This document shows, one piece after another, positions 1-50,679 of a DNA stretch of 50,679 nucleotides. The notes beneath the pieces were generated by a model. That model worked only from the letters and a program-made list of their open reading frames with translations, was not told where the DNA came from and ran no database searches. How positions within the stretch are numbered: position 1 is the stretch's first letter; the number at the start of each line of letters is the position of its first letter. Position numbers and translations under genes: made by a program. Source of the DNA: Patescibacteria group bacterium (GTDB taxonomy: Bacteria; Patescibacteriota; Minisyncoccia; UBA6257; MFKM01). The stretch is from the NCBI GenBank assembly GCA_038065115.1, contig JBBTRS010000004.1, positions 1 to 50,679 of the forward strand. The letters are read 5' to 3'.

Positions 1-195
1 ATAAAACCGCCAACCGCTAAAGAATTAATTTTCTTCAACCCGCTCACGCCCAGCGCATAATTTTTACGCGCTGGGCTGCGCTTCCGTTTGGGTTTCAGAA
101 AACTTATTCTTTCGCTGTTTGCAAAATGCGCGTTTCGTAATTCAAGGCAACTATTATGACTGATGCAATGATGGTTAATTTTTTTACGGACGCAA

Positions 196-1377
196 TTATT
201 CCGTTTTTTCGGTTTCTTCCGCCGGGATATTCTCGGCATCAACCACTCCTCCTTTTTGGATTTCCTCGGGCCTGGATTGAGAACGAACATCAATTTTGAA
301 ACCGGTTAGTTTAGCGGCTAGACGCACGTTTTCGCCTCCTTTGCCTAAAGCCAAGCTCAATTGGTCTTCGGCTACAAAAACCCGAGCTTCGCGCCGAGGC
401 AAAATTTCAACCGAAATAACTTTAGCCGGCGAAAAAGCGTTAGCGATAAATTTATCCGGTTCTTCCGCCCATTCTATGATATCAATTTTTTCATTGCCTA
501 ATTCATTAGTGACAGCCATCACCCGGGTGCCCCTTTGGCCGACCATGCTTCCAACCGGATCAACTTTTTCTTCTCTGGAATAAACCGAAACTTTAGTCCG
601 ATGGCCGGGCTCGCGCGCCATCGCTTTTATCTCAACCACGCCTTCGGCGACTTCCGGGACTTCCAACTCAAAAAGCTTAACCACGAATTGGGGATGGCTT
701 CTTGAAAGAATGATGCCGGGCGATTTAACATCGTCTTGAACCGCCATAACATAAAATCGCAAGCGTTCGCCAATACGATAATGCTCGCCGGGGATGCATT
801 CGTTGGGGAACATCACTCCTAAAGTCCGGCCCAAATCAATATAAATATTGCCTCGGTCAAAACGCTGAATAACGCCACTGATAATTTCACCCTCTTTATT
901 TTGAAATTCAGACCGAACAGCTTCCCGTTCTGATTCTTTTAATTTCTGAAGGATCACCTGTTTGGCGGTTTGAGCGGCAATCCGGCCAAAATCTTGATGC
1001 TCTTCCAAAAGAAAATCCAATTCTTCGCCAACGGCAACATCGGGTTTTATTTTTTTGGCTTCTTCAAGAATAATATGACGATCGGAATTATATCTTGGCC
1101 TTTCTTCTTCCGCCGAAGACATTGTCGTCTCTCCTTCGGTTTGTTCAGTTTCGTCAAATTTAACCGTGGTTTCGTCAACAACGGTTTTTACCAGCCAAAA
1201 TTTTAACGCGCCGGTCTTTAAATCAAATTTTGATTTAACGATTTCCGACCGTTCCCTGTATTGTTTTTTGTAGGCAGCCGCGATGGCTTCTTCAATGCCG
1301 GCTAAGACCTCCTTTGGCTCGATTCCTCTCTCTTCGGCAATTTGATTAGCCGCCGAAGCTAATGTTTTAAGATCCAT
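196..1377 (-). CDS. nusA: Transcription termination/antitermination factor NusA
   Basis: 393-aa ORF. Has a NusA N-terminal segment (EVLAGIEEAIAAAYKK), an S1-like core and KH GxxG motifs (LGKGGENVRLAAKLTG). Confidence 0.9.
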   Translation of the reverse strand: MDLKTLASAANQIAEERGIEPKEVLAGIEEAIAAAYKKQYRERSEIVKSKFDLKTGALKFWLVKTVVDETTVKFDETEQTEGETTMSSAEEERPRYNSDRHIILEEAKKIKPDVAVGEELDFLLEEHQDFGRIAAQTAKQVILQKLKESEREAVRSEFQNKEGEIISGVIQRFDRGNIYIDLGRTLGVMFPNECIPGEHYRIGERLRFYVMAVQDDVKSPGIILSRSHPQFVVKLFELEVPEVAEGVVEIKAMAREPGHRTKVSVYSREEKVDPVGSMVGQRGTRVMAVTNELGNEKIDIIEWAEEPDKFIANAFSPAKVISVEILPRREARVFVAEDQLSLALGKGGENVRLAAKLTGFKIDVRSQSRPEEIQKGGVVDAENIPAEETEKTE

Positions 1378-1409
1378 TTTTATTTTTTTATTAAATTTTT
1401 ATAAAAATA

Positions 1410-1427
1410 GTCGCCCTTCGAGGCGAC
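1410..1427 (-). terminator. Intrinsic terminator hairpin (GTCGCC-N6-GGCGAC) followed by a T-run on the minus strand
   Basis: 6-bp GC stem read directly. On the minus strand it is followed by TATTTTTAT. It lies downstream of the 1498..2061 gene. Confidence 0.5.
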
Positions 1428-1497
1428 CTTTGTAATGTTTTAATGATAGCACTCATTAAATTTTTTTCAATCCTTCGATAAGCTCTGGATAAAACCA

Positions 1498-2061
1498 TCA
1501 AAATCTCAACCACTTAAAAATGCTTTCAAGCAAGGAATCTTCGTATTCTTCTTCAATTAACTTTTGGCTGATAATGCCGCGAATAGCCGAAGAAACTCCA
1601 ACATCAACGAAAATTTTGAGATAAGGATTAAAATGGGTTTTTCTTTTGATGATTAATTCTTCAAGATTTTTGTCTTCGTTATCTGGCCGGAAACAGAATT
1701 TTTCTAAATCGCTGAATAAAAAAATTTTATCGATAATGGTGATTCCTTTTTCGTCAATTTTGAATTTAATTATTTCCGGCTGGCGATGGCCTAAAATTAA
1801 AACCGATATTTCCGCCAAGAAAATAAAAACGGCGAAAAGAAAATTTTTCTGCCAGACGGCAAAAGCAATGATCAGTATCGCGATGATAAAACTAAGCCAA
1901 TACCAGGAAACGTCTTTTTCGTAATAACGGAAAGCCGGCGCTTGCCATTCCACCGTCGCGGATCCACGCGAATTGGTCGCGGAATTACGCAGACCAGATG
2001 CGGATTCGCGCAGGTTAACAGCTAATCGGGTATTTTTAACTTCTTTTTTAATATCGTCCAT
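1498..2061 (-). CDS. Hypothetical membrane protein (two predicted TM helices)
   Basis: The ORF-track entry 1498..2175 was trimmed to the internal ATG (MDDIKKEV...) because its first 38 codons overlap a tRNA gene. Hydrophobic stretch: WYWLSFIIAILIIAFAVW...FLFAVFIFLAEISVLIL. Confidence 0.55.
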   Translation of the reverse strand: MDDIKKEVKNTRLAVNLRESASGLRNSATNSRGSATVEWQAPAFRYYEKDVSWYWLSFIIAILIIAFAVWQKNFLFAVFIFLAEISVLILGHRQPEIIKFKIDEKGITIIDKIFLFSDLEKFCFRPDNEDKNLEELIIKRKTHFNPYLKIFVDVGVSSAIRGIISQKLIEEEYEDSLLESIFKWLRF

Positions 2062-2096
2062 ATAGAAATCGCCGCTGGTTAAGCCTGCTCTGTTTG

Positions 2097-2168
2097 TAGC
2101 CCCAACCGGAGTCGAACCGGTGTTTTTGGGATGAAAACCCAACGTCCTAACCACTAGACTATGGGGCC
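2097..2168 (-). tRNA. tRNA-Glu (anticodon UUC)
   Basis: Hand-folded 72-nt cloverleaf. Acceptor GGCCCCA/TGGGGCT, D-arm GTCT-AGTGGTTA-GGAC, anticodon stem TTGGG/CCCAA with loop TTTTCAT, T-arm ACCGG-TTCGACT-CCGGT, discriminator A. CCA is not encoded. Confidence 0.8.
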
Positions 2169-2204
2169 GCGTCAATCAATAAATACCAAAATTCAGCAAT
2201 TAAA

Positions 2205-3791
2205 TCAAGAAACTCTTAGCAACTTGACCAGGAATTTTGAACCCTTTCCTTCGCCTTCGGATTCGGCCCAAATTTTTCCGTGATGAGCTTCAACAATTTC
2301 CTTGCTGATATAAAGGCCCAGGCCGCTGCCAAGCGCTTTGCTTTCTCCGGCGCCCCGAGAAAATTTTTGAAATAATTTTTGGGCTAAATCCCGATTCATT
2401 CCTTTTCCGGAATCGCTTACGGTGATTACCGCTTCTTCTTTGTCTTTAACGCTTGGCGTTTCTTGCTTATCGGCAGGCAGTGATAATAAATCGACGCTCA
2501 CCTTAATCCACCCTTTTTCCGTATATTTTATGGCATTATCAATTAAATTCTGAAAAACCTGGCTTAGTTTATAAATATCACCGCTAACATAAACCTCGGA
2601 AGACGAGGGTTCAAAAACCAAATCAAAATTTCTCTGGCGAGCGATTATCCGGAATCCTTCCACGATGTCTTTCAGGAATTTATTTAATTCAATTTTTTGA
2701 AATTCATAATGCATTTTCCCTTCCTCAAAATGGTGAAGATCCAGAAGATTATTCAATAACATTACTAATTTATCGGCAGCGGCTTTGATTTTTTTAAAAA
2801 CATCTGAAACCGCTTCGGCGTCGCAAATGGTCTTGTCCTCAACCAGGGAAGCGTACCCCTTGATGACAATCAGCGGATTTTTAATCTGATGAGCCACGAC
2901 TGATAAAAGTTCGGTCTTAAACTCGCTTAATTTCTGAATTTCTTCTCGCTGGCGGACTTCTTTCAAAACACTGCGGATTAAGAGGACTCCGGAAACAATC
3001 AACAAAGCCAAGAAAACGACATTGATAATTCTTTCCTGATAACCCTCTGACAACAACAGCCGAATAAGAGTAAAAATCCAAATAGCGAAAACCAGCAATT
3101 CGGTGGCGATGACACGGACATTGAAAAGACGATGTCTCAAAATCGCATAGGCAGAGAGAAAAACGAAAAATAAAATTCCATAGATTCCCATCCTATTAAT
3201 TCCAGCAGGAATAACAGAAATCTGGGTCAATATTAAATTGAAAAATATGGCTGATGTCGCTGATAGAGTTAAACCCAATAAAATGTAAATGGTCTGCATT
3301 TTTTCTATACCGACCATTTTTCTTAGCCTGAAAGATAAATTTAGCGAACCGATTCCAATATATCCAAAAACAACAAGAGCATACAACCAATATAAAATTC
3401 CTCTTTCAAAATTTATTGAGCCAAGATTGAAATTTATATTCCTTACAACCAGGGAAGAAAACGATAAAACAAATAACAATAAAGCAGGCAGGCCGAGAAT
3501 TAATTTCCTGGCTAAAGAAAATTTTATTTTCTTGGGAAAATTAATACAGAAAAGGCAGAAATAATAAGCTAAAATAATAGCTGTGGCGAAATCTATTTTT
3601 AACAGCAGATGACTGTATTTTCTAAGGGCTAATTCATTTTCAAGAAAGTTGCTAGAAATCCAGACCATCGTCCAGAAAACTACTTTGAAAAAATTCCTAT
3701 TAACCGTTTCTTTTGGATTTTTAGAATAGACTAGCAAACCCAGCATCAGGTTTGAAAGCAAAATAGAAGTAATCAGGAAATAACCAAACAT
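2205..3791 (-). CDS. Sensor histidine kinase with a multi-TM N-terminal sensor domain
   Basis: About 7 hydrophobic helices, then an H-box (LLSVVAHQIKNPL) and HATPase_c motifs (NLIDNAIKYT, DSGKGM, GSGLGLYISK). Confidence 0.85.
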   Translation of the reverse strand: MFGYFLITSILLSNLMLGLLVYSKNPKETVNRNFFKVVFWTMVWISSNFLENELALRKYSHLLLKIDFATAIILAYYFCLFCINFPKKIKFSLARKLILGLPALLLFVLSFSSLVVRNINFNLGSINFERGILYWLYALVVFGYIGIGSLNLSFRLRKMVGIEKMQTIYILLGLTLSATSAIFFNLILTQISVIPAGINRMGIYGILFFVFLSAYAILRHRLFNVRVIATELLVFAIWIFTLIRLLLSEGYQERIINVVFLALLIVSGVLLIRSVLKEVRQREEIQKLSEFKTELLSVVAHQIKNPLIVIKGYASLVEDKTICDAEAVSDVFKKIKAAADKLVMLLNNLLDLHHFEEGKMHYEFQKIELNKFLKDIVEGFRIIARQRNFDLVFEPSSSEVYVSGDIYKLSQVFQNLIDNAIKYTEKGWIKVSVDLLSLPADKQETPSVKDKEEAVITVSDSGKGMNRDLAQKLFQKFSRGAGESKALGSGLGLYISKEIVEAHHGKIWAESEGEGKGSKFLVKLLRVS

Positions 3792-3828
3792 TTTAATTTA
3801 TAGTACAATATTATTGAATAATAATAAA

Positions 3829-4881
3829 ATGCCTGCTATCAACTTGCTCCCCGTATTAATTTTTATCATTAAAAAGGTATTTGGTAAAAATACAGCCAGT
3901 CGTTTACTTAAATTGCTAAGTAAAAATGAGAGTTTTTACCACGTTAATTCCATATATGATTTTGACGAGAAAAAATCTGTTAAACACTTAGTGCTGCTAC
4001 TTCCCGGAAAGGGTTGCGCTTGGGCTCAAAAAACCGGCGGTTGCACAATGTGCGGTTTTTCTCAAAAAATTAGACAAATCGGTAAAAATTTTACTGCCCA
4101 AGATCTTATTGCATTATACAAAATAACCGAAATTATGACCGAGGAGGATAAGCCATACACGTTAAGTATCTATAATGCTGGAAGTTTTATTAACAACGAA
4201 GAAATTCCCCTAGAGGTTCAAAAAATAATATGCCAGAGAATTAAACAGCATCCGACTATTAAGAAATTAGTGATTGAATCTCGGGCTGAATTTGTGACAG
4301 ATGATAAAATTAAGTTTTTGAAAAAAGGGCTAGGAGAAAAATTATTAATCATATCCATAGGACTAGAAACCCAGAATGACAAAATAAGAAATATTTATAT
4401 TAAAAAAGGGCTTTCTAAAGAAACCTACGAAAATGCGCTTAAAATAATCAAACAAAATGGGGCTAGGTCTTTAACATATATTTTTATAAAACCAATTTAT
4501 TTAAACGAACGAGAGGCTATAGATGAAGCGATTAATACGGCAAAATATGCTTTCGGGGCGGGAAGCAATGAAGTGGCATTTGAATCGGCTTTTATCCAAG
4601 AGGGGACAGTGATGGAGCAATTTTATCGGCGGGGAGAATTCAGACCTCCTTGGTTGTGGAGTATCATTGAGGTTATTAAAGGGACATGTAATTTAGGCGA
4701 TGTTCGTTTAGGCGGCTTTGAAGACGAACCCCCTCCAATTGCTATCCCCTCAAACTGTTCTAAGTGTTCAGAGAAAATTGAAGAAATGATGCAAAAGTAC
4801 CGAGAAATTAACGATATTAAGCTATTTGATAATCTTGATTGTGAATGCAAAAAAGAATGGCAGAAATCCGTTAAACTTTAA
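3829..4881 (+). CDS. Radical-SAM-like Fe-S enzyme with a non-canonical Cx8Cx2C motif (TIGR01210 / archaeosine-synthase-beta RaSEA-like family)
   Basis: Motif GKGCAWAQKTGGCTMCGF, a TIM-barrel-like GLETQND segment, PPWLWS, and C-terminal CSKCS...CEC cysteines. Start moved to the first ATG; the track start at 3814 is TTG. Family assignment is from memory of motifs, not a search. Confidence 0.6.
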   Translation: MPAINLLPVLIFIIKKVFGKNTASRLLKLLSKNESFYHVNSIYDFDEKKSVKHLVLLLPGKGCAWAQKTGGCTMCGFSQKIRQIGKNFTAQDLIALYKITEIMTEEDKPYTLSIYNAGSFINNEEIPLEVQKIICQRIKQHPTIKKLVIESRAEFVTDDKIKFLKKGLGEKLLIISIGLETQNDKIRNIYIKKGLSKETYENALKIIKQNGARSLTYIFIKPIYLNEREAIDEAINTAKYAFGAGSNEVAFESAFIQEGTVMEQFYRRGEFRPPWLWSIIEVIKGTCNLGDVRLGGFEDEPPPIAIPSNCSKCSEKIEEMMQKYREINDIKLFDNLDCECKKEWQKSVKL

Positions 4882-4893
4882 AAAGTTTGGCTG
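4870..4893. repeat. 24-bp exact direct repeat, copy 1 (gttaaactttaaaaagtttggctg)
   Basis: Identical to 7199..7222 in the same orientation. The core is an A/T palindrome (aaacttt aa aaagttt). It covers the stop codon of the 3829..4881 gene. Confidence 0.9.
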
Positions 4894-4898
4894 TTGAT

Positions 4899-5354
4899 TT
4901 ATAAATCTTTTTCCATTATTATCTCGTAATGGTTTTTATGTCTATATCTTTTTTTTATTTTAAAACCAAATTTTTCATAATACAGAATTAGCCCTTTTCC
5001 TTCATGCACTTCAATTTTTACTTTATTAAGCCCTAATTTTTTAGCAACATCAAATACTTTTTGAGTTAATAAACTCCCTATGCTTTGTTTTCTATATTCG
5101 GGCATAACTGCTAATTTATACAATCTAACCACATCGTTTTTAATTTCGTAACGCACCGCTCCCGCAATTTTTTCTTTTATTTTTGCCGTAAAAATTTTTG
5201 CCCCGTTTTGTAATTCCTTTATTATTTTTTCATTTGTATCGTTTGCTCTAGTAATCAAAAATCCTTGTTTATGCGCAACGGCATAAGCATTATTTGTTAA
5301 TTCAACTATTTTTTCTATATCTTTATCGTTAATATTTTGTATTATAATATTCAT
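4899..5354 (-). CDS. GNAT-family N-acetyltransferase
   Basis: 151 aa. Acetyl-CoA binding motif region: LAVMPEYRKQSIGSLLTQKVFDVAKKLG. Confidence 0.8.
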   Translation of the reverse strand: MNIIIQNINDKDIEKIVELTNNAYAVAHKQGFLITRANDTNEKIIKELQNGAKIFTAKIKEKIAGAVRYEIKNDVVRLYKLAVMPEYRKQSIGSLLTQKVFDVAKKLGLNKVKIEVHEGKGLILYYEKFGFKIKKRYRHKNHYEIIMEKDL

Positions 5355-5380
5355 TACATTAGAGTATAGAACAAATTAAA

Positions 5381-5406
5381 AGGAGACACCATTTATGGTG
5401 TCTCCT
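5381..5406 (-). terminator. Intrinsic terminator (11-bp stem AGGAGACACCA / TGGTGTCTCCT, 4-nt loop)
   Basis: Perfect hairpin followed on the minus strand by TTTAATTTG. It lies 19 nt downstream of the 37-aa mini-ORF stop. Confidence 0.75.
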
Positions 5407-5424
5407 CAGTAGCTTGTGATCAAC

Positions 5425-5538
5425 TTAATCCTGCTGATCACAACACATACATGTGCTGTATTTTACTGCTTTGCTTCTTTTGCTTTTCACGGTTTTAGGC
5501 AAACCTTGCGCAGAACGCAGTAGCTTAACATGCTTCAT
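5425..5538 (-). CDS. Unannotated 37-aa Cys-rich peptide MKHVKLLRSAQGLPKTVKSKRSKAVKYSTCMCCDQQD (candidate RiPP precursor)
   Basis: Hand-translated. SD GGAGGTGA lies 7 nt upstream of the ATG. The ORF sits 37 nt downstream of the rSAM-SPASM gene on the same strand and is followed by a strong terminator. Basic leader-like N-terminus; C-terminal CMCCDQQD. Confidence 0.65.
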   Translation of the reverse strand: MKHVKLLRSAQGLPKTVKSKRSKAVKYSTCMCCDQQD

Positions 5539-5575
5539 GATTTCATCACCTCCTTTTTATTCTAAATTTACAAAA

Positions 5576-7006
5576 TTATTTTTCTTCAGTAAATTCAGAT
5601 GGGAATGTTGGCGTGAATACAGAAAAAAAATTCTGGCCTCTATCTTTTTGCGACACGATTTTCAAATATGCCTTCATAGCAATTTCTATTTCTCGTCGTG
5701 TTGTTTTACACCAATCCTCGTCGTTTTTCACAATATCGCCATGTTTTTTCCAATGCATGTAGTAACAGCCGCCTCCACAGATATATTTAGCCCAACAATC
5801 TGCACATCCCGGCCTTCTCAATACTCCATTTTGAAAAAAAACTTTGCGAATATCACGAAAATCGTTCTTTTGAATATTGCCTAAAACAAAATCCTGCTCT
5901 CCAGTGAAACGAGGACAGGGGTAAATTGTTCCATTGGGAGAAAAAGAAAGAACTGATGTTCCAGCTCCGCAATGAAATTGTCTTGTTATGCGAAAATAAA
6001 GAATATTAATAAACTTTGAAACATTTATAATCCCAATATATTCTTTGTTATTCGCAGCAGAAACCATCCACCTCGCGGCCTCCTCGATTCCCTTTGAAAA
6101 TTTATCACATTCATCATTATTAAGACCACGACTTAATCCATAAGCACTTTGAGATCTGGCATGAATTCTTTTTATGCCTAAATTCAAAACAATGTGTCGA
6201 TAAATTAACGACACAAAATTGCTTGCATATGGTGTTATCGTAGGTCGTGCCTGCACGCTAATATTAGGAAATTTTGATAATTTTCTAATATTATTCTTCA
6301 CCGCATAATAACTTCCCTTGCCCGAAATAAATCTTCTTTCTTTATTATGAACAAACTCTGGGCCATCAATACTTACAACCAATTTAACATTAAATTGATT
6401 AAGAAACTGAAGATATTCTTTGGTAAGCAGGGTGGCATTTGTAGTGACAAAATAAACAATTCGTCTATTTTTCGCCTTCTTTTCAGAATACAAAATACTT
6501 TTCTTTAAAACATCCCAATTCATAAACGGTTCCCCGCCAAAAAAACCAATAAGGCATTCTTTTTTATTCCCACAATGAGAATAAAAATAATCAATTGCTT
6601 TTTTGGCAACCAACCAAGACATATTGCTTGCGGGTCCATTATATGATCCTCCTCCGCCAAAACAATAGCCACATTTCATGTTGCATTTATGACTGATATT
6701 CAAAGAAATTCCACCTAAAATATTTTCACCAATTTCGTTCTCGGATTCATCAAAAGGTTCACTCGCAGGATTACGATTTAAAAGCCCAACCTTGATCAAT
6801 TCATTAATAACATCGCGAATTTCTTTTTCTTTGTATCCCAAAAAAAGTAGACGAGAAATTATGTCTTCTTTTTTTTCCGATTTTTGTCTTGATAAAATTT
6901 GGCTGCCTAATTCATCGACAACGAATACTGTACTGTTGAAAATATCAAGACCTATGCAATTCCCTTCTTCGTAAATGAGATGAACTTTGTTCTTATGCAA
7001 TATCAT
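5576..7006 (-). CDS. Radical SAM / SPASM-domain peptide maturase with an N-terminal RRE (PqqD-like) region
   Basis: CNMKCGYC (CxxxCxxC). SPASM cysteines: CGAGTSVLSFSPNGTIYPCPRF and RPGCADCWAKYICGGGCYYMH. The first ~90 aa resemble a PqqD-like recognition element. Start set at the second ATG (MILHKNK), which is preceded by GGAGGTG. Confidence 0.85.
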   Translation of the reverse strand: MILHKNKVHLIYEEGNCIGLDIFNSTVFVVDELGSQILSRQKSEKKEDIISRLLFLGYKEKEIRDVINELIKVGLLNRNPASEPFDESENEIGENILGGISLNISHKCNMKCGYCFGGGGSYNGPASNMSWLVAKKAIDYFYSHCGNKKECLIGFFGGEPFMNWDVLKKSILYSEKKAKNRRIVYFVTTNATLLTKEYLQFLNQFNVKLVVSIDGPEFVHNKERRFISGKGSYYAVKNNIRKLSKFPNISVQARPTITPYASNFVSLIYRHIVLNLGIKRIHARSQSAYGLSRGLNNDECDKFSKGIEEAARWMVSAANNKEYIGIINVSKFINILYFRITRQFHCGAGTSVLSFSPNGTIYPCPRFTGEQDFVLGNIQKNDFRDIRKVFFQNGVLRRPGCADCWAKYICGGGCYYMHWKKHGDIVKNDEDWCKTTRREIEIAMKAYLKIVSQKDRGQNFFSVFTPTFPSEFTEEK

Positions 7007-7198
7007 ATCCACACCTCCCATTTTAAGTTTTCAAATTTAACCTAGATTAATCTAAGTTAGCTGGCCTCAGTAAATCATATTAACAATTTATGTCAAGTAC
7101 GTGTGGTAATGTGCAAGGACATTTGGCGAGTTTTGCCCTATTAAAACAAGATATTTGACAGCCTCTCTTCCGACTGCAAAAAAGGATGGCGAAAGCTA

Positions 7199-7222
7199 GT
7201 TAAACTTTAAAAAGTTTGGCTG
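7199..7222. repeat. 24-bp exact direct repeat, copy 2
   Basis: Identical to 4870..4893. Covers the last 7 codons and stop of the GNAT gene 7200..7865. Confidence 0.9.
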
Positions 7223-7865
7223 CCAGCCAACGGTAATATTTATTATAAAAAGGATTTTCCCAAAGCAATAAAACTCCGTAATCCAAACTTTCCGGGTCCT
7301 TAAAATAATTAGGGATAGCTTTAATTATTTTTAAACCTGATTTTTTATAAAAATCAATTTCTGGATCTAATGACCTGTGACCTTTTTCGGTATCAGTGAC
7401 GGCATTTATATATTCCTCTACAGTCATCTTGTTTGCATATTTATAATACAGAGGTAATCTACCGCCGAGCATTCCATATTTAACATTGTAGCGAATAGCC
7501 AGTTTGCCAATACCTTCCAAGAGTTGCGTGCCAACTCCCAAATGCTGATAGGAAGGCATTACGCTTAAATCCACGCCATAAACTACACGACCATCTGCTT
7601 TATGGGAATTTTTGATAAATCCGTTATCAGTTATTTCATACCAGGTAAAAGCACTATTATTAAAATCATAATCAACTCTTTCCGTAAAAACTACCCCAAT
7701 AATTTCTTTATTGCTTTCTGCCACCAATGCTCCCCCCGGAAATGTTTTTATCCTTGATTCAATCATTTCTTTTGAGGCAGATTTTTCTTTACCCCACGCT
7801 ATTTCTTCTATCAACAAAATTTTAGGAATATCCTCGTTTTTCGCTTGTCTTATCTTAATTTTCAT
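7200..7865 (-). CDS. GNAT-family N-acetyltransferase (221 aa, with C-terminal extension)
   Basis: GNAT core: VDLSVMPSYQHLGVGTQLLEGIGKLA. Confidence 0.75.
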   Translation of the reverse strand: MKIKIRQAKNEDIPKILLIEEIAWGKEKSASKEMIESRIKTFPGGALVAESNKEIIGVVFTERVDYDFNNSAFTWYEITDNGFIKNSHKADGRVVYGVDLSVMPSYQHLGVGTQLLEGIGKLAIRYNVKYGMLGGRLPLYYKYANKMTVEEYINAVTDTEKGHRSLDPEIDFYKKSGLKIIKAIPNYFKDPESLDYGVLLLWENPFYNKYYRWLAAKLFKV

Positions 7866-8001
7866 TTTTCAAACAAAAAAACGCCGGAAATGGCGCTTTT
7901 GAGATAAAACCGTCCTTCGGCCGTTGTGATGAACGAATTTTGGAAATTGTTTGATTATCTCCCTCCAACCGATAGCTTTCATATTGGCTATGATACAAGA
8001 T
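7849..8001. repeat. 153-bp perfect direct repeat, copy 1 (GNAT start codon plus upstream leader)
   Basis: Base-for-base identical to 10408..10560 (offset 2559). Weaker similarity continues to about 8026 / 10586. Confidence 0.9.
7876..7900 (-). terminator. Terminator/attenuator hairpin in the GNAT 5' leader
   Basis: Minus strand reads AAAAGCGCC-ATTTCC-GGCGTTTTTTT. The G.U closing pair exists only in the minus-strand RNA. A 7-T run follows, ending about 10 nt before the GNAT ATG. Confidence 0.45.
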
Positions 8002-8102
8002 CTTGGTAGAAAATCAACTTAAAAGCATCTTTTTGGCCTATGATTATAAATTATATGAGTTTTGTTTTGTAAGCAATGAAGATATAATAATATGAAATTG
8101 AT

Positions 8103-14911: not shown

Positions 14912-16954
14912 ATGACAATAAAAGAATTTAAAAAACAGATTTTTCAAACCGAGTTTGACAATAAAAACCTTAGCTTGGAAATATCCGATCTCGGCTGTCA
15001 AGCTAATTCCGCCGTTTTGGGAAAATACGGCGAAACCGCGGTTTTGGTCACCGTGGTAATGGGCAAAAAAGACGAGCCTAAGAATTATCTGCCGTTAGTC
15101 GTTGACTATGAAGAAAAATTTTATGCCGCCGGAAAAATTATCGGCAGCCGTTTTGTCCGACGCGAAGGCCGACCTTCAGATGAAGCCATTATTTCCGGTC
15201 GTTTAGTTGACCGAACCATAAGACCGCTTTTTGACCAAAGAATCCGCCGACCAATTCAAGTAGTAGTAACGATTTTGGCTTATGACGAAGAAAACGACCC
15301 TGATTTTATCGCTCTTTTAACGGCTTCAACCGCCTTGGCAATTTCCGATGTCCCATGGAACGGTCCGGTGGCCGGAATAAGAATTGTCAAAGACCAACCT
15401 AAAGTTGAAGCTTTTTTTGCCGGCACCGAAGATAAAATTAATATGATTGAGCTTGGAGCCGAAGAAATTTCCGTGGATACCGCTGTTGAGTTTTTTGAAT
15501 CCAGCCAGAAAAAAATCAAGGAATTGATAGCTTTCCAGAAAGAAGTCGTCAAAACTTTGGGCCAAAAGAAAGCGGAGTTGGTTTTAGCGGAACCGCCCGT
15601 GGAACTTAAAAAGAAAGTCATTGATTTTCTTAGCGGTCGTTTGGAAAAAGCCGTTTATCAAGTATCCAAAGATTCAAGACAAAACGCCTTAGAAGATCTT
15701 AAAACCGAACTTTTTGATAATTTAAAAGAAGAAGTTGAAATCAAAACCTGGGGAGATGGAATCTTTGAAGAAGAAGTGGATAAAATCGTCCACCAGGGAA
15801 TTTTAGAAAAAGATAAAAGACCTGATAGCCGAAAACTAGACGAGGTGCGGCCTCTTTACGCGGAAACCGGTCTTTTCAAAAGAACCCACGGCTCCGCTCT
15901 TTTCGTCCGAGGCGAAACCCAGTCCCTTGCTATTACAACTTTGGCCGCGCCCGGAGCGGAACAATTAGTGGAAACAATGGAATTTTCCGGCAAAAAACGT
16001 TTCATGCTTCATTATAATTTCCCGCCGTTTTCCGTCGGCGAAACCGGTTCTTCCCGCAATCCCGGCCGAAGAGAAATCGGACACGGACTTTTGGCGGAAA
16101 AGGCTCTTCGTTATTTAATTCCGCCGGTTGAACAATTTCCATACACAATCAGAGTGGTTTCAGAAATTTTGTCCTCTAACGGCTCTTCTTCGATGGCTTC
16201 GGTTTGCGCCGGTTCGTTATCCCTGATGGATGCCGGCGTGCCTCTGAAAAAACCGGTTGTTGGCATCGCCATGGGCTTGGTAACAGGGAAAGATCAATAC
16301 AAGATATTAACTGATATTCAGGGGCCGGAGGATCATTACGGCGATATGGATTTGAAAGTAGCCGGCACTAGAGATGGCTTAACCGCCGTTCAAATGGACG
16401 TCAAAATTGACGGCATCAATCAAGAAATTTTTCAAAAAACTTTAGCGCAAGCTCAAAAAGCCCACAAAGACATTCTTGGGTTAGTAGAAAAAACCCTGAA
16501 AGGCCCTCGCGAAGAGCTTTCTGTTTATGCTCCGGCCGTCATCACTTTTGAAATTAAGCCCGAAAAAATCGGCGGAGTAATTGGCAGTGGCGGTCGGGTA
16601 ATTCAGGGCATTATTCAAATGAGTGGCGGACAAACCACCGTTGATGTTGAACAAGATGGAAAAGTTTATATCGCCGGCCCCGATAAAAAACAAGCGCAAC
16701 TGGTTTTAGACCAGATAAAAGCCATTGTTAAAGAATATGAAATTGGGGAAATAGTTGAAGGGGAGGTGATAAAAATCTTGGATTTTGGAGCCATTGTTGA
16801 TTTAGGCGGAGGCCGAGACGGAATGATTCATGTTTCCGAATTAAAAGAAGGGTATGTCAACAAAGTGGAAGACGTAGTCAGGCTCGGCGACAGAGTGAAA
16901 GCCAAAGTGATTCGCGCCGACCCCGATGGTAAAATTGGATTAACATTAAGATAA
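14912..16954 (+). CDS. pnp: Polyribonucleotide nucleotidyltransferase (PNPase)
   Basis: 680 aa. Two RNase PH domains, a KH domain (GGVIGSGGRVIQGI) and an S1 domain (GEVIKILDFGAIVDL). Confidence 0.92.
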   Translation: MTIKEFKKQIFQTEFDNKNLSLEISDLGCQANSAVLGKYGETAVLVTVVMGKKDEPKNYLPLVVDYEEKFYAAGKIIGSRFVRREGRPSDEAIISGRLVDRTIRPLFDQRIRRPIQVVVTILAYDEENDPDFIALLTASTALAISDVPWNGPVAGIRIVKDQPKVEAFFAGTEDKINMIELGAEEISVDTAVEFFESSQKKIKELIAFQKEVVKTLGQKKAELVLAEPPVELKKKVIDFLSGRLEKAVYQVSKDSRQNALEDLKTELFDNLKEEVEIKTWGDGIFEEEVDKIVHQGILEKDKRPDSRKLDEVRPLYAETGLFKRTHGSALFVRGETQSLAITTLAAPGAEQLVETMEFSGKKRFMLHYNFPPFSVGETGSSRNPGRREIGHGLLAEKALRYLIPPVEQFPYTIRVVSEILSSNGSSSMASVCAGSLSLMDAGVPLKKPVVGIAMGLVTGKDQYKILTDIQGPEDHYGDMDLKVAGTRDGLTAVQMDVKIDGINQEIFQKTLAQAQKAHKDILGLVEKTLKGPREELSVYAPAVITFEIKPEKIGGVIGSGGRVIQGIIQMSGGQTTVDVEQDGKVYIAGPDKKQAQLVLDQIKAIVKEYEIGEIVEGEVIKILDFGAIVDLGGGRDGMIHVSELKEGYVNKVEDVVRLGDRVKAKVIRADPDGKIGLTLR

Positions 16955-17000
16955 CGGTCGAGATTAAAAATTATATTAAAACAAAAACTAATTTTAATAT

Positions 17001-18062
17001 ATGGAAAATCAACCCGAAGAAAAAAACGAGATACCGACTCCGCCTCCCGCTAAAGTAAGTGTCAGGACCATGCAGTCGGATATTAAATCAATCCAAGAAA
17101 GCGGCGGCCAAATGCCCCAACCCTACATAGCGGAAATAAACCCGCTGGCCAAAGAAATAAACGAATCTAAAGAAGTTTCTTTTCAGGCGCCTGCGCTGGG
17201 ATCAAATGTTTCCGGCTACTCCGGCCCTGAAGAGCCCATGTTCCAGACTAAACCCCCATCGTCTTTGCCTCCTGGAAAAAAAACAGAGTCAACCGAAAAA
17301 AACGCTAAAGTTCCCCAAAAAAAATCCAAAACTTTCATGAGGATTTTGGGAATCATCATCTTAGCGGCGATTTTAGGCTTTGGGGGATACTATTTAACTA
17401 CCAATATTATTAAAGGAAAAAAGGCGGCGCCGTCTCCAATCGTATCCGCGCTTCCGGAAGCAGAAATCATCATTCCCGCGCCGGAAAAAATCCCGACTCC
17501 AGTCGCGCATGTTTCTTTATTTAACGCGCCGGTTATCCAAGAAGAAGAAATTATTTCTGTTTTAACGTTGGAAAATATCAATAACGCCTTAATTGCCGTG
17601 GCCAATACCACTCCAGCCAATAACCTTAAAGAAGTGGTTCTGCGCGGCGAAAATCAAACCCTGATCAATTTCTCTGAATTCCTGCCTGTTCTTTTAACGG
17701 AATTAAAAAGCGAAGAAATCGCCGGATTTTTTGAAGATAATTTCACAGCGGTGGTTTTTTCAAATCTCAACGGACAATGGCCCGGCTATATCGCCAAATT
17801 AAAGTCAACCGCGACCATTGACCAAGGCCAAGCTTTTGCCAGACAAAACCTGGAATCTTCAGCCAATTTGAAAAACATTTTTCTGGAAGAACCGGGAGCG
17901 GCCACGGCCTTCAAAGACGGACTGGCCGGCAGTTTGGCAATAAATACCCGTTATGCGACTTTTTCCAAACCGGGAGCGGCTTTCAATTACGGCTGGATCA
18001 ATGATAATTTGGTAATAAGCGCTTCCTACGCCGGTCTTTTGGAAATTCTGAAAAATCTTTAA
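17001..18062 (+). CDS. Hypothetical membrane-anchored protein
   Basis: Long ORF with one TM helix (FMRILGIIILAAILGFGGYYL). No recognisable domain. Confidence 0.55.
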   Translation: MENQPEEKNEIPTPPPAKVSVRTMQSDIKSIQESGGQMPQPYIAEINPLAKEINESKEVSFQAPALGSNVSGYSGPEEPMFQTKPPSSLPPGKKTESTEKNAKVPQKKSKTFMRILGIIILAAILGFGGYYLTTNIIKGKKAAPSPIVSALPEAEIIIPAPEKIPTPVAHVSLFNAPVIQEEEIISVLTLENINNALIAVANTTPANNLKEVVLRGENQTLINFSEFLPVLLTELKSEEIAGFFEDNFTAVVFSNLNGQWPGYIAKLKSTATIDQGQAFARQNLESSANLKNIFLEEPGAATAFKDGLAGSLAINTRYATFSKPGAAFNYGWINDNLVISASYAGLLEILKNL

Positions 18063-18072
18063 TAAAATTTCT

Positions 18073-18402
18073 ATGTTTTCCCTAAAAACAATAAAAAATA
18101 AACTGGAAAAAGAAAAAAAAGCGCTTGAGGTAGAAATCAATTCTTTAAACACGCCTCCGCAGTTCGGCGACGACATGGACGAAAGCGAAAAAACCGACGA
18201 AATTGAGGCTTTCGGCGCCAATCTGGGTCTTCAACAAGTTTTAAAAAACAGGCTGGAAAATATCAATTCGGCTTTGCGGAAAATGGAACAAGAAAAATAC
18301 GGTTTTTGCGAACAATGCGGAAAAAAAATGTCCCGAATTATTTTAAGAATCTTGCCTGATTCCCGACTTTGCCAAAAATGTAAAAAATTGTTAAAGAAAT
18401 GA
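18073..18402 (+). CDS. DksA/TraR-family C4 zinc-finger protein
   Basis: C-terminal CEQCGKKM...LCQKCKK, preceded by a coiled coil. Confidence 0.7.
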   Translation: MFSLKTIKNKLEKEKKALEVEINSLNTPPQFGDDMDESEKTDEIEAFGANLGLQQVLKNRLENINSALRKMEQEKYGFCEQCGKKMSRIILRILPDSRLCQKCKKLLKK

Positions 18403-19961
18403 AGGGTCCGGCTAGAATATTTTCAGCTGAACTTGACGGTATTAACGCGGAGCTAATTGAAGTAGAGACCGACATTAATGTCGGTCTCCATGCTTTCAAT
18501 ATCGTCGGTCTGGCGGATAAATCCGTGTCCGAAGCCAAAGAGCGGGTTAATTCGGCTTTGAAAAACAGCGGCATTAAACCGCCGACCAAAGAAAACCGAC
18601 GCATTACCGTCAACCTGGCGCCGGCGGACATCAAAAAAATCGGTTCCCAGTTTGACCTAGCTATCGCTTTGGCCTATCTGCTGGCCAGCGACCAAATCAA
18701 GGAATTTGAAACCCGGGATAAAATCTTTGTCGGCGAACTTTCTCTTGACGGCAGTCTCCGAAGCGTCAACGGCGGACTGAATATCGCCCAACTCGCGAAA
18801 AAATTAGGCTTTAAATATCTTTTCGTGCCCGAAGCCAACGCCGAAGAAGCGGCAATAATCAATGGAATTTCAGTTATTCCCGTATCAAATCTTAAAGCCT
18901 TAATCGCTCATCTGGAAAATCAAACAGTTATTCCAACCCAACCAACAACCGTTTTTGCCCCCGATAACCAATTTTCATTGGTAAATTTTGATGACATCAA
19001 AGGCCAGGAAAACGCCAAACGGGCTTTGGCTTTGGCGGCGGCTGGCGGTCATAATATTCTGATGATCGGGCCTCCCGGCACCGGAAAAACTATGATGGCC
19101 CAGGCCTTAATCTCTCTTTTGCCGTCTTTAGTTCTTGCCGAAGCCACCGAAATTAATCAAGTTTACAGCGCCGCGGGTTTGCTGAAGAAAAATTTTTTTA
19201 TCAACTATCGTCCGTTTCGTTCGCCGCACCACAGTTCTTCTTTGATCGCTTTAATCGGCGGCGGCTCTTATCCCAAACCCGGAGAAATCAGTTTAGCTCA
19301 CCGGGGCATTCTTTTTTTGGATGAATTTCCGGAATTTCACCGCGACCTCCTGGAAGCTCTGCGTCAGCCACTGGAAAACGGCATTATCAATATCAGCCGG
19401 GCCAAAAAAAATCTTACTTTTCCGGCCAATTTCACTTTAGTCGCCGCGATGAATCCTTGCCCCTGTGGTTATTTCGGCGACCCGCAAAAAGAATGCCGTT
19501 GCGGCGCTTACGAAGTTTTCCGCTACCAAAAGAAGATTTCCGGTCCTTTGCTTGACCGCATTGACATCCAAATTGAAGTGCCGCGGGTAGAAATCAGCGA
19601 ATTAAGAAACAAGAAAGCCGCGCCTAACCAGCAAACGAGTGTTGCCAACAGCGCCAATCAAACACTAAAATCAAAAATCGCTTCGGCCAGAGAAATTCAA
19701 GCCCGACGCTTCGCCGATTTTAAACCCAAAATCCACACCAACAGCGAAATGACCTCCAAGCAAGTGGAGGCCGTGATTGATTTTGACAATTCGGCGGAAG
19801 ATTTTTTAAAAAATGTTTTGGAGAAAACTTTTCTTTCCGGTCGCAGTTATTACCGTATTTTAAAAATCGCTCAAACAATCGCCGACTTTGAAACCTCAAA
19901 AAAAATAACCTCCGATCATTTAGCGGAGGCCTATCAATACCGAACAAGGGAAAGTAATTAG
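18399..19961 (+). CDS. comM: YifB/ComM family Mg-chelatase-like AAA+ ATPase
   Basis: Lon-like N-terminal domain, Walker A GPPGTGKTM, Walker B ILFLDEFPEF, and the C-terminal ChlI-like helix. Confidence 0.88.
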   Translation: MKGPARIFSAELDGINAELIEVETDINVGLHAFNIVGLADKSVSEAKERVNSALKNSGIKPPTKENRRITVNLAPADIKKIGSQFDLAIALAYLLASDQIKEFETRDKIFVGELSLDGSLRSVNGGLNIAQLAKKLGFKYLFVPEANAEEAAIINGISVIPVSNLKALIAHLENQTVIPTQPTTVFAPDNQFSLVNFDDIKGQENAKRALALAAAGGHNILMIGPPGTGKTMMAQALISLLPSLVLAEATEINQVYSAAGLLKKNFFINYRPFRSPHHSSSLIALIGGGSYPKPGEISLAHRGILFLDEFPEFHRDLLEALRQPLENGIINISRAKKNLTFPANFTLVAAMNPCPCGYFGDPQKECRCGAYEVFRYQKKISGPLLDRIDIQIEVPRVEISELRNKKAAPNQQTSVANSANQTLKSKIASAREIQARRFADFKPKIHTNSEMTSKQVEAVIDFDNSAEDFLKNVLEKTFLSGRSYYRILKIAQTIADFETSKKITSDHLAEAYQYRTRESN

Positions 19962-19964
19962 TAA

Positions 19965-21035
19965 TTAGAATTTAGCGAAAGGATTTTTGGCGCCGCGAAC
20001 TTCAAAATGTAAATGGCAACCGGTTGGGCCGTGAGTGTTGCCAGTATTGCCCATCAAGCCAATCTTAGCGCCTTGCGAAACATACTTGCCTTCATCCACC
20101 AAGATTTTGTTTAAATGAGCGTAAGCGGTATAAGTTTTATTGGGATGTTCTATTTTAATATAGCCTCCATAGCCATTATTCCAGCCAATATTGCCTGCTT
20201 CTATAACTAAACCTTCGGCCGCGGCGTAAACCGATGTCCCGCACTGATTAGCGACGTCAATAGCGTTATAATCGTGAAGCCGGCCCCAATTCCAACCGGT
20301 TGTGGGAATAGCAAAATAATTACCTAAGTCCAAGAAGTCGTCGGGCCAACGACTGACATAATTTGTTTTTCGCAAAGGTCGGCCGTGGGGGATAATCAGT
20401 CGATTGCCTTGATTCTGAAGAAGTTCTTGAAAACTGGTATTGAATTTTTTAATTTCCTCGGAACTGACTCCATATAAACCAGCAATAGAATCCAAGGTAT
20501 CGCCCTCTTTAATTTCATGCAACACCCCTTCAACCGGCAAAATAACTATTTCCTGGCCCGGTTTAATAAAAGACGATCGCAGGCCGGGATTTGTCCAGAA
20601 AATGGCATCGGTGGAAATATCAAATTTAACCGCAACTTTAGAAATGGTGTCTCCCGGTTGAATTTGGTAAATCATTAACCCCTCACGAGTCGGTAAAACA
20701 GTATTTAAAGGATTAGCCGGGTCAGAAATAACCGAACTGTCCAGTAAAACAAATCCGGCAAATCCGGCAAAAACAGAGTTGCTGTCGGTGGCTAAATTAT
20801 TAAAAGAACCGGCCAGGACAGATTCGGATTGACTTTCCGGACCGCCGATAATACCGCCGGAAATCAAAGCCGGTTTCTGATCGGCTTTTACCAAGCGAAT
20901 AGCAAAATTAACCGTTAAAATGCTCAAAAAAACCAAAAGAACCGACCAAGAGACGGTTTGCTTCAAAAATCTGCCCAAAGAGGTTAAAATCTTATGATGA
21001 GTAACGATAGAAAGTATTATAGCAAAGCCCGGCAA
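19965..21035 (-). CDS. LysM-domain M23 metallopeptidase (start uncertain)
   Basis: Two LysM repeats (YQIQPGDTISKVAVKF, HEIKEGDTLDSIAGLYG) and the M23 HxH motif (CHLHFEV). The track start is a TTG that overlaps murD. A later TTG (MKQTVSWSVLLVF, about 20966) gives a cleaner signal anchor. Confidence 0.8.
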   Translation of the reverse strand: MPGFAIILSIVTHHKILTSLGRFLKQTVSWSVLLVFLSILTVNFAIRLVKADQKPALISGGIIGGPESQSESVLAGSFNNLATDSNSVFAGFAGFVLLDSSVISDPANPLNTVLPTREGLMIYQIQPGDTISKVAVKFDISTDAIFWTNPGLRSSFIKPGQEIVILPVEGVLHEIKEGDTLDSIAGLYGVSSEEIKKFNTSFQELLQNQGNRLIIPHGRPLRKTNYVSRWPDDFLDLGNYFAIPTTGWNWGRLHDYNAIDVANQCGTSVYAAAEGLVIEAGNIGWNNGYGGYIKIEHPNKTYTAYAHLNKILVDEGKYVSQGAKIGLMGNTGNTHGPTGCHLHFEVRGAKNPFAKF

Positions 21036-22346
21036 GAAAACAAGACCGCCTCCTCGTTACCTGCCCATCTAGCAGGCAAGCCTCAAAGAGTCCTTGTTTT
21101 CGGACTAGGTTTGAATGGCGGAGGAGTAGGCAGCGCCAGGTTTTTTAGCCGTCAAGGAGCCAAGGTAACGGTAACCGACTTAAAAAGCAAAAAAGCGCTA
21201 TCTGCTTCTTTGGCTAAACTCTCTTCATTTCCCGACATTAAATATGTCCTCGGCAAGCATCGCTTGGCTGATTTTTTAGCCAGCGACTTAATTGTCAAAA
21301 ATCCGGCTATTCCCTGGAATAACCATTTTTTGAAAAAAGCTCAAAGCCAAGGCATACCGGTTGTCACCGACACGATTATCTTTTTTAATCAAGCGCCGGC
21401 TTTAATCGTTGGCATTACCGGAACCAAAGGCAAATCAACAACCGCAACCCTATTGGCAAAACTTTTGAAAAAAAAATACCCGCGGGTTTGGCTGGCAGGC
21501 AATATCGGAGAATCTTTTTTAGACAAACTCCCCAAGGTCAAACCTCAAGATGTTGTCGTGGCCGAGCTTTCCAGTTTTCAATTAGAGGATCTGGCTTTGA
21601 TAAAAAAGAGCCCGCAGATTGCCATTATCACCAATATTTTTCCAGACCATCTCAACCGCTATGCTTCTTTCCGCGAATACGCCCAAGCCAAAACCAATAT
21701 TTTTTTACACCAAAAACCGACCGACTATTTAATTATCAACGACAATGATAAATTTTTAGTTAAATTAACAAAAAAAACCAAGGCTAAAAAACATCTTCTT
21801 AAAACAACAAATTTGTCGCCTTTGGAAATTAATATCGCTTTGGCCACCGAAGCGGCAAGAATTTTAGAAGCGCCCCAAAAAGAGATTGCGAGAGTTTTAA
21901 AAAATTTTCGCGGTTTGGCTGGCCGTCAGGAAATAATCCGAAAATTTCAAAATAGGATTTTTATCAACGACACCACCGCCACCAACCCGACCGCAGTTTT
22001 AGTCGCTCTTCAATTTGTAACCCGAAAATACCGGCAACCGATTATTTTAATTGCCGGGGGCCAAGACAAAAATCTTAACTATGAAAAAATGGCTCAAGAA
22101 ATAAACAAAAAAGTGAAAAGACTGGTTCTTCTGCCCGGCAGCGCGACCGAGAAACTAAAAAAACATCTCAAAAAAGAATTTTCGGAAGCCGAGAATATGG
22201 AAGAAGCGGTTAAAAAAGCCTACGATCTTTCGCAAACGGGGGACTTGGTATTGCTTTCTCCGGGAGCGGCCAGCTTCAATCTTTTTGAGAACGAATTTGA
22301 CCGAGGCGCCCAATTCAATCAATATGTTAAAAAATTGCGTAAATAA
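20994..22346 (+). CDS. murD: UDP-N-acetylmuramoylalanine--D-glutamate ligase
   Basis: VLVFGLGLNGGG Rossmann N-terminus, GITGTKGKSTT P-loop, Mur ligase C-domain. The N-terminal ~30 aa extension is uncertain. Confidence 0.88.
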   Translation: MMSNDRKYYSKARQENKTASSLPAHLAGKPQRVLVFGLGLNGGGVGSARFFSRQGAKVTVTDLKSKKALSASLAKLSSFPDIKYVLGKHRLADFLASDLIVKNPAIPWNNHFLKKAQSQGIPVVTDTIIFFNQAPALIVGITGTKGKSTTATLLAKLLKKKYPRVWLAGNIGESFLDKLPKVKPQDVVVAELSSFQLEDLALIKKSPQIAIITNIFPDHLNRYASFREYAQAKTNIFLHQKPTDYLIINDNDKFLVKLTKKTKAKKHLLKTTNLSPLEINIALATEAARILEAPQKEIARVLKNFRGLAGRQEIIRKFQNRIFINDTTATNPTAVLVALQFVTRKYRQPIILIAGGQDKNLNYEKMAQEINKKVKRLVLLPGSATEKLKKHLKKEFSEAENMEEAVKKAYDLSQTGDLVLLSPGAASFNLFENEFDRGAQFNQYVKKLRK

Positions 22347-23231
22347 ATGAAAAGACTGGGACAACATTTTTTAACCAACAAAATCAAGCTTCAAGAAATT
22401 ATTGAGACGCTGGATTTAAAGCCGGGGGATACCGTTATTGAAATCGGCCCGGGACACGGGGAACTTACTCGACCAATGGCCGAGAAATTAAAAACCAAGA
22501 ATTCCGCGCCTGCCGGCAGACCGGAAAAATCAAAAATAATCACAATAGAAAAAGATGGTGATTTAGTTAAATTGCTGAAAGCAGAATTTACCGAAAATGA
22601 AAATATTGAAATTATTCAAGGCGATGCTTTAAAAATCTTGCCTGATTTATGTTCCAAGTTTCATGATTTAAGTTTCAAGATTGTCGGCAACATTCCTTTT
22701 TACATAACAGGCTATCTTCTGCGGATATTGGGAGAATTAGAAAAAAAACCCTCGCTTATCGTCTTGACCGTTCAAAAAGAAGTGGCGGAAAGAGTTTGCG
22801 CCGAACCGCCAAGAATGAATTTATTAGCCGCTAGCGTTCAATTTTGGGCCGAACCGAAAATTATTGATTATATTCCTAAAACCGATTTTCAACCCCAACC
22901 AAAAGTAGATTCGGCGATAATAAAATTAGTAATTAGCAATCAGCCACTAGCCACTAGCGAAAACTACTATAAATTAATTAAAATTATTTTTAAGCAACCA
23001 AGAAAGACCATTCTTAATAATTTAGCGTCAGGCGTCAAGTATCAAGCGTCAAGCATTAAAAACCAAAAAATCCCGATTTCATCGAGGATTATCGACAAAG
23101 TCGGAACAAAAGAAGAAATTATTAAAATCCTAGAAACGCTAAAAATCAGTCCAACTGATCGGCCGCAAAATTTAACAATTGAGCAAATAAAAAACTTATC
23201 AGTCCAGTTAAGCTCTATTGTAATTTTTTAA
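22347..23231 (+). CDS. rsmA: 16S rRNA (adenine1518/1519-N6)-dimethyltransferase
   Basis: LGQHFLTNK and the EIGPGHGELT SAM motif. Appears to carry extra in-frame segments (KTKNSAPAGRPEKSK; VKYQASSIKNQKIPISSRIIDK). Confidence 0.85.
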   Translation: MKRLGQHFLTNKIKLQEIIETLDLKPGDTVIEIGPGHGELTRPMAEKLKTKNSAPAGRPEKSKIITIEKDGDLVKLLKAEFTENENIEIIQGDALKILPDLCSKFHDLSFKIVGNIPFYITGYLLRILGELEKKPSLIVLTVQKEVAERVCAEPPRMNLLAASVQFWAEPKIIDYIPKTDFQPQPKVDSAIIKLVISNQPLATSENYYKLIKIIFKQPRKTILNNLASGVKYQASSIKNQKIPISSRIIDKVGTKEEIIKILETLKISPTDRPQNLTIEQIKNLSVQLSSIVIF

Positions 23232-23325
23232 TATAAAAATTACAGGCAGTTTGTCGGCTTTGCTAGCGTGCCTGTCCACTGAAGTTTTAACGAAAACAGA
23301 AAATCCGGTGGCGATGGCGAAAAAG

Positions 23326-24543
23326 TTATCTGCTTAGGGAAGATCCTATTCCTCGTATGAAGTCAATAATGCTATCAACACTGCCCTCGCTGGAGTTGGC
23401 GCAGTAATAGCCGGAAGTGTTTTGGCACTGAAAACTCATCATCGTATAGCCCCCAACAACATTCGGTCCGGCGTACCAGATATTGTAATTTGCGCGAAGG
23501 GTAGACATAAACGGCCTGTATGCTGTTTTTATTTCCTGACCGTTCCTTGAGAAATCTTTTATTTTTAATAAAATGCCAAAATTATAATAGCACGTACAGT
23601 AAGCAACGCTGTTGATGCTTCCGCCAAAATAGTCATGCATCCCGCCTGTTTGAGCTAAAACCTTGGAATAAAATAAACCCTTGATCATATTTTCAATCTT
23701 AATAAAAAAACTTGTAAGGCTTTTAATTTTATCTTCATTTCTGCTCGTAGGAACTGCGGACTCTTTTTGAAATCGGTTATTATCCGATTTATTTTGCTCT
23801 TTCATCGCTTTGAAAGCGTTTTTCACCTCATCTTTGCTATTATCATCAATCTTGTTTTCCGTCACCATAATAAACACGGGAGACCACCACCTTGTGTCTC
23901 CGTTTGCGTTCTGGATGTAAATAAGATGGATGCCCATATTTATACTATCCTTGCCCGGAACAGTCACTTTAAGCAATCCGTTATTCGCATATTCAACATT
24001 GCTGATTTTAAAGTCGTCTACATCGCTTATATAAACGCTGCTCCCCCGAGAAAGGCCAGATCCGTAAATCTCAAAAACCTGCCCGGGAATCACGTTATCC
24101 TCTGAAAGAGATTTTATTATTGGGGGTTCGGACGGCGGAATGACGGCGCTTTCCTTCTGTGGCTCAGGCAGTAAGAGTTGCTCCGGAATGGTCGTTTTGG
24201 CAACAACTTCGTTGAGTTTCTTTCTGGTCATCACCCCCACAAACCCTGTTCCGCTTTTTAAGCCGATCGGAATAAGCATCTCGGACTTATACTTGTCTTG
24301 AAATCGGATAACGGCATTTTTGGTAAGAGTTCCGAAAAATAGCGTCTCATTTCCCGGGGAGCCCGGTCCTTCGAGAGCAACTTGGGTTTCCGGGTCATAA
24401 TTTAACACTTGCTGCAAAGCTTTGACATCCGAAGAGAAGTCGCCTTTCTTGAGGTCGCGTATAAATTGAAAATCGGCAGAAACTGATTCGCTTATAAAAA
24501 AAATAACTGCGATGCTGGTTAATACTTTTAAGTATTTATGCAT
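23326..24543 (-). CDS. Secreted protein with an N-terminal peptidoglycan-binding (PG_binding_1-like) domain
   Basis: Signal peptide, then GDFSSDVKALQQVL...GTLTKNAVIRFQDKY. IPT-like middle region. Cys-containing C-terminal domain of unknown function. Confidence 0.6.
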   Translation of the reverse strand: MHKYLKVLTSIAVIFFISESVSADFQFIRDLKKGDFSSDVKALQQVLNYDPETQVALEGPGSPGNETLFFGTLTKNAVIRFQDKYKSEMLIPIGLKSGTGFVGVMTRKKLNEVVAKTTIPEQLLLPEPQKESAVIPPSEPPIIKSLSEDNVIPGQVFEIYGSGLSRGSSVYISDVDDFKISNVEYANNGLLKVTVPGKDSINMGIHLIYIQNANGDTRWWSPVFIMVTENKIDDNSKDEVKNAFKAMKEQNKSDNNRFQKESAVPTSRNEDKIKSLTSFFIKIENMIKGLFYSKVLAQTGGMHDYFGGSINSVAYCTCYYNFGILLKIKDFSRNGQEIKTAYRPFMSTLRANYNIWYAGPNVVGGYTMMSFQCQNTSGYYCANSSEGSVDSIIDFIRGIGSSLSR

Positions 24544-24657
24544 AAAAATTTACACTATAAGACAACAAGCCCTAATAAAAAATATTTTAAGTATGTCTGC
24601 GATTATTTATGATATAATATTATCATAAATATCATAGAATTTGTTATAATAAAATCA

Positions 24658-25419
24658 ATGAAATCCCTAAAATCAGGGCTTATAGTTTTGGCGGTGATTT
24701 TGTTTTTAGTCGGCGCTTATTTTGTTAACAAACCGCGGGAGCGGTCTCTTGTTTCCGAAAAAAATCCATCAAACATCAAATTATCTTCTTTGGTTCCGGA
24801 AACTAATAATTCTTATAATTTTGACGTCAAAAATAATCTCACAAAAACTCTCGGCCAAAATCTTTTTGAAGAGATTCGAGCCAACAACCTCGCAAATAAA
24901 GAAAAAGATGATTTGCCGGCTGACATAAATTCAATATCCGAGAAATTAGCGAATAGCGTTATTAACGAAAGCTTGGCGGATTTTAAATTGATATCCACTA
25001 TTTACGATTCTGATATAAAAATTTCCCCGGATATTACCAAAGAAACCAAAACCCGATATCTTGAAACCATTGCGGAAATTAACCAAAAAAACTTCGGAAG
25101 TTTTAACAAAAACCATCTTCAAGTAATAGTTGATGTTTATCAAAAAATAGATCCTTCTTCCGCCAGCCGCTTGGCGAATATTTACAAAAACTTAGCCGCT
25201 GATTTCCTAAAAGTTGCCGCGCCTGCCGATTGGGTTGGTATTCACAAGGCGCTGATTATTCATGCCAAAAACGCGGAAATTATTTACAAGGCAATGGCTA
25301 ATTATCCAGTTGACCCGATTAAGGGATATTTGGCCCTGGAAACGATTGACGCCCTGATTGATGATATCGGGAAGATTAAAAATACGTTAACGGAGAAATT
25401 AAAAGAAATCAGCTCCTAA
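24658..25419 (+). CDS. Hypothetical membrane-anchored protein (first gene of the T4SS-like operon)
   Basis: N-terminal TM helix. Stop is adjacent to the next start (TAA ATG). Confidence 0.6.
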   Translation: MKSLKSGLIVLAVILFLVGAYFVNKPRERSLVSEKNPSNIKLSSLVPETNNSYNFDVKNNLTKTLGQNLFEEIRANNLANKEKDDLPADINSISEKLANSVINESLADFKLISTIYDSDIKISPDITKETKTRYLETIAEINQKNFGSFNKNHLQVIVDVYQKIDPSSASRLANIYKNLAADFLKVAAPADWVGIHKALIIHAKNAEIIYKAMANYPVDPIKGYLALETIDALIDDIGKIKNTLTEKLKEISS

Positions 25420-27030
25420 ATGAAATCTTTACTTTTAAAAAAAACAATTCTGGTTGCAATCATCGCTTCGCTTGTTTTGAGCGGTTTGGGTAATGTTTTC
25501 ACGCCGAAAGCGGCGGCGCAAGCAGGACCGAGCACGCCAGGAGAAGCCGCCGGACAGGCCTTGGCCAAAGGGGCTGCTTGTCTTTTACAAGCAAAACTGC
25601 AAATGAAAGCTGAAGGCTTGTTAACGACTCTGACTAGTTGGCTTGGGATTCAAACAGGTGATGTGGGAAAATTAATTGGAATGGATAAAGCCGCGGGCAA
25701 CGAAGTTCCTGTTAGAGCCAAGGGCGTAGAACAAGCCGTTCAAAGCGCCAACACAAAAGAAACTGACAATCAACAAAGCGTAGAGGCCGTAAGTCTTTCC
25801 AAGAAATGCATTCGGGATGCCGTGCTGAAAACAATCATGGATTGGATTGTTGATGAAACCATCACCTGGGTTCAAAACGGCGGCCAGCCAAGATACATTA
25901 CCAATTGGGACACCTTCTTAAGCGATGCTTTTAATGTGGGTGTAGGCGAAATTGTCAACGAAATCGGCTTGGGCGAACTCTGTCAGCCTTTCAGCTTTCA
26001 GCTTAGATTATCTCTTCTGCCGGTTCCCAGTTTCAAAAACAGAATCGCCTGTACGCTTGATGACATCGTCGCCAATATCAATGATTTTTACGACGATTTT
26101 AGAAACGGCAGCTGGATAGCCTACGAAGCCAGCTGGCGGCCGGAAAATAATTACTACGGAGCTCTTTATATGACAATGAACGAAGCAATGACCAAGGGAG
26201 CTCAACGGAAAGAAGCCGCTGAAAAAGAAGCGATGTCGGGTCAGGGATATTTGCCGGTTAAAGAATGCGTGAGAACCGGCCGAACCGACCCAAACGACCC
26301 GAAAACCGAAAAGTGTCTTGAATATAAAATTATCACCCCGGCTCCGGTGGTCGGCCACCTCACCAACAGAGCCGCGGCCGCGGATATTGATTGGGCGATG
26401 AGCGTTCAGTCATGGACAGCGGCTTTGACCAACGCCGTCGTCAACCGCGTTATCAAAGAAGGCGTGGGGTTAATGAAAAAAAGCACGGCGCCTAAATCGG
26501 CGGGCTACGGCGATTACGACCCTTACGGGGGTTATGACCCGGCTCTTTCGCTTAAAAGACAAGAACGAGACTTTATAAAAAATGATTATCAAACATGGAT
26601 TGCTTATTTCAATGCAATTTTGGCTAATAAACAATCGAGTTTGTCTTCATCGCAACAAATATTAACGGCTTTAAACGAACTCAAAACTCGTAGTTGCCAA
26701 CCGTTGGTTTCTGACAGCGATATTGCCAATGCCCAAAACGAGGTTACCCGCTTAACCGACGAAGTTGCCAATTACCAAGCCATTGTCAACGAAACCCAGG
26801 CCGGCATCACCGAAGCTGTTAATATTTCCGCTGATTTCCGAGACCGGGAAATGGCTCTCTTAACTCAAAATCACGACGCTTTTATAATCAAAAATCAGTC
26901 GTTGATTGCGGAAATTTCCGATTCGGAAACGACTAAGAATACTTCTCAAGAAGAATCCCGAACTAAACAAAGCGAGCTGTCGTTAACCCAGTCCCGTTTG
27001 ACGCTCTGTCTCGCCACCCAAACACCCTAA
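25420..27030 (+). CDS. Hypothetical secreted protein with a C-terminal coiled coil
   Basis: Sec-type signal peptide (…FTPKAAAQA). Tight coupling to both flanking ORFs. Confidence 0.6.
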   Translation: MKSLLLKKTILVAIIASLVLSGLGNVFTPKAAAQAGPSTPGEAAGQALAKGAACLLQAKLQMKAEGLLTTLTSWLGIQTGDVGKLIGMDKAAGNEVPVRAKGVEQAVQSANTKETDNQQSVEAVSLSKKCIRDAVLKTIMDWIVDETITWVQNGGQPRYITNWDTFLSDAFNVGVGEIVNEIGLGELCQPFSFQLRLSLLPVPSFKNRIACTLDDIVANINDFYDDFRNGSWIAYEASWRPENNYYGALYMTMNEAMTKGAQRKEAAEKEAMSGQGYLPVKECVRTGRTDPNDPKTEKCLEYKIITPAPVVGHLTNRAAAADIDWAMSVQSWTAALTNAVVNRVIKEGVGLMKKSTAPKSAGYGDYDPYGGYDPALSLKRQERDFIKNDYQTWIAYFNAILANKQSSLSSSQQILTALNELKTRSCQPLVSDSDIANAQNEVTRLTDEVANYQAIVNETQAGITEAVNISADFRDREMALLTQNHDAFIIKNQSLIAEISDSETTKNTSQEESRTKQSELSLTQSRLTLCLATQTP

Positions 27031-29064
27031 ATGAACAAAAAACAAAAATTATTGGCGATTCTTGGTTTAATTATCGTTTCGGTTTCGATTTTACTTATAA
27101 GTAGTAAATCTTTAGCACAAGAGACAGGCACAACTACCCAGCCCAATATTGATTCTCCTGGTACGCGAATTAACGGAATCGGCGATAGCGCCCTTAGTAT
27201 GATTTTTGGATTCATTAACCAAGTTTTTGGTTCTATAGGCAGTACCCTTTATACCATAGCCGGCGGACTGGCTAATTTCAGTATATTGCTTAATTTTGAC
27301 ATCCTGAATAATCCGATGATCAATACCGGCTGGCAAATAACTAGAGACTTGGCTAATCTCGGTTTTGTTTTATTCATTATTATCATCGCCATTGCCACTA
27401 TTCTCCGAATGCAACAATACGGAGCCAAAAGCGCCCTAGGAAAATTAATCGCCGTAGCTCTTTTGGTAAATTTCAGTCTCGTTTTTGCCGGTATTTTTAT
27501 TGATTTTTCCAATATGCTGACGAATTTCTTCATTAAAAATATTACGAGTGGCGATCCAGGAGGGCTAGCCACCGCTCTATCGGAATCTTTCAAGATTCAA
27601 AATCTCCTTCAGGTAAAAGAAGGAGGAGAAATAAATCTTTTCCAAGCAGGAGGGTCGATATTCACAGGAATCGCCAGCAATATCTTTGTTATCGCTTTTA
27701 CACTTATCGGCGCTTTTTCTTTATTCGCTCTAGCGGCGATGTTTTTGGTCAGGGTCATCGCATTGGGTATTCTTCTGGTATTAATACCCCTAGCTTGTCT
27801 TTCTACTATTTTGCCGGCAACAAAAAAACTTTGGAGTCAATGGGTCAGTAATTTTACTGAATGGGCATTTTTTGGACCGATAGCTTCTTTTTTTCTTTAT
27901 CTTGCGGTTTCTATGGCAACTAATTACGGCGAAACAATAGAGCAACTAACAACCGTTGCCAAAGGAATTGGTACCAGGAACGAAATGACGTTCGCAAATC
28001 TAATGATAGCCCAACCTTTAATTCAAATAGGAAGAATGTTTCTAGTGATCGGCTTCTTGCTTGGTGGGTTGGCAGCAGCGAATTCAATGAAAACTATGGG
28101 GGCAAGCGCTGTTGTAAATGGAGTTAATGCGTTTGGCAAATGGGCGAGAGGGGCGATGGGAAGAGGAGCCGCGGGAGCGGCGAGTTTGCCGCTTAGAACC
28201 GCCAGAGGGCAAAAACTCGTTGAAGGAATGCAAAAAACGCCCGGCTTTAGACGATTGGGTACTATGCTTAGCAATGTAGGCGTAGAGCAGGGCACGAGAA
28301 TGACCAAGCAAGCCGAGGAACGAATAAATAAACGCTTCGCCTCCGACAGAAGCGCGGCCTTGGCCATTTCCACCCTAAACTGGGAAGAACGAGTGGCGGT
28401 TGTTAAGAGATTAATGAAAAATAAAACAATGGGCTTGATGGAAGAAAAAGACCTCAACAACCTTATAGGGAACAAAGCAACTGAAGCTAATTTCGCGAGA
28501 TTAGGCGCCAAAAATGTTTACGATGATTTTGAAAAATCAGCTGGTCGAAACAGAGCAATGGTTGAAGCGAAAACTCCGGAAGCAAAAGAAAGAGAAGCAA
28601 AAGAATTCTTTGGGAAAAAATATTCTCTCAAGGATTTTGAAAACCTTAGAAAATCTGCGCTTCTTAAAGACGAGGATGGTGTTTACAGAATGGCCGCTAT
28701 CATAAAAACCAACCCCGGCGCTCTTTCTAAATTGATACCTAAATTTGCCGGCGAAGATTTTGATAAATTCGAAAAGCAACTAAGAAGCACGCTCCCTCGG
28801 GAAATCGAAATTGAAGTTTCTCCGGCAGAACCGGAAGAAAAAGACAAAGAAGGCGGGATAATAAAACCGGCCAAGCCAGCTAAATTTGAAACCATAAAAA
28901 TAATAGAAAAAGATCCGAAAACTGGCGATTATAAAATATCATTGGATGACGTTGCCGAAAAATATCTTAAACGCGAAAATCCGAAGCTCTATAAAGCCCT
29001 TTCCAAAACATTAACAAATCGAGCAATTGGCATAGGCGAATTTGAACCGCCCGCCGCAACATAA
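27031..29064 (+). CDS. Polytopic membrane protein, VirB6/TrbL-like
   Basis: Signal peptide plus at least 6 TM helices with a TrbL-like pattern (GWQITRDLANLGFVLFIIIIAIATIL...). Charged cytoplasmic C-terminal ~250 aa. Confidence 0.55.
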   Translation: MNKKQKLLAILGLIIVSVSILLISSKSLAQETGTTTQPNIDSPGTRINGIGDSALSMIFGFINQVFGSIGSTLYTIAGGLANFSILLNFDILNNPMINTGWQITRDLANLGFVLFIIIIAIATILRMQQYGAKSALGKLIAVALLVNFSLVFAGIFIDFSNMLTNFFIKNITSGDPGGLATALSESFKIQNLLQVKEGGEINLFQAGGSIFTGIASNIFVIAFTLIGAFSLFALAAMFLVRVIALGILLVLIPLACLSTILPATKKLWSQWVSNFTEWAFFGPIASFFLYLAVSMATNYGETIEQLTTVAKGIGTRNEMTFANLMIAQPLIQIGRMFLVIGFLLGGLAAANSMKTMGASAVVNGVNAFGKWARGAMGRGAAGAASLPLRTARGQKLVEGMQKTPGFRRLGTMLSNVGVEQGTRMTKQAEERINKRFASDRSAALAISTLNWEERVAVVKRLMKNKTMGLMEEKDLNNLIGNKATEANFARLGAKNVYDDFEKSAGRNRAMVEAKTPEAKEREAKEFFGKKYSLKDFENLRKSALLKDEDGVYRMAAIIKTNPGALSKLIPKFAGEDFDKFEKQLRSTLPREIEIEVSPAEPEEKDKEGGIIKPAKPAKFETIKIIEKDPKTGDYKISLDDVAEKYLKRENPKLYKALSKTLTNRAIGIGEFEPPAAT

Positions 29065-29067
29065 AAT

Positions 29068-30225
29068 ATGCTTAAAATTCCAAGACAACAAGTTTTAGAC
29101 AGATGGGATACCCTGCCGGATAATCTCAAAGAAGCCTTATCTTCCGAATCTAATAGCGATATTGTTTGGCAGATTGGCGCTCTTAATCATTTGACTGAGG
29201 AAAAAATTTCTATGATGGCGACGATAGTCGGCGACGTCATTTTTGGTTTTCTTCATTCTGAAGATTTAGCTCGGGAAATTCAGGAATCCCTTAATTTAAA
29301 TTCTCAAATCGCCAATTCCATCAGCCATGAAATCAACCGTAAAATTTTCGCGCCGATTAGAACAGATTTGGAAAAAATTTATAGTCCAGCCAGCGAGAGG
29401 CCGGAAATAAAATCGCCGACCGAACCGGAAATAAAACTTGAAATAAAAGCAGAAGAAATTAAAAAAGCCGAAACGCCGGCGACAAAACCAACACCCGCGG
29501 AAATCAAGAAGGTGATTGAATTAAAACCGGCTCCATTCCCAACCGCGCCGACAATTCCAGCCATTCCAACCGTCCCAGCCGCTCCGGCTATTCCAGTCGC
29601 TCCGGAGCCGCCTATTCCAACCGTTCCTATTTCCAACGAAAAACCGTTTGTTCTTCACCAAGAAACCGAACCTAGGCCCGTCGGGGAAAAATCGCGAATT
29701 TCATCGTCTCCGGCTTCCGGTTGGTTCAAAAAAGCCATACCTGCCAATCCGCTTTACCGAAACTTCGGCGAAATGGGCAGGCCAGAAAAATCAAAAATGC
29801 CGGAATCGCCAATCAAAATCAAACTAGAGACATTCGGTCAAAAACCAGAAGAGAAAAAAGAACCGATTATCGCCAGAACTGAAATCCCCAAACAGAGGAT
29901 AGTCCATTATCGGGAAGCGGAGGCGTCTTCTCCTTTCGGCAAAATTCAAAGTGAGCCTTCAAGCTCGCTTTCCAGCGCGACGCCAAGCAAGCCGGAAATA
30001 AAATTGCCAAGAGAAATTACGGCGTTAAAACCAGAAACGCCGGCGCCAATAATAAAACCGCCGGAATTGAAACCGCTAAAAATTGAAGAGATGATCAAAC
30101 CAAAGCCAACTAAACCCGAGGAACCAGGTATCGCTAACCCCAGCCCTTCCAAGATAACAAAAGAAAATGAAGTGAAGTTGGAAGGGAATGTTATCAATTT
30201 AAAGAACAGCAAGCCCAATTCATAA
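29068..30225 (+). CDS. Pro/Lys/Glu-rich low-complexity protein
   Basis: Structured N-terminal ~110 aa, then PxP and EIK repeats (PAIPTVPAAPAIPVAPEPPIPTVP). Confidence 0.55.
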   Translation: MLKIPRQQVLDRWDTLPDNLKEALSSESNSDIVWQIGALNHLTEEKISMMATIVGDVIFGFLHSEDLAREIQESLNLNSQIANSISHEINRKIFAPIRTDLEKIYSPASERPEIKSPTEPEIKLEIKAEEIKKAETPATKPTPAEIKKVIELKPAPFPTAPTIPAIPTVPAAPAIPVAPEPPIPTVPISNEKPFVLHQETEPRPVGEKSRISSSPASGWFKKAIPANPLYRNFGEMGRPEKSKMPESPIKIKLETFGQKPEEKKEPIIARTEIPKQRIVHYREAEASSPFGKIQSEPSSSLSSATPSKPEIKLPREITALKPETPAPIIKPPELKPLKIEEMIKPKPTKPEEPGIANPSPSKITKENEVKLEGNVINLKNSKPNS

Positions 30226-30728
30226 TGCAATTCCAAGTACCTCAATATTACGAAGTCAAAGAAAAAATTGTCGGCTCCCTGACTCTCCAGCAATTCTTTT
30301 ATATCGCCGCGGCTTGCGGCTTAAGCTTTTTTCTTTTTTTCATTTTTGAATTATGGCTTTGGTTCGTTGCCAGTGTTTTCCTGATTGGCTTCGCGGCCGC
30401 TTTGGCTCTGGTGGAGATAAACGGCCAATCTTTAACCAAAATTCTTTTTTCCGCCTTTTTTTATTACTGGCGACCGCGAATTTTTCTCTGGCGAAGAGAA
30501 GCCGAAAAAATGGAAATAATTTTACCGGAGGAAGAAAAACAAATTGAAGAAATCAAGAAAGAATTAAGTTTTCAGCAAAAAATAAAATCCCTGGGGCAAA
30601 AAATCACAACCAGCCGTTTGCCTTTGCCCGGCGAAAAACCGACCAATCGGAGTATCCAAGAACACTATCAAATTTTCCGAAAACCCACCGGCGAAAGGCA
30701 AATGGCGAGAAGAGTGGACTATAGATAA
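30225..30728 (+). CDS. PrgI-family (VirB3-like) membrane protein
   Basis: N-terminus VPQYYEVKEKIVGSLTLQQFFYIAAA followed by two TM helices, which is the PrgI-family signature. Confidence 0.7.
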   Translation: MQFQVPQYYEVKEKIVGSLTLQQFFYIAAACGLSFFLFFIFELWLWFVASVFLIGFAAALALVEINGQSLTKILFSAFFYYWRPRIFLWRREAEKMEIILPEEEKQIEEIKKELSFQQKIKSLGQKITTSRLPLPGEKPTNRSIQEHYQIFRKPTGERQMARRVDYR

Positions 30729-30741
30729 CGAATTCTCGCTA

Positions 30742-31095
30742 ATGCATAAAGAATTAACACGAATCACGAATTATCAGAAAGCATTAGCTGAAGAATTTAT
30801 TAAACGGAACCTGAATTTTGAACAACAAAAACGTATTACAATTTATTCTCTGGATAGCGGCAAACCTTTAGGTGTTTATGTGCCCGATTTTGTAATAGCA
30901 AATAAAATAATTTTAGAGATTAAAGCAAGTAATATTACTATCCGTCAAGACATCAACCAACAACGCGCTTATCTAGGAGTGAGTATTTATGAAATTGGAT
31001 ATTTGGTAAACTTCGGAACCCCCGAATTAGATATTAAACGTTCTATCTATACAAACGACCGGAAACCTTTTATTATTAAAATAATTAGTGATTAG
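30742..31095 (+). CDS. GxxExxY-family PD-(D/E)XK nuclease-like protein, N-terminally shortened
   Basis: VPDFVIANKIILEIKAS (D...ExK) and YEIGYLVNFG motifs. Lacks about 25 aa of the usual N-terminal helix. Confidence 0.65.
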   Translation: MHKELTRITNYQKALAEEFIKRNLNFEQQKRITIYSLDSGKPLGVYVPDFVIANKIILEIKASNITIRQDINQQRAYLGVSIYEIGYLVNFGTPELDIKRSIYTNDRKPFIIKIISD

Positions 31096-31130
31096 TGGTT
31101 ATTCGTTTTTAATTATTGGTAATTAGTTTT

Positions 31131-31784
31131 ATGAAATCCCAATCAACTCAACAATTCGTTGAAATCCAAGAAGTCCGAGAAGGAGTGATTTTTCTAAAAA
31201 ACGGCTCCTTGCGCCAATTATTGATGGTCAACGGAGTTAATTTTGATTTAAAATCGGAAACCGAGCAGGATTTAATGACTTACGCTTATCAAAACCTTTT
31301 AAACTCTTTGAATTTTTCAATCCAAATTTTCATTCATTCCCGCCGGTTAAATATTGAAACTTATCTCCAAAAAATCCAAGAACGCCACGGCCAGGAAACC
31401 AATGAACTTCTGAAAACCCAAATTGCCGAGTATCTGGAATTCATAAAGTCTTTCGTGGCCAACAACGCCATAATGGATAAAACTTTTTTCGTCATCGTGC
31501 CTTACGATCCGGTTTACTTGCCAAAAACCGCGAAAGGAATATTGGGCTTTATTAAAAAAGGGGAGGTGGCGGCTTCCAAAGATCAGCCTTCTCAATCAGA
31601 GAATATTCAACAAAATCTCCAGCAACTTAGTCAAAGAGTAGACCAGACAATTACGGGTCTTCAGCAAATCGGCCTCCGAGCGGTTCCGCTTAATACCGAG
31701 GAATCTATTGAACTTATCTACAACCTTTACAATCCCCAACTGACAGAAAAACAAAACCTGGCCATTGCTGAAGAAAATTTATAA
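31131..31784 (+). CDS. Hypothetical protein associated with VirB4 (resembles N-terminal regions of Gram-positive-type VirB4/TcpF-like proteins)
   Basis: FVEIQEVREGVIFLKNGSLRQLLMVNGVNFDLKSETEQD pattern. Start moved to an ATG; the track start is TTG. Confidence 0.5.
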   Translation: MKSQSTQQFVEIQEVREGVIFLKNGSLRQLLMVNGVNFDLKSETEQDLMTYAYQNLLNSLNFSIQIFIHSRRLNIETYLQKIQERHGQETNELLKTQIAEYLEFIKSFVANNAIMDKTFFVIVPYDPVYLPKTAKGILGFIKKGEVAASKDQPSQSENIQQNLQQLSQRVDQTITGLQQIGLRAVPLNTEESIELIYNLYNPQLTEKQNLAIAEENL

Positions 31785-31788
31785 AATT

Positions 31789-33534
31789 ATGAAAAAAATT
31801 GAAATCACCAAAGGGTATGCCGCTTCCGGCCGAGACATTCAAGATGTCATCGCGCCGGCCGGATTGGAAGTTAATGCCGGTTATCTCAAATTCGGCGAAA
31901 AATACATTAAAACGTTCTTTCTGTTTACCTATCCTCGTTATGTTTCCAGCGGCTGGTTTTCGCCAATTATCAATCTAGCGGAAATTATTGATATCGCTGT
32001 TCATATTCACCCCATTGACACGGCTTTGGCTTTGCGAAATCTCCGAAGAAAAACAGCTCAAGTCCAAGCTCAAATAATGGAGCGCGAAGAAAAAGGATTG
32101 GTCCGCGATCCGATGCTGGAAACAGCCTATCAGGATGTGGAAAATCTTCGGGACTCTCTCCAACAAGCCCAAGAAAAGCTTTTTGAGGTCGGAATCTACA
32201 TTACCATTTACGGAAACGACCTTAAAGACTTAGCCCGTCTGGAAAATTTAATCGTCTCCCTCATGGAAAGCAAATTGGTTTATGTCAAACCGGCTCTTTT
32301 TCAGCAACTTGAAGCCTTTTCTTCGGTCTTGCCTTTGGTAACGGATAAATTGGCCATTCGCACTCCGCTGAATTCCGGACCGGCTTCTTCAATATTTCCA
32401 TTTATTTCAGCCGACCTGACTTCAGACGAGGGCATTCTTTACGGCGTTAATCTTAGCAATAACAGCTTAGTGATCTTTGACCGATTCTCGCTGGAAAACG
32501 CCAATTTCTGCGTTTTCGCGAAAGCGGGCAGCGGAAAATCATTTTTCGCGAAGCTGGAAATTCTCCGATCAATAATGATGGGAACGGATATTGTCGTTAT
32601 TGACCCGGAAAACGAATATCAAAATTTATGCGAAACCATCGGCGGCAGTTATTTTAAAATCTCGTTAACTTCAACAAGCCATATCAATCCTTTTGATATA
32701 CCCATTATTCCTCCCGATGAAGAACCGGCCGAAGTTTTTAAATCACACATTCTTAACGTAGTTGGTTTAATCAAGTTAATGCTCGGCGAAATAACTCCCG
32801 CGGAAGACGCTATCTTGGACAAGACCGTTTTGGAAACTTACGCTTCACGAGACATCGTTCCGGAAAAAGATTTTTCCCAAGCCCAGCCGCCTTTACTGGA
32901 AGACTACCAAACTATTCTTGAAAACACCGAGGGAGGAGCCGACCTGGCAAAACGTTTGGAAAAATTCACCCGCGGTTCTTACGCCGGTTTTACCAACCAA
33001 CCAACCAATGTCAACATCAAAAATCGTTTGGTGGTTTTTTCCATCCGCGACTTGGAAGACGAACTGCGGCCCATCGCGATGTATATTATTCTTAATTTCA
33101 TCTGGAATCTTATCAGGGCCGAACTTAAAAAAAGAATCGTGGTTATTGACGAGGCTTGGTTAATGATGAAATACCCGGACAGCGCTTCTTTTCTTTTCGG
33201 CTTGGCCAAACGAGCGAGAAAATATTATTTGGGAGTAACAACAATCACTCAAGATGTTGAAGACTTTTTAAGTTCTCCTTACGGCCGACCGATTATCAAC
33301 AACTCCTCGCTCCAATTTCTTTTAAAACAAGCGCCGGCCACCATTGATTTAGTCGCTAAAACTTTTAGCTTAACCGATGTGGAAAAAACCTTTCTCTTGG
33401 AAGCGGCGGTGGGAGAGGGGCTATTTTTCGCGGGATTAAAACACGCTGCTCTTAAAGTGGTTGCTTCTTACGCCGAAGACCAAATGATTACCACCAACCC
33501 GGAGCAACTCCTGGAGAGGAGAAAGGAAGCTTGA
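31789..33534 (+). CDS. virB4: VirB4-family type IV secretion ATPase
   Basis: Walker A AKAGSGKS, Walker B IVVIDEAW, N-terminal YPRYVSSGWFSPI pattern. Start moved to an ATG (MKKIEIT). Confidence 0.85.
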   Translation: MKKIEITKGYAASGRDIQDVIAPAGLEVNAGYLKFGEKYIKTFFLFTYPRYVSSGWFSPIINLAEIIDIAVHIHPIDTALALRNLRRKTAQVQAQIMEREEKGLVRDPMLETAYQDVENLRDSLQQAQEKLFEVGIYITIYGNDLKDLARLENLIVSLMESKLVYVKPALFQQLEAFSSVLPLVTDKLAIRTPLNSGPASSIFPFISADLTSDEGILYGVNLSNNSLVIFDRFSLENANFCVFAKAGSGKSFFAKLEILRSIMMGTDIVVIDPENEYQNLCETIGGSYFKISLTSTSHINPFDIPIIPPDEEPAEVFKSHILNVVGLIKLMLGEITPAEDAILDKTVLETYASRDIVPEKDFSQAQPPLLEDYQTILENTEGGADLAKRLEKFTRGSYAGFTNQPTNVNIKNRLVVFSIRDLEDELRPIAMYIILNFIWNLIRAELKKRIVVIDEAWLMMKYPDSASFLFGLAKRARKYYLGVTTITQDVEDFLSSPYGRPIINNSSLQFLLKQAPATIDLVAKTFSLTDVEKTFLLEAAVGEGLFFAGLKHAALKVVASYAEDQMITTNPEQLLERRKEA

Positions 33535-33566
33535 TAGCAACCAAGCAATTGAGTATTAAATAAATT

Positions 33567-33950
33567 ATGGGAGAACAGGGGCCAAGAATTTCTTTAGTGG
33601 AGACAATCCTGATGACGATGATTACCGGCAGCGCCGATATTTTTGAATTAATCGCTACTTTATTAATCGCAGTGCCGGTAATCGGACAAATTCTTTTAGT
33701 CATAAAATGGTTTGTGGCTTTCTCTGTTTGGTTAATCATTCAATTTTGGCTTATAATGAAAGGGTTGAGGGGATTGTGGTTTTTAAGCGGCAGCGCTTTA
33801 GATACGGTGGCAAATTTTGTCGGACTTGACATTCCTTTTGGCAAAACGGCTTCGCTGATGGCTACTATTTATCTAGCCAATCACCCCAAAATAACTCAAA
33901 TAGCGGCAGTTGTTGGCGGTAAAACAGAAACCGCTACGGGGAAAAATTAA
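33567..33950 (+). CDS. Small polytopic membrane protein
   Basis: 127 aa with 3-4 hydrophobic helices. Confidence 0.5.
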   Translation: MGEQGPRISLVETILMTMITGSADIFELIATLLIAVPVIGQILLVIKWFVAFSVWLIIQFWLIMKGLRGLWFLSGSALDTVANFVGLDIPFGKTASLMATIYLANHPKITQIAAVVGGKTETATGKN

Positions 33951-33976
33951 GTAAATTTAAAGTTCAAAAAAACGGG

Positions 33977-34654
33977 ATGGAAAAAGACAATTTAAAATTT
34001 AAAAAGAAGTTTTTTATTGCTTTTGCTTTCTACCTCTTATTTTCTGCTTCTTCGTCGGCCGCCGCTCAATCGCAAGCTTTAATTACTTGGCAGGCTCAAA
34101 GTTTCGCGCCGGCTGAATACACAGGGAAAAGACTGCCTTCGCCGGGGACAAATATTAACCTGGGCTTGGAAGTGATAAGAGAAAAGAAGCTTCGAGATTT
34201 ATCAAAAATCAATATCCGCTGGTATCTTGACGGGAAATTGTTGACTCAGGGCATTGGACTAAAAGAAACGAGTTTTCTTGCGAACAAGGGAGCCACTCAT
34301 TCTCATTTTGTCCGGGCAGTTATTATGGCCGAACCAGAAATTAGCGGCAATATCGATATCCCTATTGTTAATCCCAAAATTATTATCAAAACTCCTTCGC
34401 CAGCCGATACTTTTATCGCCTTGGGCAAGACATTGCTTCAGGCCGTTCCTTATTTTTTCAACATAGCAAATCCGGAAGAGTTAATTTTTAAATGGTCGGT
34501 CAACAACCAAGCCCTTGAAGGGACTAATCTTTTGGAGCTGGAAATCGCTCCGCCGATTCCCTTAAACCAAAATCTTAATGTTAAAGTGATGGCTCAAAAT
34601 CTAAAAAACGATTTGGAGTTCGGCTCTAAAGAGATTAATTTAAATGTTCAATAA
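33977..34654 (+). CDS. Hypothetical secreted protein
   Basis: Signal peptide (…FSASSSAAAQS). Beta-rich sequence. Confidence 0.55.
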   Translation: MEKDNLKFKKKFFIAFAFYLLFSASSSAAAQSQALITWQAQSFAPAEYTGKRLPSPGTNINLGLEVIREKKLRDLSKINIRWYLDGKLLTQGIGLKETSFLANKGATHSHFVRAVIMAEPEISGNIDIPIVNPKIIIKTPSPADTFIALGKTLLQAVPYFFNIANPEELIFKWSVNNQALEGTNLLELEIAPPIPLNQNLNVKVMAQNLKNDLEFGSKEINLNVQ

Positions 34655-35372
34655 TAAAAATAAATTAATAATTATTTTTGCGTCTTTGGTTCTATTTTCT
34701 ATTTTTCCGCCTTCGGCGGACCAGCCACGGGCTGGCTATTTTTCCGCCTTCGGCGGACCAGCCACGGGCTGGCTATTTTCTATTCCAGCGGAAGCCGCTA
34801 GCCCGTTAAAATTACAAATACAGTTCCCTTGCCCCGATTTTCCCGGAGCGAACTGCCCGGCCTCTCCGGAAAAAGCCGCTCAAAGCCCGGCCGCTTATAT
34901 CGCCCGACTTTATCAATTCGCTTTAATGCTGGCCGGAATGCTGGCGTTTGGGATGATTATCTATGGGGCGATTCAATATACGGTTTCCGCCGGCAACACG
35001 ACCCAGCAAAGCGATGCCCGCGACCGCATCACTCAAGCCCTTTGGGGCGTGGCTTTACTTCTAGGCGCTTATTTGATTCTTCGCACTATTGACCCGAAAT
35101 TGGTGAACCTGAAAGATCCGGATATTAAATTAATAGAAATAAACAGCACCAGCACTCTTGGTGCCGCCGATACCGTCATTTCTCCAGCAACACCACCGTC
35201 ACCGCTAACGCCACCGCCGCCAACTCCGTCATCAATAGCGCCCTCGTTACCGCAGCGACTACCAGAACGATTGCCGCCAGACATAGAAGGCATAGAACGA
35301 ATACGATTAGAACCATTGCCGCTGCAAAATAATCAAATGCGGGCTTTGCCCCAGTTTCAGCCTGCGCTCTAA
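34644..35372 (+). CDS. VirB2/TrbC-type T4SS pilin-like protein with a Pro-rich C-terminal tail
   Basis: Signal peptide, then two TM helices flanking a polar loop (LAFGMIIYGAIQYTVSAGNTTQQSDARDRITQALWGVALLLGAYLIL), which is the typical T4SS pilin layout. Confidence 0.65.
   Translation: MFNNKNKLIIIFASLVLFSIFPPSADQPRAGYFSAFGGPATGWLFSIPAEAASPLKLQIQFPCPDFPGANCPASPEKAAQSPAAYIARLYQFALMLAGMLAFGMIIYGAIQYTVSAGNTTQQSDARDRITQALWGVALLLGAYLILRTIDPKLVNLKDPDIKLIEINSTSTLGAADTVISPATPPSPLTPPPPTPSSIAPSLPQRLPERLPPDIEGIERIRLEPLPLQNNQMRALPQFQPAL
34701..34774. repeat. Tandem 2 x 37-bp repeat (atttttccgccttcggcggaccagccacgggctggct) inside the pilin signal-peptide coding region
   Basis: Two exact copies. Each unit contains two GC-rich hairpins (CCGCC-TTC-GGCGG; CCAGCC-ACG-GGCTGG). 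Flanked by the 12-bp direct repeat ctattttctatt (34692..34703 and 34773..34784). Confidence 0.9.
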
Positions 35373-35380
35373 ATAAAGAG

Positions 35381-36541
35381 ATGATCAAATTAACCAACTT
35401 TATGCGTAAAATCTTAATTTTTATTATCGGGATTGTTGGAATTTTGGCATTGGCCTGGCTAATTTATTACATTGTCGGCCGAGCAACCGCCCCGAAAACT
35501 GCCAGCCCAGAAACAAAATCACCGGAGCAAGCAGTTGAAGAAATAAACGGGGAGCCGGTCGCGACTACAACCGGCCAATTAAAAATTATTTCCAAGGAAT
35601 CAGTTTTTGATTACTGGATTGCTTCCAGTACTCAAGAAATTTTTTATGTCACCGAAGCTGGAAAAATCGCCGAAATTAATCCCGACGGCCAAGACACCCT
35701 CCTATCGGAACAGCAAATCGGAGACCTTAATTTTATTCTGTCTTCGCCCGACAGCCGAAAAATAATCGTCGCATTCGGCAATCAAGCCCAACCGCAATTC
35801 AGTATTTTTGATTTAACCAACAACTCGTGGACCCCGTTGCCTTTAGAAATTAAATCAGCGGCGTGGTCGCCGGAAGGGAAGAGGATAGCCGTTATAACCA
35901 GCCAAAACAATCAAACCAATTTGACGATTATTGACGTTGCCAAATACTTTTCCACCGACGCGAAGCAAAAAGAAAAAGCCTCTAAAATAATTATTAAAAA
36001 TTTTGCCTTGAAAGATTTAAAAATAGACTGGCTGATGCCCGATGAATTGGTTTTCACCGACAAGCCCTCCTCTTTAGCAATGGGCTCGGCTTGGCGGTTT
36101 AATCTTTCCAAGCTTAATTTTGACGAAATCGTTCCCCCGGGAAACGGATTGATGATTAAATGGCTAAAAGATGATTTGGGACTGAAATTCCAAAACCAAA
36201 AAAGCAGTTTGATTAATTGGGCCGGGCAAGCCATCAACGACTTTCCGTTTATGGCTTTACCGGACAAATGTGTTTTAAAAATAGATTCTCTTTACTGCTT
36301 CCTCTTTACACCGGCCAGCCCAAAAACAAAATGGCCTGACGATTATCTCCAAAAATCAACCTTTACCAACGATAGTCTTTATAAATTCAATCTGGGCAAT
36401 TTAACCGCGCCGGAGTTGGTTTTTGAAAACACCATAGAAGGAAAAATCATTGACGCCTCAAACTTAAAACTCCTCGGCAATCAAATTCTTTTTACCAATC
36501 GCTACGACAGCCTGCTTTACGGTTTAGAAATTAGTAATTAA
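35381..36541 (+). CDS. Membrane-anchored protein with a beta-propeller-like (TolB-like) region
   Basis: N-terminal TM helix. Contains AAWSPEGKRIAV-type repeats. Confidence 0.55.
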   Translation: MIKLTNFMRKILIFIIGIVGILALAWLIYYIVGRATAPKTASPETKSPEQAVEEINGEPVATTTGQLKIISKESVFDYWIASSTQEIFYVTEAGKIAEINPDGQDTLLSEQQIGDLNFILSSPDSRKIIVAFGNQAQPQFSIFDLTNNSWTPLPLEIKSAAWSPEGKRIAVITSQNNQTNLTIIDVAKYFSTDAKQKEKASKIIIKNFALKDLKIDWLMPDELVFTDKPSSLAMGSAWRFNLSKLNFDEIVPPGNGLMIKWLKDDLGLKFQNQKSSLINWAGQAINDFPFMALPDKCVLKIDSLYCFLFTPASPKTKWPDDYLQKSTFTNDSLYKFNLGNLTAPELVFENTIEGKIIDASNLKLLGNQILFTNRYDSLLYGLEISN

Positions 36542-36566
36542 AGCCGACTTCCGGAAAGTGGGGGGG

Positions 36567-36709
36567 GCAAACCAAGCTTGTCTTCGAAAACCAGAATATT
36601 CCGACTCCAGCGGTCGGAATTTCTTTTCCCTCGGCGCTGAAATCCCGACTTCGTCGGGAACCAATCTTTCAGCGCCTGCGGGATATTTTCTCAGACAAGC
36701 TTGGTTTAC
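36567..36709. other. Nested-hairpin element of about 143 nt, closed by a 15-bp perfect stem (ncRNA, MITE-like element or complex terminator)
   Basis: AAACCAAGCTTGTCT (36569..36583) pairs with AGACAAGCTTGGTTT (36693..36707). Inner helices are CCGAC/GTCGG, GGCGCTGAAA/TTTCAGCGCC and the UUCG hairpin CCCGAC-TTCG-GTCGGG. Confidence 0.5.
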
Positions 36710-36721
36710 TGAAAACCTAAA

Positions 36722-37147
36722 TTAAATTGGCTTGATCACTACTCGCCGTTCTTTTCCATCGCCGATGCTTTCGGTTTTTAAATCAGGGTGATTGACTATT
36801 TCTAAATGGACCAGGCGGCGTTCGTAGGCATTCATCGCCGGCAACGAAATTTCTTTTTTATCAAGAGTCGCTTTGTGGGCGGCGGCTTTAGCCAATTCAG
36901 TAATCAGCCGTTCGCGCTCCCGGCGATAATTATTAACATCCAGCCATATTTTTTGCTGGTTTTCTTTTTGAGAAATTAAATTAACCAGATATTCAAAATC
37001 TTCTAAAAACATGGGCATTCCCTCGGTAATTAACTGATCGTCAATTAAAATAGAAAATCTTTTTGATGATTCGTTAAAATTTACCTCAAAATTATTTAGC
37101 CCTATCAGCTCAAGCAGTTTTTTTATTTTCTCCGATAATTGTTCCAT
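36722..37147 (-). CDS. jag: Jag/KhpB-like KH + R3H RNA-binding protein
   Basis: R3H motif region AYERRLVHLEI. Located downstream of yidC. Confidence 0.8.
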   Translation of the reverse strand: MEQLSEKIKKLLELIGLNNFEVNFNESSKRFSILIDDQLITEGMPMFLEDFEYLVNLISQKENQQKIWLDVNNYRRERERLITELAKAAAHKATLDKKEISLPAMNAYERRLVHLEIVNHPDLKTESIGDGKERRVVIKPI

Positions 37148-37811
37148 GTTGTTTTTGTTTTTCCAATGCTTTGTTGATAAAAATTTGCTGGCCTAAAGAA
37201 AAAAGCGACGAAACTAGCCAGTAAAGACCGAGAGCGGAGGGGAGACTGCTTAAGAATAAAAAAGTTATAGCCGGTCCTATGTATAACATCGCCTGGCTGG
37301 CGCGATCGGCGGCGGCCTGACCAGTTCCTGTTTTCGGCATCATTAGTCGTCCCTGGAAATATTGAGCCAGAACCGCCAAGATCGTAATCAGCGCATTTTT
37401 CTGGTTTAAGTTAATTAAACTCAAAAATTTGTAATTGTCAAAAACAGCGCTGGAAAGGCCATTCAGGAAAACCTGATAAAGAGCAATCAGCACCGGCAAT
37501 TGAATAATTAAAAGCAGGATGCCGGAAAAAGGATTAATACGGTGTTCTTTGTAAAGGTCCAGCAATACCCTTGTTTGTTTTTCTCTGTCGTCTTTGTGGT
37601 CTTGTTGAATCTTTTTGACCAAGGGCTGAAGTCTTTGGATTTTAGTTTGGTCTTTGGTCCCATGATAAAAAAACGGCAAAAGCAAAAACCTGACAAAAAT
37701 AGTCAGTAAGATAATAGCGATGCCTAAGTCATGGAAAGAGACGTTTTTATAGATAAATATTAAAACTTCAAGAATCGGCTGGTAAAGCAGATCGTGGAAT
37801 AGGTTTTTCAT
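37110..37811 (-). CDS. yidC: Membrane protein insertase YidC (short form)
   Basis: 233 aa with YidC/Oxa1 core helices (ILLTIFVRFLLLPF..., PFSGILLLIIQLPVLIALY). Confidence 0.85.
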   Translation of the reverse strand: MKNLFHDLLYQPILEVLIFIYKNVSFHDLGIAIILLTIFVRFLLLPFFYHGTKDQTKIQRLQPLVKKIQQDHKDDREKQTRVLLDLYKEHRINPFSGILLLIIQLPVLIALYQVFLNGLSSAVFDNYKFLSLINLNQKNALITILAVLAQYFQGRLMMPKTGTGQAAADRASQAMLYIGPAITFLFLSSLPSALGLYWLVSSLFSLGQQIFINKALEKQKQHGTIIGENKKTA

Positions 37812-37817
37812 AAGAAA

Positions 37818-37952
37818 TTAAACCGTTAATTTTTTCCGGCCTTTCTTGCGACGCCTCTCAATCGTTCGCCTTCCTCCAAACGACCTTCCTCTTTTCAGGA
37901 ATCCGTGGGTTCTCTTTCTTTTTTTCTTTTTTGGTTGATAAGTAATCGACAT
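37818..37952 (-). CDS. rpmH: 50S ribosomal protein L34
   Basis: Hand-translated: [44 protein letters not shown]. Below the ORF-track cutoff. Confidence 0.9.
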
Positions 37953-38048
37953 ATTATTTGATTTTAAACACTTTTCCCCAACTATTCAACAAGTAAATCA
38001 CAAAAGTTGTTTTTTTGCAATATTGCGTTGTTGTTTCTTTAGTTTAAA

Positions 38049-39446
38049 ATGAAATCAATGACGAATATGAACCTCAACGATCTCTGGCAAGGAGTCTTGG
38101 GAGAAATTGAAATCCAAATTTCCCGGCCTAATTTTCTTACCTGGCTGAAGAACAGTCGTCTTGTTAATAAAAAAGAAAACGATGGCATAGTCGTAGTCGG
38201 CTTGCCAAATAATTTTGCCAAAGAATGGGTTAAGAATCGCTATCACAAACTTATCTTGGGTTCTTTGAGAAATATGGACAATTCCATCAAGGTTGTTGAG
38301 TATATTGTTGAGTGCCAGCCAAAACCAGACTCAACAAAAATAAAAAAAGAGGGTGGCTTGGAAAATACCATTGAAACCGAAAAACAGAAACCGCTTCTTG
38401 AATTAAAAATAGACCCCGAAACCAATCTTAATCCGCGTTATACCCTAAAATCTTTCATTGTTGGCTCTTCAAACGAATTGGCTTACGCCGCCGTTACGGC
38501 GGTAATCAAAGACGTGGGTAAAAAATACAACCCTCTTTTTATTTATGGCGGAGTAGGGCTGGGAAAAACCCATCTTATTCAAGCGACTGGCAACGAGATC
38601 AAAAATTTATATAAAAACCAAGTTAAGGTTTTCTATGTCAGTTCGGAAAAATTTCTCAACGACATGCTTTGGGGGATTCGCAATAATAAAATGGAGGATA
38701 TAAAAAAGAGATACCGCAATATTGATGTTTTGATTATTGACGACATTCAGTTTATCGGCGGCAAAGAAAGAACCGAAGAAGAGTTCTTTCATACCTTTAA
38801 TGTCTTATACGAAAACAACAAACAGATAATAATGTCTTCGGATAGGGCTCCGGCCGCCATACCCATCATAGAAGAAAGGCTGCGTTCTCGTTTTGAAGGC
38901 GGTATGATCGCCGACATCAGCTATCCCGACTACGAAACTAGGTTGGCCATTCTCCGAACAAAATCCCTAGAAAACAAATGGCAGGTTGAGGACAAGATAT
39001 TGGAATTGATAGCCAGCCGGGTTAAAAAGAACATCCGCGAATTAGAAGGGGTTTTGAATAAAGTCGTTTTTTACCAAGATGTTAAAAAAGACAAAATCAA
39101 TGCCCAAAAATTAGAAGAAATCATTAACGAGGTGGTGCGGGTAAACACAAAGAACATCAGCGCTAATGATGTCATAAAAACCGTGGGGGAGTTTTTTGAA
39201 ATTTCCACGACCGAAATGATTGCCAAATGCAAGAAAAAAGAAGTCGTTGAGCCCCGCCAGATTACAATGTATTTGCTTCGGGAGATGCTTAATTCATCTT
39301 ATCCCTCTATTGGAGAAAAACTCGGGAAAAGAGACCACACTACCGTCATTCACGCTTGCGCGAAAATTTCTCAAGAAATTAATCAAAATCCGGTTTTGAA
39401 TCAGAAAATACTTTTAATCAAAGAAATGATCAATAAGTCCGCGTAA
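38049..39446 (+). CDS. dnaA: Chromosomal replication initiator DnaA
   Basis: Walker A GGVGLGKTHL, box VII, and the C-terminal DNA-binding helix (DHTTVIHA). Confidence 0.93.
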   Translation: MKSMTNMNLNDLWQGVLGEIEIQISRPNFLTWLKNSRLVNKKENDGIVVVGLPNNFAKEWVKNRYHKLILGSLRNMDNSIKVVEYIVECQPKPDSTKIKKEGGLENTIETEKQKPLLELKIDPETNLNPRYTLKSFIVGSSNELAYAAVTAVIKDVGKKYNPLFIYGGVGLGKTHLIQATGNEIKNLYKNQVKVFYVSSEKFLNDMLWGIRNNKMEDIKKRYRNIDVLIIDDIQFIGGKERTEEEFFHTFNVLYENNKQIIMSSDRAPAAIPIIEERLRSRFEGGMIADISYPDYETRLAILRTKSLENKWQVEDKILELIASRVKKNIRELEGVLNKVVFYQDVKKDKINAQKLEEIINEVVRVNTKNISANDVIKTVGEFFEISTTEMIAKCKKKEVVEPRQITMYLLREMLNSSYPSIGEKLGKRDHTTVIHACAKISQEINQNPVLNQKILLIKEMINKSA

Positions 39447-39637
39447 GTTCTGGATAAGTTGTGATTTAGTTGTTAATATTAACTTGATAAATAAACAGCT
39501 AAAAGCAAACGATTGAAAACCGAAACAATTTATACCCGACTTTTCCAGATTTTTTCAACAATAATTTTTAAACAGAAACCCTTTATTTAAATAAAAAAAT
39601 AAACAAATCAACAATTAGGCTTAGCCCTATTACAACT

Positions 39638-40747
39638 ATGAGATTAATTATATTAAATAATAATTTAAAAGAAGCACTGCGCTCAATAGGGGGTGGGATT
39701 GGGGATAACTCTAATTTACCGATTTTAAAAAACATTCTTATTAAAACCGAGGATAATAAAATAAATTTTTCAACCACTAATTTAGAATTAGCGATTAATT
39801 ACGGGGCTTCCGGAAAAATCATAGAAGAAGGATCCTTAACAGTGCCTTTGAATATTTTTTCAAATATCATCGGCAATCTAACAACCGAAAGAATTACCCT
39901 AGAAAGCAAGGATTATAATTTATTAATAAAAACCGATAATTACGAAGCCACGATTCAAGGATTAAACCCTGAAGACTTTCCTATTATTCCCAAAATCGGC
40001 AATATTGATAAGTACATCAAAATCAATTCCGAAATTTTCAAAAACGCTTTATTAAAAATAATCAACAGTATTCAATATTCAGAAATCAGACCGGAAATTA
40101 ACGGTTGCTTGTTCAGTTACCAGATAGATTATTTAAAATTAGCCGGCACGGATAGTTTTAGGCTAGCCGAAAAAAATATTTCTTCCGATCAATTTAAAAG
40201 TAATTTTGAAGAAAGCTTTGAAATCATCTTGCCACTAAAAACCATTCAGGAAATTTTACGAGTTATTCCAGACAACAACGAATTAAGTATTTTAATAAAC
40301 CAAAATCAGGTGTTTTTCAAAACTAACGAAATAGAGATAATCTCTCGGTTGATAGACGGGAAATTTCCCGATTACCAAAGTATTGTTCCACAAGAGCTTA
40401 AAACTGAAATGGTGATTAATAAGGCCGAATTAGTGAATGCCTTGAAATTAGCCAGTATTTTTTCCGGTAGGGTCAATGAAATAAAATTTAAAATCGGGGA
40501 AAACAAAAAATGTTTAGAAGTTTATTCCGCCGATAATGCCTTGGGAGAAAATCATTATTTATTACCAATCAAGATTAGCGGCAACAACCTAGCCATATCT
40601 TTTAATTGCAAATACCTGCTTGACGGCCTCAAGGCGCTAGAAGATAAAGAAATTGTTTTTGGTTTTAACGACGATAATCAGCCGGTTATTATCAAATCTC
40701 CGGCCGATAAAAATTGGTTTTATGTCTTAATGCCGATTAAATCCTAG
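39638..40747 (+). CDS. dnaN: DNA polymerase III beta sliding clamp
   Basis: 369 aa with a three-domain clamp pattern. Sits downstream of dnaA. Confidence 0.9.
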   Translation: MRLIILNNNLKEALRSIGGGIGDNSNLPILKNILIKTEDNKINFSTTNLELAINYGASGKIIEEGSLTVPLNIFSNIIGNLTTERITLESKDYNLLIKTDNYEATIQGLNPEDFPIIPKIGNIDKYIKINSEIFKNALLKIINSIQYSEIRPEINGCLFSYQIDYLKLAGTDSFRLAEKNISSDQFKSNFEESFEIILPLKTIQEILRVIPDNNELSILINQNQVFFKTNEIEIISRLIDGKFPDYQSIVPQELKTEMVINKAELVNALKLASIFSGRVNEIKFKIGENKKCLEVYSADNALGENHYLLPIKISGNNLAISFNCKYLLDGLKALEDKEIVFGFNDDNQPVIIKSPADKNWFYVLMPIKS

Positions 40748-40760
40748 ATTTTTAATTTTA

Positions 40761-43223
40761 CTATTGCGAGAAAATAATCGTTTCCTTTTCGGCATAATTG
40801 CCAAAAATATCGTTGATTTTTAATTTGATGATATTCTGGAGTTCTATTTTTTGATTAACAATTTGATATTGGTATTCATAAATTCCCAAAGAATTCGGGC
40901 TTTTGCGGTCAATCAACTGTTCGTTAAAATATAATTCTATCCGGTCCAGATTATTGCTTGATTTTATCGTAGCTTTGACGCTGATTACGTCTTTCGCGAA
41001 ATCTCCGCTTTTGGGAAAAAGATCGGTAATTTCCAGGTTGGAATTTTGTTCGTTGCCGGAGTCTGTTGATAGCCCCGGCGGTGTTTGGTTGTAACGATTA
41101 AAATCGGGGATATTGGTTTTGAGCCACTCCATTAATCCTTCTTCCCAGTTTTCAAATTGGGGATCGTCTTGGGGGTTTAGAGGGTTTGGCCCGGCGGGAT
41201 TATGTTTATCAACATAATATAAGATATTGTGGATTTGAGGATATTCAGTATTATTGATTTCGTATTTAATTATCGCTTCTCCCCGAAGAATCGGTTTTTC
41301 GGCTAAAGCCATATCCGGTCGCGTGAAGGTTTCGGAATTTGTTTGTTTCTTGAGAGCCTCGTCCATAAACGCGTGCCAAATAGGAACAGCGGCCAAGATA
41401 CTGCCGGCTTGTTGTTGCATTGAATCGTTGTTGTTGTTGCCTGCCCAAACACCAACCACCAAAGACGGGGTATAACCCATGGTCCACGCGTCGCGAAAAT
41501 CATTAGTAGTTCCGGTTTTAAGAGCGACTTCTTGATCGGGGAAAACCGTAAGATTCAAGCTTGAAGCAAAAAGCGGTTGGCGTAGGTCTTTGTCTGAAAG
41601 AATAGAGTTGATTAATTGCGGATAAAGAGGGTCAATCACTCTGTCGTTTTTCTCTTGGTATTCTTCCGTGGTCTTCCCGCTGGAATCTTCAACTTTTAAA
41701 ATCATTATTTGCGGGCGTTTAACCCCTTCTTGGCTAAGAACAGAATAAGCTCCAACTAAATCTATGAGCTTGACCTCGCCACCGCCTAATACCAACGACA
41801 AACCGTAACGTTGCGGTTCTTTTAGGGTAGTGATCCCGAAGTTTTGAAGAGTTTTTAAGACTTCGCTTAGGCCGGCAAGATAAAGTGTTTTGATTGACGG
41901 GATGTTGATTGATTGAGCCAGAGAATTTTCCATACTAATTGAACCGCGGAATTTTTTATCAAAATTTTGGGGGTGATAACAAGCAGGGTCTTCGTTGTTA
42001 AAATCAACGATGACCGGGCAGGCGGAATTGTTGGCGGTGAATTCCGTAGGCACGTCAAACAATATCGTTTTCGGGGTAAACCCTTTTTCAAAGGCGGTCA
42101 GGTAAGCAAACGGTTTCAGGGTGGAACCTGGTTGACGCAGGCCATGGGTGGCAACGTTGAAATTCCCTTCGTTTTTAATATCAAAATAATCACGAGAGCC
42201 GACCATGGCCAAAATTTGGCCAGTTTTGGCATCTTGGGCGATCAAGGCGGCGTTTTTCCCTTGGTATAGTTTTTCGTTCCGGCTAGCTCCTTCAGAGACC
42301 GTTTTTTCGGCTAATTGCTGAAGGTCGTAATCAAGCGAAGTGGTAACTTTCAACCCTCCTTTTTCCACCATATCTTCGCCATAGCGATTAACTAAGTATT
42401 CTTTTACCTCCATAACAAAATGAGGGGCTTTAATGGCGCCGAGCGAAGGAGGAATAAAAACCAATTCGGTTTTTTGAGCCAAATCTTTCTCCGTGGCGTC
42501 AATAAAGCCAAACTTAAGCATTTGCTCTAAAATAAATTCCTGGCGTTTTTTGAGTTCGTCCAGGTGGTAGCCCCAAGGCGAATAATAACTGGGAGCTTGG
42601 ATTAAGGCGGCTAAAACAGCCGATTCCGCTAAATTAATTTCTTTGACCGATTTATTGAAATAAGTTTTAGCGGCAGTTTCAATGCCGTAAATATTGGAGC
42701 CGTAAGGAATTTGATTGAGATAAAAAGCCAAAATTTCATTTTTGGCGTAACGGCGCTCTAACTGAATAGCCAAGGCCAGCTCTTTTATTTTTCTTTGAAG
42801 TGTTTTTTCTGACGAAAGAAAGGCATTTTTGGCTAATTGCTGGGTAATGGTGGAGCCGCCCTGGGTTTTGCCGCGGATTAAGTCATTAAAGGCCGCCCGG
42901 ATGACGGCTTTCCAGTCAAAGGCGGGATGATTAAAAAAATCACGGTCTTCAATAACAATGGTTGCTTGTTTGGCATAATCGGGGATTTCTTCAAAAGAAA
43001 CAACGGTTCTATTCTCTTCGGCATGTATTTCATAAAGCATAACTTTGCCGGTTCGGTCATAGATTTTAGTTGATTGGGCGAGTTGGTGATTGCTTGCCTG
43101 CCTTAAAACCGGCAAGTCTTTTAATAGCGAAGAAAGATAAATCAATCCCCACGCCGCTAAACCCAAAACAACCAGCATCGCCAACCCCGCGATTTTAATG
43201 ATTTTTTTATTTTTAGACTTCAT
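40761..43223 (-). CDS. Class A penicillin-binding protein (glycosyltransferase + transpeptidase) with an extra C-terminal domain
   Basis: GT51 motifs EDRDFFNHPAFD and GGSTITQQLAKN. Transpeptidase motifs STLKP, SxN and KTGT. Confidence 0.9.
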   Translation of the reverse strand: MKSKNKKIIKIAGLAMLVVLGLAAWGLIYLSSLLKDLPVLRQASNHQLAQSTKIYDRTGKVMLYEIHAEENRTVVSFEEIPDYAKQATIVIEDRDFFNHPAFDWKAVIRAAFNDLIRGKTQGGSTITQQLAKNAFLSSEKTLQRKIKELALAIQLERRYAKNEILAFYLNQIPYGSNIYGIETAAKTYFNKSVKEINLAESAVLAALIQAPSYYSPWGYHLDELKKRQEFILEQMLKFGFIDATEKDLAQKTELVFIPPSLGAIKAPHFVMEVKEYLVNRYGEDMVEKGGLKVTTSLDYDLQQLAEKTVSEGASRNEKLYQGKNAALIAQDAKTGQILAMVGSRDYFDIKNEGNFNVATHGLRQPGSTLKPFAYLTAFEKGFTPKTILFDVPTEFTANNSACPVIVDFNNEDPACYHPQNFDKKFRGSISMENSLAQSINIPSIKTLYLAGLSEVLKTLQNFGITTLKEPQRYGLSLVLGGGEVKLIDLVGAYSVLSQEGVKRPQIMILKVEDSSGKTTEEYQEKNDRVIDPLYPQLINSILSDKDLRQPLFASSLNLTVFPDQEVALKTGTTNDFRDAWTMGYTPSLVVGVWAGNNNNDSMQQQAGSILAAVPIWHAFMDEALKKQTNSETFTRPDMALAEKPILRGEAIIKYEINNTEYPQIHNILYYVDKHNPAGPNPLNPQDDPQFENWEEGLMEWLKTNIPDFNRYNQTPPGLSTDSGNEQNSNLEITDLFPKSGDFAKDVISVKATIKSSNNLDRIELYFNEQLIDRKSPNSLGIYEYQYQIVNQKIELQNIIKLKINDIFGNYAEKETIIFSQ

Positions 43224-43271
43224 GAATTATGATATCGGGTATGGTATTATTGTAATAATATTAATAAGAAA

Positions 43272-44441
43272 ATGAAAGACGAAATCAGACAAATCAAGGA
43301 AATTCTTGACAAAGGCGCGGTAGAGGTTATCGTGAGCAAGAATTTGGAAGAAAAATTAAAATCCGGAAAAAAGTTGAGGGTAAAGTTCGGCATTGATCCG
43401 ACCACGCCCGATCTCCATCTCGGCCATTCCGTTTCGCTTTTAAAATTAAAGCGGTTTCAGGATTTAGGGCACCAAGCTGTTCTTTTGGTGGGGGACTTTA
43501 CGGCAATGATAGGAGATCCTTCCGGCCGGAATATTTCCCGTCGGCCATTAACTCAAGCCGAAGTTAAAAAAAACATGAGAGACTACCTCAAGCAAGCGGC
43601 GAAAGTTTTGGATATGAAAAAAGTTGAGGTTAGGTATAACAGCGAGTGGTACGGAAGCAAAAAAATGGATTTTTTAATTAAAATCGCTTCCCGTTTTACT
43701 TACGCCCAGCTCATAGAAAGAGAAGAATTCAAACGCCGGATAGAAGCCAGGGAAGAGATTAGCGTGTCGGAGTTATTTTACCCCGTGTTGCAGGGCTACG
43801 ATTCAGTTGAATTAAAAGCGGATGTGGAAATTGGCGGAACTGACCAGAAATTTAATCTTTTGATGGGGCGGAAGGTTCAGCAGAAACTCAATCAGCCGGA
43901 ACAAGATATCGTCACCGTGCCTTTGCTTGAAGGAACAGACGGCGTTAAAAAAATGAGCAAAACCTTTGATAATTACATCGGCTTAACTGAATTACCCGCG
44001 AAAATGTTCGGCAAGATTATGTCCATTCCCGATAGTGTTATGGGAAAGTATTTTGAATTATTGACCGATGTTCCTTTGCAAGAAATTTCCGATCTTTCTC
44101 CGATGGATCAAAAAATAAGATTAGCTTGGGAAATTGTCAGGTTTTATCATAGCCGGGAAGAGGCTGATAAGGCCAAAAAAGAATTTATTGAAGTTTTTAG
44201 CGAAGGCAAGTCGCCTGCCAAAATTAAAATAATAAAAATAGCCCCTTGTTCAATCGGGGCTAAAGAGCTTTTGGTTAAATGTGATTTAGCCAAATCTCTT
44301 TCGGAGGCCCAGAGATTGATTGAACAAGGGGCGGTTTCTTTAGACAACGAGACCATGAAGGATTGGCATCAAAAACTTTTTATTGAAAAACCCGTTGTCT
44401 TGAAAGTAGGGAAGCATCGTTTTATAAAGATTATTCCCTAA
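43272..44441 (+). CDS. tyrS: Tyrosine--tRNA ligase
   Basis: HIGH motif (DLHLGH), KMSKS-like KKMSKT, and a C-terminal S4-like domain. Confidence 0.85.
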   Translation: MKDEIRQIKEILDKGAVEVIVSKNLEEKLKSGKKLRVKFGIDPTTPDLHLGHSVSLLKLKRFQDLGHQAVLLVGDFTAMIGDPSGRNISRRPLTQAEVKKNMRDYLKQAAKVLDMKKVEVRYNSEWYGSKKMDFLIKIASRFTYAQLIEREEFKRRIEAREEISVSELFYPVLQGYDSVELKADVEIGGTDQKFNLLMGRKVQQKLNQPEQDIVTVPLLEGTDGVKKMSKTFDNYIGLTELPAKMFGKIMSIPDSVMGKYFELLTDVPLQEISDLSPMDQKIRLAWEIVRFYHSREEADKAKKEFIEVFSEGKSPAKIKIIKIAPCSIGAKELLVKCDLAKSLSEAQRLIEQGAVSLDNETMKDWHQKLFIEKPVVLKVGKHRFIKIIP

Positions 44442-44451
44442 TTTCTCCTGC

Positions 44452-44580
44452 TTATTTTTCTTCTTCAAGCAGATCTTCTTCTGCTTTTTCTTTTTCTTCG
44501 GAAACAGGGCTGCAGTTGGGGCAGGTTTCGTCTTCTGATAAATCACTGCCACATTCTTCGCAAGTAGTTTCTTTAACCAT
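44452..44580 (-). CDS. Possible 42-aa zinc-ribbon mini-protein MVKETTCEECGSDLSEDETCPNCSPVSEEKEKAEEDLLEEEK
   Basis: Hand-translated; CxxC-N12-CxxC pattern. No clear SD site. Low-complexity acidic tail. Confidence 0.35.
   Translation of the reverse strand: MVKETTCEECGSDLSEDETCPNCSPVSEEKEKAEEDLLEEEK

Positions 44581-50679: not shown

Follow-up and report, generated by a model that had tools for sequence, protein, structure and literature searches.

The window, as we call the whole stretch of 50,679 nucleotides from a Patescibacteria group bacterium that was analysed, encodes on its minus strand a radical SAM/SPASM peptide maturase of 481 residues (5576..7021; GenBank accession MEK7624162), followed by an ORF of 37 residues (5425..5538; translation MKHVKLLRSAQGLPKTVKSKRSKAVKYSTCMCCDQQD) and a GNAT N-acetyltransferase of 151 residues (4899..5354; MEK7624161). 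In the translation of the minus strand the ORF runs from an ATG at 5538-5536, located 37 nt after the maturase stop, to a TAA at 5425-5427, and the Shine-Dalgarno sequence GGAGGTGA (5546..5553, minus strand) lies 7 nt ahead of its start. A pattern scan and a fold calculation detected an intrinsic-terminator-like hairpin with a T-rich tail (5370..5407, minus strand), which starts 17 nt past the stop of the ORF and stands between it and the GNAT gene. The hairpin itself (5407-5380) has a loop of 4, 6 GC pairs and a stem of 12 pairs by the pattern scan or 11 by the fold, and the region folds with a z-score of -6.1 relative to shuffled sequences. Similar hairpins are found 3' of the homologous peptide ORFs in the related loci L001, L002, L086, L089, L166 and L171. 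An earlier note, prepared from the DNA alone, had described the ORF, its 7-nt Shine-Dalgarno spacing, the 37-nt gap and a downstream terminator with an 11-bp stem, and the sequence bears out each of these features. It had also called the peptide hidden: since the accessions of the flanking GNAT and maturase genes are consecutive, the ORF between them appears to be unannotated in GenBank, which agrees with that description and illustrates how short RiPP genes of this type can escape standard annotation.

The ORF accompanies a single lineage of maturases, which comprises 14 clusters with 44-100% identity among 5.8 billion proteins, the next relatives being at most 32% identical. A homologous ORF of 37-43 residues lies downstream of the maturase in all 12 loci of close relatives (maturases 42-100% identical) that have downstream sequence or gene calls, namely the window, L001, L165, L171, L002, L085, L086, L167, L089, L166, L170 and the P0003 contig; the peptides of L003 and L004 are identical to that of L002. 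The earlier note had let its reading hinge on a conserved mini-ORF downstream of homologous maturases, and this is what the loci contain. A pattern search for the mini-ORF recovered none at approximately 155 loci whose rSAM-SPASM enzymes are more distantly related. The relatives' peptides are 27-84% identical to that of the window, their pairwise dN/dS values range from 0.09 to 0.44, and the codons of the invariant Cys and Asp residues are swapped synonymously (TGT/TGC and GAT/GAC). Moreover, every locus has a AAAGGAGGTGA-like Shine-Dalgarno sequence 4-7 nt 5' of the peptide start. In the subgroup of peptides ending in CMCCxWxD (see below), the TGA stop of the maturase falls within the Shine-Dalgarno sequence of the peptide, and the genes of L170 share an ATGA overlap, which suggests that maturase and peptide are translationally coupled in this subgroup. 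By comparison of these sequences, the peptide gene can be regarded as demonstrably real, under purifying selection and strictly coupled to this maturase lineage, and the peptide is very probably the substrate of the adjacent radical SAM enzyme. Among called proteins such peptides are rare: a word-indexed search with the peptide profile retrieved only two, while searching 1.84 billion proteins exhaustively by HMM (E <= 0.001) recovered four family peptides, of which two were the queries and P0129 and P0131 were additional, along with two further weak matches outside the peptide family.

An alignment of the 12 distinct peptides of the family (37-43 residues) shows M1, K2, G12, C30, M31, C32 and D37 to be invariant. 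C33 is present in 11 of them and is replaced by a glycine in L166 (CMCG) via a single T-to-G change. D37 is the last residue in every peptide, and the spacing from the CC to the D is always three residues; the C33-x3-D37 pair is found in 11 of the 12. Based on this alignment, we propose a core comprising residues 30-37 (CMCCDQQD; 5428..5451, minus strand) with the family consensus CMCCxxxD-COOH. Two subgroups can be recognized within the family, namely the above-mentioned larger one with the form CMCCxWxD and an invariant Trp, and one without Trp35, which includes the CMCCDxxD peptides of the window, L171, L001 and L165 together with P0129 (CMCCTHLD). The two overlapping CX3D motifs to which the earlier note had drawn attention are both present in the window peptide, but only C33..D37 holds family-wide; C30..D34 is confined to the four CMCCDxxD peptides, position 34 being T, Q, M, I, S, G or N in the other eight.

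The proposed leader, residues 1-29 (5452..5538, minus strand), was delineated by the same alignment and a charge calculation; it has a net charge of +9, and across the family the part preceding the core has a net charge of +5 to +11. The earlier note had treated the basic leader as unusual, a view that does not hold: the leader of a bona fide SCIFF peptide has a net charge of +5 and likewise starts with MKHIK, which makes a basic leader normal in this clade. The window peptide begins with MKHVKLLRS, the SCIFF peptide of L168 with MKHIKTINK, the QhpC of L010 with MKHMKPLNK and the unclassified precursor of L005 with MKHIKLINK, so that an MKH[IVM]K start is common to the window peptide, bona fide SCIFF and QhpC. 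The similarity covers just 5-6 residues (hhalign of the leader profile against SCIFF aligned 6 columns with a probability of 3.9%) and is too short to carry statistical support. By analogy with the characterized precursors, the N-terminal ~29 residues probably act as a leader, in which MKHVKLL is a putative RRE-binding strand comparable to that seen in the CteA-CteB structure (PMC6231123). Neither Pfam nor NCBIfam models match any of the peptides, even at E <= 10.

The maturase displays the radical SAM domain (Pfam PF04055, score 51.2 against a cutoff of 29.5) and the SPASM domain (PF13186, 30.5 against 21.5; TIGR04085, 62.6 against 27), with Fer4_12 also being found. Its radical SAM cluster motif, C113-N-M-K-C117-G-Y-C120 (6662..6685, minus strand), is invariant in 70 sequences, while the SPASM region (5708..5971, minus strand) has the seven conserved cysteines C351, C369, C406, C409, C415, C419 and C438; it therewith possesses both the CxxxCxxC motif and the seven SPASM cysteines of a radical SAM/SPASM maturase. 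Among the NCBIfam models, the four best are nearly tied, namely QhpD (TIGR03906, 259.6 bits, cutoff 453), ScfB (TIGR03974, 246.7 bits, cutoff 425), a nif11-type maturase (242.2 bits, cutoff 518.7) and PapB (NF047865, 241.4 bits, cutoff 340), and the enzyme falls below these and every other curated cutoff. Three of the four (QhpD, ScfB and PapB) represent thioether-forming maturases of Cys peptides; as all the family cutoffs are missed, the chemistry cannot be transferred by membership. The particular kinship to PapB drawn in the earlier note is hence not upheld, with its 241 bits being equalled by the scores on the QhpD, ScfB and nif11-type models.

The closest solved relative of the maturase is CteB (5WGG), to which the family profile aligns over residues 9-446 with an E-value of 5.5e-80 and with all seven SPASM cysteines in register. 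An AF2 model built from a 70-sequence alignment (pLDDT 92, pTM 0.92) superimposes on CteB in Foldseek with TM scores of 0.81/0.88 over 453 columns, including the RRE of CteB; TigE, anSME and ChlB are the next structural matches and trail far behind. In this model residues 7-77 form four strands (7-35) followed by three helices (37-77) with pLDDT values above 90. The earlier note had read the first ~90 residues as a PqqD-like RRE. The RRE part of this claim is supported by the AF2 fold and the homology to CteB, but the PqqD resemblance is not borne out by a Pfam match: PF05402 does not hit residues 1-90 even at E <= 10. Thus, the N-terminal segment (residues ~7-77; 6791..7003, minus strand) is predicted to be an RRE-like domain based on its modelled fold and the HMM and Foldseek alignments to CteB. 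We conclude that the maturase belongs to the CteB/ScfB-QhpD-PapB clade and has rSAM and SPASM domains preceded by a predicted RRE, three domains in all, and by its profile scores it is a thioether-former relative that lies within none of the curated families of that clade.

Comparisons with the characterized members of this clade reveal both shared and distinguishing features. In the SCIFF/thermocellin system (CteA/ScfA and CteB/ScfB), the maturase provides the closest solved structure across all three domains and has the same seven-Cys SPASM pattern; its precursor, like that of the window, is short and basic with an MKH[IV]K start and C-terminal cysteines; and neither cassette has a conserved dedicated protease or exporter. 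Yet the SCIFF model TIGR03973 (cutoff 50) finds no match in the window peptide at E <= 10, while scoring 79.3 on the control SCIFF of L168, and the maturase lies well below the ScfB cutoff as noted above. Furthermore, SCIFF has six cysteines whereas the window peptide has three, all within an 8-residue core ending in an invariant Asp; the SCIFF precursor is encoded upstream of its maturase whereas that of the window lies downstream and is joined by a GNAT partner; and SCIFF is found in Clostridia, in contrast to the Patescibacteria MAG and archaeal contig that host the present family. The freyrasin system (PapA/PapB) shares the Cys-X3-Asp logic with the acceptor positioned C-terminal to the Cys (PMC9413430; PMC12373016), and PapB is an RRE-bearing rSAM-SPASM enzyme (PMC12715619), as is predicted for the window maturase, although the latter is not a member of the PapB family by its cutoff. 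Freyrasin has six CX3D motifs, while the window family has one universal CX3D whose acceptor is the C-terminal residue, and carries in addition the invariant C-M-C.

The QhpC/QhpD system furnishes the best-scoring NCBIfam model for the maturase, albeit well under its cutoff, and its leader of 28 residues is close to the 29 residues proposed here (PMC7876137). In a bona fide QhpD locus that served as a control (L010; QhpD 744 against 453, QhpC 171 against 50 with NF037958), qhpC comes immediately after qhpD, just as the peptide gene follows the maturase gene in the window, and the qhpC product starts with MKHMK. However, the same QH_gamma model NF037958 (cutoff 50) does not match the window peptide, QhpC is an enzyme subunit of about 80 residues as against a 37-residue peptide without Trp, and the qhpA, B, E, F and G genes of the Qhp system are not present with the window pair. 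The co-encoded Qhp modifying enzymes have been argued to be single-turnover (PMC7876137); by analogy, a translationally coupled pair would suit a stoichiometric, single-turnover use. We also considered a CTQ-like chemistry for the Trp-containing subgroup, the candidate being a flavoprotein in L002 with weak, sub-cutoff matches to QhpG, LodB and GG-reductase, and rejected it as this gene is not conserved.

A more distant parallel is offered by mycofactocin, where the small precursor MftA has an invariant extreme C-terminus that is modified by an rSAM-SPASM enzyme in a cassette without an exporter, the RRE is a separate protein (MftB) and the core residues are Val-Tyr. The window cassette resembles it in its small precursor, the invariant extreme C-terminus and the lack of an exporter; it differs in having the predicted RRE fused to the maturase and in its core residues being Cys and Asp. 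The variability of residues 34-36 argues against the product being a mycofactocin-like small-molecule cofactor. In its probable chemistry, the window pair would work like SCIFF/CteB, PapA/PapB and QhpC/QhpD, and yet it misses the curated cutoffs of all three.

We accordingly regard it as probable, if some way from assured, that the ORF is the RiPP precursor of the adjacent rSAM/SPASM enzyme and that the two form a new ranthipeptide-type pair with a minimal core, whose modification is most likely a Cys33-Asp37 thioether. By analogy with the known systems, the leader (residues 1 to ~29) would dock as an extra β-strand on the RRE-like domain of the maturase, in the manner of the CteA leader on CteB, and thereby bring the eight C-terminal residues of the core, CMCCxxxD, into the active site. 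A Cys thiolate of the core might then coordinate the iron at the open site of auxiliary cluster I, and the 5'-deoxyadenosyl radical would take a hydrogen from the carbon beside a carboxylate of Asp37, resulting in a Cys33-Asp37 thioether that closes a five-residue C-terminal ring over Cys-X3-Asp. The mode of docking, the choice of donor and of acceptor, and the regiochemistry are all drawn from precedents. In the CteA-CteB complex, the leader is indeed an added β-strand on the RRE and a CteA Cys serves as a ligand to the open iron in auxiliary cluster I (PMC6231123), this open site ligated by the substrate Cys having been noted for CteB elsewhere as well (PMC10177961). The 28-residue leader of QhpC is needed to bind QhpD, which makes Cys-Asp/Glu thioethers (PMC7876137). 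PapB takes hydrogen from the carbon alpha to the acceptor carboxylate, for which it has an absolute need; this carboxylate must lie C-terminal to the donor Cys, and Cys-Xn-Asp spacings with n = 0-6 are tolerated (PMC9413430; PMC12373016). The same substrate logic is observed in the family under study, where a Cys-X3-Asp has its carboxylate acceptor C-terminal to the Cys. As Asp37 is the only universal acceptor and C33-x3-D37 the only fixed spacing, a single Cys33-Asp37 thioether is what we propose, with a second, overlapping C30-D34 link being possible in the CMCCDxxD subgroup of the window. C30, M31 and C32 could be recognition elements, free thiols or further crosslink donors. We observed that these three invariant residues are left unexplained by a single Cys33-Asp37 link. 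In L166, with its Gly33, either another Cys serves as the donor or this copy is defective.

The strongest competing explanation, which we consider distinctly less probable though deserving of attention, retains the ORF as the precursor of the same maturase but envisages other crosslinks: a sactionine, in which Cys is joined to a C-alpha; C30 or C32 as the donor to D37; two thioethers on Asp37, one at the C-alpha beside its free alpha-carboxylate and one at the C-beta beside its side-chain carboxylate; or non-acidic acceptors. It would give a role to C30, M31 and C32, for whose invariance one link does not account; L166 retains both C30 and C32 in its CMCG; and the position of D37 as the very last residue throughout suggests that its free alpha-carboxylate matters. 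Further, PapB can reach the carbon alpha to a C-terminal carboxylate, as seen with Gly and D- or beta-residues, within its n = 0-6 range (PMC12373016; PMC9413430). The closest solved structure, CteB, does not use Asp and instead links to Thr. Against this, CX3D gives the best fit to the three-residue spacing between CC and D, which is fixed in all 12 peptides; PapB left C-terminal L-residues with C-alpha side chains unprocessed (PMC12373016); and the variation of positions 34-36 would leave M31 as the only other universal acceptor.

Among the genes around the cassette, the GNAT is the conserved neighbour of the maturase-peptide pair. Its orthologues (36-79% identity) adjoin the cassette in 10 of the 12 loci: they are downstream in most, in L165 and the P0003 contig they precede the maturase, and in L085 and L170 none lies downstream. 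The GNAT being upstream or downstream depending on the locus indicates that the adjacency survives rearrangement. The nearest characterized relatives of the GNAT in the PDB and NCBIfam are generic, namely RimI, Naa30/50 and PaiA, and it probably acetylates the peptide, as tailoring or for self-protection. P0135, a GNAT homologue with 48% identity, comes from a short contig where its surroundings differ. Across the family loci, neither a protease nor a transporter is conserved. An S9 prolyl oligopeptidase that adjoins the cassette in the window was considered as a leader peptidase and set aside since it is not conserved in the other loci; a second GNAT-like gene next to the window cassette is similarly local and not conserved elsewhere. 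The matches in PADLOC were confined to the radical SAM core, of a generic viperin-like kind, and gave no defence-system assignment. The retention of a GNAT with no conserved protease or exporter raises the same question as SCIFF does, namely the purpose of these widespread, intracellular-looking crosslinked peptides.

A more speculative reading, to which we attach a rather low probability, is that CMCC...D-COOH goes beyond a ranthipeptide with one ring and constitutes a new minimal functional module, distributed in genome-reduced Patescibacteria and at least one archaeon, in the form of a metal-binding stapled peptide or a doubly crosslinked Asp with an intracellular use. In the first case, a C-terminal staple would leave the Cys, Met and Cys to bind a metal, either Cu or Fe-S; in the second, the terminal Asp would be crosslinked at both its C-alpha and C-beta, for which a free alpha-carboxylate would be needed. 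In both cases the GNAT might cap the product, and the product might be cofactor- or protein-like within the cell, as QhpC is, rather than a secreted antibiotic.

It is unlikely that the peptide is a precursor for a non-thioether chemistry, such as oxidative decarboxylation, a C-C crosslink, Cys oxidation or, in CMCCxWxD peptides, a Cys-Trp link. There are precedents for such reactions: MftC catalyzes oxidative decarboxylation and C-C crosslinking at the C-terminal Tyr of MftA, and anSME oxidizes Cys. The invariant terminal residue recalls this C-terminal chemistry of SPASM enzymes, anSME is among the next structural neighbours of the maturase, all peptides of the larger subgroup have the Trp and every family cutoff is missed by the enzyme. 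However, thioether formers dominate the best models with ~240-260 bits as against 102 bits for the anaerobic sulfatase maturase model, and the mycofactocin maturase model is absent among the 25 best families listed. In addition, three cysteines beside a carboxylate acceptor are a ranthipeptide signature and the subgroup of the window is without Trp.

We find it very improbable that the ORF is a Cys/Met-rich attenuation uORF controlling terminator read-through into the GNAT gene. Such an arrangement is superficially evoked by the cluster of three Cys codons and one Met codon near the 3' end of the ORF, with the terminator 17 nt on and the GNAT beyond it. Nevertheless, the maturase keeps its peptide partner in loci whose GNAT is upstream (the P0003 contig and L165) or not downstream (L085 and L170), and amino-acid identity is kept along the whole peptide (M1, K2, G12 and D37-COOH) with dN/dS well below 1. 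The region folds as two independent hairpins with no competing antiterminator, and no Rfam leader matches at gathering thresholds. As the ORF follows the maturase and not the GNAT, and no antiterminator alternative is seen, we reject an attenuator. The idea that the ORF is an open frame arisen by chance between two genes, as its very small size and apparent absence from the GenBank annotation might intimate, is effectively refuted by its retention in 12 of 12 loci with a Shine-Dalgarno sequence, an invariant C-terminus and purifying selection.

In the copies of NCBIfam and Pfam that were searched, no family corresponds to the ranthipeptide-type pair that we favour. The literature on ranthipeptides and RiPPs in Patescibacteria and the CPR yielded survey-type papers only, none of which appears, by title and abstract, to describe the family. 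We take the pair for a small branch, so far uncatalogued, within a known kind of peptide with cysteine crosslinks, the concept itself being already established. As judged from the genes and their alignments, what seems distinctive is the 8-residue core with an invariant CMCC...D-COOH, the downstream and apparently coupled precursor, the GNAT partner and the host range. With 8 residues, one universal Cys-X3-Asp and a C-terminal acceptor, the core would be one of the smallest that can be imagined for enzymes of this class, and it offers a clean natural test case for the choice of donor and acceptor by thioether-forming rSAM enzymes. Recent engineering of PapB exploits C-terminal macrocyclization, of which this family may be a natural example.

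The family is sparsely distributed. A profile scan of the contigs of GTDB species representatives with the single maturase as query retrieved nothing, and with the family alignment only relatives of at most 34% identity; this indicates that no GTDB species representative scanned carries the family. A scan of IMG/VR found no member of the maturase family, and there is thus no sign of it being phage-borne. A scan of metagenome contigs added only four in-family loci (L085, L086, L089 and L118) among 80. In L085 the cassette adjoins an archaeal rpoH (score 113 against a cutoff of 83) and an ORF that we interpret as the first part of RNA polymerase subunit B. The hosts of the family thus include a Patescibacteria (CPR) MAG and, it appears, an archaeon.

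The maturase-peptide family is present both in the Patescibacteria MAG and on an archaeal contig. We draw this from locus L085 (1620-3307; contig GC 45%), in which the maturase-peptide pair is followed by a gene for archaeal RNA polymerase subunit H (NF007129, 113 > 83) and by an ORF that we interpret as the beginning of subunit B. The GNAT acetyltransferase is absent downstream of this pair.

At the loci of the larger subgroup, whose peptides end in CMCCxWxD, the tryptophan two residues ahead of the terminal aspartate is invariant. One member of this subgroup, L002 (2519-5217), additionally encodes a flavoprotein and a UbiA prenyltransferase downstream of the GNAT, neither of which is kept in the other loci; the flavoprotein shows weak, sub-cutoff matches to GG-reductase, QhpG and LodB. 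A variant peptide ending in CMCGQWTD is found in L166 (54-1462), where a single T-to-G change replaces Cys33 with glycine. The maturase of this locus, as called, starts about 65 residues short, with the tblastn match reaching slightly further upstream. The variant may reflect decay of this copy or an error in sequencing, or it may indicate that Cys33 is dispensable.

The window peptide resembles several precursors from other loci in its N-terminus: the start MKH[IM]K is common to a bona fide SCIFF precursor (L168, 1183-1320), a bona fide QhpC (L010, 5359-5691) and an unclassified precursor with multiple Cys and Asp residues (L005, 3689-3892). This start may serve as a motif for RRE recognition throughout the clade, the likeness comprising six aligned columns that carry no statistical support. 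Putative precursors of 71-105 aa, rich in Lys and Cys, also lie upstream of query-related maturases in L094 (828-1115) and L095 (3589-3891), as well as in L007 (1090-1407) and L011 (11-226), both from Deltaproteobacteria MAGs. The NCBIfam scan, which among these four loci covered the L094 pair only, returned no match for its peptide at E <= 1e-5 and gave its maturase a ScfB score of 337 bits, against a cutoff of 425. These four peptides may constitute another uncatalogued precursor type.

Directly ahead of the terminator, the window carries an additional 10-bp hairpin (GUGAUCAGCA...UGUUGAUCAC; 5414-5443, minus strand) that extends over the end of the peptide ORF, taking in its final codons and its stop codon. 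A similar hairpin (GCGATC...GATCGC) occurs in L171 and none in L001.

Immediately upstream of the maturase are a second GNAT-like gene (221 aa; 7200-7865, minus strand) and, at 8103-10145 on the plus strand, a gene for a prolyl oligopeptidase of family S9, which scores 284 bits on Peptidase_S9_N. As counterparts of both are absent from the other family loci, neither gene is likely to belong to the cassette. Just past the cassette GNAT, on the opposite strand, lies a gene for a 355-aa radical SAM protein (3814-4881, plus strand), which scores 229.7 against the NCBIfam cutoff of 212.15 for TIGR01210, 'archaeosine biosynthesis radical SAM protein RaSEA'; this above-cutoff member comes from a Patescibacteria MAG. 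The sole tRNA gene of the window, tRNA-Glu with anticodon UUC (2096-2168, minus strand), is overlapped by a mechanically listed 225-aa ORF (1498-2175, minus strand). Should this ORF be a gene, its true start has to be placed downstream of the tRNA.

Follow-up and report, generated by a model that had tools for sequence, protein, structure and literature searches.

A type IV secretion-like operon beside the replication origin of a Patescibacteria genome, probably serving host contact rather than conjugation

Why does the genome of an ultra-small Paceibacteria (Patescibacteria/CPR) bacterium keep a compact operon resembling a type IV secretion system (T4SS), with no conjugation genes around it, next to its replication origin? 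The operon spans positions 24658-36541 (+ strand) of a 50.7-kb window, which is the whole stretch of DNA analysed. As a sequence-only reading had proposed, the ORF list of the window contains twelve tightly packed co-directional ORFs in this span, with junctions of 0 nt (twice), overlaps of 1 and 11 nt, and otherwise gaps of 3-32 nt. Eleven of them form the T4SS-like operon, and the twelfth (30742-31095) is a passenger gene. We consider the locus, with a probability of about 80%, to be a vertically inherited Patescibacteria-clade T4SS that is fixed beside the origin and provides a pilus or conduit for host contact, not conjugation. It is a further example of the Patescibacteria T4SS already described in 2023-2025 (Quiñonero-Coronel 2025; Wang 2023), and no discovery.

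The origin-proximal position holds. The last ORF (O12) ends 1.3 kb from rpmH (37818-37952, - strand), recognised by its L34 sequence, and 1.5 kb from dnaA (38049-39446, + strand), recognised by its DnaA domains; the cumulative GC-skew minimum lies at about 37-38 kb. The GC content of the operon is like that of its flanks. The single tRNA of the window is located at 2096-2168, and neither a flanking tRNA nor an att site was found at the operon. A hairpin at 36598-36620, terminator-like on both strands in a consensus scan, separates the convergent genes O12 and jag and, judged by its position alone, is the probable end of the operon; taken over all its sites, the scan is only modestly enriched (31 versus 19.5 ± 4.4 in shuffled sequence). 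Presence was counted over 80 loci, and dN/dS was computed against two relatives. Among the neighbours that had been named from the sequence, ComM, a LysM plus M23 peptidase (19965-21035, - strand; Peptidase_M23 1.6e-27, LysM 1.2e-17) and PilB/GspE (47691-49364) were confirmed, whereas the match of the 'PG-binding' protein is weak (E 0.011). The LysM/M23 gene is found upstream of the operon in 34 of the 80 loci, nearly always on the opposite strand and between ComM and KsgA, and this conserved linkage points to a candidate cell-wall hydrolase that could fill the VirB1 role. VirB1-like matches with M23 and LysM domains are reported for Patescibacteria in a 2025 survey (PMC12102498).

The motor of the system is encoded by two adjacent genes. 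O7 (31116-31784, + strand; true start probably the ATG at 31131) is a TrsD-like protein corresponding to a detached VirB4 N-terminal module, which matches NF041427 TrsD (2e-6), TIGR00929 VirB4_CagE (positions 8-178, 5e-8) and NF045971 (positions 2-115, 1.5e-5). O8 (31789-33534, + strand; the ORF also opens at TTG 31765) is a VirB4 ATPase of 581 aa, scoring 374 bits against the CD1110-family VirB4 profile NF045971 (cut-off 325) over profile positions 180-728 of 752. It further matches P-loop_TraG (2e-30), and PDB entry 4ag5 (Thermoanaerobacter VirB4) aligns with its C-terminal domain (3e-46). TrsD and VirB4 cover consecutive stretches of one CD1110-family VirB4 profile and occur as an in-frame fusion in three genomes (L062, L072, L080). 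By these sequence matches, the pair is one CD1110-family VirB4 divided over two genes, a state conserved across the class; the sequence-only reading had named the ATPase gene only. The Walker A (G247, G249, K250, S251) and Walker B (D454, E455) residues, proposed to be intact, are invariant across the alignment and not degenerate. The best 120 homologues listed, from Jorgensen-, Wolfe- and Brennerbacteria, all have a length of about 580 aa and share about 70% identity. TrsD is present in 75 of the 80 loci (52% identity), with dN/dS of 0.07 compared to 0.04 for VirB4.

Two proteins would form the membrane platform. O5 (30225-30728, + strand, 167 aa) is a small PrgI/VirB3-like membrane protein that matches PF12666 PrgI (3e-7; 31.3 bits, cut-off 27) and is present in 73 of the 80 loci (dN/dS 0.08). 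O3 (27031-29064, + strand, 677 aa) is a VirB6/TrbL-like polytopic protein according to the TM scan and orthologue matches. Residues 100-350 hold about 5-6 TM segments, and a hydrophilic tail of ~325 aa follows, which makes it an 'extended VirB6'. In the Pfam/NCBIfam scan the window copy by itself matches no family; nine of 55 syntenic copies match PF04610 TrbL (best 1.1e-6), and the copy of locus L087 shows a faint TrbL_3 match. O3 is present in 63 of the 80 loci (dN/dS 0.26-0.28).

The VirB2-type pilin-domain protein O11 (34644-35372, + strand, 242 aa; PF18895) is composed of a pilin core at residues 83-147 and an 89-aa Cys-free tail containing 21% Pro. The window copy matches PF18895 with an E-value of 5e-5, under the Pfam cut-off, and 48 of 50 orthologues match (best 6e-11). 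Taken alone, neither the VirB6-like protein nor the pilin of the window reaches the curated family cut-offs. The PrgI/VirB3, VirB4, VirB2-type pilin and VirB6-like assignments made from the sequence are all backed by family or orthologue matches. O11-type proteins reach about 560 aa in relatives, which carry Hedgehog/DD-peptidase C-terminal tails that the window copy does not have, and the dN/dS of O11 (0.40-0.58) is the maximum of the operon. As the O11 family is much larger than classical VirB2, its members may be membrane anchors for a surface domain instead of polymerising pilins.

The sequence-only reading had counted seven or so subunits without recognisable domains. Six of these stand, while O6 is the passenger and TrsD is a VirB4 module. 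The six are lineage-specific and conserved along with the core parts; they have no recognisable counterpart among known T4SSs in profile, PDB and Foldseek searches, and they are not characterised in the accessible part of PMC12102498. Four (O1, O2, O10 and O12) possess an N-terminal signal or anchor segment, O9 is a small membrane protein, and O4 is disordered and TM-free.

O1 (24658-25419, + strand, 253 aa) is bitopic, with one N-terminal TM-like segment (residues 6-24) and an extracellular domain that, judged by eye, appears helix-rich. It gave no Pfam/NCBIfam match, and its orthologue profile no PDB sequence match; tblastn located it in 19 of the 80 loci at about 25% identity, in first position every time (dN/dS 0.17-0.19). 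O2 (25420-27030, + strand, 536 aa) is secreted: its signal peptide precedes an N-terminal domain with Cys residues, and its C-terminal part is modelled as a helical bundle. All of its 64 homologues are annotated 'hypothetical' and have no Pfam domain. Its AF2 model (mean pLDDT 64) is confident only for residues ~370-536 and returned no Foldseek match in PDB at E<=1e-3. O2 is present in 55 of the 80 loci, immediately 5' of VirB6 (dN/dS ~0.15). O4 (29068-30225, + strand, 385 aa) is mostly of low complexity (Pro 14%, Lys 11%, Glu 12%), but an N-terminal domain (~100 aa) and short motifs such as VHY are conserved in the alignment. No match was obtained in Pfam, NCBIfam or a PDB profile search; O4 is possibly a cytoplasmic adaptor or scaffold, and occurs in 43 of the 80 loci (dN/dS 0.19-0.35).

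The small membrane protein O9 (33567-33950, + strand, 127 aa) carries an 'NHP' motif and 2-3 TM segments, without Pfam or PDB match. In 48 loci, the place between VirB4 and O10 is taken by a positional orthologue of 105-190 aa (dN/dS 0.2-0.3). O9 is unrelated to the pilin profile. O10 (33977-34654, + strand, 225 aa) is secreted or anchored and is predicted to consist of two tandem Ig/FN3-like β-sandwich domains; its AF2 model (pLDDT 76) matches generic FN3/Ig tandems in Foldseek (1e-7), whereas Pfam and PDB sequence searches gave no match. It is found in 69 of the 80 loci (dN/dS 0.11-0.13). O12 (35381-36541, + strand, 386 aa) is bitopic, with an N-terminal TM segment, conserved Cys residues and a β-rich ectodomain that is possibly propeller-like, as weak β-propeller/TolB-like matches (E 0.005-0.7) were obtained. 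It is present in 55 of the 80 loci (dN/dS 0.15-0.17).

A survey of conservation and synteny showed that the locus is kept across Paceibacteria: about 50 species-level genomes, as well as six close relatives, share the gene order ComM-M23-KsgA-operon-Jag-YidC-(rpmH)-DnaA-DnaN-PBP. Every subunit gene is under purifying selection (dN/dS 0.04-0.58), which, together with a gene order kept in dozens of genomes, argues that the operon is not a product of chance. VirB4 is constrained similarly to DnaA (0.04 versus 0.05), and dN/dS climbs from VirB4 to the pilin (0.4-0.58) along a gradient from cytoplasmic to surface-exposed parts, the pattern expected of a host-contact organelle. Pfam/NCBIfam scans of the window (ORFs >=100 aa, minus two at 45.2-45.8 kb) detected no T4CP, relaxase, VirB11 or integrase, and within about 10 kb of virB4 in the six close relatives neither T4CP, relaxase or integrase domains nor VirB11 were found. 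The sequence-only reading had anticipated these absences. For the coupling protein, its claim stands for the window but not for the whole genome: VirD4-like genes lie far from virB4 in most Patescibacteria, according to the 2025 survey (PMC12102498), and a T4CP could be encoded elsewhere in this genome.

Conserved synteny, purifying selection and the lack of mobility genes nearby together indicate a vertically inherited core chromosomal apparatus, in agreement with the sequence-only reading, and not an ICE. VirB4, TrsD and PrgI do come from families that are characteristic of conjugative elements in Gram-positive bacteria, and the window spans 50.7 kb only, so that an ICE or its recent remnant might have its relaxase, T4CP and integrase just beyond. 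Such an element is highly improbable given the same position and flanks in about 50 species-level genomes, housekeeping genes on both sides, the missing integrase, flanking tRNA and att site, the indistinct GC content and the DnaA-like constraint on VirB4; moreover, relaxases occur in only 103 of 3,035 genomes in the 2025 survey (PMC12102498). The chance that the operon is what remains of an ancient conjugation apparatus, decaying and without function, is smaller still. The passenger gene within the operon, the VirB4 split across two genes and the loss here of a pilin C-terminal domain kept by relatives might suggest decay, but all eleven genes are intact, the catalytic motifs are invariant, the TrsD/VirB4 split is conserved class-wide and passenger genes are intergenic, leaving ORFs undisturbed. 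Neither frameshifts or stop codons in close relatives nor dN/dS near 1 were seen.

The core apparatus closely resembles published systems, in line with the earlier remark that similar loci occur in CPR genomes. In the 2025 survey (Quiñonero-Coronel 2025, Microb Genom, PMC12102498), the Paceibacteria-type T4SS likewise has TrsD directly 5' of VirB4, PrgI/VirB3, VirB6-like and VirB2-like pilin genes close to virB4, numerous neighbours of no known family and no relaxase or T4CP nearby; about 2,400 genomes carry a relaxase-less T4SS of this architecture adjoining dnaA, dnaN, rpmH and ksgA. Compared with that description there is no essential difference, although this lineage adds a GxxExxY passenger gene inside the operon, and its pilin is present in one copy that ends in a short Pro-rich tail. 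Another chromosomal T4SS, that of Ca. Southlakia epibionticum ML1 (SEML1_0006-0019; Wang et al. 2023, Cell, PMC10633639), also combines Gram-positive-like subunits with VirB2-like pilins and has no recognisable relaxase or coupling protein in its cluster; to judge from its low locus tags, it may likewise lie close to the chromosome start. It differs in belonging to another class (Saccharimonadia), with six divergent pilins in an array and with peptidase and lysozyme genes 3' of virB4. Tn-seq showed it to be essential (PMC10633639).

The Patescibacteria-clade T4SS is a derivative of monoderm (MPF-FATA) conjugation machinery, with which the operon shares a VirB4 above the CD1110-family cut-off and TrsD- and PrgI-family proteins. 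Examples of this machinery are the C. difficile CTn with its CD1110-family VirB4, pGO1 with TrsC/TrsD/TrsE, and pCF10 with PrgH/I/J. In contrast to MPF-FATA systems, the operon has no T4CP, relaxase or oriT context, neither a VirB8-like (PrgL/TraM) nor a dedicated VirB1-like (PrgK/TrsG) gene was detected here, a VirB2-type pilin absent from Gram-positive systems is present, and the operon is a fixed part of the core chromosome, not of a mobile element.

In canonical T4SSs (R388, Agrobacterium), VirB2, VirB3, VirB4 and VirB6 form the pilus-biogenesis core, in which VirB4 pulls the pilin out of the membrane and hands it to the VirB6 platform; canonical assembly also employs VirB8 and VirB5, of which no similar protein was detected in the operon. 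As the operon encodes this core, its product most likely, by analogy, is a VirB4-driven short pilus or envelope-spanning conduit for host interaction. The motor would be the VirB4 ATPase, split as TrsD and the 581-aa core, and the platform PrgI/VirB3 together with the VirB6-like protein. The secreted and Ig-like proteins would take the machine through the cell wall and surface layers to touch the host cell, allowing contact-dependent exchange with exported effectors or imported host macromolecules as possible cargo. In Southlakia, the T4SS and pilins are essential for epibiotic growth (PMC10633639; PMC12857230), and tubular structures, perhaps T4SS pili, have been described where a parasite meets its host (bioRxiv 10.64898/2026.06.21.733656). 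Saccharibacteria require the T4SS but can do without comEC (PMC12857230), so classical ComEC-dependent competence is not why the T4SS is needed there.

The direction of transport could be inward, the VirB4-powered VirB2/VirB6 conduit bringing host DNA or RNA to a nucleotide-auxotrophic cell independently of ComEC; we regard this as conceivable but unlikely. Archaeal Ced/Ted are a precedent for conjugation machinery working in the import direction, and, like the operon, comprise a chromosomal VirB4-like ATPase, VirB6-like and small VirB2-like proteins without relaxase. However, our VirB4 reaches 48.8 bits on the CedB model (cut-off 700), while the conjugative CD1110 family passes, so the likeness is compositional only. 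The H. pylori ComB system, to which the sequence-only reading had compared the locus, is also a chromosomal VirB2-, VirB3-, VirB4- and VirB6-like subset without VirD4, VirB11 and relaxase, but it requires the outer-membrane core ComB7-10 (VirB7-10) and passes DNA to ComEC. No member of that core was found here in Pfam, profile and PDB searches, and the organism is a presumed monoderm; the comparison thus survives as an analogy. The parts list agrees with import in outline (VirB2-, VirB6- and VirB4-like proteins, no relaxase or T4CP), ComM precedes the operon in 31 of the 80 loci, and PNPase (14912-16954) and an NYN RNase (14384-14896) are encoded about 8-10 kb upstream in the window, although this linkage may just mirror the rigid origin-proximal gene order. 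In addition, Pfam/NCBIfam scans detected no DNA- or RNA-binding domain in any operon protein. A nucleotide-supplying T4SS has been the subject of published speculation (PMC11665869), and T4SS-like pili together with PNPase have been tied to feeding on host RNA (2026 preprint, bioRxiv 10.64898/2026.06.21.733656).

Equally tentative is the opposite direction, in which proteins entering in a Sec-dependent or otherwise T4CP-independent way would be injected or secreted into or onto the host bacterium. Bordetella Ptl and Brucella VirB are systems with T4CP-independent substrate entry. Protein-secreting T4SSs without a T4CP are on record (PMC12857230; PMC12102498), the lack of coupling and relaxase proteins led Wang et al. 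(PMC10633639) to propose protein export, and several operon products (O2, O10) carry an N-terminal signal or anchor. Nevertheless, no effector, toxin or immunity candidate was found in the operon or its conserved flanks (window and six relatives), and the secreted proteins are positionally conserved like structural parts, not variable like cargo.

The passenger O6 (30742-31095, + strand, 117 aa) is a GxxExxY/PD-(D/E)XK_3 protein (PF13366 4e-18, TIGR04256 1e-18) in the intergenic slot between PrgI and TrsD, and not a T4SS subunit. Over the 80 loci, tblastn found one match, in L060, outside the operon of that locus. The same slot contains a four-helix-bundle gene in L001 and L081 and a PDDEXK_3 gene in L085, and is empty in L084, L086 and L087; no ORF is disrupted. 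Such variable small nuclease-type passenger genes, the TrsD-VirB4 fusions and the Hedgehog/DD-peptidase pilin tails are new minor details of this T4SS.

The T4SS operon (24658-36541) is composed of 12 ORFs, O1 to O12, all on the plus strand, whose junctions abut, overlap by 1 or 11 nt, or leave gaps of 3-32 nt. Pfam and NCBIfam together recognise five of the twelve; eleven genes form the T4SS core, and O6 is a passenger. On its 3' side the operon is followed by jag, yidC, then rpmH (37818-37952, minus strand), dnaA and dnaN, and the cumulative GC skew of the window turns at ~37-38 kb. The remaining genes of the window are of housekeeping type, encoding NusA, PNPase, ComM, a DksA-like protein, a MurD-like ligase, KsgA, a PBP, TyrRS, RuvC, RuvB and a PilB/GspE ATPase. 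The tight co-directional packing of the twelve ORFs, their site near rpmH and dnaA, and the presence of ComM and a PilB ATPase nearby are as described in the sequence-only reading. Between rpmH and yidC, which adjoin directly (37811-37818), rnpA is absent, unlike the usual rpmH-rnpA-yidC arrangement. In the ~22 kb left of the apparent origin at the skew minimum (14384-36541), the whole operon included, nearly all genes lie on the plus strand, and their transcription therefore appears to oppose the leftward replication fork head-on; relative to dnaA, the orientation is kept in ~50 genomes. A promoter scan gave counts with no clear excess over shuffled sequence and was therefore left unused.

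The arrangement of the locus recurs among relatives. In a synteny scan of 80 Paceibacteria loci (one genome per species; tblastn of every window protein), the recurrent order is ComM, M23/LysM(-), KsgA, (O1), O2, VirB6, O4, PrgI, TrsD and VirB4 in the 5' half, followed by (O9), O10, pilin, O12, Jag(-), YidC(-), DnaA, DnaN and PBP(-) in the 3' half. Gene order and site are kept in essentially every one of these loci with enough flank. Median tblastn identity is 69% for VirB4 and 52% for TrsD, and falls to 25-34% for O1, O2, O4, O12 and VirB6; O9 diverges too far to be picked up by tblastn, and in 48 loci a small membrane protein sharing its motif is located between VirB4 and O10. In six close relatives, in which VirB4 is 88-95% identical, the operon and its flanks are as in the window. 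The dN/dS ratios, computed against two of these six, are approximate because dS is near 1; they amount to 0.04 for VirB4, 0.05 for the comparison gene DnaA, 0.07-0.08 for TrsD and PrgI, 0.11-0.19 for O1, O2, O10 and O12, 0.19-0.35 for O4, O9 and VirB6, and 0.40-0.58 for the pilin. The locus is a vertically inherited core under selection, neither an ICE nor a relic.

VirB4 (31789-33534) scores above the cut-off of NF045971 (374 versus 325 bits) and matches the C-terminal domain of Thermoanaerobacter VirB4 (PDB 4ag5) at 3e-46. Across 29 aligned homologues its Walker A and B residues do not vary, in agreement with the earlier claim of intact ATPase motifs; the objection that these motifs might prove degenerate therefore fails. 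Intact NTP-binding motifs and monoderm-type affinity, the VirB4 features that define the Patescibacteria-clade T4SS, are both present. There are thousands of VirB4 homologues. Among the 120 best, length is ~580 aa and identity 69-95%; those with a named source belong to Patescibacteria in the Paceibacteria group (Jorgensen-, Wolfe- and Brennerbacteria). Most of the 120 carry no source name, and no name given points outside Patescibacteria. Since the homologues are ~580 aa long, the 581-aa VirB4 is full length for the clade and the 222-aa upstream ORF is a separate gene.

This upstream ORF (O7, 31116-31784) matches TrsD (NF041427, 2e-6) and covers the first ~115-180 positions of canonical VirB4 models in NCBIfam, and the 581-aa VirB4 spans positions 180-728 of the CD1110-family VirB4 model. 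trsD adjoins virB4 in 75 of the 80 loci, and a TrsD near virB4 is a further defining feature of the Patescibacteria-clade T4SS. In three genomes only, a single fused ORF of 774-797 aa carries both (survey loci L062:9404-11740, L072:9317-11710 and L080:9380-11704); elsewhere they are two genes. From the consecutive model coverage and the three fusions, TrsD and VirB4 together make up a VirB4 divided between two genes, and this two-gene form is the conserved state. An origin of TrsD as a frameshifted VirB4 fragment was rejected, as close and distant VirB4 homologues are ~580 aa long and two genes are the norm. Alignment of the TrsD profile to the VirB4 alignment by hhalign was uninformative because the latter included the three fused proteins. 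Two of the three fusion genomes are labelled Colwellbacteria, and their operons are also shorter.

The PrgI/VirB3 protein (O5, 30225-30728) lies above the PF12666 cut-off (31.3 versus 27 bits) and provides the VirB3/PrgI near virB4 expected in the clade. The VirB6-like protein (O3, 27031-29064) is polytopic with a long hydrophilic tail. It has no match of its own in Pfam or NCBIfam, and nine of 55 syntenic orthologues match PF04610 TrbL (best 1e-6); its assignment to VirB6 comes by transitive homology only, with which the polytopic topology is consistent. The pilin-domain protein (O11, 34644-35372) falls just below the PF18895 cut-off (23.8 versus 26.6 bits), and 48 of 50 orthologues match this family (best 6e-11), so that a VirB2-like pilin, also typical of the clade, is present. 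All four components named in the sequence-only reading, a VirB6-like protein, PrgI/VirB3, VirB4 and a VirB2-type pilin, are therefore retained, VirB6 through its orthologues only and the pilin with a score below the Pfam cut-off. Compared with the close relative L081, the VirB6-like protein (47% identical, L081:4585-6582) and the pilin (51%) are by far the fastest-diverging parts; VirB4 and DnaA of the same relative are 94% and 96% identical.

In nearly all relatives the pilin carries a variable, Cys-rich C-terminal tail of up to ~450 aa (for example L010:5324-5707, L039:8304-8702 and L080:11701-12555, all survey loci). With a strict motif filter, 18 of the 50 orthologues end in a Hedgehog/DD-peptidase (LAS) zinc-hydrolase-like domain, which has the SxHxxGxAxD...HxH signature and matches Shh-N in the PDB at 5e-8; in one relative an M23 peptidase forms the tail instead. 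The LAS-like tail may give the pilin a fused VirB1-type wall-cutting function. The window pilin has an 89-aa, Cys-free and Pro-rich tail without the Hedgehog/DD-peptidase domain. Near its 5' end, the pilin gene contains two copies of the 15-nt self-complementary CCAGCCACGGGCTGG followed by CTATTTT (34721-34735 and 34758-34772, 37 nt apart), which encode the peptides PRAGYF and PATGWLF.

The other subunits form a set of envelope or disordered proteins. O1 (24658-25419) is bitopic and helical-looking by sequence, O4 (29068-30225) is rich in Pro, Lys and Glu with short conserved motifs and no TM segment, O9 (33567-33950) has 2-3 TM segments, and O12 (35381-36541) is bitopic and beta-rich with weak propeller-like signals. 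O2 (25420-27030) is a secreted protein of 536 aa with 64 homologues, all without annotation; in its AF2 model, built from a 49-sequence alignment, only a C-terminal helical bundle is confident and the rest is mostly of low confidence. A VirB5-, VirB1- or VirB8-like identity was considered for O2, and Foldseek against the PDB gave only generic designed or BAR-like helical bundles (best E 0.018), allowing no assignment. The 225-aa O10 (33977-34654) is modelled as two Ig/FN3-like sandwiches (pLDDT 76), a fold distinct from NTF2, and its structure search gave generic matches only. O9 was also tried as a second VirB2-type pilin and rejected (hhalign probability 0.2% against the pilin profile; no Pfam matches in 49 orthologues).

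Orthologue profiles of O1, O2, O3, O4, O9, O10, O12 and TrsD searched against PDB sequences gave no meaningful match, yielding coiled-coil noise, insignificant TolB matches or nothing. VirB5-, VirB7-, VirB8-, VirB9- and VirB10-like proteins were not detected, for O1, O4, O9 and O12 by sequence comparison only; no operon ORF has a sequence-level match to the VirB8-like NTF2-fold proteins PrgL, TraM and TcpC, and Foldseek returned no T4SS part among the matches of O2 and O10. To judge by their models, at least O2 and O10 do not look like VirB5, VirB7, VirB8, VirB9 or VirB10 in disguise, the O2 model being mostly of low confidence. The VirB7-10 counterparts sought among these subunits were thus found neither by HMM and profile searches nor, for O2 and O10, by structure. 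Inside the window operon there is no VirB1-like cell-wall hydrolase; a LysM-M23 peptidase is located 3.6 kb 5' of it, with conserved linkage. ComB-type uptake T4SSs are built on a ComB7-10 (VirB7-10) outer-membrane core, and Pfam, NCBIfam and PDB profiles detect no such protein in the window, so the ComB analogy of the sequence-only reading is not supported. The archaeal Ced system differs in its CedB ATPase, for which the window VirB4 reaches 48.8 bits against a cut-off of 700 (NF041017). The ComB and Ced comparisons can be taken as functional analogies only.

The window locus shows every defining feature examined of the Patescibacteria-clade T4SS (MPF-FATA-derived). Quiñonero-Coronel et al. 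2025 (PMC12102498) describe every element for ~2,400 genomes: a chromosomal T4SS derived from monoderm conjugation machinery, with TrsD, PrgI, VirB6 and VirB2-like pilins near virB4, a missing relaxase, a T4CP that is absent or distant, and dnaA, dnaN, rpmH and ksgA close by in Paceibacteria. The Patescibacteria T4SS has also been taken up in a 2025 T4SS nomenclature review (PMC12857230). The finding made from sequence is therefore already known, and the window yields no new principle; it adds minor details, namely slot-variable passenger genes, the TrsD-VirB4 fusions in three genomes and peptidase-like pilin tails. This system belongs to a small number of machines with demonstrated essentiality for the epibiotic life of these ultra-small bacteria. 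The window offers a complete and clean Paceibacteria case, whose core is defined as 11 genes, and a ranking of parts, from conserved VirB4, TrsD and PrgI to fast-evolving pilin, VirB6, O1, O4 and O9; the gene list and the peptidoglycan-peptidase-like domain fused to the pilin of relatives could guide structural work.

Conjugation is very unlikely as the role of the locus. Relaxase, T4CP and integrase define conjugative T4SSs and ICEs, and the window locus has none of them. No relaxase, T4CP (VirD4/TcpA), integrase or VirB11 was found among the scanned ORFs of the 50.7-kb window (100 aa or longer); in six relatives, no relaxase or integrase lies within ~10 kb of virB4, and no T4CP was found in the ~10-kb flanks. 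ICE signatures searched for in the window (a tRNA, Rfam families, a compositional break) were not found, the only tRNA of the window lying 22 kb away from the locus. Lack of a relaxase together with proximity to dnaA, dnaN, rpmH and ksgA characterises the clade and is found in the window and its relatives. The earlier statement that relaxase, VirB11 and integrase are missing holds for the window; that on the coupling protein holds for the window and the relatives' flanks and not genome-wide, as distant VirD4-like genes are reported in most genomes (PMC12102498). Decay, which would leave the locus a relic, is likewise very unlikely given the selection acting on it. With synteny, low dN/dS and the local absence of mobility genes, the view of the operon as a core chromosomal apparatus and not an ICE is supported.

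Encoded at the locus are an intact VirB4 motor, a membrane platform (VirB3/VirB6), a VirB2-type protein and a set of conserved envelope proteins; DNA-processing and coupling functions are locally absent. VirB2, VirB3, VirB4 and VirB6 constitute the pilus-biogenesis core of T4SSs, and the locus is therefore most economically read as encoding a pilus or short conduit driven by VirB4. Powered by VirB4, this structure would cross the wall and contact the host cell, and its fast-evolving surface parts would adapt to hosts. In Saccharibacteria, a homologous T4SS and pilins are essential for epibiotic growth and comEC is dispensable (PMC12857230; PMC10633639), and a 2026 preprint describes tubular structures at the parasite-host interface, possibly T4SS pili (bioRxiv 10.64898/2026.06.21.733656). 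The same preprint connects feeding on host RNA with VirB4 and PNPase. Import of host nucleic acids, RNA or DNA, by the machine is unlikely in our estimate. In its full form, a VirB4-driven VirB2/VirB6 conduit would draw host RNA or DNA into a nucleotide-auxotrophic episymbiont, ComM together with the PNPase and NYN RNase of the window would handle downstream processing, and O1, O2, O4, O9, O10 and O12 would form a wall-spanning module unlike known T4SS outer parts; this device, with processing and wall module included, appears doubtful. A review that regards the role of the T4SS as fully undefined raises effector export as well as nutrient or nucleic-acid import (PMC11665869), and for the window apparatus we consider effector export improbable.

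Small nuclease-type or IVS-type genes fill different intergenic slots of the otherwise rigid operon in close lineages. In the window, a GxxExxY/PD-(D/E)XK_3 gene (O6, 30742-31095) occupies the slot between PrgI and TrsD. The same slot holds a four-helix-bundle gene (Avd-like, TIGR02436) in survey locus L001 (3049-3414) and in the close relative L081 (8949-9314), which carries in addition a NYN gene between VirB6 and O4 (6665-7192). Among further close relatives, L084 has a GIY-YIG gene between O4 and PrgI (8486-8713), L085 has two PDDEXK_3 genes (8446-8844 and 9576-9971), and the operons of L086 and L087 have no passenger. A literature search for a mobile-passenger role of GxxExxY or four-helix-bundle genes returned nothing useful. 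The operon's intergenic slots appear to be a hot spot of small selfish elements.

Upstream of the operon, a NYN-domain RNase and PNPase (14384-16954) and ComM (18399-19961) are encoded 5-10 kb away, and the ComM linkage is kept in 31 of the 80 loci. Just 5' of the operon lies a divergent gene (23326-24543, minus strand) whose product, 405 aa in the window and 408 aa in L081, contains a signal peptide, a weak PG_binding_1 match, a weaker TIG match (E 0.06) and a Cys-containing C-terminal region. Searches assigned it to no family. As for the LAS peptidase domain that the window pilin lacks, hhalign (probability 0.6%) rejected this gene as its carrier. At the same position in L084-L087 the product has only 109-124 aa. 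Farther away, a low-GC block at ~3000-13000 (31-35% versus ~42% elsewhere) encodes radical-SAM and SPASM proteins, GNAT acetyltransferases, a prolyl oligopeptidase and two APH-type kinases, and may be an acquired peptide-modification island.

What the first reader, a model, noticed from the sequence alone, without database searches (positions are those of the whole stretch)
34692..34784. In-frame 81-bp insertion made of two 37-bp double-hairpin units inside the pilin signal peptide
The unit atttttccgccttcggcggaccagccacgggctggct occurs twice in exact tandem (34701..34737 and 34738..34774). The pair is flanked by the 12-bp direct repeat ctattttctatt (34692..34703 and 34773..34784). Each unit holds two GC-rich hairpins in otherwise AT-rich DNA. 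One unit (37 bp) would shift the frame, but the distance between the flanking repeats is 81 bp, which is 27 codons. The insertion is therefore in frame and adds FPPSADQPRAGYFSAFGGPATGWLFSI. The two unit copies are read in different frames. Removing the 81 bp restores a textbook signal peptide, ...ASLVLFSIPAEA/AS. This resembles an intragenic REP- or MITE-like insertion with target-site duplication, or a slippage-prone module. Changes in unit copy number would switch the pilin ORF on and off in a phase-variation-like manner.
Basis: seen in the sequence. Interest (0 to 1): 0.6.

Follow-up and report, generated by a model that had tools for sequence, protein, structure and literature searches.

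The report
Two mini-hairpin inserts in pilin leader
The "37-bp tandem repeat" is two copies of a 30-base GC-rich double-hairpin mini-element that landed, in frame, between 7-base repeats encoding the export signal of a secretion-system pilin in an ultra-small groundwater bacterium. The same apparently undescribed element sits inside many housekeeping genes of this genome and its relatives.

Summary
The sequence facts are correct, but the anatomy should be re-read.

- **Heptamer tract.** Orthologous pilins without any insert already carry the tract (CTAYTTT)x4-5, which encodes the signal-peptide core LLSTFYFLFS.
- **Structure of the insert.** The window reads h-h-[DH30]-h-[DH30]-h-CTATT. DH30 is an exact 30-nt unit of two abutting hairpins, each with a 6-bp stem and a 3-nt loop. 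Each DH30 adds 10 codons, so the net insertion is 60 bp, not 81 bp.
- **A dispersed family.** DH30 has about 18 copies in this 590-kb Ca. Jorgensenbacteria genome, in RuvB, GyrB, ValRS, EF-P, TrmD, GrpE and others. It is present or absent among same-genus genomes, always as a precise 30-nt insertion after a T-run with no target duplication. Sixteen of 40 same-order genomes carry it.
- **A second pilin insertion.** A sister lineage has a different DH30 one base away in the same pilin leader. That 30-mer is identical to a copy in the L15 tail, with the same 21-nt flanks.
- **Recurring geometry.** The 30+7+30 arrangement recurs inside heptamer runs in two other genomes.
- **Phase variation.** It is unsupported.

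This scan has reported the DH30 family before, in at least 34 other genomes. I found no publication describing it.

The parts
34644..35372 (+). VirB2-like T4SS pilin gene (242 aa) that hosts the inserts
   Evidence: ORF. PF18895 at 23.8 bits. 42 homologues, many carrying PF18895. The model has a leader helix at 5-20, a disordered stretch at 21-74 and helices at 82-114 and 119-149.
34692..34705 (+). Heptamers h1 and h2 (CTATTTT CTATTTT) of the pre-existing array that encodes the signal-peptide hydrophobic core
   Evidence: The same array is present in insert-free orthologues L008, G002 and G003.
34706..34735 (+). DH30 copy 1: TCCGCCTTCGGCGGA + CCAGCCACGGGCTGG, read with a frame offset of 2 as (F)PPSADQPRAG
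34736..34742 (+). Heptamer h3 (CTATTTT) between the two inserts
34743..34772 (+). DH30 copy 2, 30/30 identical to copy 1, read in frame 0 as SAFGGPATGW
34773..34784 (+). Heptamer h4 plus the partial heptamer h5 (CTATTTT CTATT), the end of the array
34788..34799 (+). Conserved A-E-A|A signal-peptidase-type motif. The cleavage point is inferred between 34796 and 34797.
   Evidence: A51 is 90% or more conserved and A52 is invariant in the 24-sequence alignment. Cleavage itself is inferred, not shown.
31765..33534 (+). VirB4/TraG-type T4SS ATPase upstream (genomic context)
   Evidence: PF19044 at 2.1e-30.
50343..50372 (+). A second DH30-family copy in the window (TCCGCCCGAGGCGGA + TCCGCTTTTAGCGGA), in frame in the C-terminal tail of RuvB (SARGGSAFSG)

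Best explanation
The feature is two identical copies of a 30-nt GC-rich 'double-hairpin' mini insertion element (DH30). DH30 consists of two abutting 15-nt hairpins, each with a 6-bp stem and a 3-nt loop. The two copies sit at consecutive junctions of a pre-existing (CTATTTT)n heptamer array. That array encodes the hydrophobic core of the leader peptide of a VirB2-like type IV secretion pilin in a Candidatus Jorgensenbacteria (Patescibacteria/CPR) genome.

Shown:
- DH30 is a dispersed, insertion-polymorphic family.
- It inserts precisely, as exactly 30 nt (10 codons), immediately 3' of a T-run, without target-site duplication.
- It lies mostly inside genes, where it is read through, most often as Ser-Ala-x-Gly-Gly twice.

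Inferred:
- It is selfish or neutral DNA copied by a sequence-directed mechanism acting in trans or by templated repair. No transposase was identified.
- The pilin leader tolerates it because the first 14 hydrophobic residues still form a membrane-spanning helix and the inserts lie upstream of the conserved AxA cleavage motif, so they would be removed from the mature pilin.
- The second copy is a local duplicate of the first. Most likely it was copied one heptamer further along the array in a single frame-neutral step. A 37-nt slippage followed by loss of one heptamer is less likely.

The T-rich heptamer array acts as a landing pad. A sister lineage acquired a different DH30 one base away in the same leader.
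For: 1. Orthologues: 21 of 24 aligned pilins lack the segment. Insert-free orthologues carry the same number of heptamers, about 4.7.
2. Family: the strict pattern hits 13 times in G000 and 5 relaxed copies bring the total to about 18, against 0-4 in Markov-shuffled genomes. Seventeen of the 18 lie in open frames of at least 179 aa. Twelve of the 18 are in frame 0.
3. Mobility: in ValRS, GyrB, TrmD, EF-P, GrpE and four other genes, same-genus genomes G001-G004 show filled versus empty sites that differ by exactly 30 nt (60 nt in GyrB). There is no flank duplication. Empty sites read TTT^(A/G)A, for example ATTTTT^AAAATT and AAATTT^AAGGAC.
4. Distribution: 16 of 40 other same-order genomes carry 1-9 copies. 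The reversed-pattern control gives 0 everywhere.
5. Hot spot: metagenomic allele L003/L004 has one DH30 of another subfamily (CCTCCC/TCTCCC) at C^TATTTT in the same leader. It is only 50% identical to the window's DH30, while the flanks are about 87% identical.
6. Sequence-directed copying: that L003 30-mer is 30/30 identical to the DH30 in the L15 tail of G003. G003 is the same species, 96.9% identical over 2 kb. The two copies share identical flanks of 15 + 6 nt (CTATTTTCTATTTTC^..^TATTTT). G004 shows the empty L15 site.
7. Pair geometry: among 401 class genomes, only 3 others have DH30 pairs within 30 nt. Two of them are 30+7+30 with (near-)identical copies inside runs of one T-rich heptamer, in frame in TsaD-like and UvrC genes.
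8. Tolerance: the model gives a helix at 5-20 and a low-confidence coil over the inserts.
Against: - No enzyme or mechanism was identified. No Y1/RAYT transposase is present in this 95.7%-complete genome.
- The window's own 30-mer has no other exact copy in the own genome, in GTDB species representatives or in JGI metagenomes, so no donor is known.
- Orthologous DH30 copies keep their stems through compensatory changes: GrpE TCTCCC/GGGAGA versus TCCCCC/GGGGGA, and C20 T..A versus C..G. This could mean the hairpins are selected for a function rather than being purely selfish.
- Whether the inserts are translated, and whether the leader is still cleaved at AEA|A (now 31 residues after the hydrophobic helix instead of about 6), is not shown.
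- Identical copies 37 nt apart are also what replication slippage would produce.
Confidence: 0.8

Rival explanations
1. First reader's model. An 81-bp composite element made of two 37-bp units inserted once into the leader, with a 12-bp target-site duplication. It now acts as a slippage-prone ON/OFF (phase-variation) switch for the pilin.
For: A 37-nt exact tandem repeat and a 12-nt direct repeat 81 nt apart are present. Gain or loss of one 37-nt unit truncates the protein at codon 64 or 42. Heptamer tracts are also frameshift-prone.
Against: - The 12-mer is part of a heptamer array that is present without any insert in L008, G002 and G003.
- Family members elsewhere are exactly 30 nt and have no duplication.
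- The net difference from orthologues is 60 nt.
- There are only 2.2 copies of the 37-mer.
- Four assemblies that differ by SNPs share one allele.
- The protein cluster has a single member, and the hypothetical 0- and 1-copy alleles are absent from 15 billion proteins.
Confidence: 0.07
2. The second copy arose by replication slippage of a 37-nt unit (DH30 plus one heptamer) between flanking heptamers, followed by loss of one heptamer to restore the frame. This concerns only the origin of the pair and is otherwise compatible with the best explanation.
For: The two copies are 30/30 identical, including their loops, whereas dispersed copies almost always differ in their loops. Direct 7-nt repeats flank the unit. 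Hairpins stall replication (general knowledge). G113 has a 49-nt-period array of three copies.
Against: - It needs two frameshifting events with a null intermediate.
- The same 30+7+30 in-frame geometry occurs in a TsaD-like gene and in UvrC. Three independent compensated double events are unparsimonious.
- The total heptamer count (4.7) equals that of the insert-free orthologue (L008) and is close to that of the one-insert relative (L003, about 4.9).
Confidence: 0.25
3. The hairpins are a selected cis-regulatory structure of the pilin mRNA or DNA. Candidates are an intragenic attenuator or terminator, a translational pause aiding membrane targeting, or a protein-binding site.
For: On the + strand, hairpin 2 is followed by CTATTTT(T) and scores as terminator-like twice. 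The region folds better than its shuffles, z = -3.5. Stems are conserved through compensatory changes at other loci.
Against: - The same 30-mer family sits at arbitrary positions in about 17 other genes, usually followed by A-runs rather than U-runs.
- Same-species alleles and most orthologues of the pilin lack it.
- The stems are only 6 bp, about -9 kcal/mol.
- The terminator-like appearance comes from the T-rich heptamers that were already there.
Confidence: 0.06
4. Assembly artefact, or a genuine conserved protein segment.
For: None beyond the a priori possibility.
Against: Three further assemblies carry it. The 81-nt array is shorter than a read. Twenty-one of 24 orthologues lack the residues.
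Confidence: 0.01

Closest known systems
Rickettsia palindromic elements (RPE; Ogata et al. 2000, as summarised in PMC10969869)
   Same: Both are palindromic repeats that insert into unrelated protein-coding genes in frame, are read through as extra peptide, and are tolerated in housekeeping enzymes of a reduced genome.
   Different: RPEs are about 150 bp, restricted to Rickettsia, and each family encodes a conserved peptide. DH30 is 30 nt and consists of two minimal hairpins with free loops. It shows no detectable sequence relation to RPEs and is spread across Patescibacteria lineages.
Mitochondrial GC clusters and double-hairpin elements (DHE) of fungi, and repetitive hairpin-forming elements of sponges (PMC4478555, PMC2800124; Paquin et al. 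2000 from my own knowledge)
   Same: Both are short GC-rich double hairpins in AT-rich genomes. Both are dispersed, insertion-polymorphic and occasionally found inside rRNA or protein genes. No transposase is known for either.
   Different: Those elements are organellar rather than bacterial, mostly intergenic and variable in length. Yeast GC clusters have characteristic AT flanks. DH30 has a fixed 30-nt length and sits mainly inside genes.
REP/BIME/REPIN elements with RAYT (Y1 HUH) transposases, and IS200/IS605-type insertion without target duplication
   Same: All are short imperfect palindromes of similar size. Insertion is 3' of a short specific sequence with no target duplication.
   Different: REPs are extragenic and co-occur with a RAYT gene. 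Here almost all copies are intragenic, and PF01797 is not found in the genome.
Heptanucleotide tandem arrays (cyanobacterial STRR, Xanthomonas GGGAATC SSRs; from earlier scan notes and my own knowledge)
   Same: The host tract (CTAYTTT)n is one of 105 period-7 arrays in this genome. Such arrays also encode the h-regions of other secreted proteins here.
   Different: The arrays are the landing pad, not the element. The association of DH30 with the arrays has not, to my knowledge, been described.
Simple-sequence-repeat contingency loci (phase variation), for example heptanucleotide repeats in Haemophilus hmw1A (PMC8262952)
   Same: Repeat units that are not a multiple of three (37 nt and 7 nt) lie inside the 5' end of a surface-structure gene.
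   Different: Copy number is very low (2). No length polymorphism was seen in four assemblies. The repeat is a by-product of an inserted element.

Membership tests
DH30 double-hairpin mini-element (family defined in this scan; apparently unpublished) | Exactly 30 nt, made of two abutting 15-nt hairpins (6-bp GC-rich stem, 3-nt loop) with stems of type YCNSCC/GGSNGR | tested here: met
   34706-34735 and 34743-34772 match YCHSCCNNNGGSDGR x2.
DH30 double-hairpin mini-element (family defined in this scan; apparently unpublished) | Precise insertion relative to orthologues, without target-site duplication, 3' of a T-run | tested here: met
   The pilin site is TATTTT^CTATTTT when compared with L008, G002 and G003. 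Nine other loci behave the same way.
DH30 double-hairpin mini-element (family defined in this scan; apparently unpublished) | Dispersed copies in the same and in related genomes | tested here: met
   About 18 copies in G000. Sixteen of 40 same-order genomes carry it, and controls give 0.
Rickettsia palindromic elements | About 100-150 bp, with family-specific conserved sequence or peptide | tested here: not met
   The element is 30 nt, and its loops are free to vary.
Rickettsia palindromic elements | In-frame insertion into unrelated ORFs | tested here: met
MITE | Terminal inverted repeats plus a target-site duplication, derived from an IS element | tested here: not met
   No duplication at 10 compared sites. 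No parent IS was found.
REP/REPIN-RAYT | Extragenic location and a cognate Y1 (RAYT) transposase gene | tested here: not met
   Seventeen of 18 copies lie in long ORFs. PF01797 gives no hit in G000, although the positive controls do hit.
Phase-variable contingency locus | Repeat-number polymorphism within populations that switches the frame | not testable with these tools
Indirectly, one allele is seen in 4 assemblies and no alternative alleles appear in the protein collection.
Phase-variable contingency locus | Unit length not divisible by three, inside the ORF | tested here: met
   Periods of 37 nt and 7 nt. A change of +/-37 gives early stops.
T4SS_pilin (PF18895) / VirB2-like pilin | HMM match above the gathering score | tested here: inconclusive
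   23.8 bits against a cut-off of 26.6. Close orthologues carry precomputed PF18895 hits.
T4SS_pilin (PF18895) / VirB2-like pilin | Small protein with a leader and two hydrophobic helices, encoded next to virB4 | tested here: met
   Helices at 82-114 and 119-149. A VirB4/TraG-type ATPase lies 1.1 kb upstream.

The most novel reading that the evidence does not exclude
DH30 is not moved by a classical transposase. Instead it is copied by short-patch, flank-guided templated repair that uses T-rich heptamer arrays as homology. Out-of-register pairing within an array steps a copy 7 nt along, which gives the recurrent in-frame 30+7+30 pairs. Pairing between arrays at different loci moves it from gene to gene, for example from the L15 tail to the pilin leader, which share an identical 30-mer and identical 21-nt flanks. 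DH30 would then be a parasite of heptamer arrays. As a by-product it remodels the export signals of secreted proteins and creates frameshift-prone 37-nt repeats.
Probability: 0.25. Interest if true: 0.8.

Novelty: new variant of a known kind. Interest (0 to 1): 0.62.

Why it matters
Selfish palindromic DNA that lives inside coding genes is known mainly from Rickettsia (elements of about 150 bp) and from mitochondria. Here a 30-nt element, close to the smallest conceivable structured insert, does the same in essential genes of ultra-small CPR bacteria, and I could not find it described.

This locus adds mechanistic clues that single insertions cannot give:
- Two identical copies lie exactly one heptamer apart.
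- A second, independent insertion lies one base away in a sister lineage.
- One 30-mer is shared, with identical flanks, between two unrelated genes of one species.
- The 30+7+30 geometry recurs in other genomes.

Together these point to sequence-directed copying into T-rich heptamer arrays, and they give concrete substrates for finding the enzyme or repair pathway. The locus also shows that a Sec-type leader of a T4SS pilin can absorb 20 extra residues, including Pro, Asp and Arg. This matters for annotation too, because such inserts can look like frameshift modules or novel motifs.

Tried and rejected
- **Read pile-ups.** No read-level test was possible.
- **Exact search for the 29-nt core** with up to 3 mismatches in the window and the genome. 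It found only the two pilin copies. That first suggested a unique sequence. A structure-based scan then revealed the family. My first script had an off-by-one error and missed it.
- **Exact 30-mer of the window** in metagenome contigs and genome contigs: no hits, so no donor and no alternative alleles.
- **Exact look-up of hypothetical 0-copy and 1-copy pilin alleles:** not in the collection.
- **Empty-site tests for the 30+7+30 pairs** of G289 (TsaD-like) and G305 (UvrC). The relatives are too divergent at those loops and carry other palindromic inserts there. I could not decide whether the heptamer runs pre-date the inserts.
- **Y1/RAYT transposase (PF01797):** not found.
- **Same descent for the window's and L003's inserts.** I rejected this because they are 11/31 or 15/30 identical depending on register, while the flanks are about 87% identical.
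- **Terminator or attenuator reading:** considered and down-weighted.
- **Literature.** Three of my five searches looked for a description of such an element in CPR/Patescibacteria or under the name double-hairpin elements, and none found one.
Full report
**1. Observation.**
The window holds an exact 37-nt tandem repeat (2.2 copies, 34699-34779). It lies inside ORF 34644-35372 (+). The 12-nt direct repeat CTATTTTCTATT flanks it at a distance of 81 nt. Each unit contains two perfect hairpins with 6-bp stems and 3-nt loops, TCCGCC-TTC-GGCGGA and CCAGCC-ACG-GGCTGG. Each folds at about -8.9 kcal/mol as RNA. Chance expectation for the core is 0.

The ORF is a VirB2-like T4SS pilin:
- It hits PF18895 at 23.8 bits, just under the cut-off, and its orthologues carry PF18895.
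- It lies downstream of a VirB4/TraG-type ATPase.
- An AlphaFold model built on 24 homologues has a leader helix at 5-20, a low-confidence coil at 21-74 and two long helices at 82-114 and 119-149.

The genome (G000) is 590 kb in 37 contigs with 40% G+C. Its genus includes Candidatus Jorgensenbacteria RIFCSPLOWO2_12_FULL_42_11. The contig names of the other assemblies carrying the same protein point to Hainich groundwater well H52. Three further assemblies carry the same two-copy allele. They differ from the window by 7, 4 and 0 SNPs over 3.9-6.7 kb. It is therefore not an assembly artefact.

**2. Re-reading the anatomy.**
In a 24-sequence alignment, 21 orthologues lack the segment and two (P0002, P0003) have a 10-residue insert at the same place. 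At the DNA level the insert-free orthologue L008 reads CTACTTT CTACTTT CTATTTT CTATTTT CTATT. This heptanucleotide array encodes LLSTFYFLFSI, the hydrophobic core of the signal peptide. G002 and G003 (same genus) have equivalent arrays and no insert.

The window reads CTATTTT CTATTTT [30] CTATTTT [30] CTATTTT CTATT. It has the same number of heptamers (4.7) plus two identical 30-nt blocks. Three consequences follow:
- The inserted unit is 30 nt (10 codons, frame-neutral) and the net insertion is 60 nt.
- The '12-bp target duplication' is simply the array.

Deleting 81 nt yields a plausible but non-ancestral leader.

**3. The 30-mer is a member of a dispersed family (DH30).**
A scan for abutting GC-rich hairpins found exactly-30-nt double hairpins on many contigs of G000. 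Five Markov-shuffled genomes gave 0-4 such pairs.
- The stems are TCCGCC/GGCGGA, CCAGCC/GGCTGG, TCTCCC/GGGAGA, TCCCCC and TGTCCC. The loops vary freely.
- The strict pattern YCHSCCNNNGGSDGR x2 hits 13 times in G000. It also hits in 16 of 40 other genomes of the same order (1-9 copies each). The reversed-pattern control gives 0 everywhere.
- Including relaxed copies there are about 18 in G000, and 17 lie in open frames of at least 179 aa.
- Twelve are read in frame 0 (S-A-x-G-G-S-A-x-G-G or similar), three at offset 1 and three at offset 2.
- By recognisable sequence motifs (my own reading, not run against Pfam), the hosts include ValRS, GyrB, TrmD, EF-P, GrpE, YbeY and a Mur-ligase-like protein. 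Inside the window, the C-terminal tail of RuvB carries a copy at 50343-50372.

**4. Mobility and target.**
I used a concatenated query of host-gene segments against same-genus genomes G001-G004. I then made protein and DNA alignments.
- Every locus tested shows filled and empty states differing by exactly 10 codons (30 nt). GyrB differs by 60 nt (four hairpins, which I read as a nested pair).
- ValRS is filled in G000 and G003. GrpE is filled in G000, G003 and G004. The C20 gene is filled in G000 and G002. TrmD, EF-P, the C13, C33 and C18 genes and GyrB are filled only in G000.
- There is no target duplication.
- Empty sites read ...TTT^(A/G)A... (ATTTTT^AAAATT, GATTTT^AAAAAT, AAATTT^AAGGAC, GATTTT^GACTTT, TCTTTG^GAAAAA). 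The T-run and A-run flanks therefore belong to the target, not the element. The pilin sites (TATTTT^CTATTTT) fit the 5' half of this preference.
- Orthologous filled copies differ mainly in their loops. Their stems are kept, partly through compensatory pairs (GrpE TCTCCC/GGGAGA versus TCCCCC/GGGGGA; C20 T..A versus C..G). I also saw one G-T pair and one mismatch.
- No Y1/RAYT transposase is found in G000.

**5. The pilin leader is a hot spot.**
Metagenomic contigs L003 and L004 carry one DH30 of another subfamily (CCTCCC-TTC-GGGAGG + TCTCCC-GTA-GGGAGA). It is inserted one base to the right, at C^TATTTT, in the same array.
- Depending on register it is 11/31 or 15/30 identical to the window's DH30, while the flanks are about 87% identical. 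The two are therefore independent insertions, not one diverged insertion.
- L003 is 96.9% identical over 2 kb to G003, whose pilin has no insert.
- The first ~70 nt of the L003 pilin ORF are a window-like allele (type A, NKNKLIIIFAS..LFSIF). G003 and L008 have type B. The leader is thus mosaic within a species, and the 3' end of the divergent stretch lies at the array.

**6. Sequence-directed copying.**
The L003 30-mer is 30/30 identical to a DH30 in G003 that lies in the C-terminal tail of ribosomal protein L15, just before secY. The flanks are also identical: 15 nt on the 5' side and 6 nt on the 3' side (CTATTTTCTATTTTC^..^TATTTT). G004 shows the empty L15 tail, GAGAAAATAGAAAATAAAAAG. So the same element variant sits at the same position of the same heptamer context in two unrelated genes of one species.

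The same 30-mer occurs in seven contexts in public metagenomes and genomes, including a Saccharibacteria MAG. At least four of those contexts are next to heptamer arrays. In G005, three of four copies of one 30-mer lie in similar heptamer-like flanks (AAAAACT/ATAAGCT).

**7. The 30+7+30 geometry recurs.**
Among 401 genomes of the class, only three others have two DH30 copies within 30 nt.
- G289 has DH-CAAATTC-DH with identical copies, in a TsaD-like gene.
- G305 has DH-CAATTTT-DH' with one loop difference, in UvrC.
- Both are in frame and lie inside runs of that same heptamer: X[DH]X[DH]X.
- G113 has a 49-nt-period array.

A 37-nt slippage always breaks the frame and needs a compensating heptamer change. 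Three independent in-frame pairs argue instead for a single frame-neutral step that copies the 30-mer to the equivalent junction one heptamer away. One of the pairs lies in a gene that is essential in most bacteria (general knowledge), which strengthens the argument. I cannot exclude slippage plus compensation. I could not establish the pre-insertion state for G289 or G305, because their relatives are too divergent.

**8. Heptamer arrays as context.**
G000 has 105 period-7 arrays, 0.5% of the genome. (CTAYTTT)n arrays also encode the h-regions (..LLSTFYFLFS..) of at least two or three other secreted proteins, at C34:33453, C10:15433 and the related C26:37774. The pilin tract is thus one member of a genome-wide repeat class.

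**9. Consequence for the pilin (inferred).**
- Residues 8-21 (LIIIFASLVLFSIF) still form a 14-residue hydrophobic helix.
- The inserts add PPSADQPRAG and SAFGGPATGW, separated by YF. They lie upstream of the conserved A-x-A|A motif.
- That motif is now 31 residues after the helix, compared with about 6 in orthologues.
- If the leader is cleaved there, the inserts do not reach the mature pilin.
- Export efficiency may be affected. The mature region is intact and conserved.

**10. Phase variation.**
A change of +/-37 nt gives stops at codon 42 or 64. I found no evidence of variation: one allele in four assemblies, a one-member protein cluster, and no 0- or 1-copy alleles. Reads could not be inspected.

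**11. Comparison and novelty.**
The closest analogues are listed below.
- Rickettsia palindromic elements: about 150 bp, in-frame in ORFs (PMC10969869).
- Mitochondrial GC clusters and double-hairpin elements.
- REP/RAYT elements.

DH30 fails the defining size or sequence criteria of RPEs. It fails the TIR/TSD criteria of MITEs, and the extragenic/RAYT criteria of REPs. My literature searches found no description of it. Earlier agents of this scan reported the same 30-nt element in at least 34 other genomes and likewise found no publication. They also reported heptamer arrays doubling as signal peptides in other phyla. I reached the family reading independently and tested its key claims here.

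Noticed in passing
window 50343-50372: A second DH30-family copy (TCCGCCCGAGGCGGA + TCCGCTTTTAGCGGA) lies in frame in the C-terminal tail of RuvB (ORF 49365-50393). It adds SARGGSAFSG after the RuvB_C domain.
   Followed up: partly
G000:C2:30274-30333 (outside the window): GyrB carries a 60-nt, 20-codon insert that is absent from all four same-genus genomes. It looks like one DH30 nested inside the first hairpin of another (TATCCCTATGG|TCTCCC..GGGATA|GAGA TGTCCCGAAGGGACA).
   Followed up: partly
G000, 105 arrays, e.g. C34:33453-33525, C10:15433-15505, C26:37774-37809, C10:13969-14032: The genome is full of heptanucleotide tandem arrays (0.5% of bases). Some form inverted pairs (TAGAAAA/CTATTTT). 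(CTAYTTT)n arrays are translated as the h-region LLSTFYFLFS of several secreted proteins, including the pilin.
   Followed up: partly
G000: C6:7588, C7:14608, C29:4984, C34:1342, C34:26186, C37:14599, C37:17096, C12:2728, C22:13: A different repeat family is built around the hairpin TTCGCC-N3-GGCGAA with conserved flanks (gaaaactcgatttga ... tcagggttttctaaa). It lies in short open frames and is apparently intergenic.
   Followed up: no
G000: C33:2504-2540, C7:27075-27092, C37 next to 24635 (YbeY): A further GC-rich palindrome family (GCAGGC/CCTGCC...GGCAGG) is present. In YbeY it lies directly beside a DH30, giving ..CLSDRQACLPAGRQ...
   Followed up: no
L003:2899-2970 vs L050 (G003) vs window 34644-34705: The first ~70 nt of the pilin ORF exist as two allele types (A: NKNKLIIIFAS..LFSIF; B: NxRKKIIFAF..FLLSxF). 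They are shuffled between lineages that are otherwise 97% identical. The 3' end of the divergent stretch lies at the heptamer array.
   Followed up: partly
L102-L114: The exact 30-mer CCTCCCTTCGGGAGGTCTCCCGTAGGGAGA occurs in seven different sequence contexts in unrelated metagenomes and in a Saccharibacteria MAG. This implies horizontal spread or a shared source.
   Followed up: partly
L061-L067 (UvrC of relatives of G305); L074-L076 (TsaD-like genes of relatives of G289): The same protein loops that hold DH30 pairs carry other, longer GC-rich palindromic inserts in related genomes, for example CCCCTCTCC-TTACCAAGGAGAGGGG in the UvrC loop (L062, L063) and CTCTCCCGCGGGGAGAG in the TsaD-like gene (L075). 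These loops are recurrent dumping grounds for hairpin elements.
   Followed up: no
window 31765-36541 and L005: The T4SS cluster (VirB4-like ATPase, small membrane protein, 225-aa protein, pilin, 386-aa protein) lies next to jag/yidC and dnaA. This matches the origin-proximal placement noted for Patescibacteria T4SS in preprint 10.1101/2025.01.22.634366.
   Followed up: no
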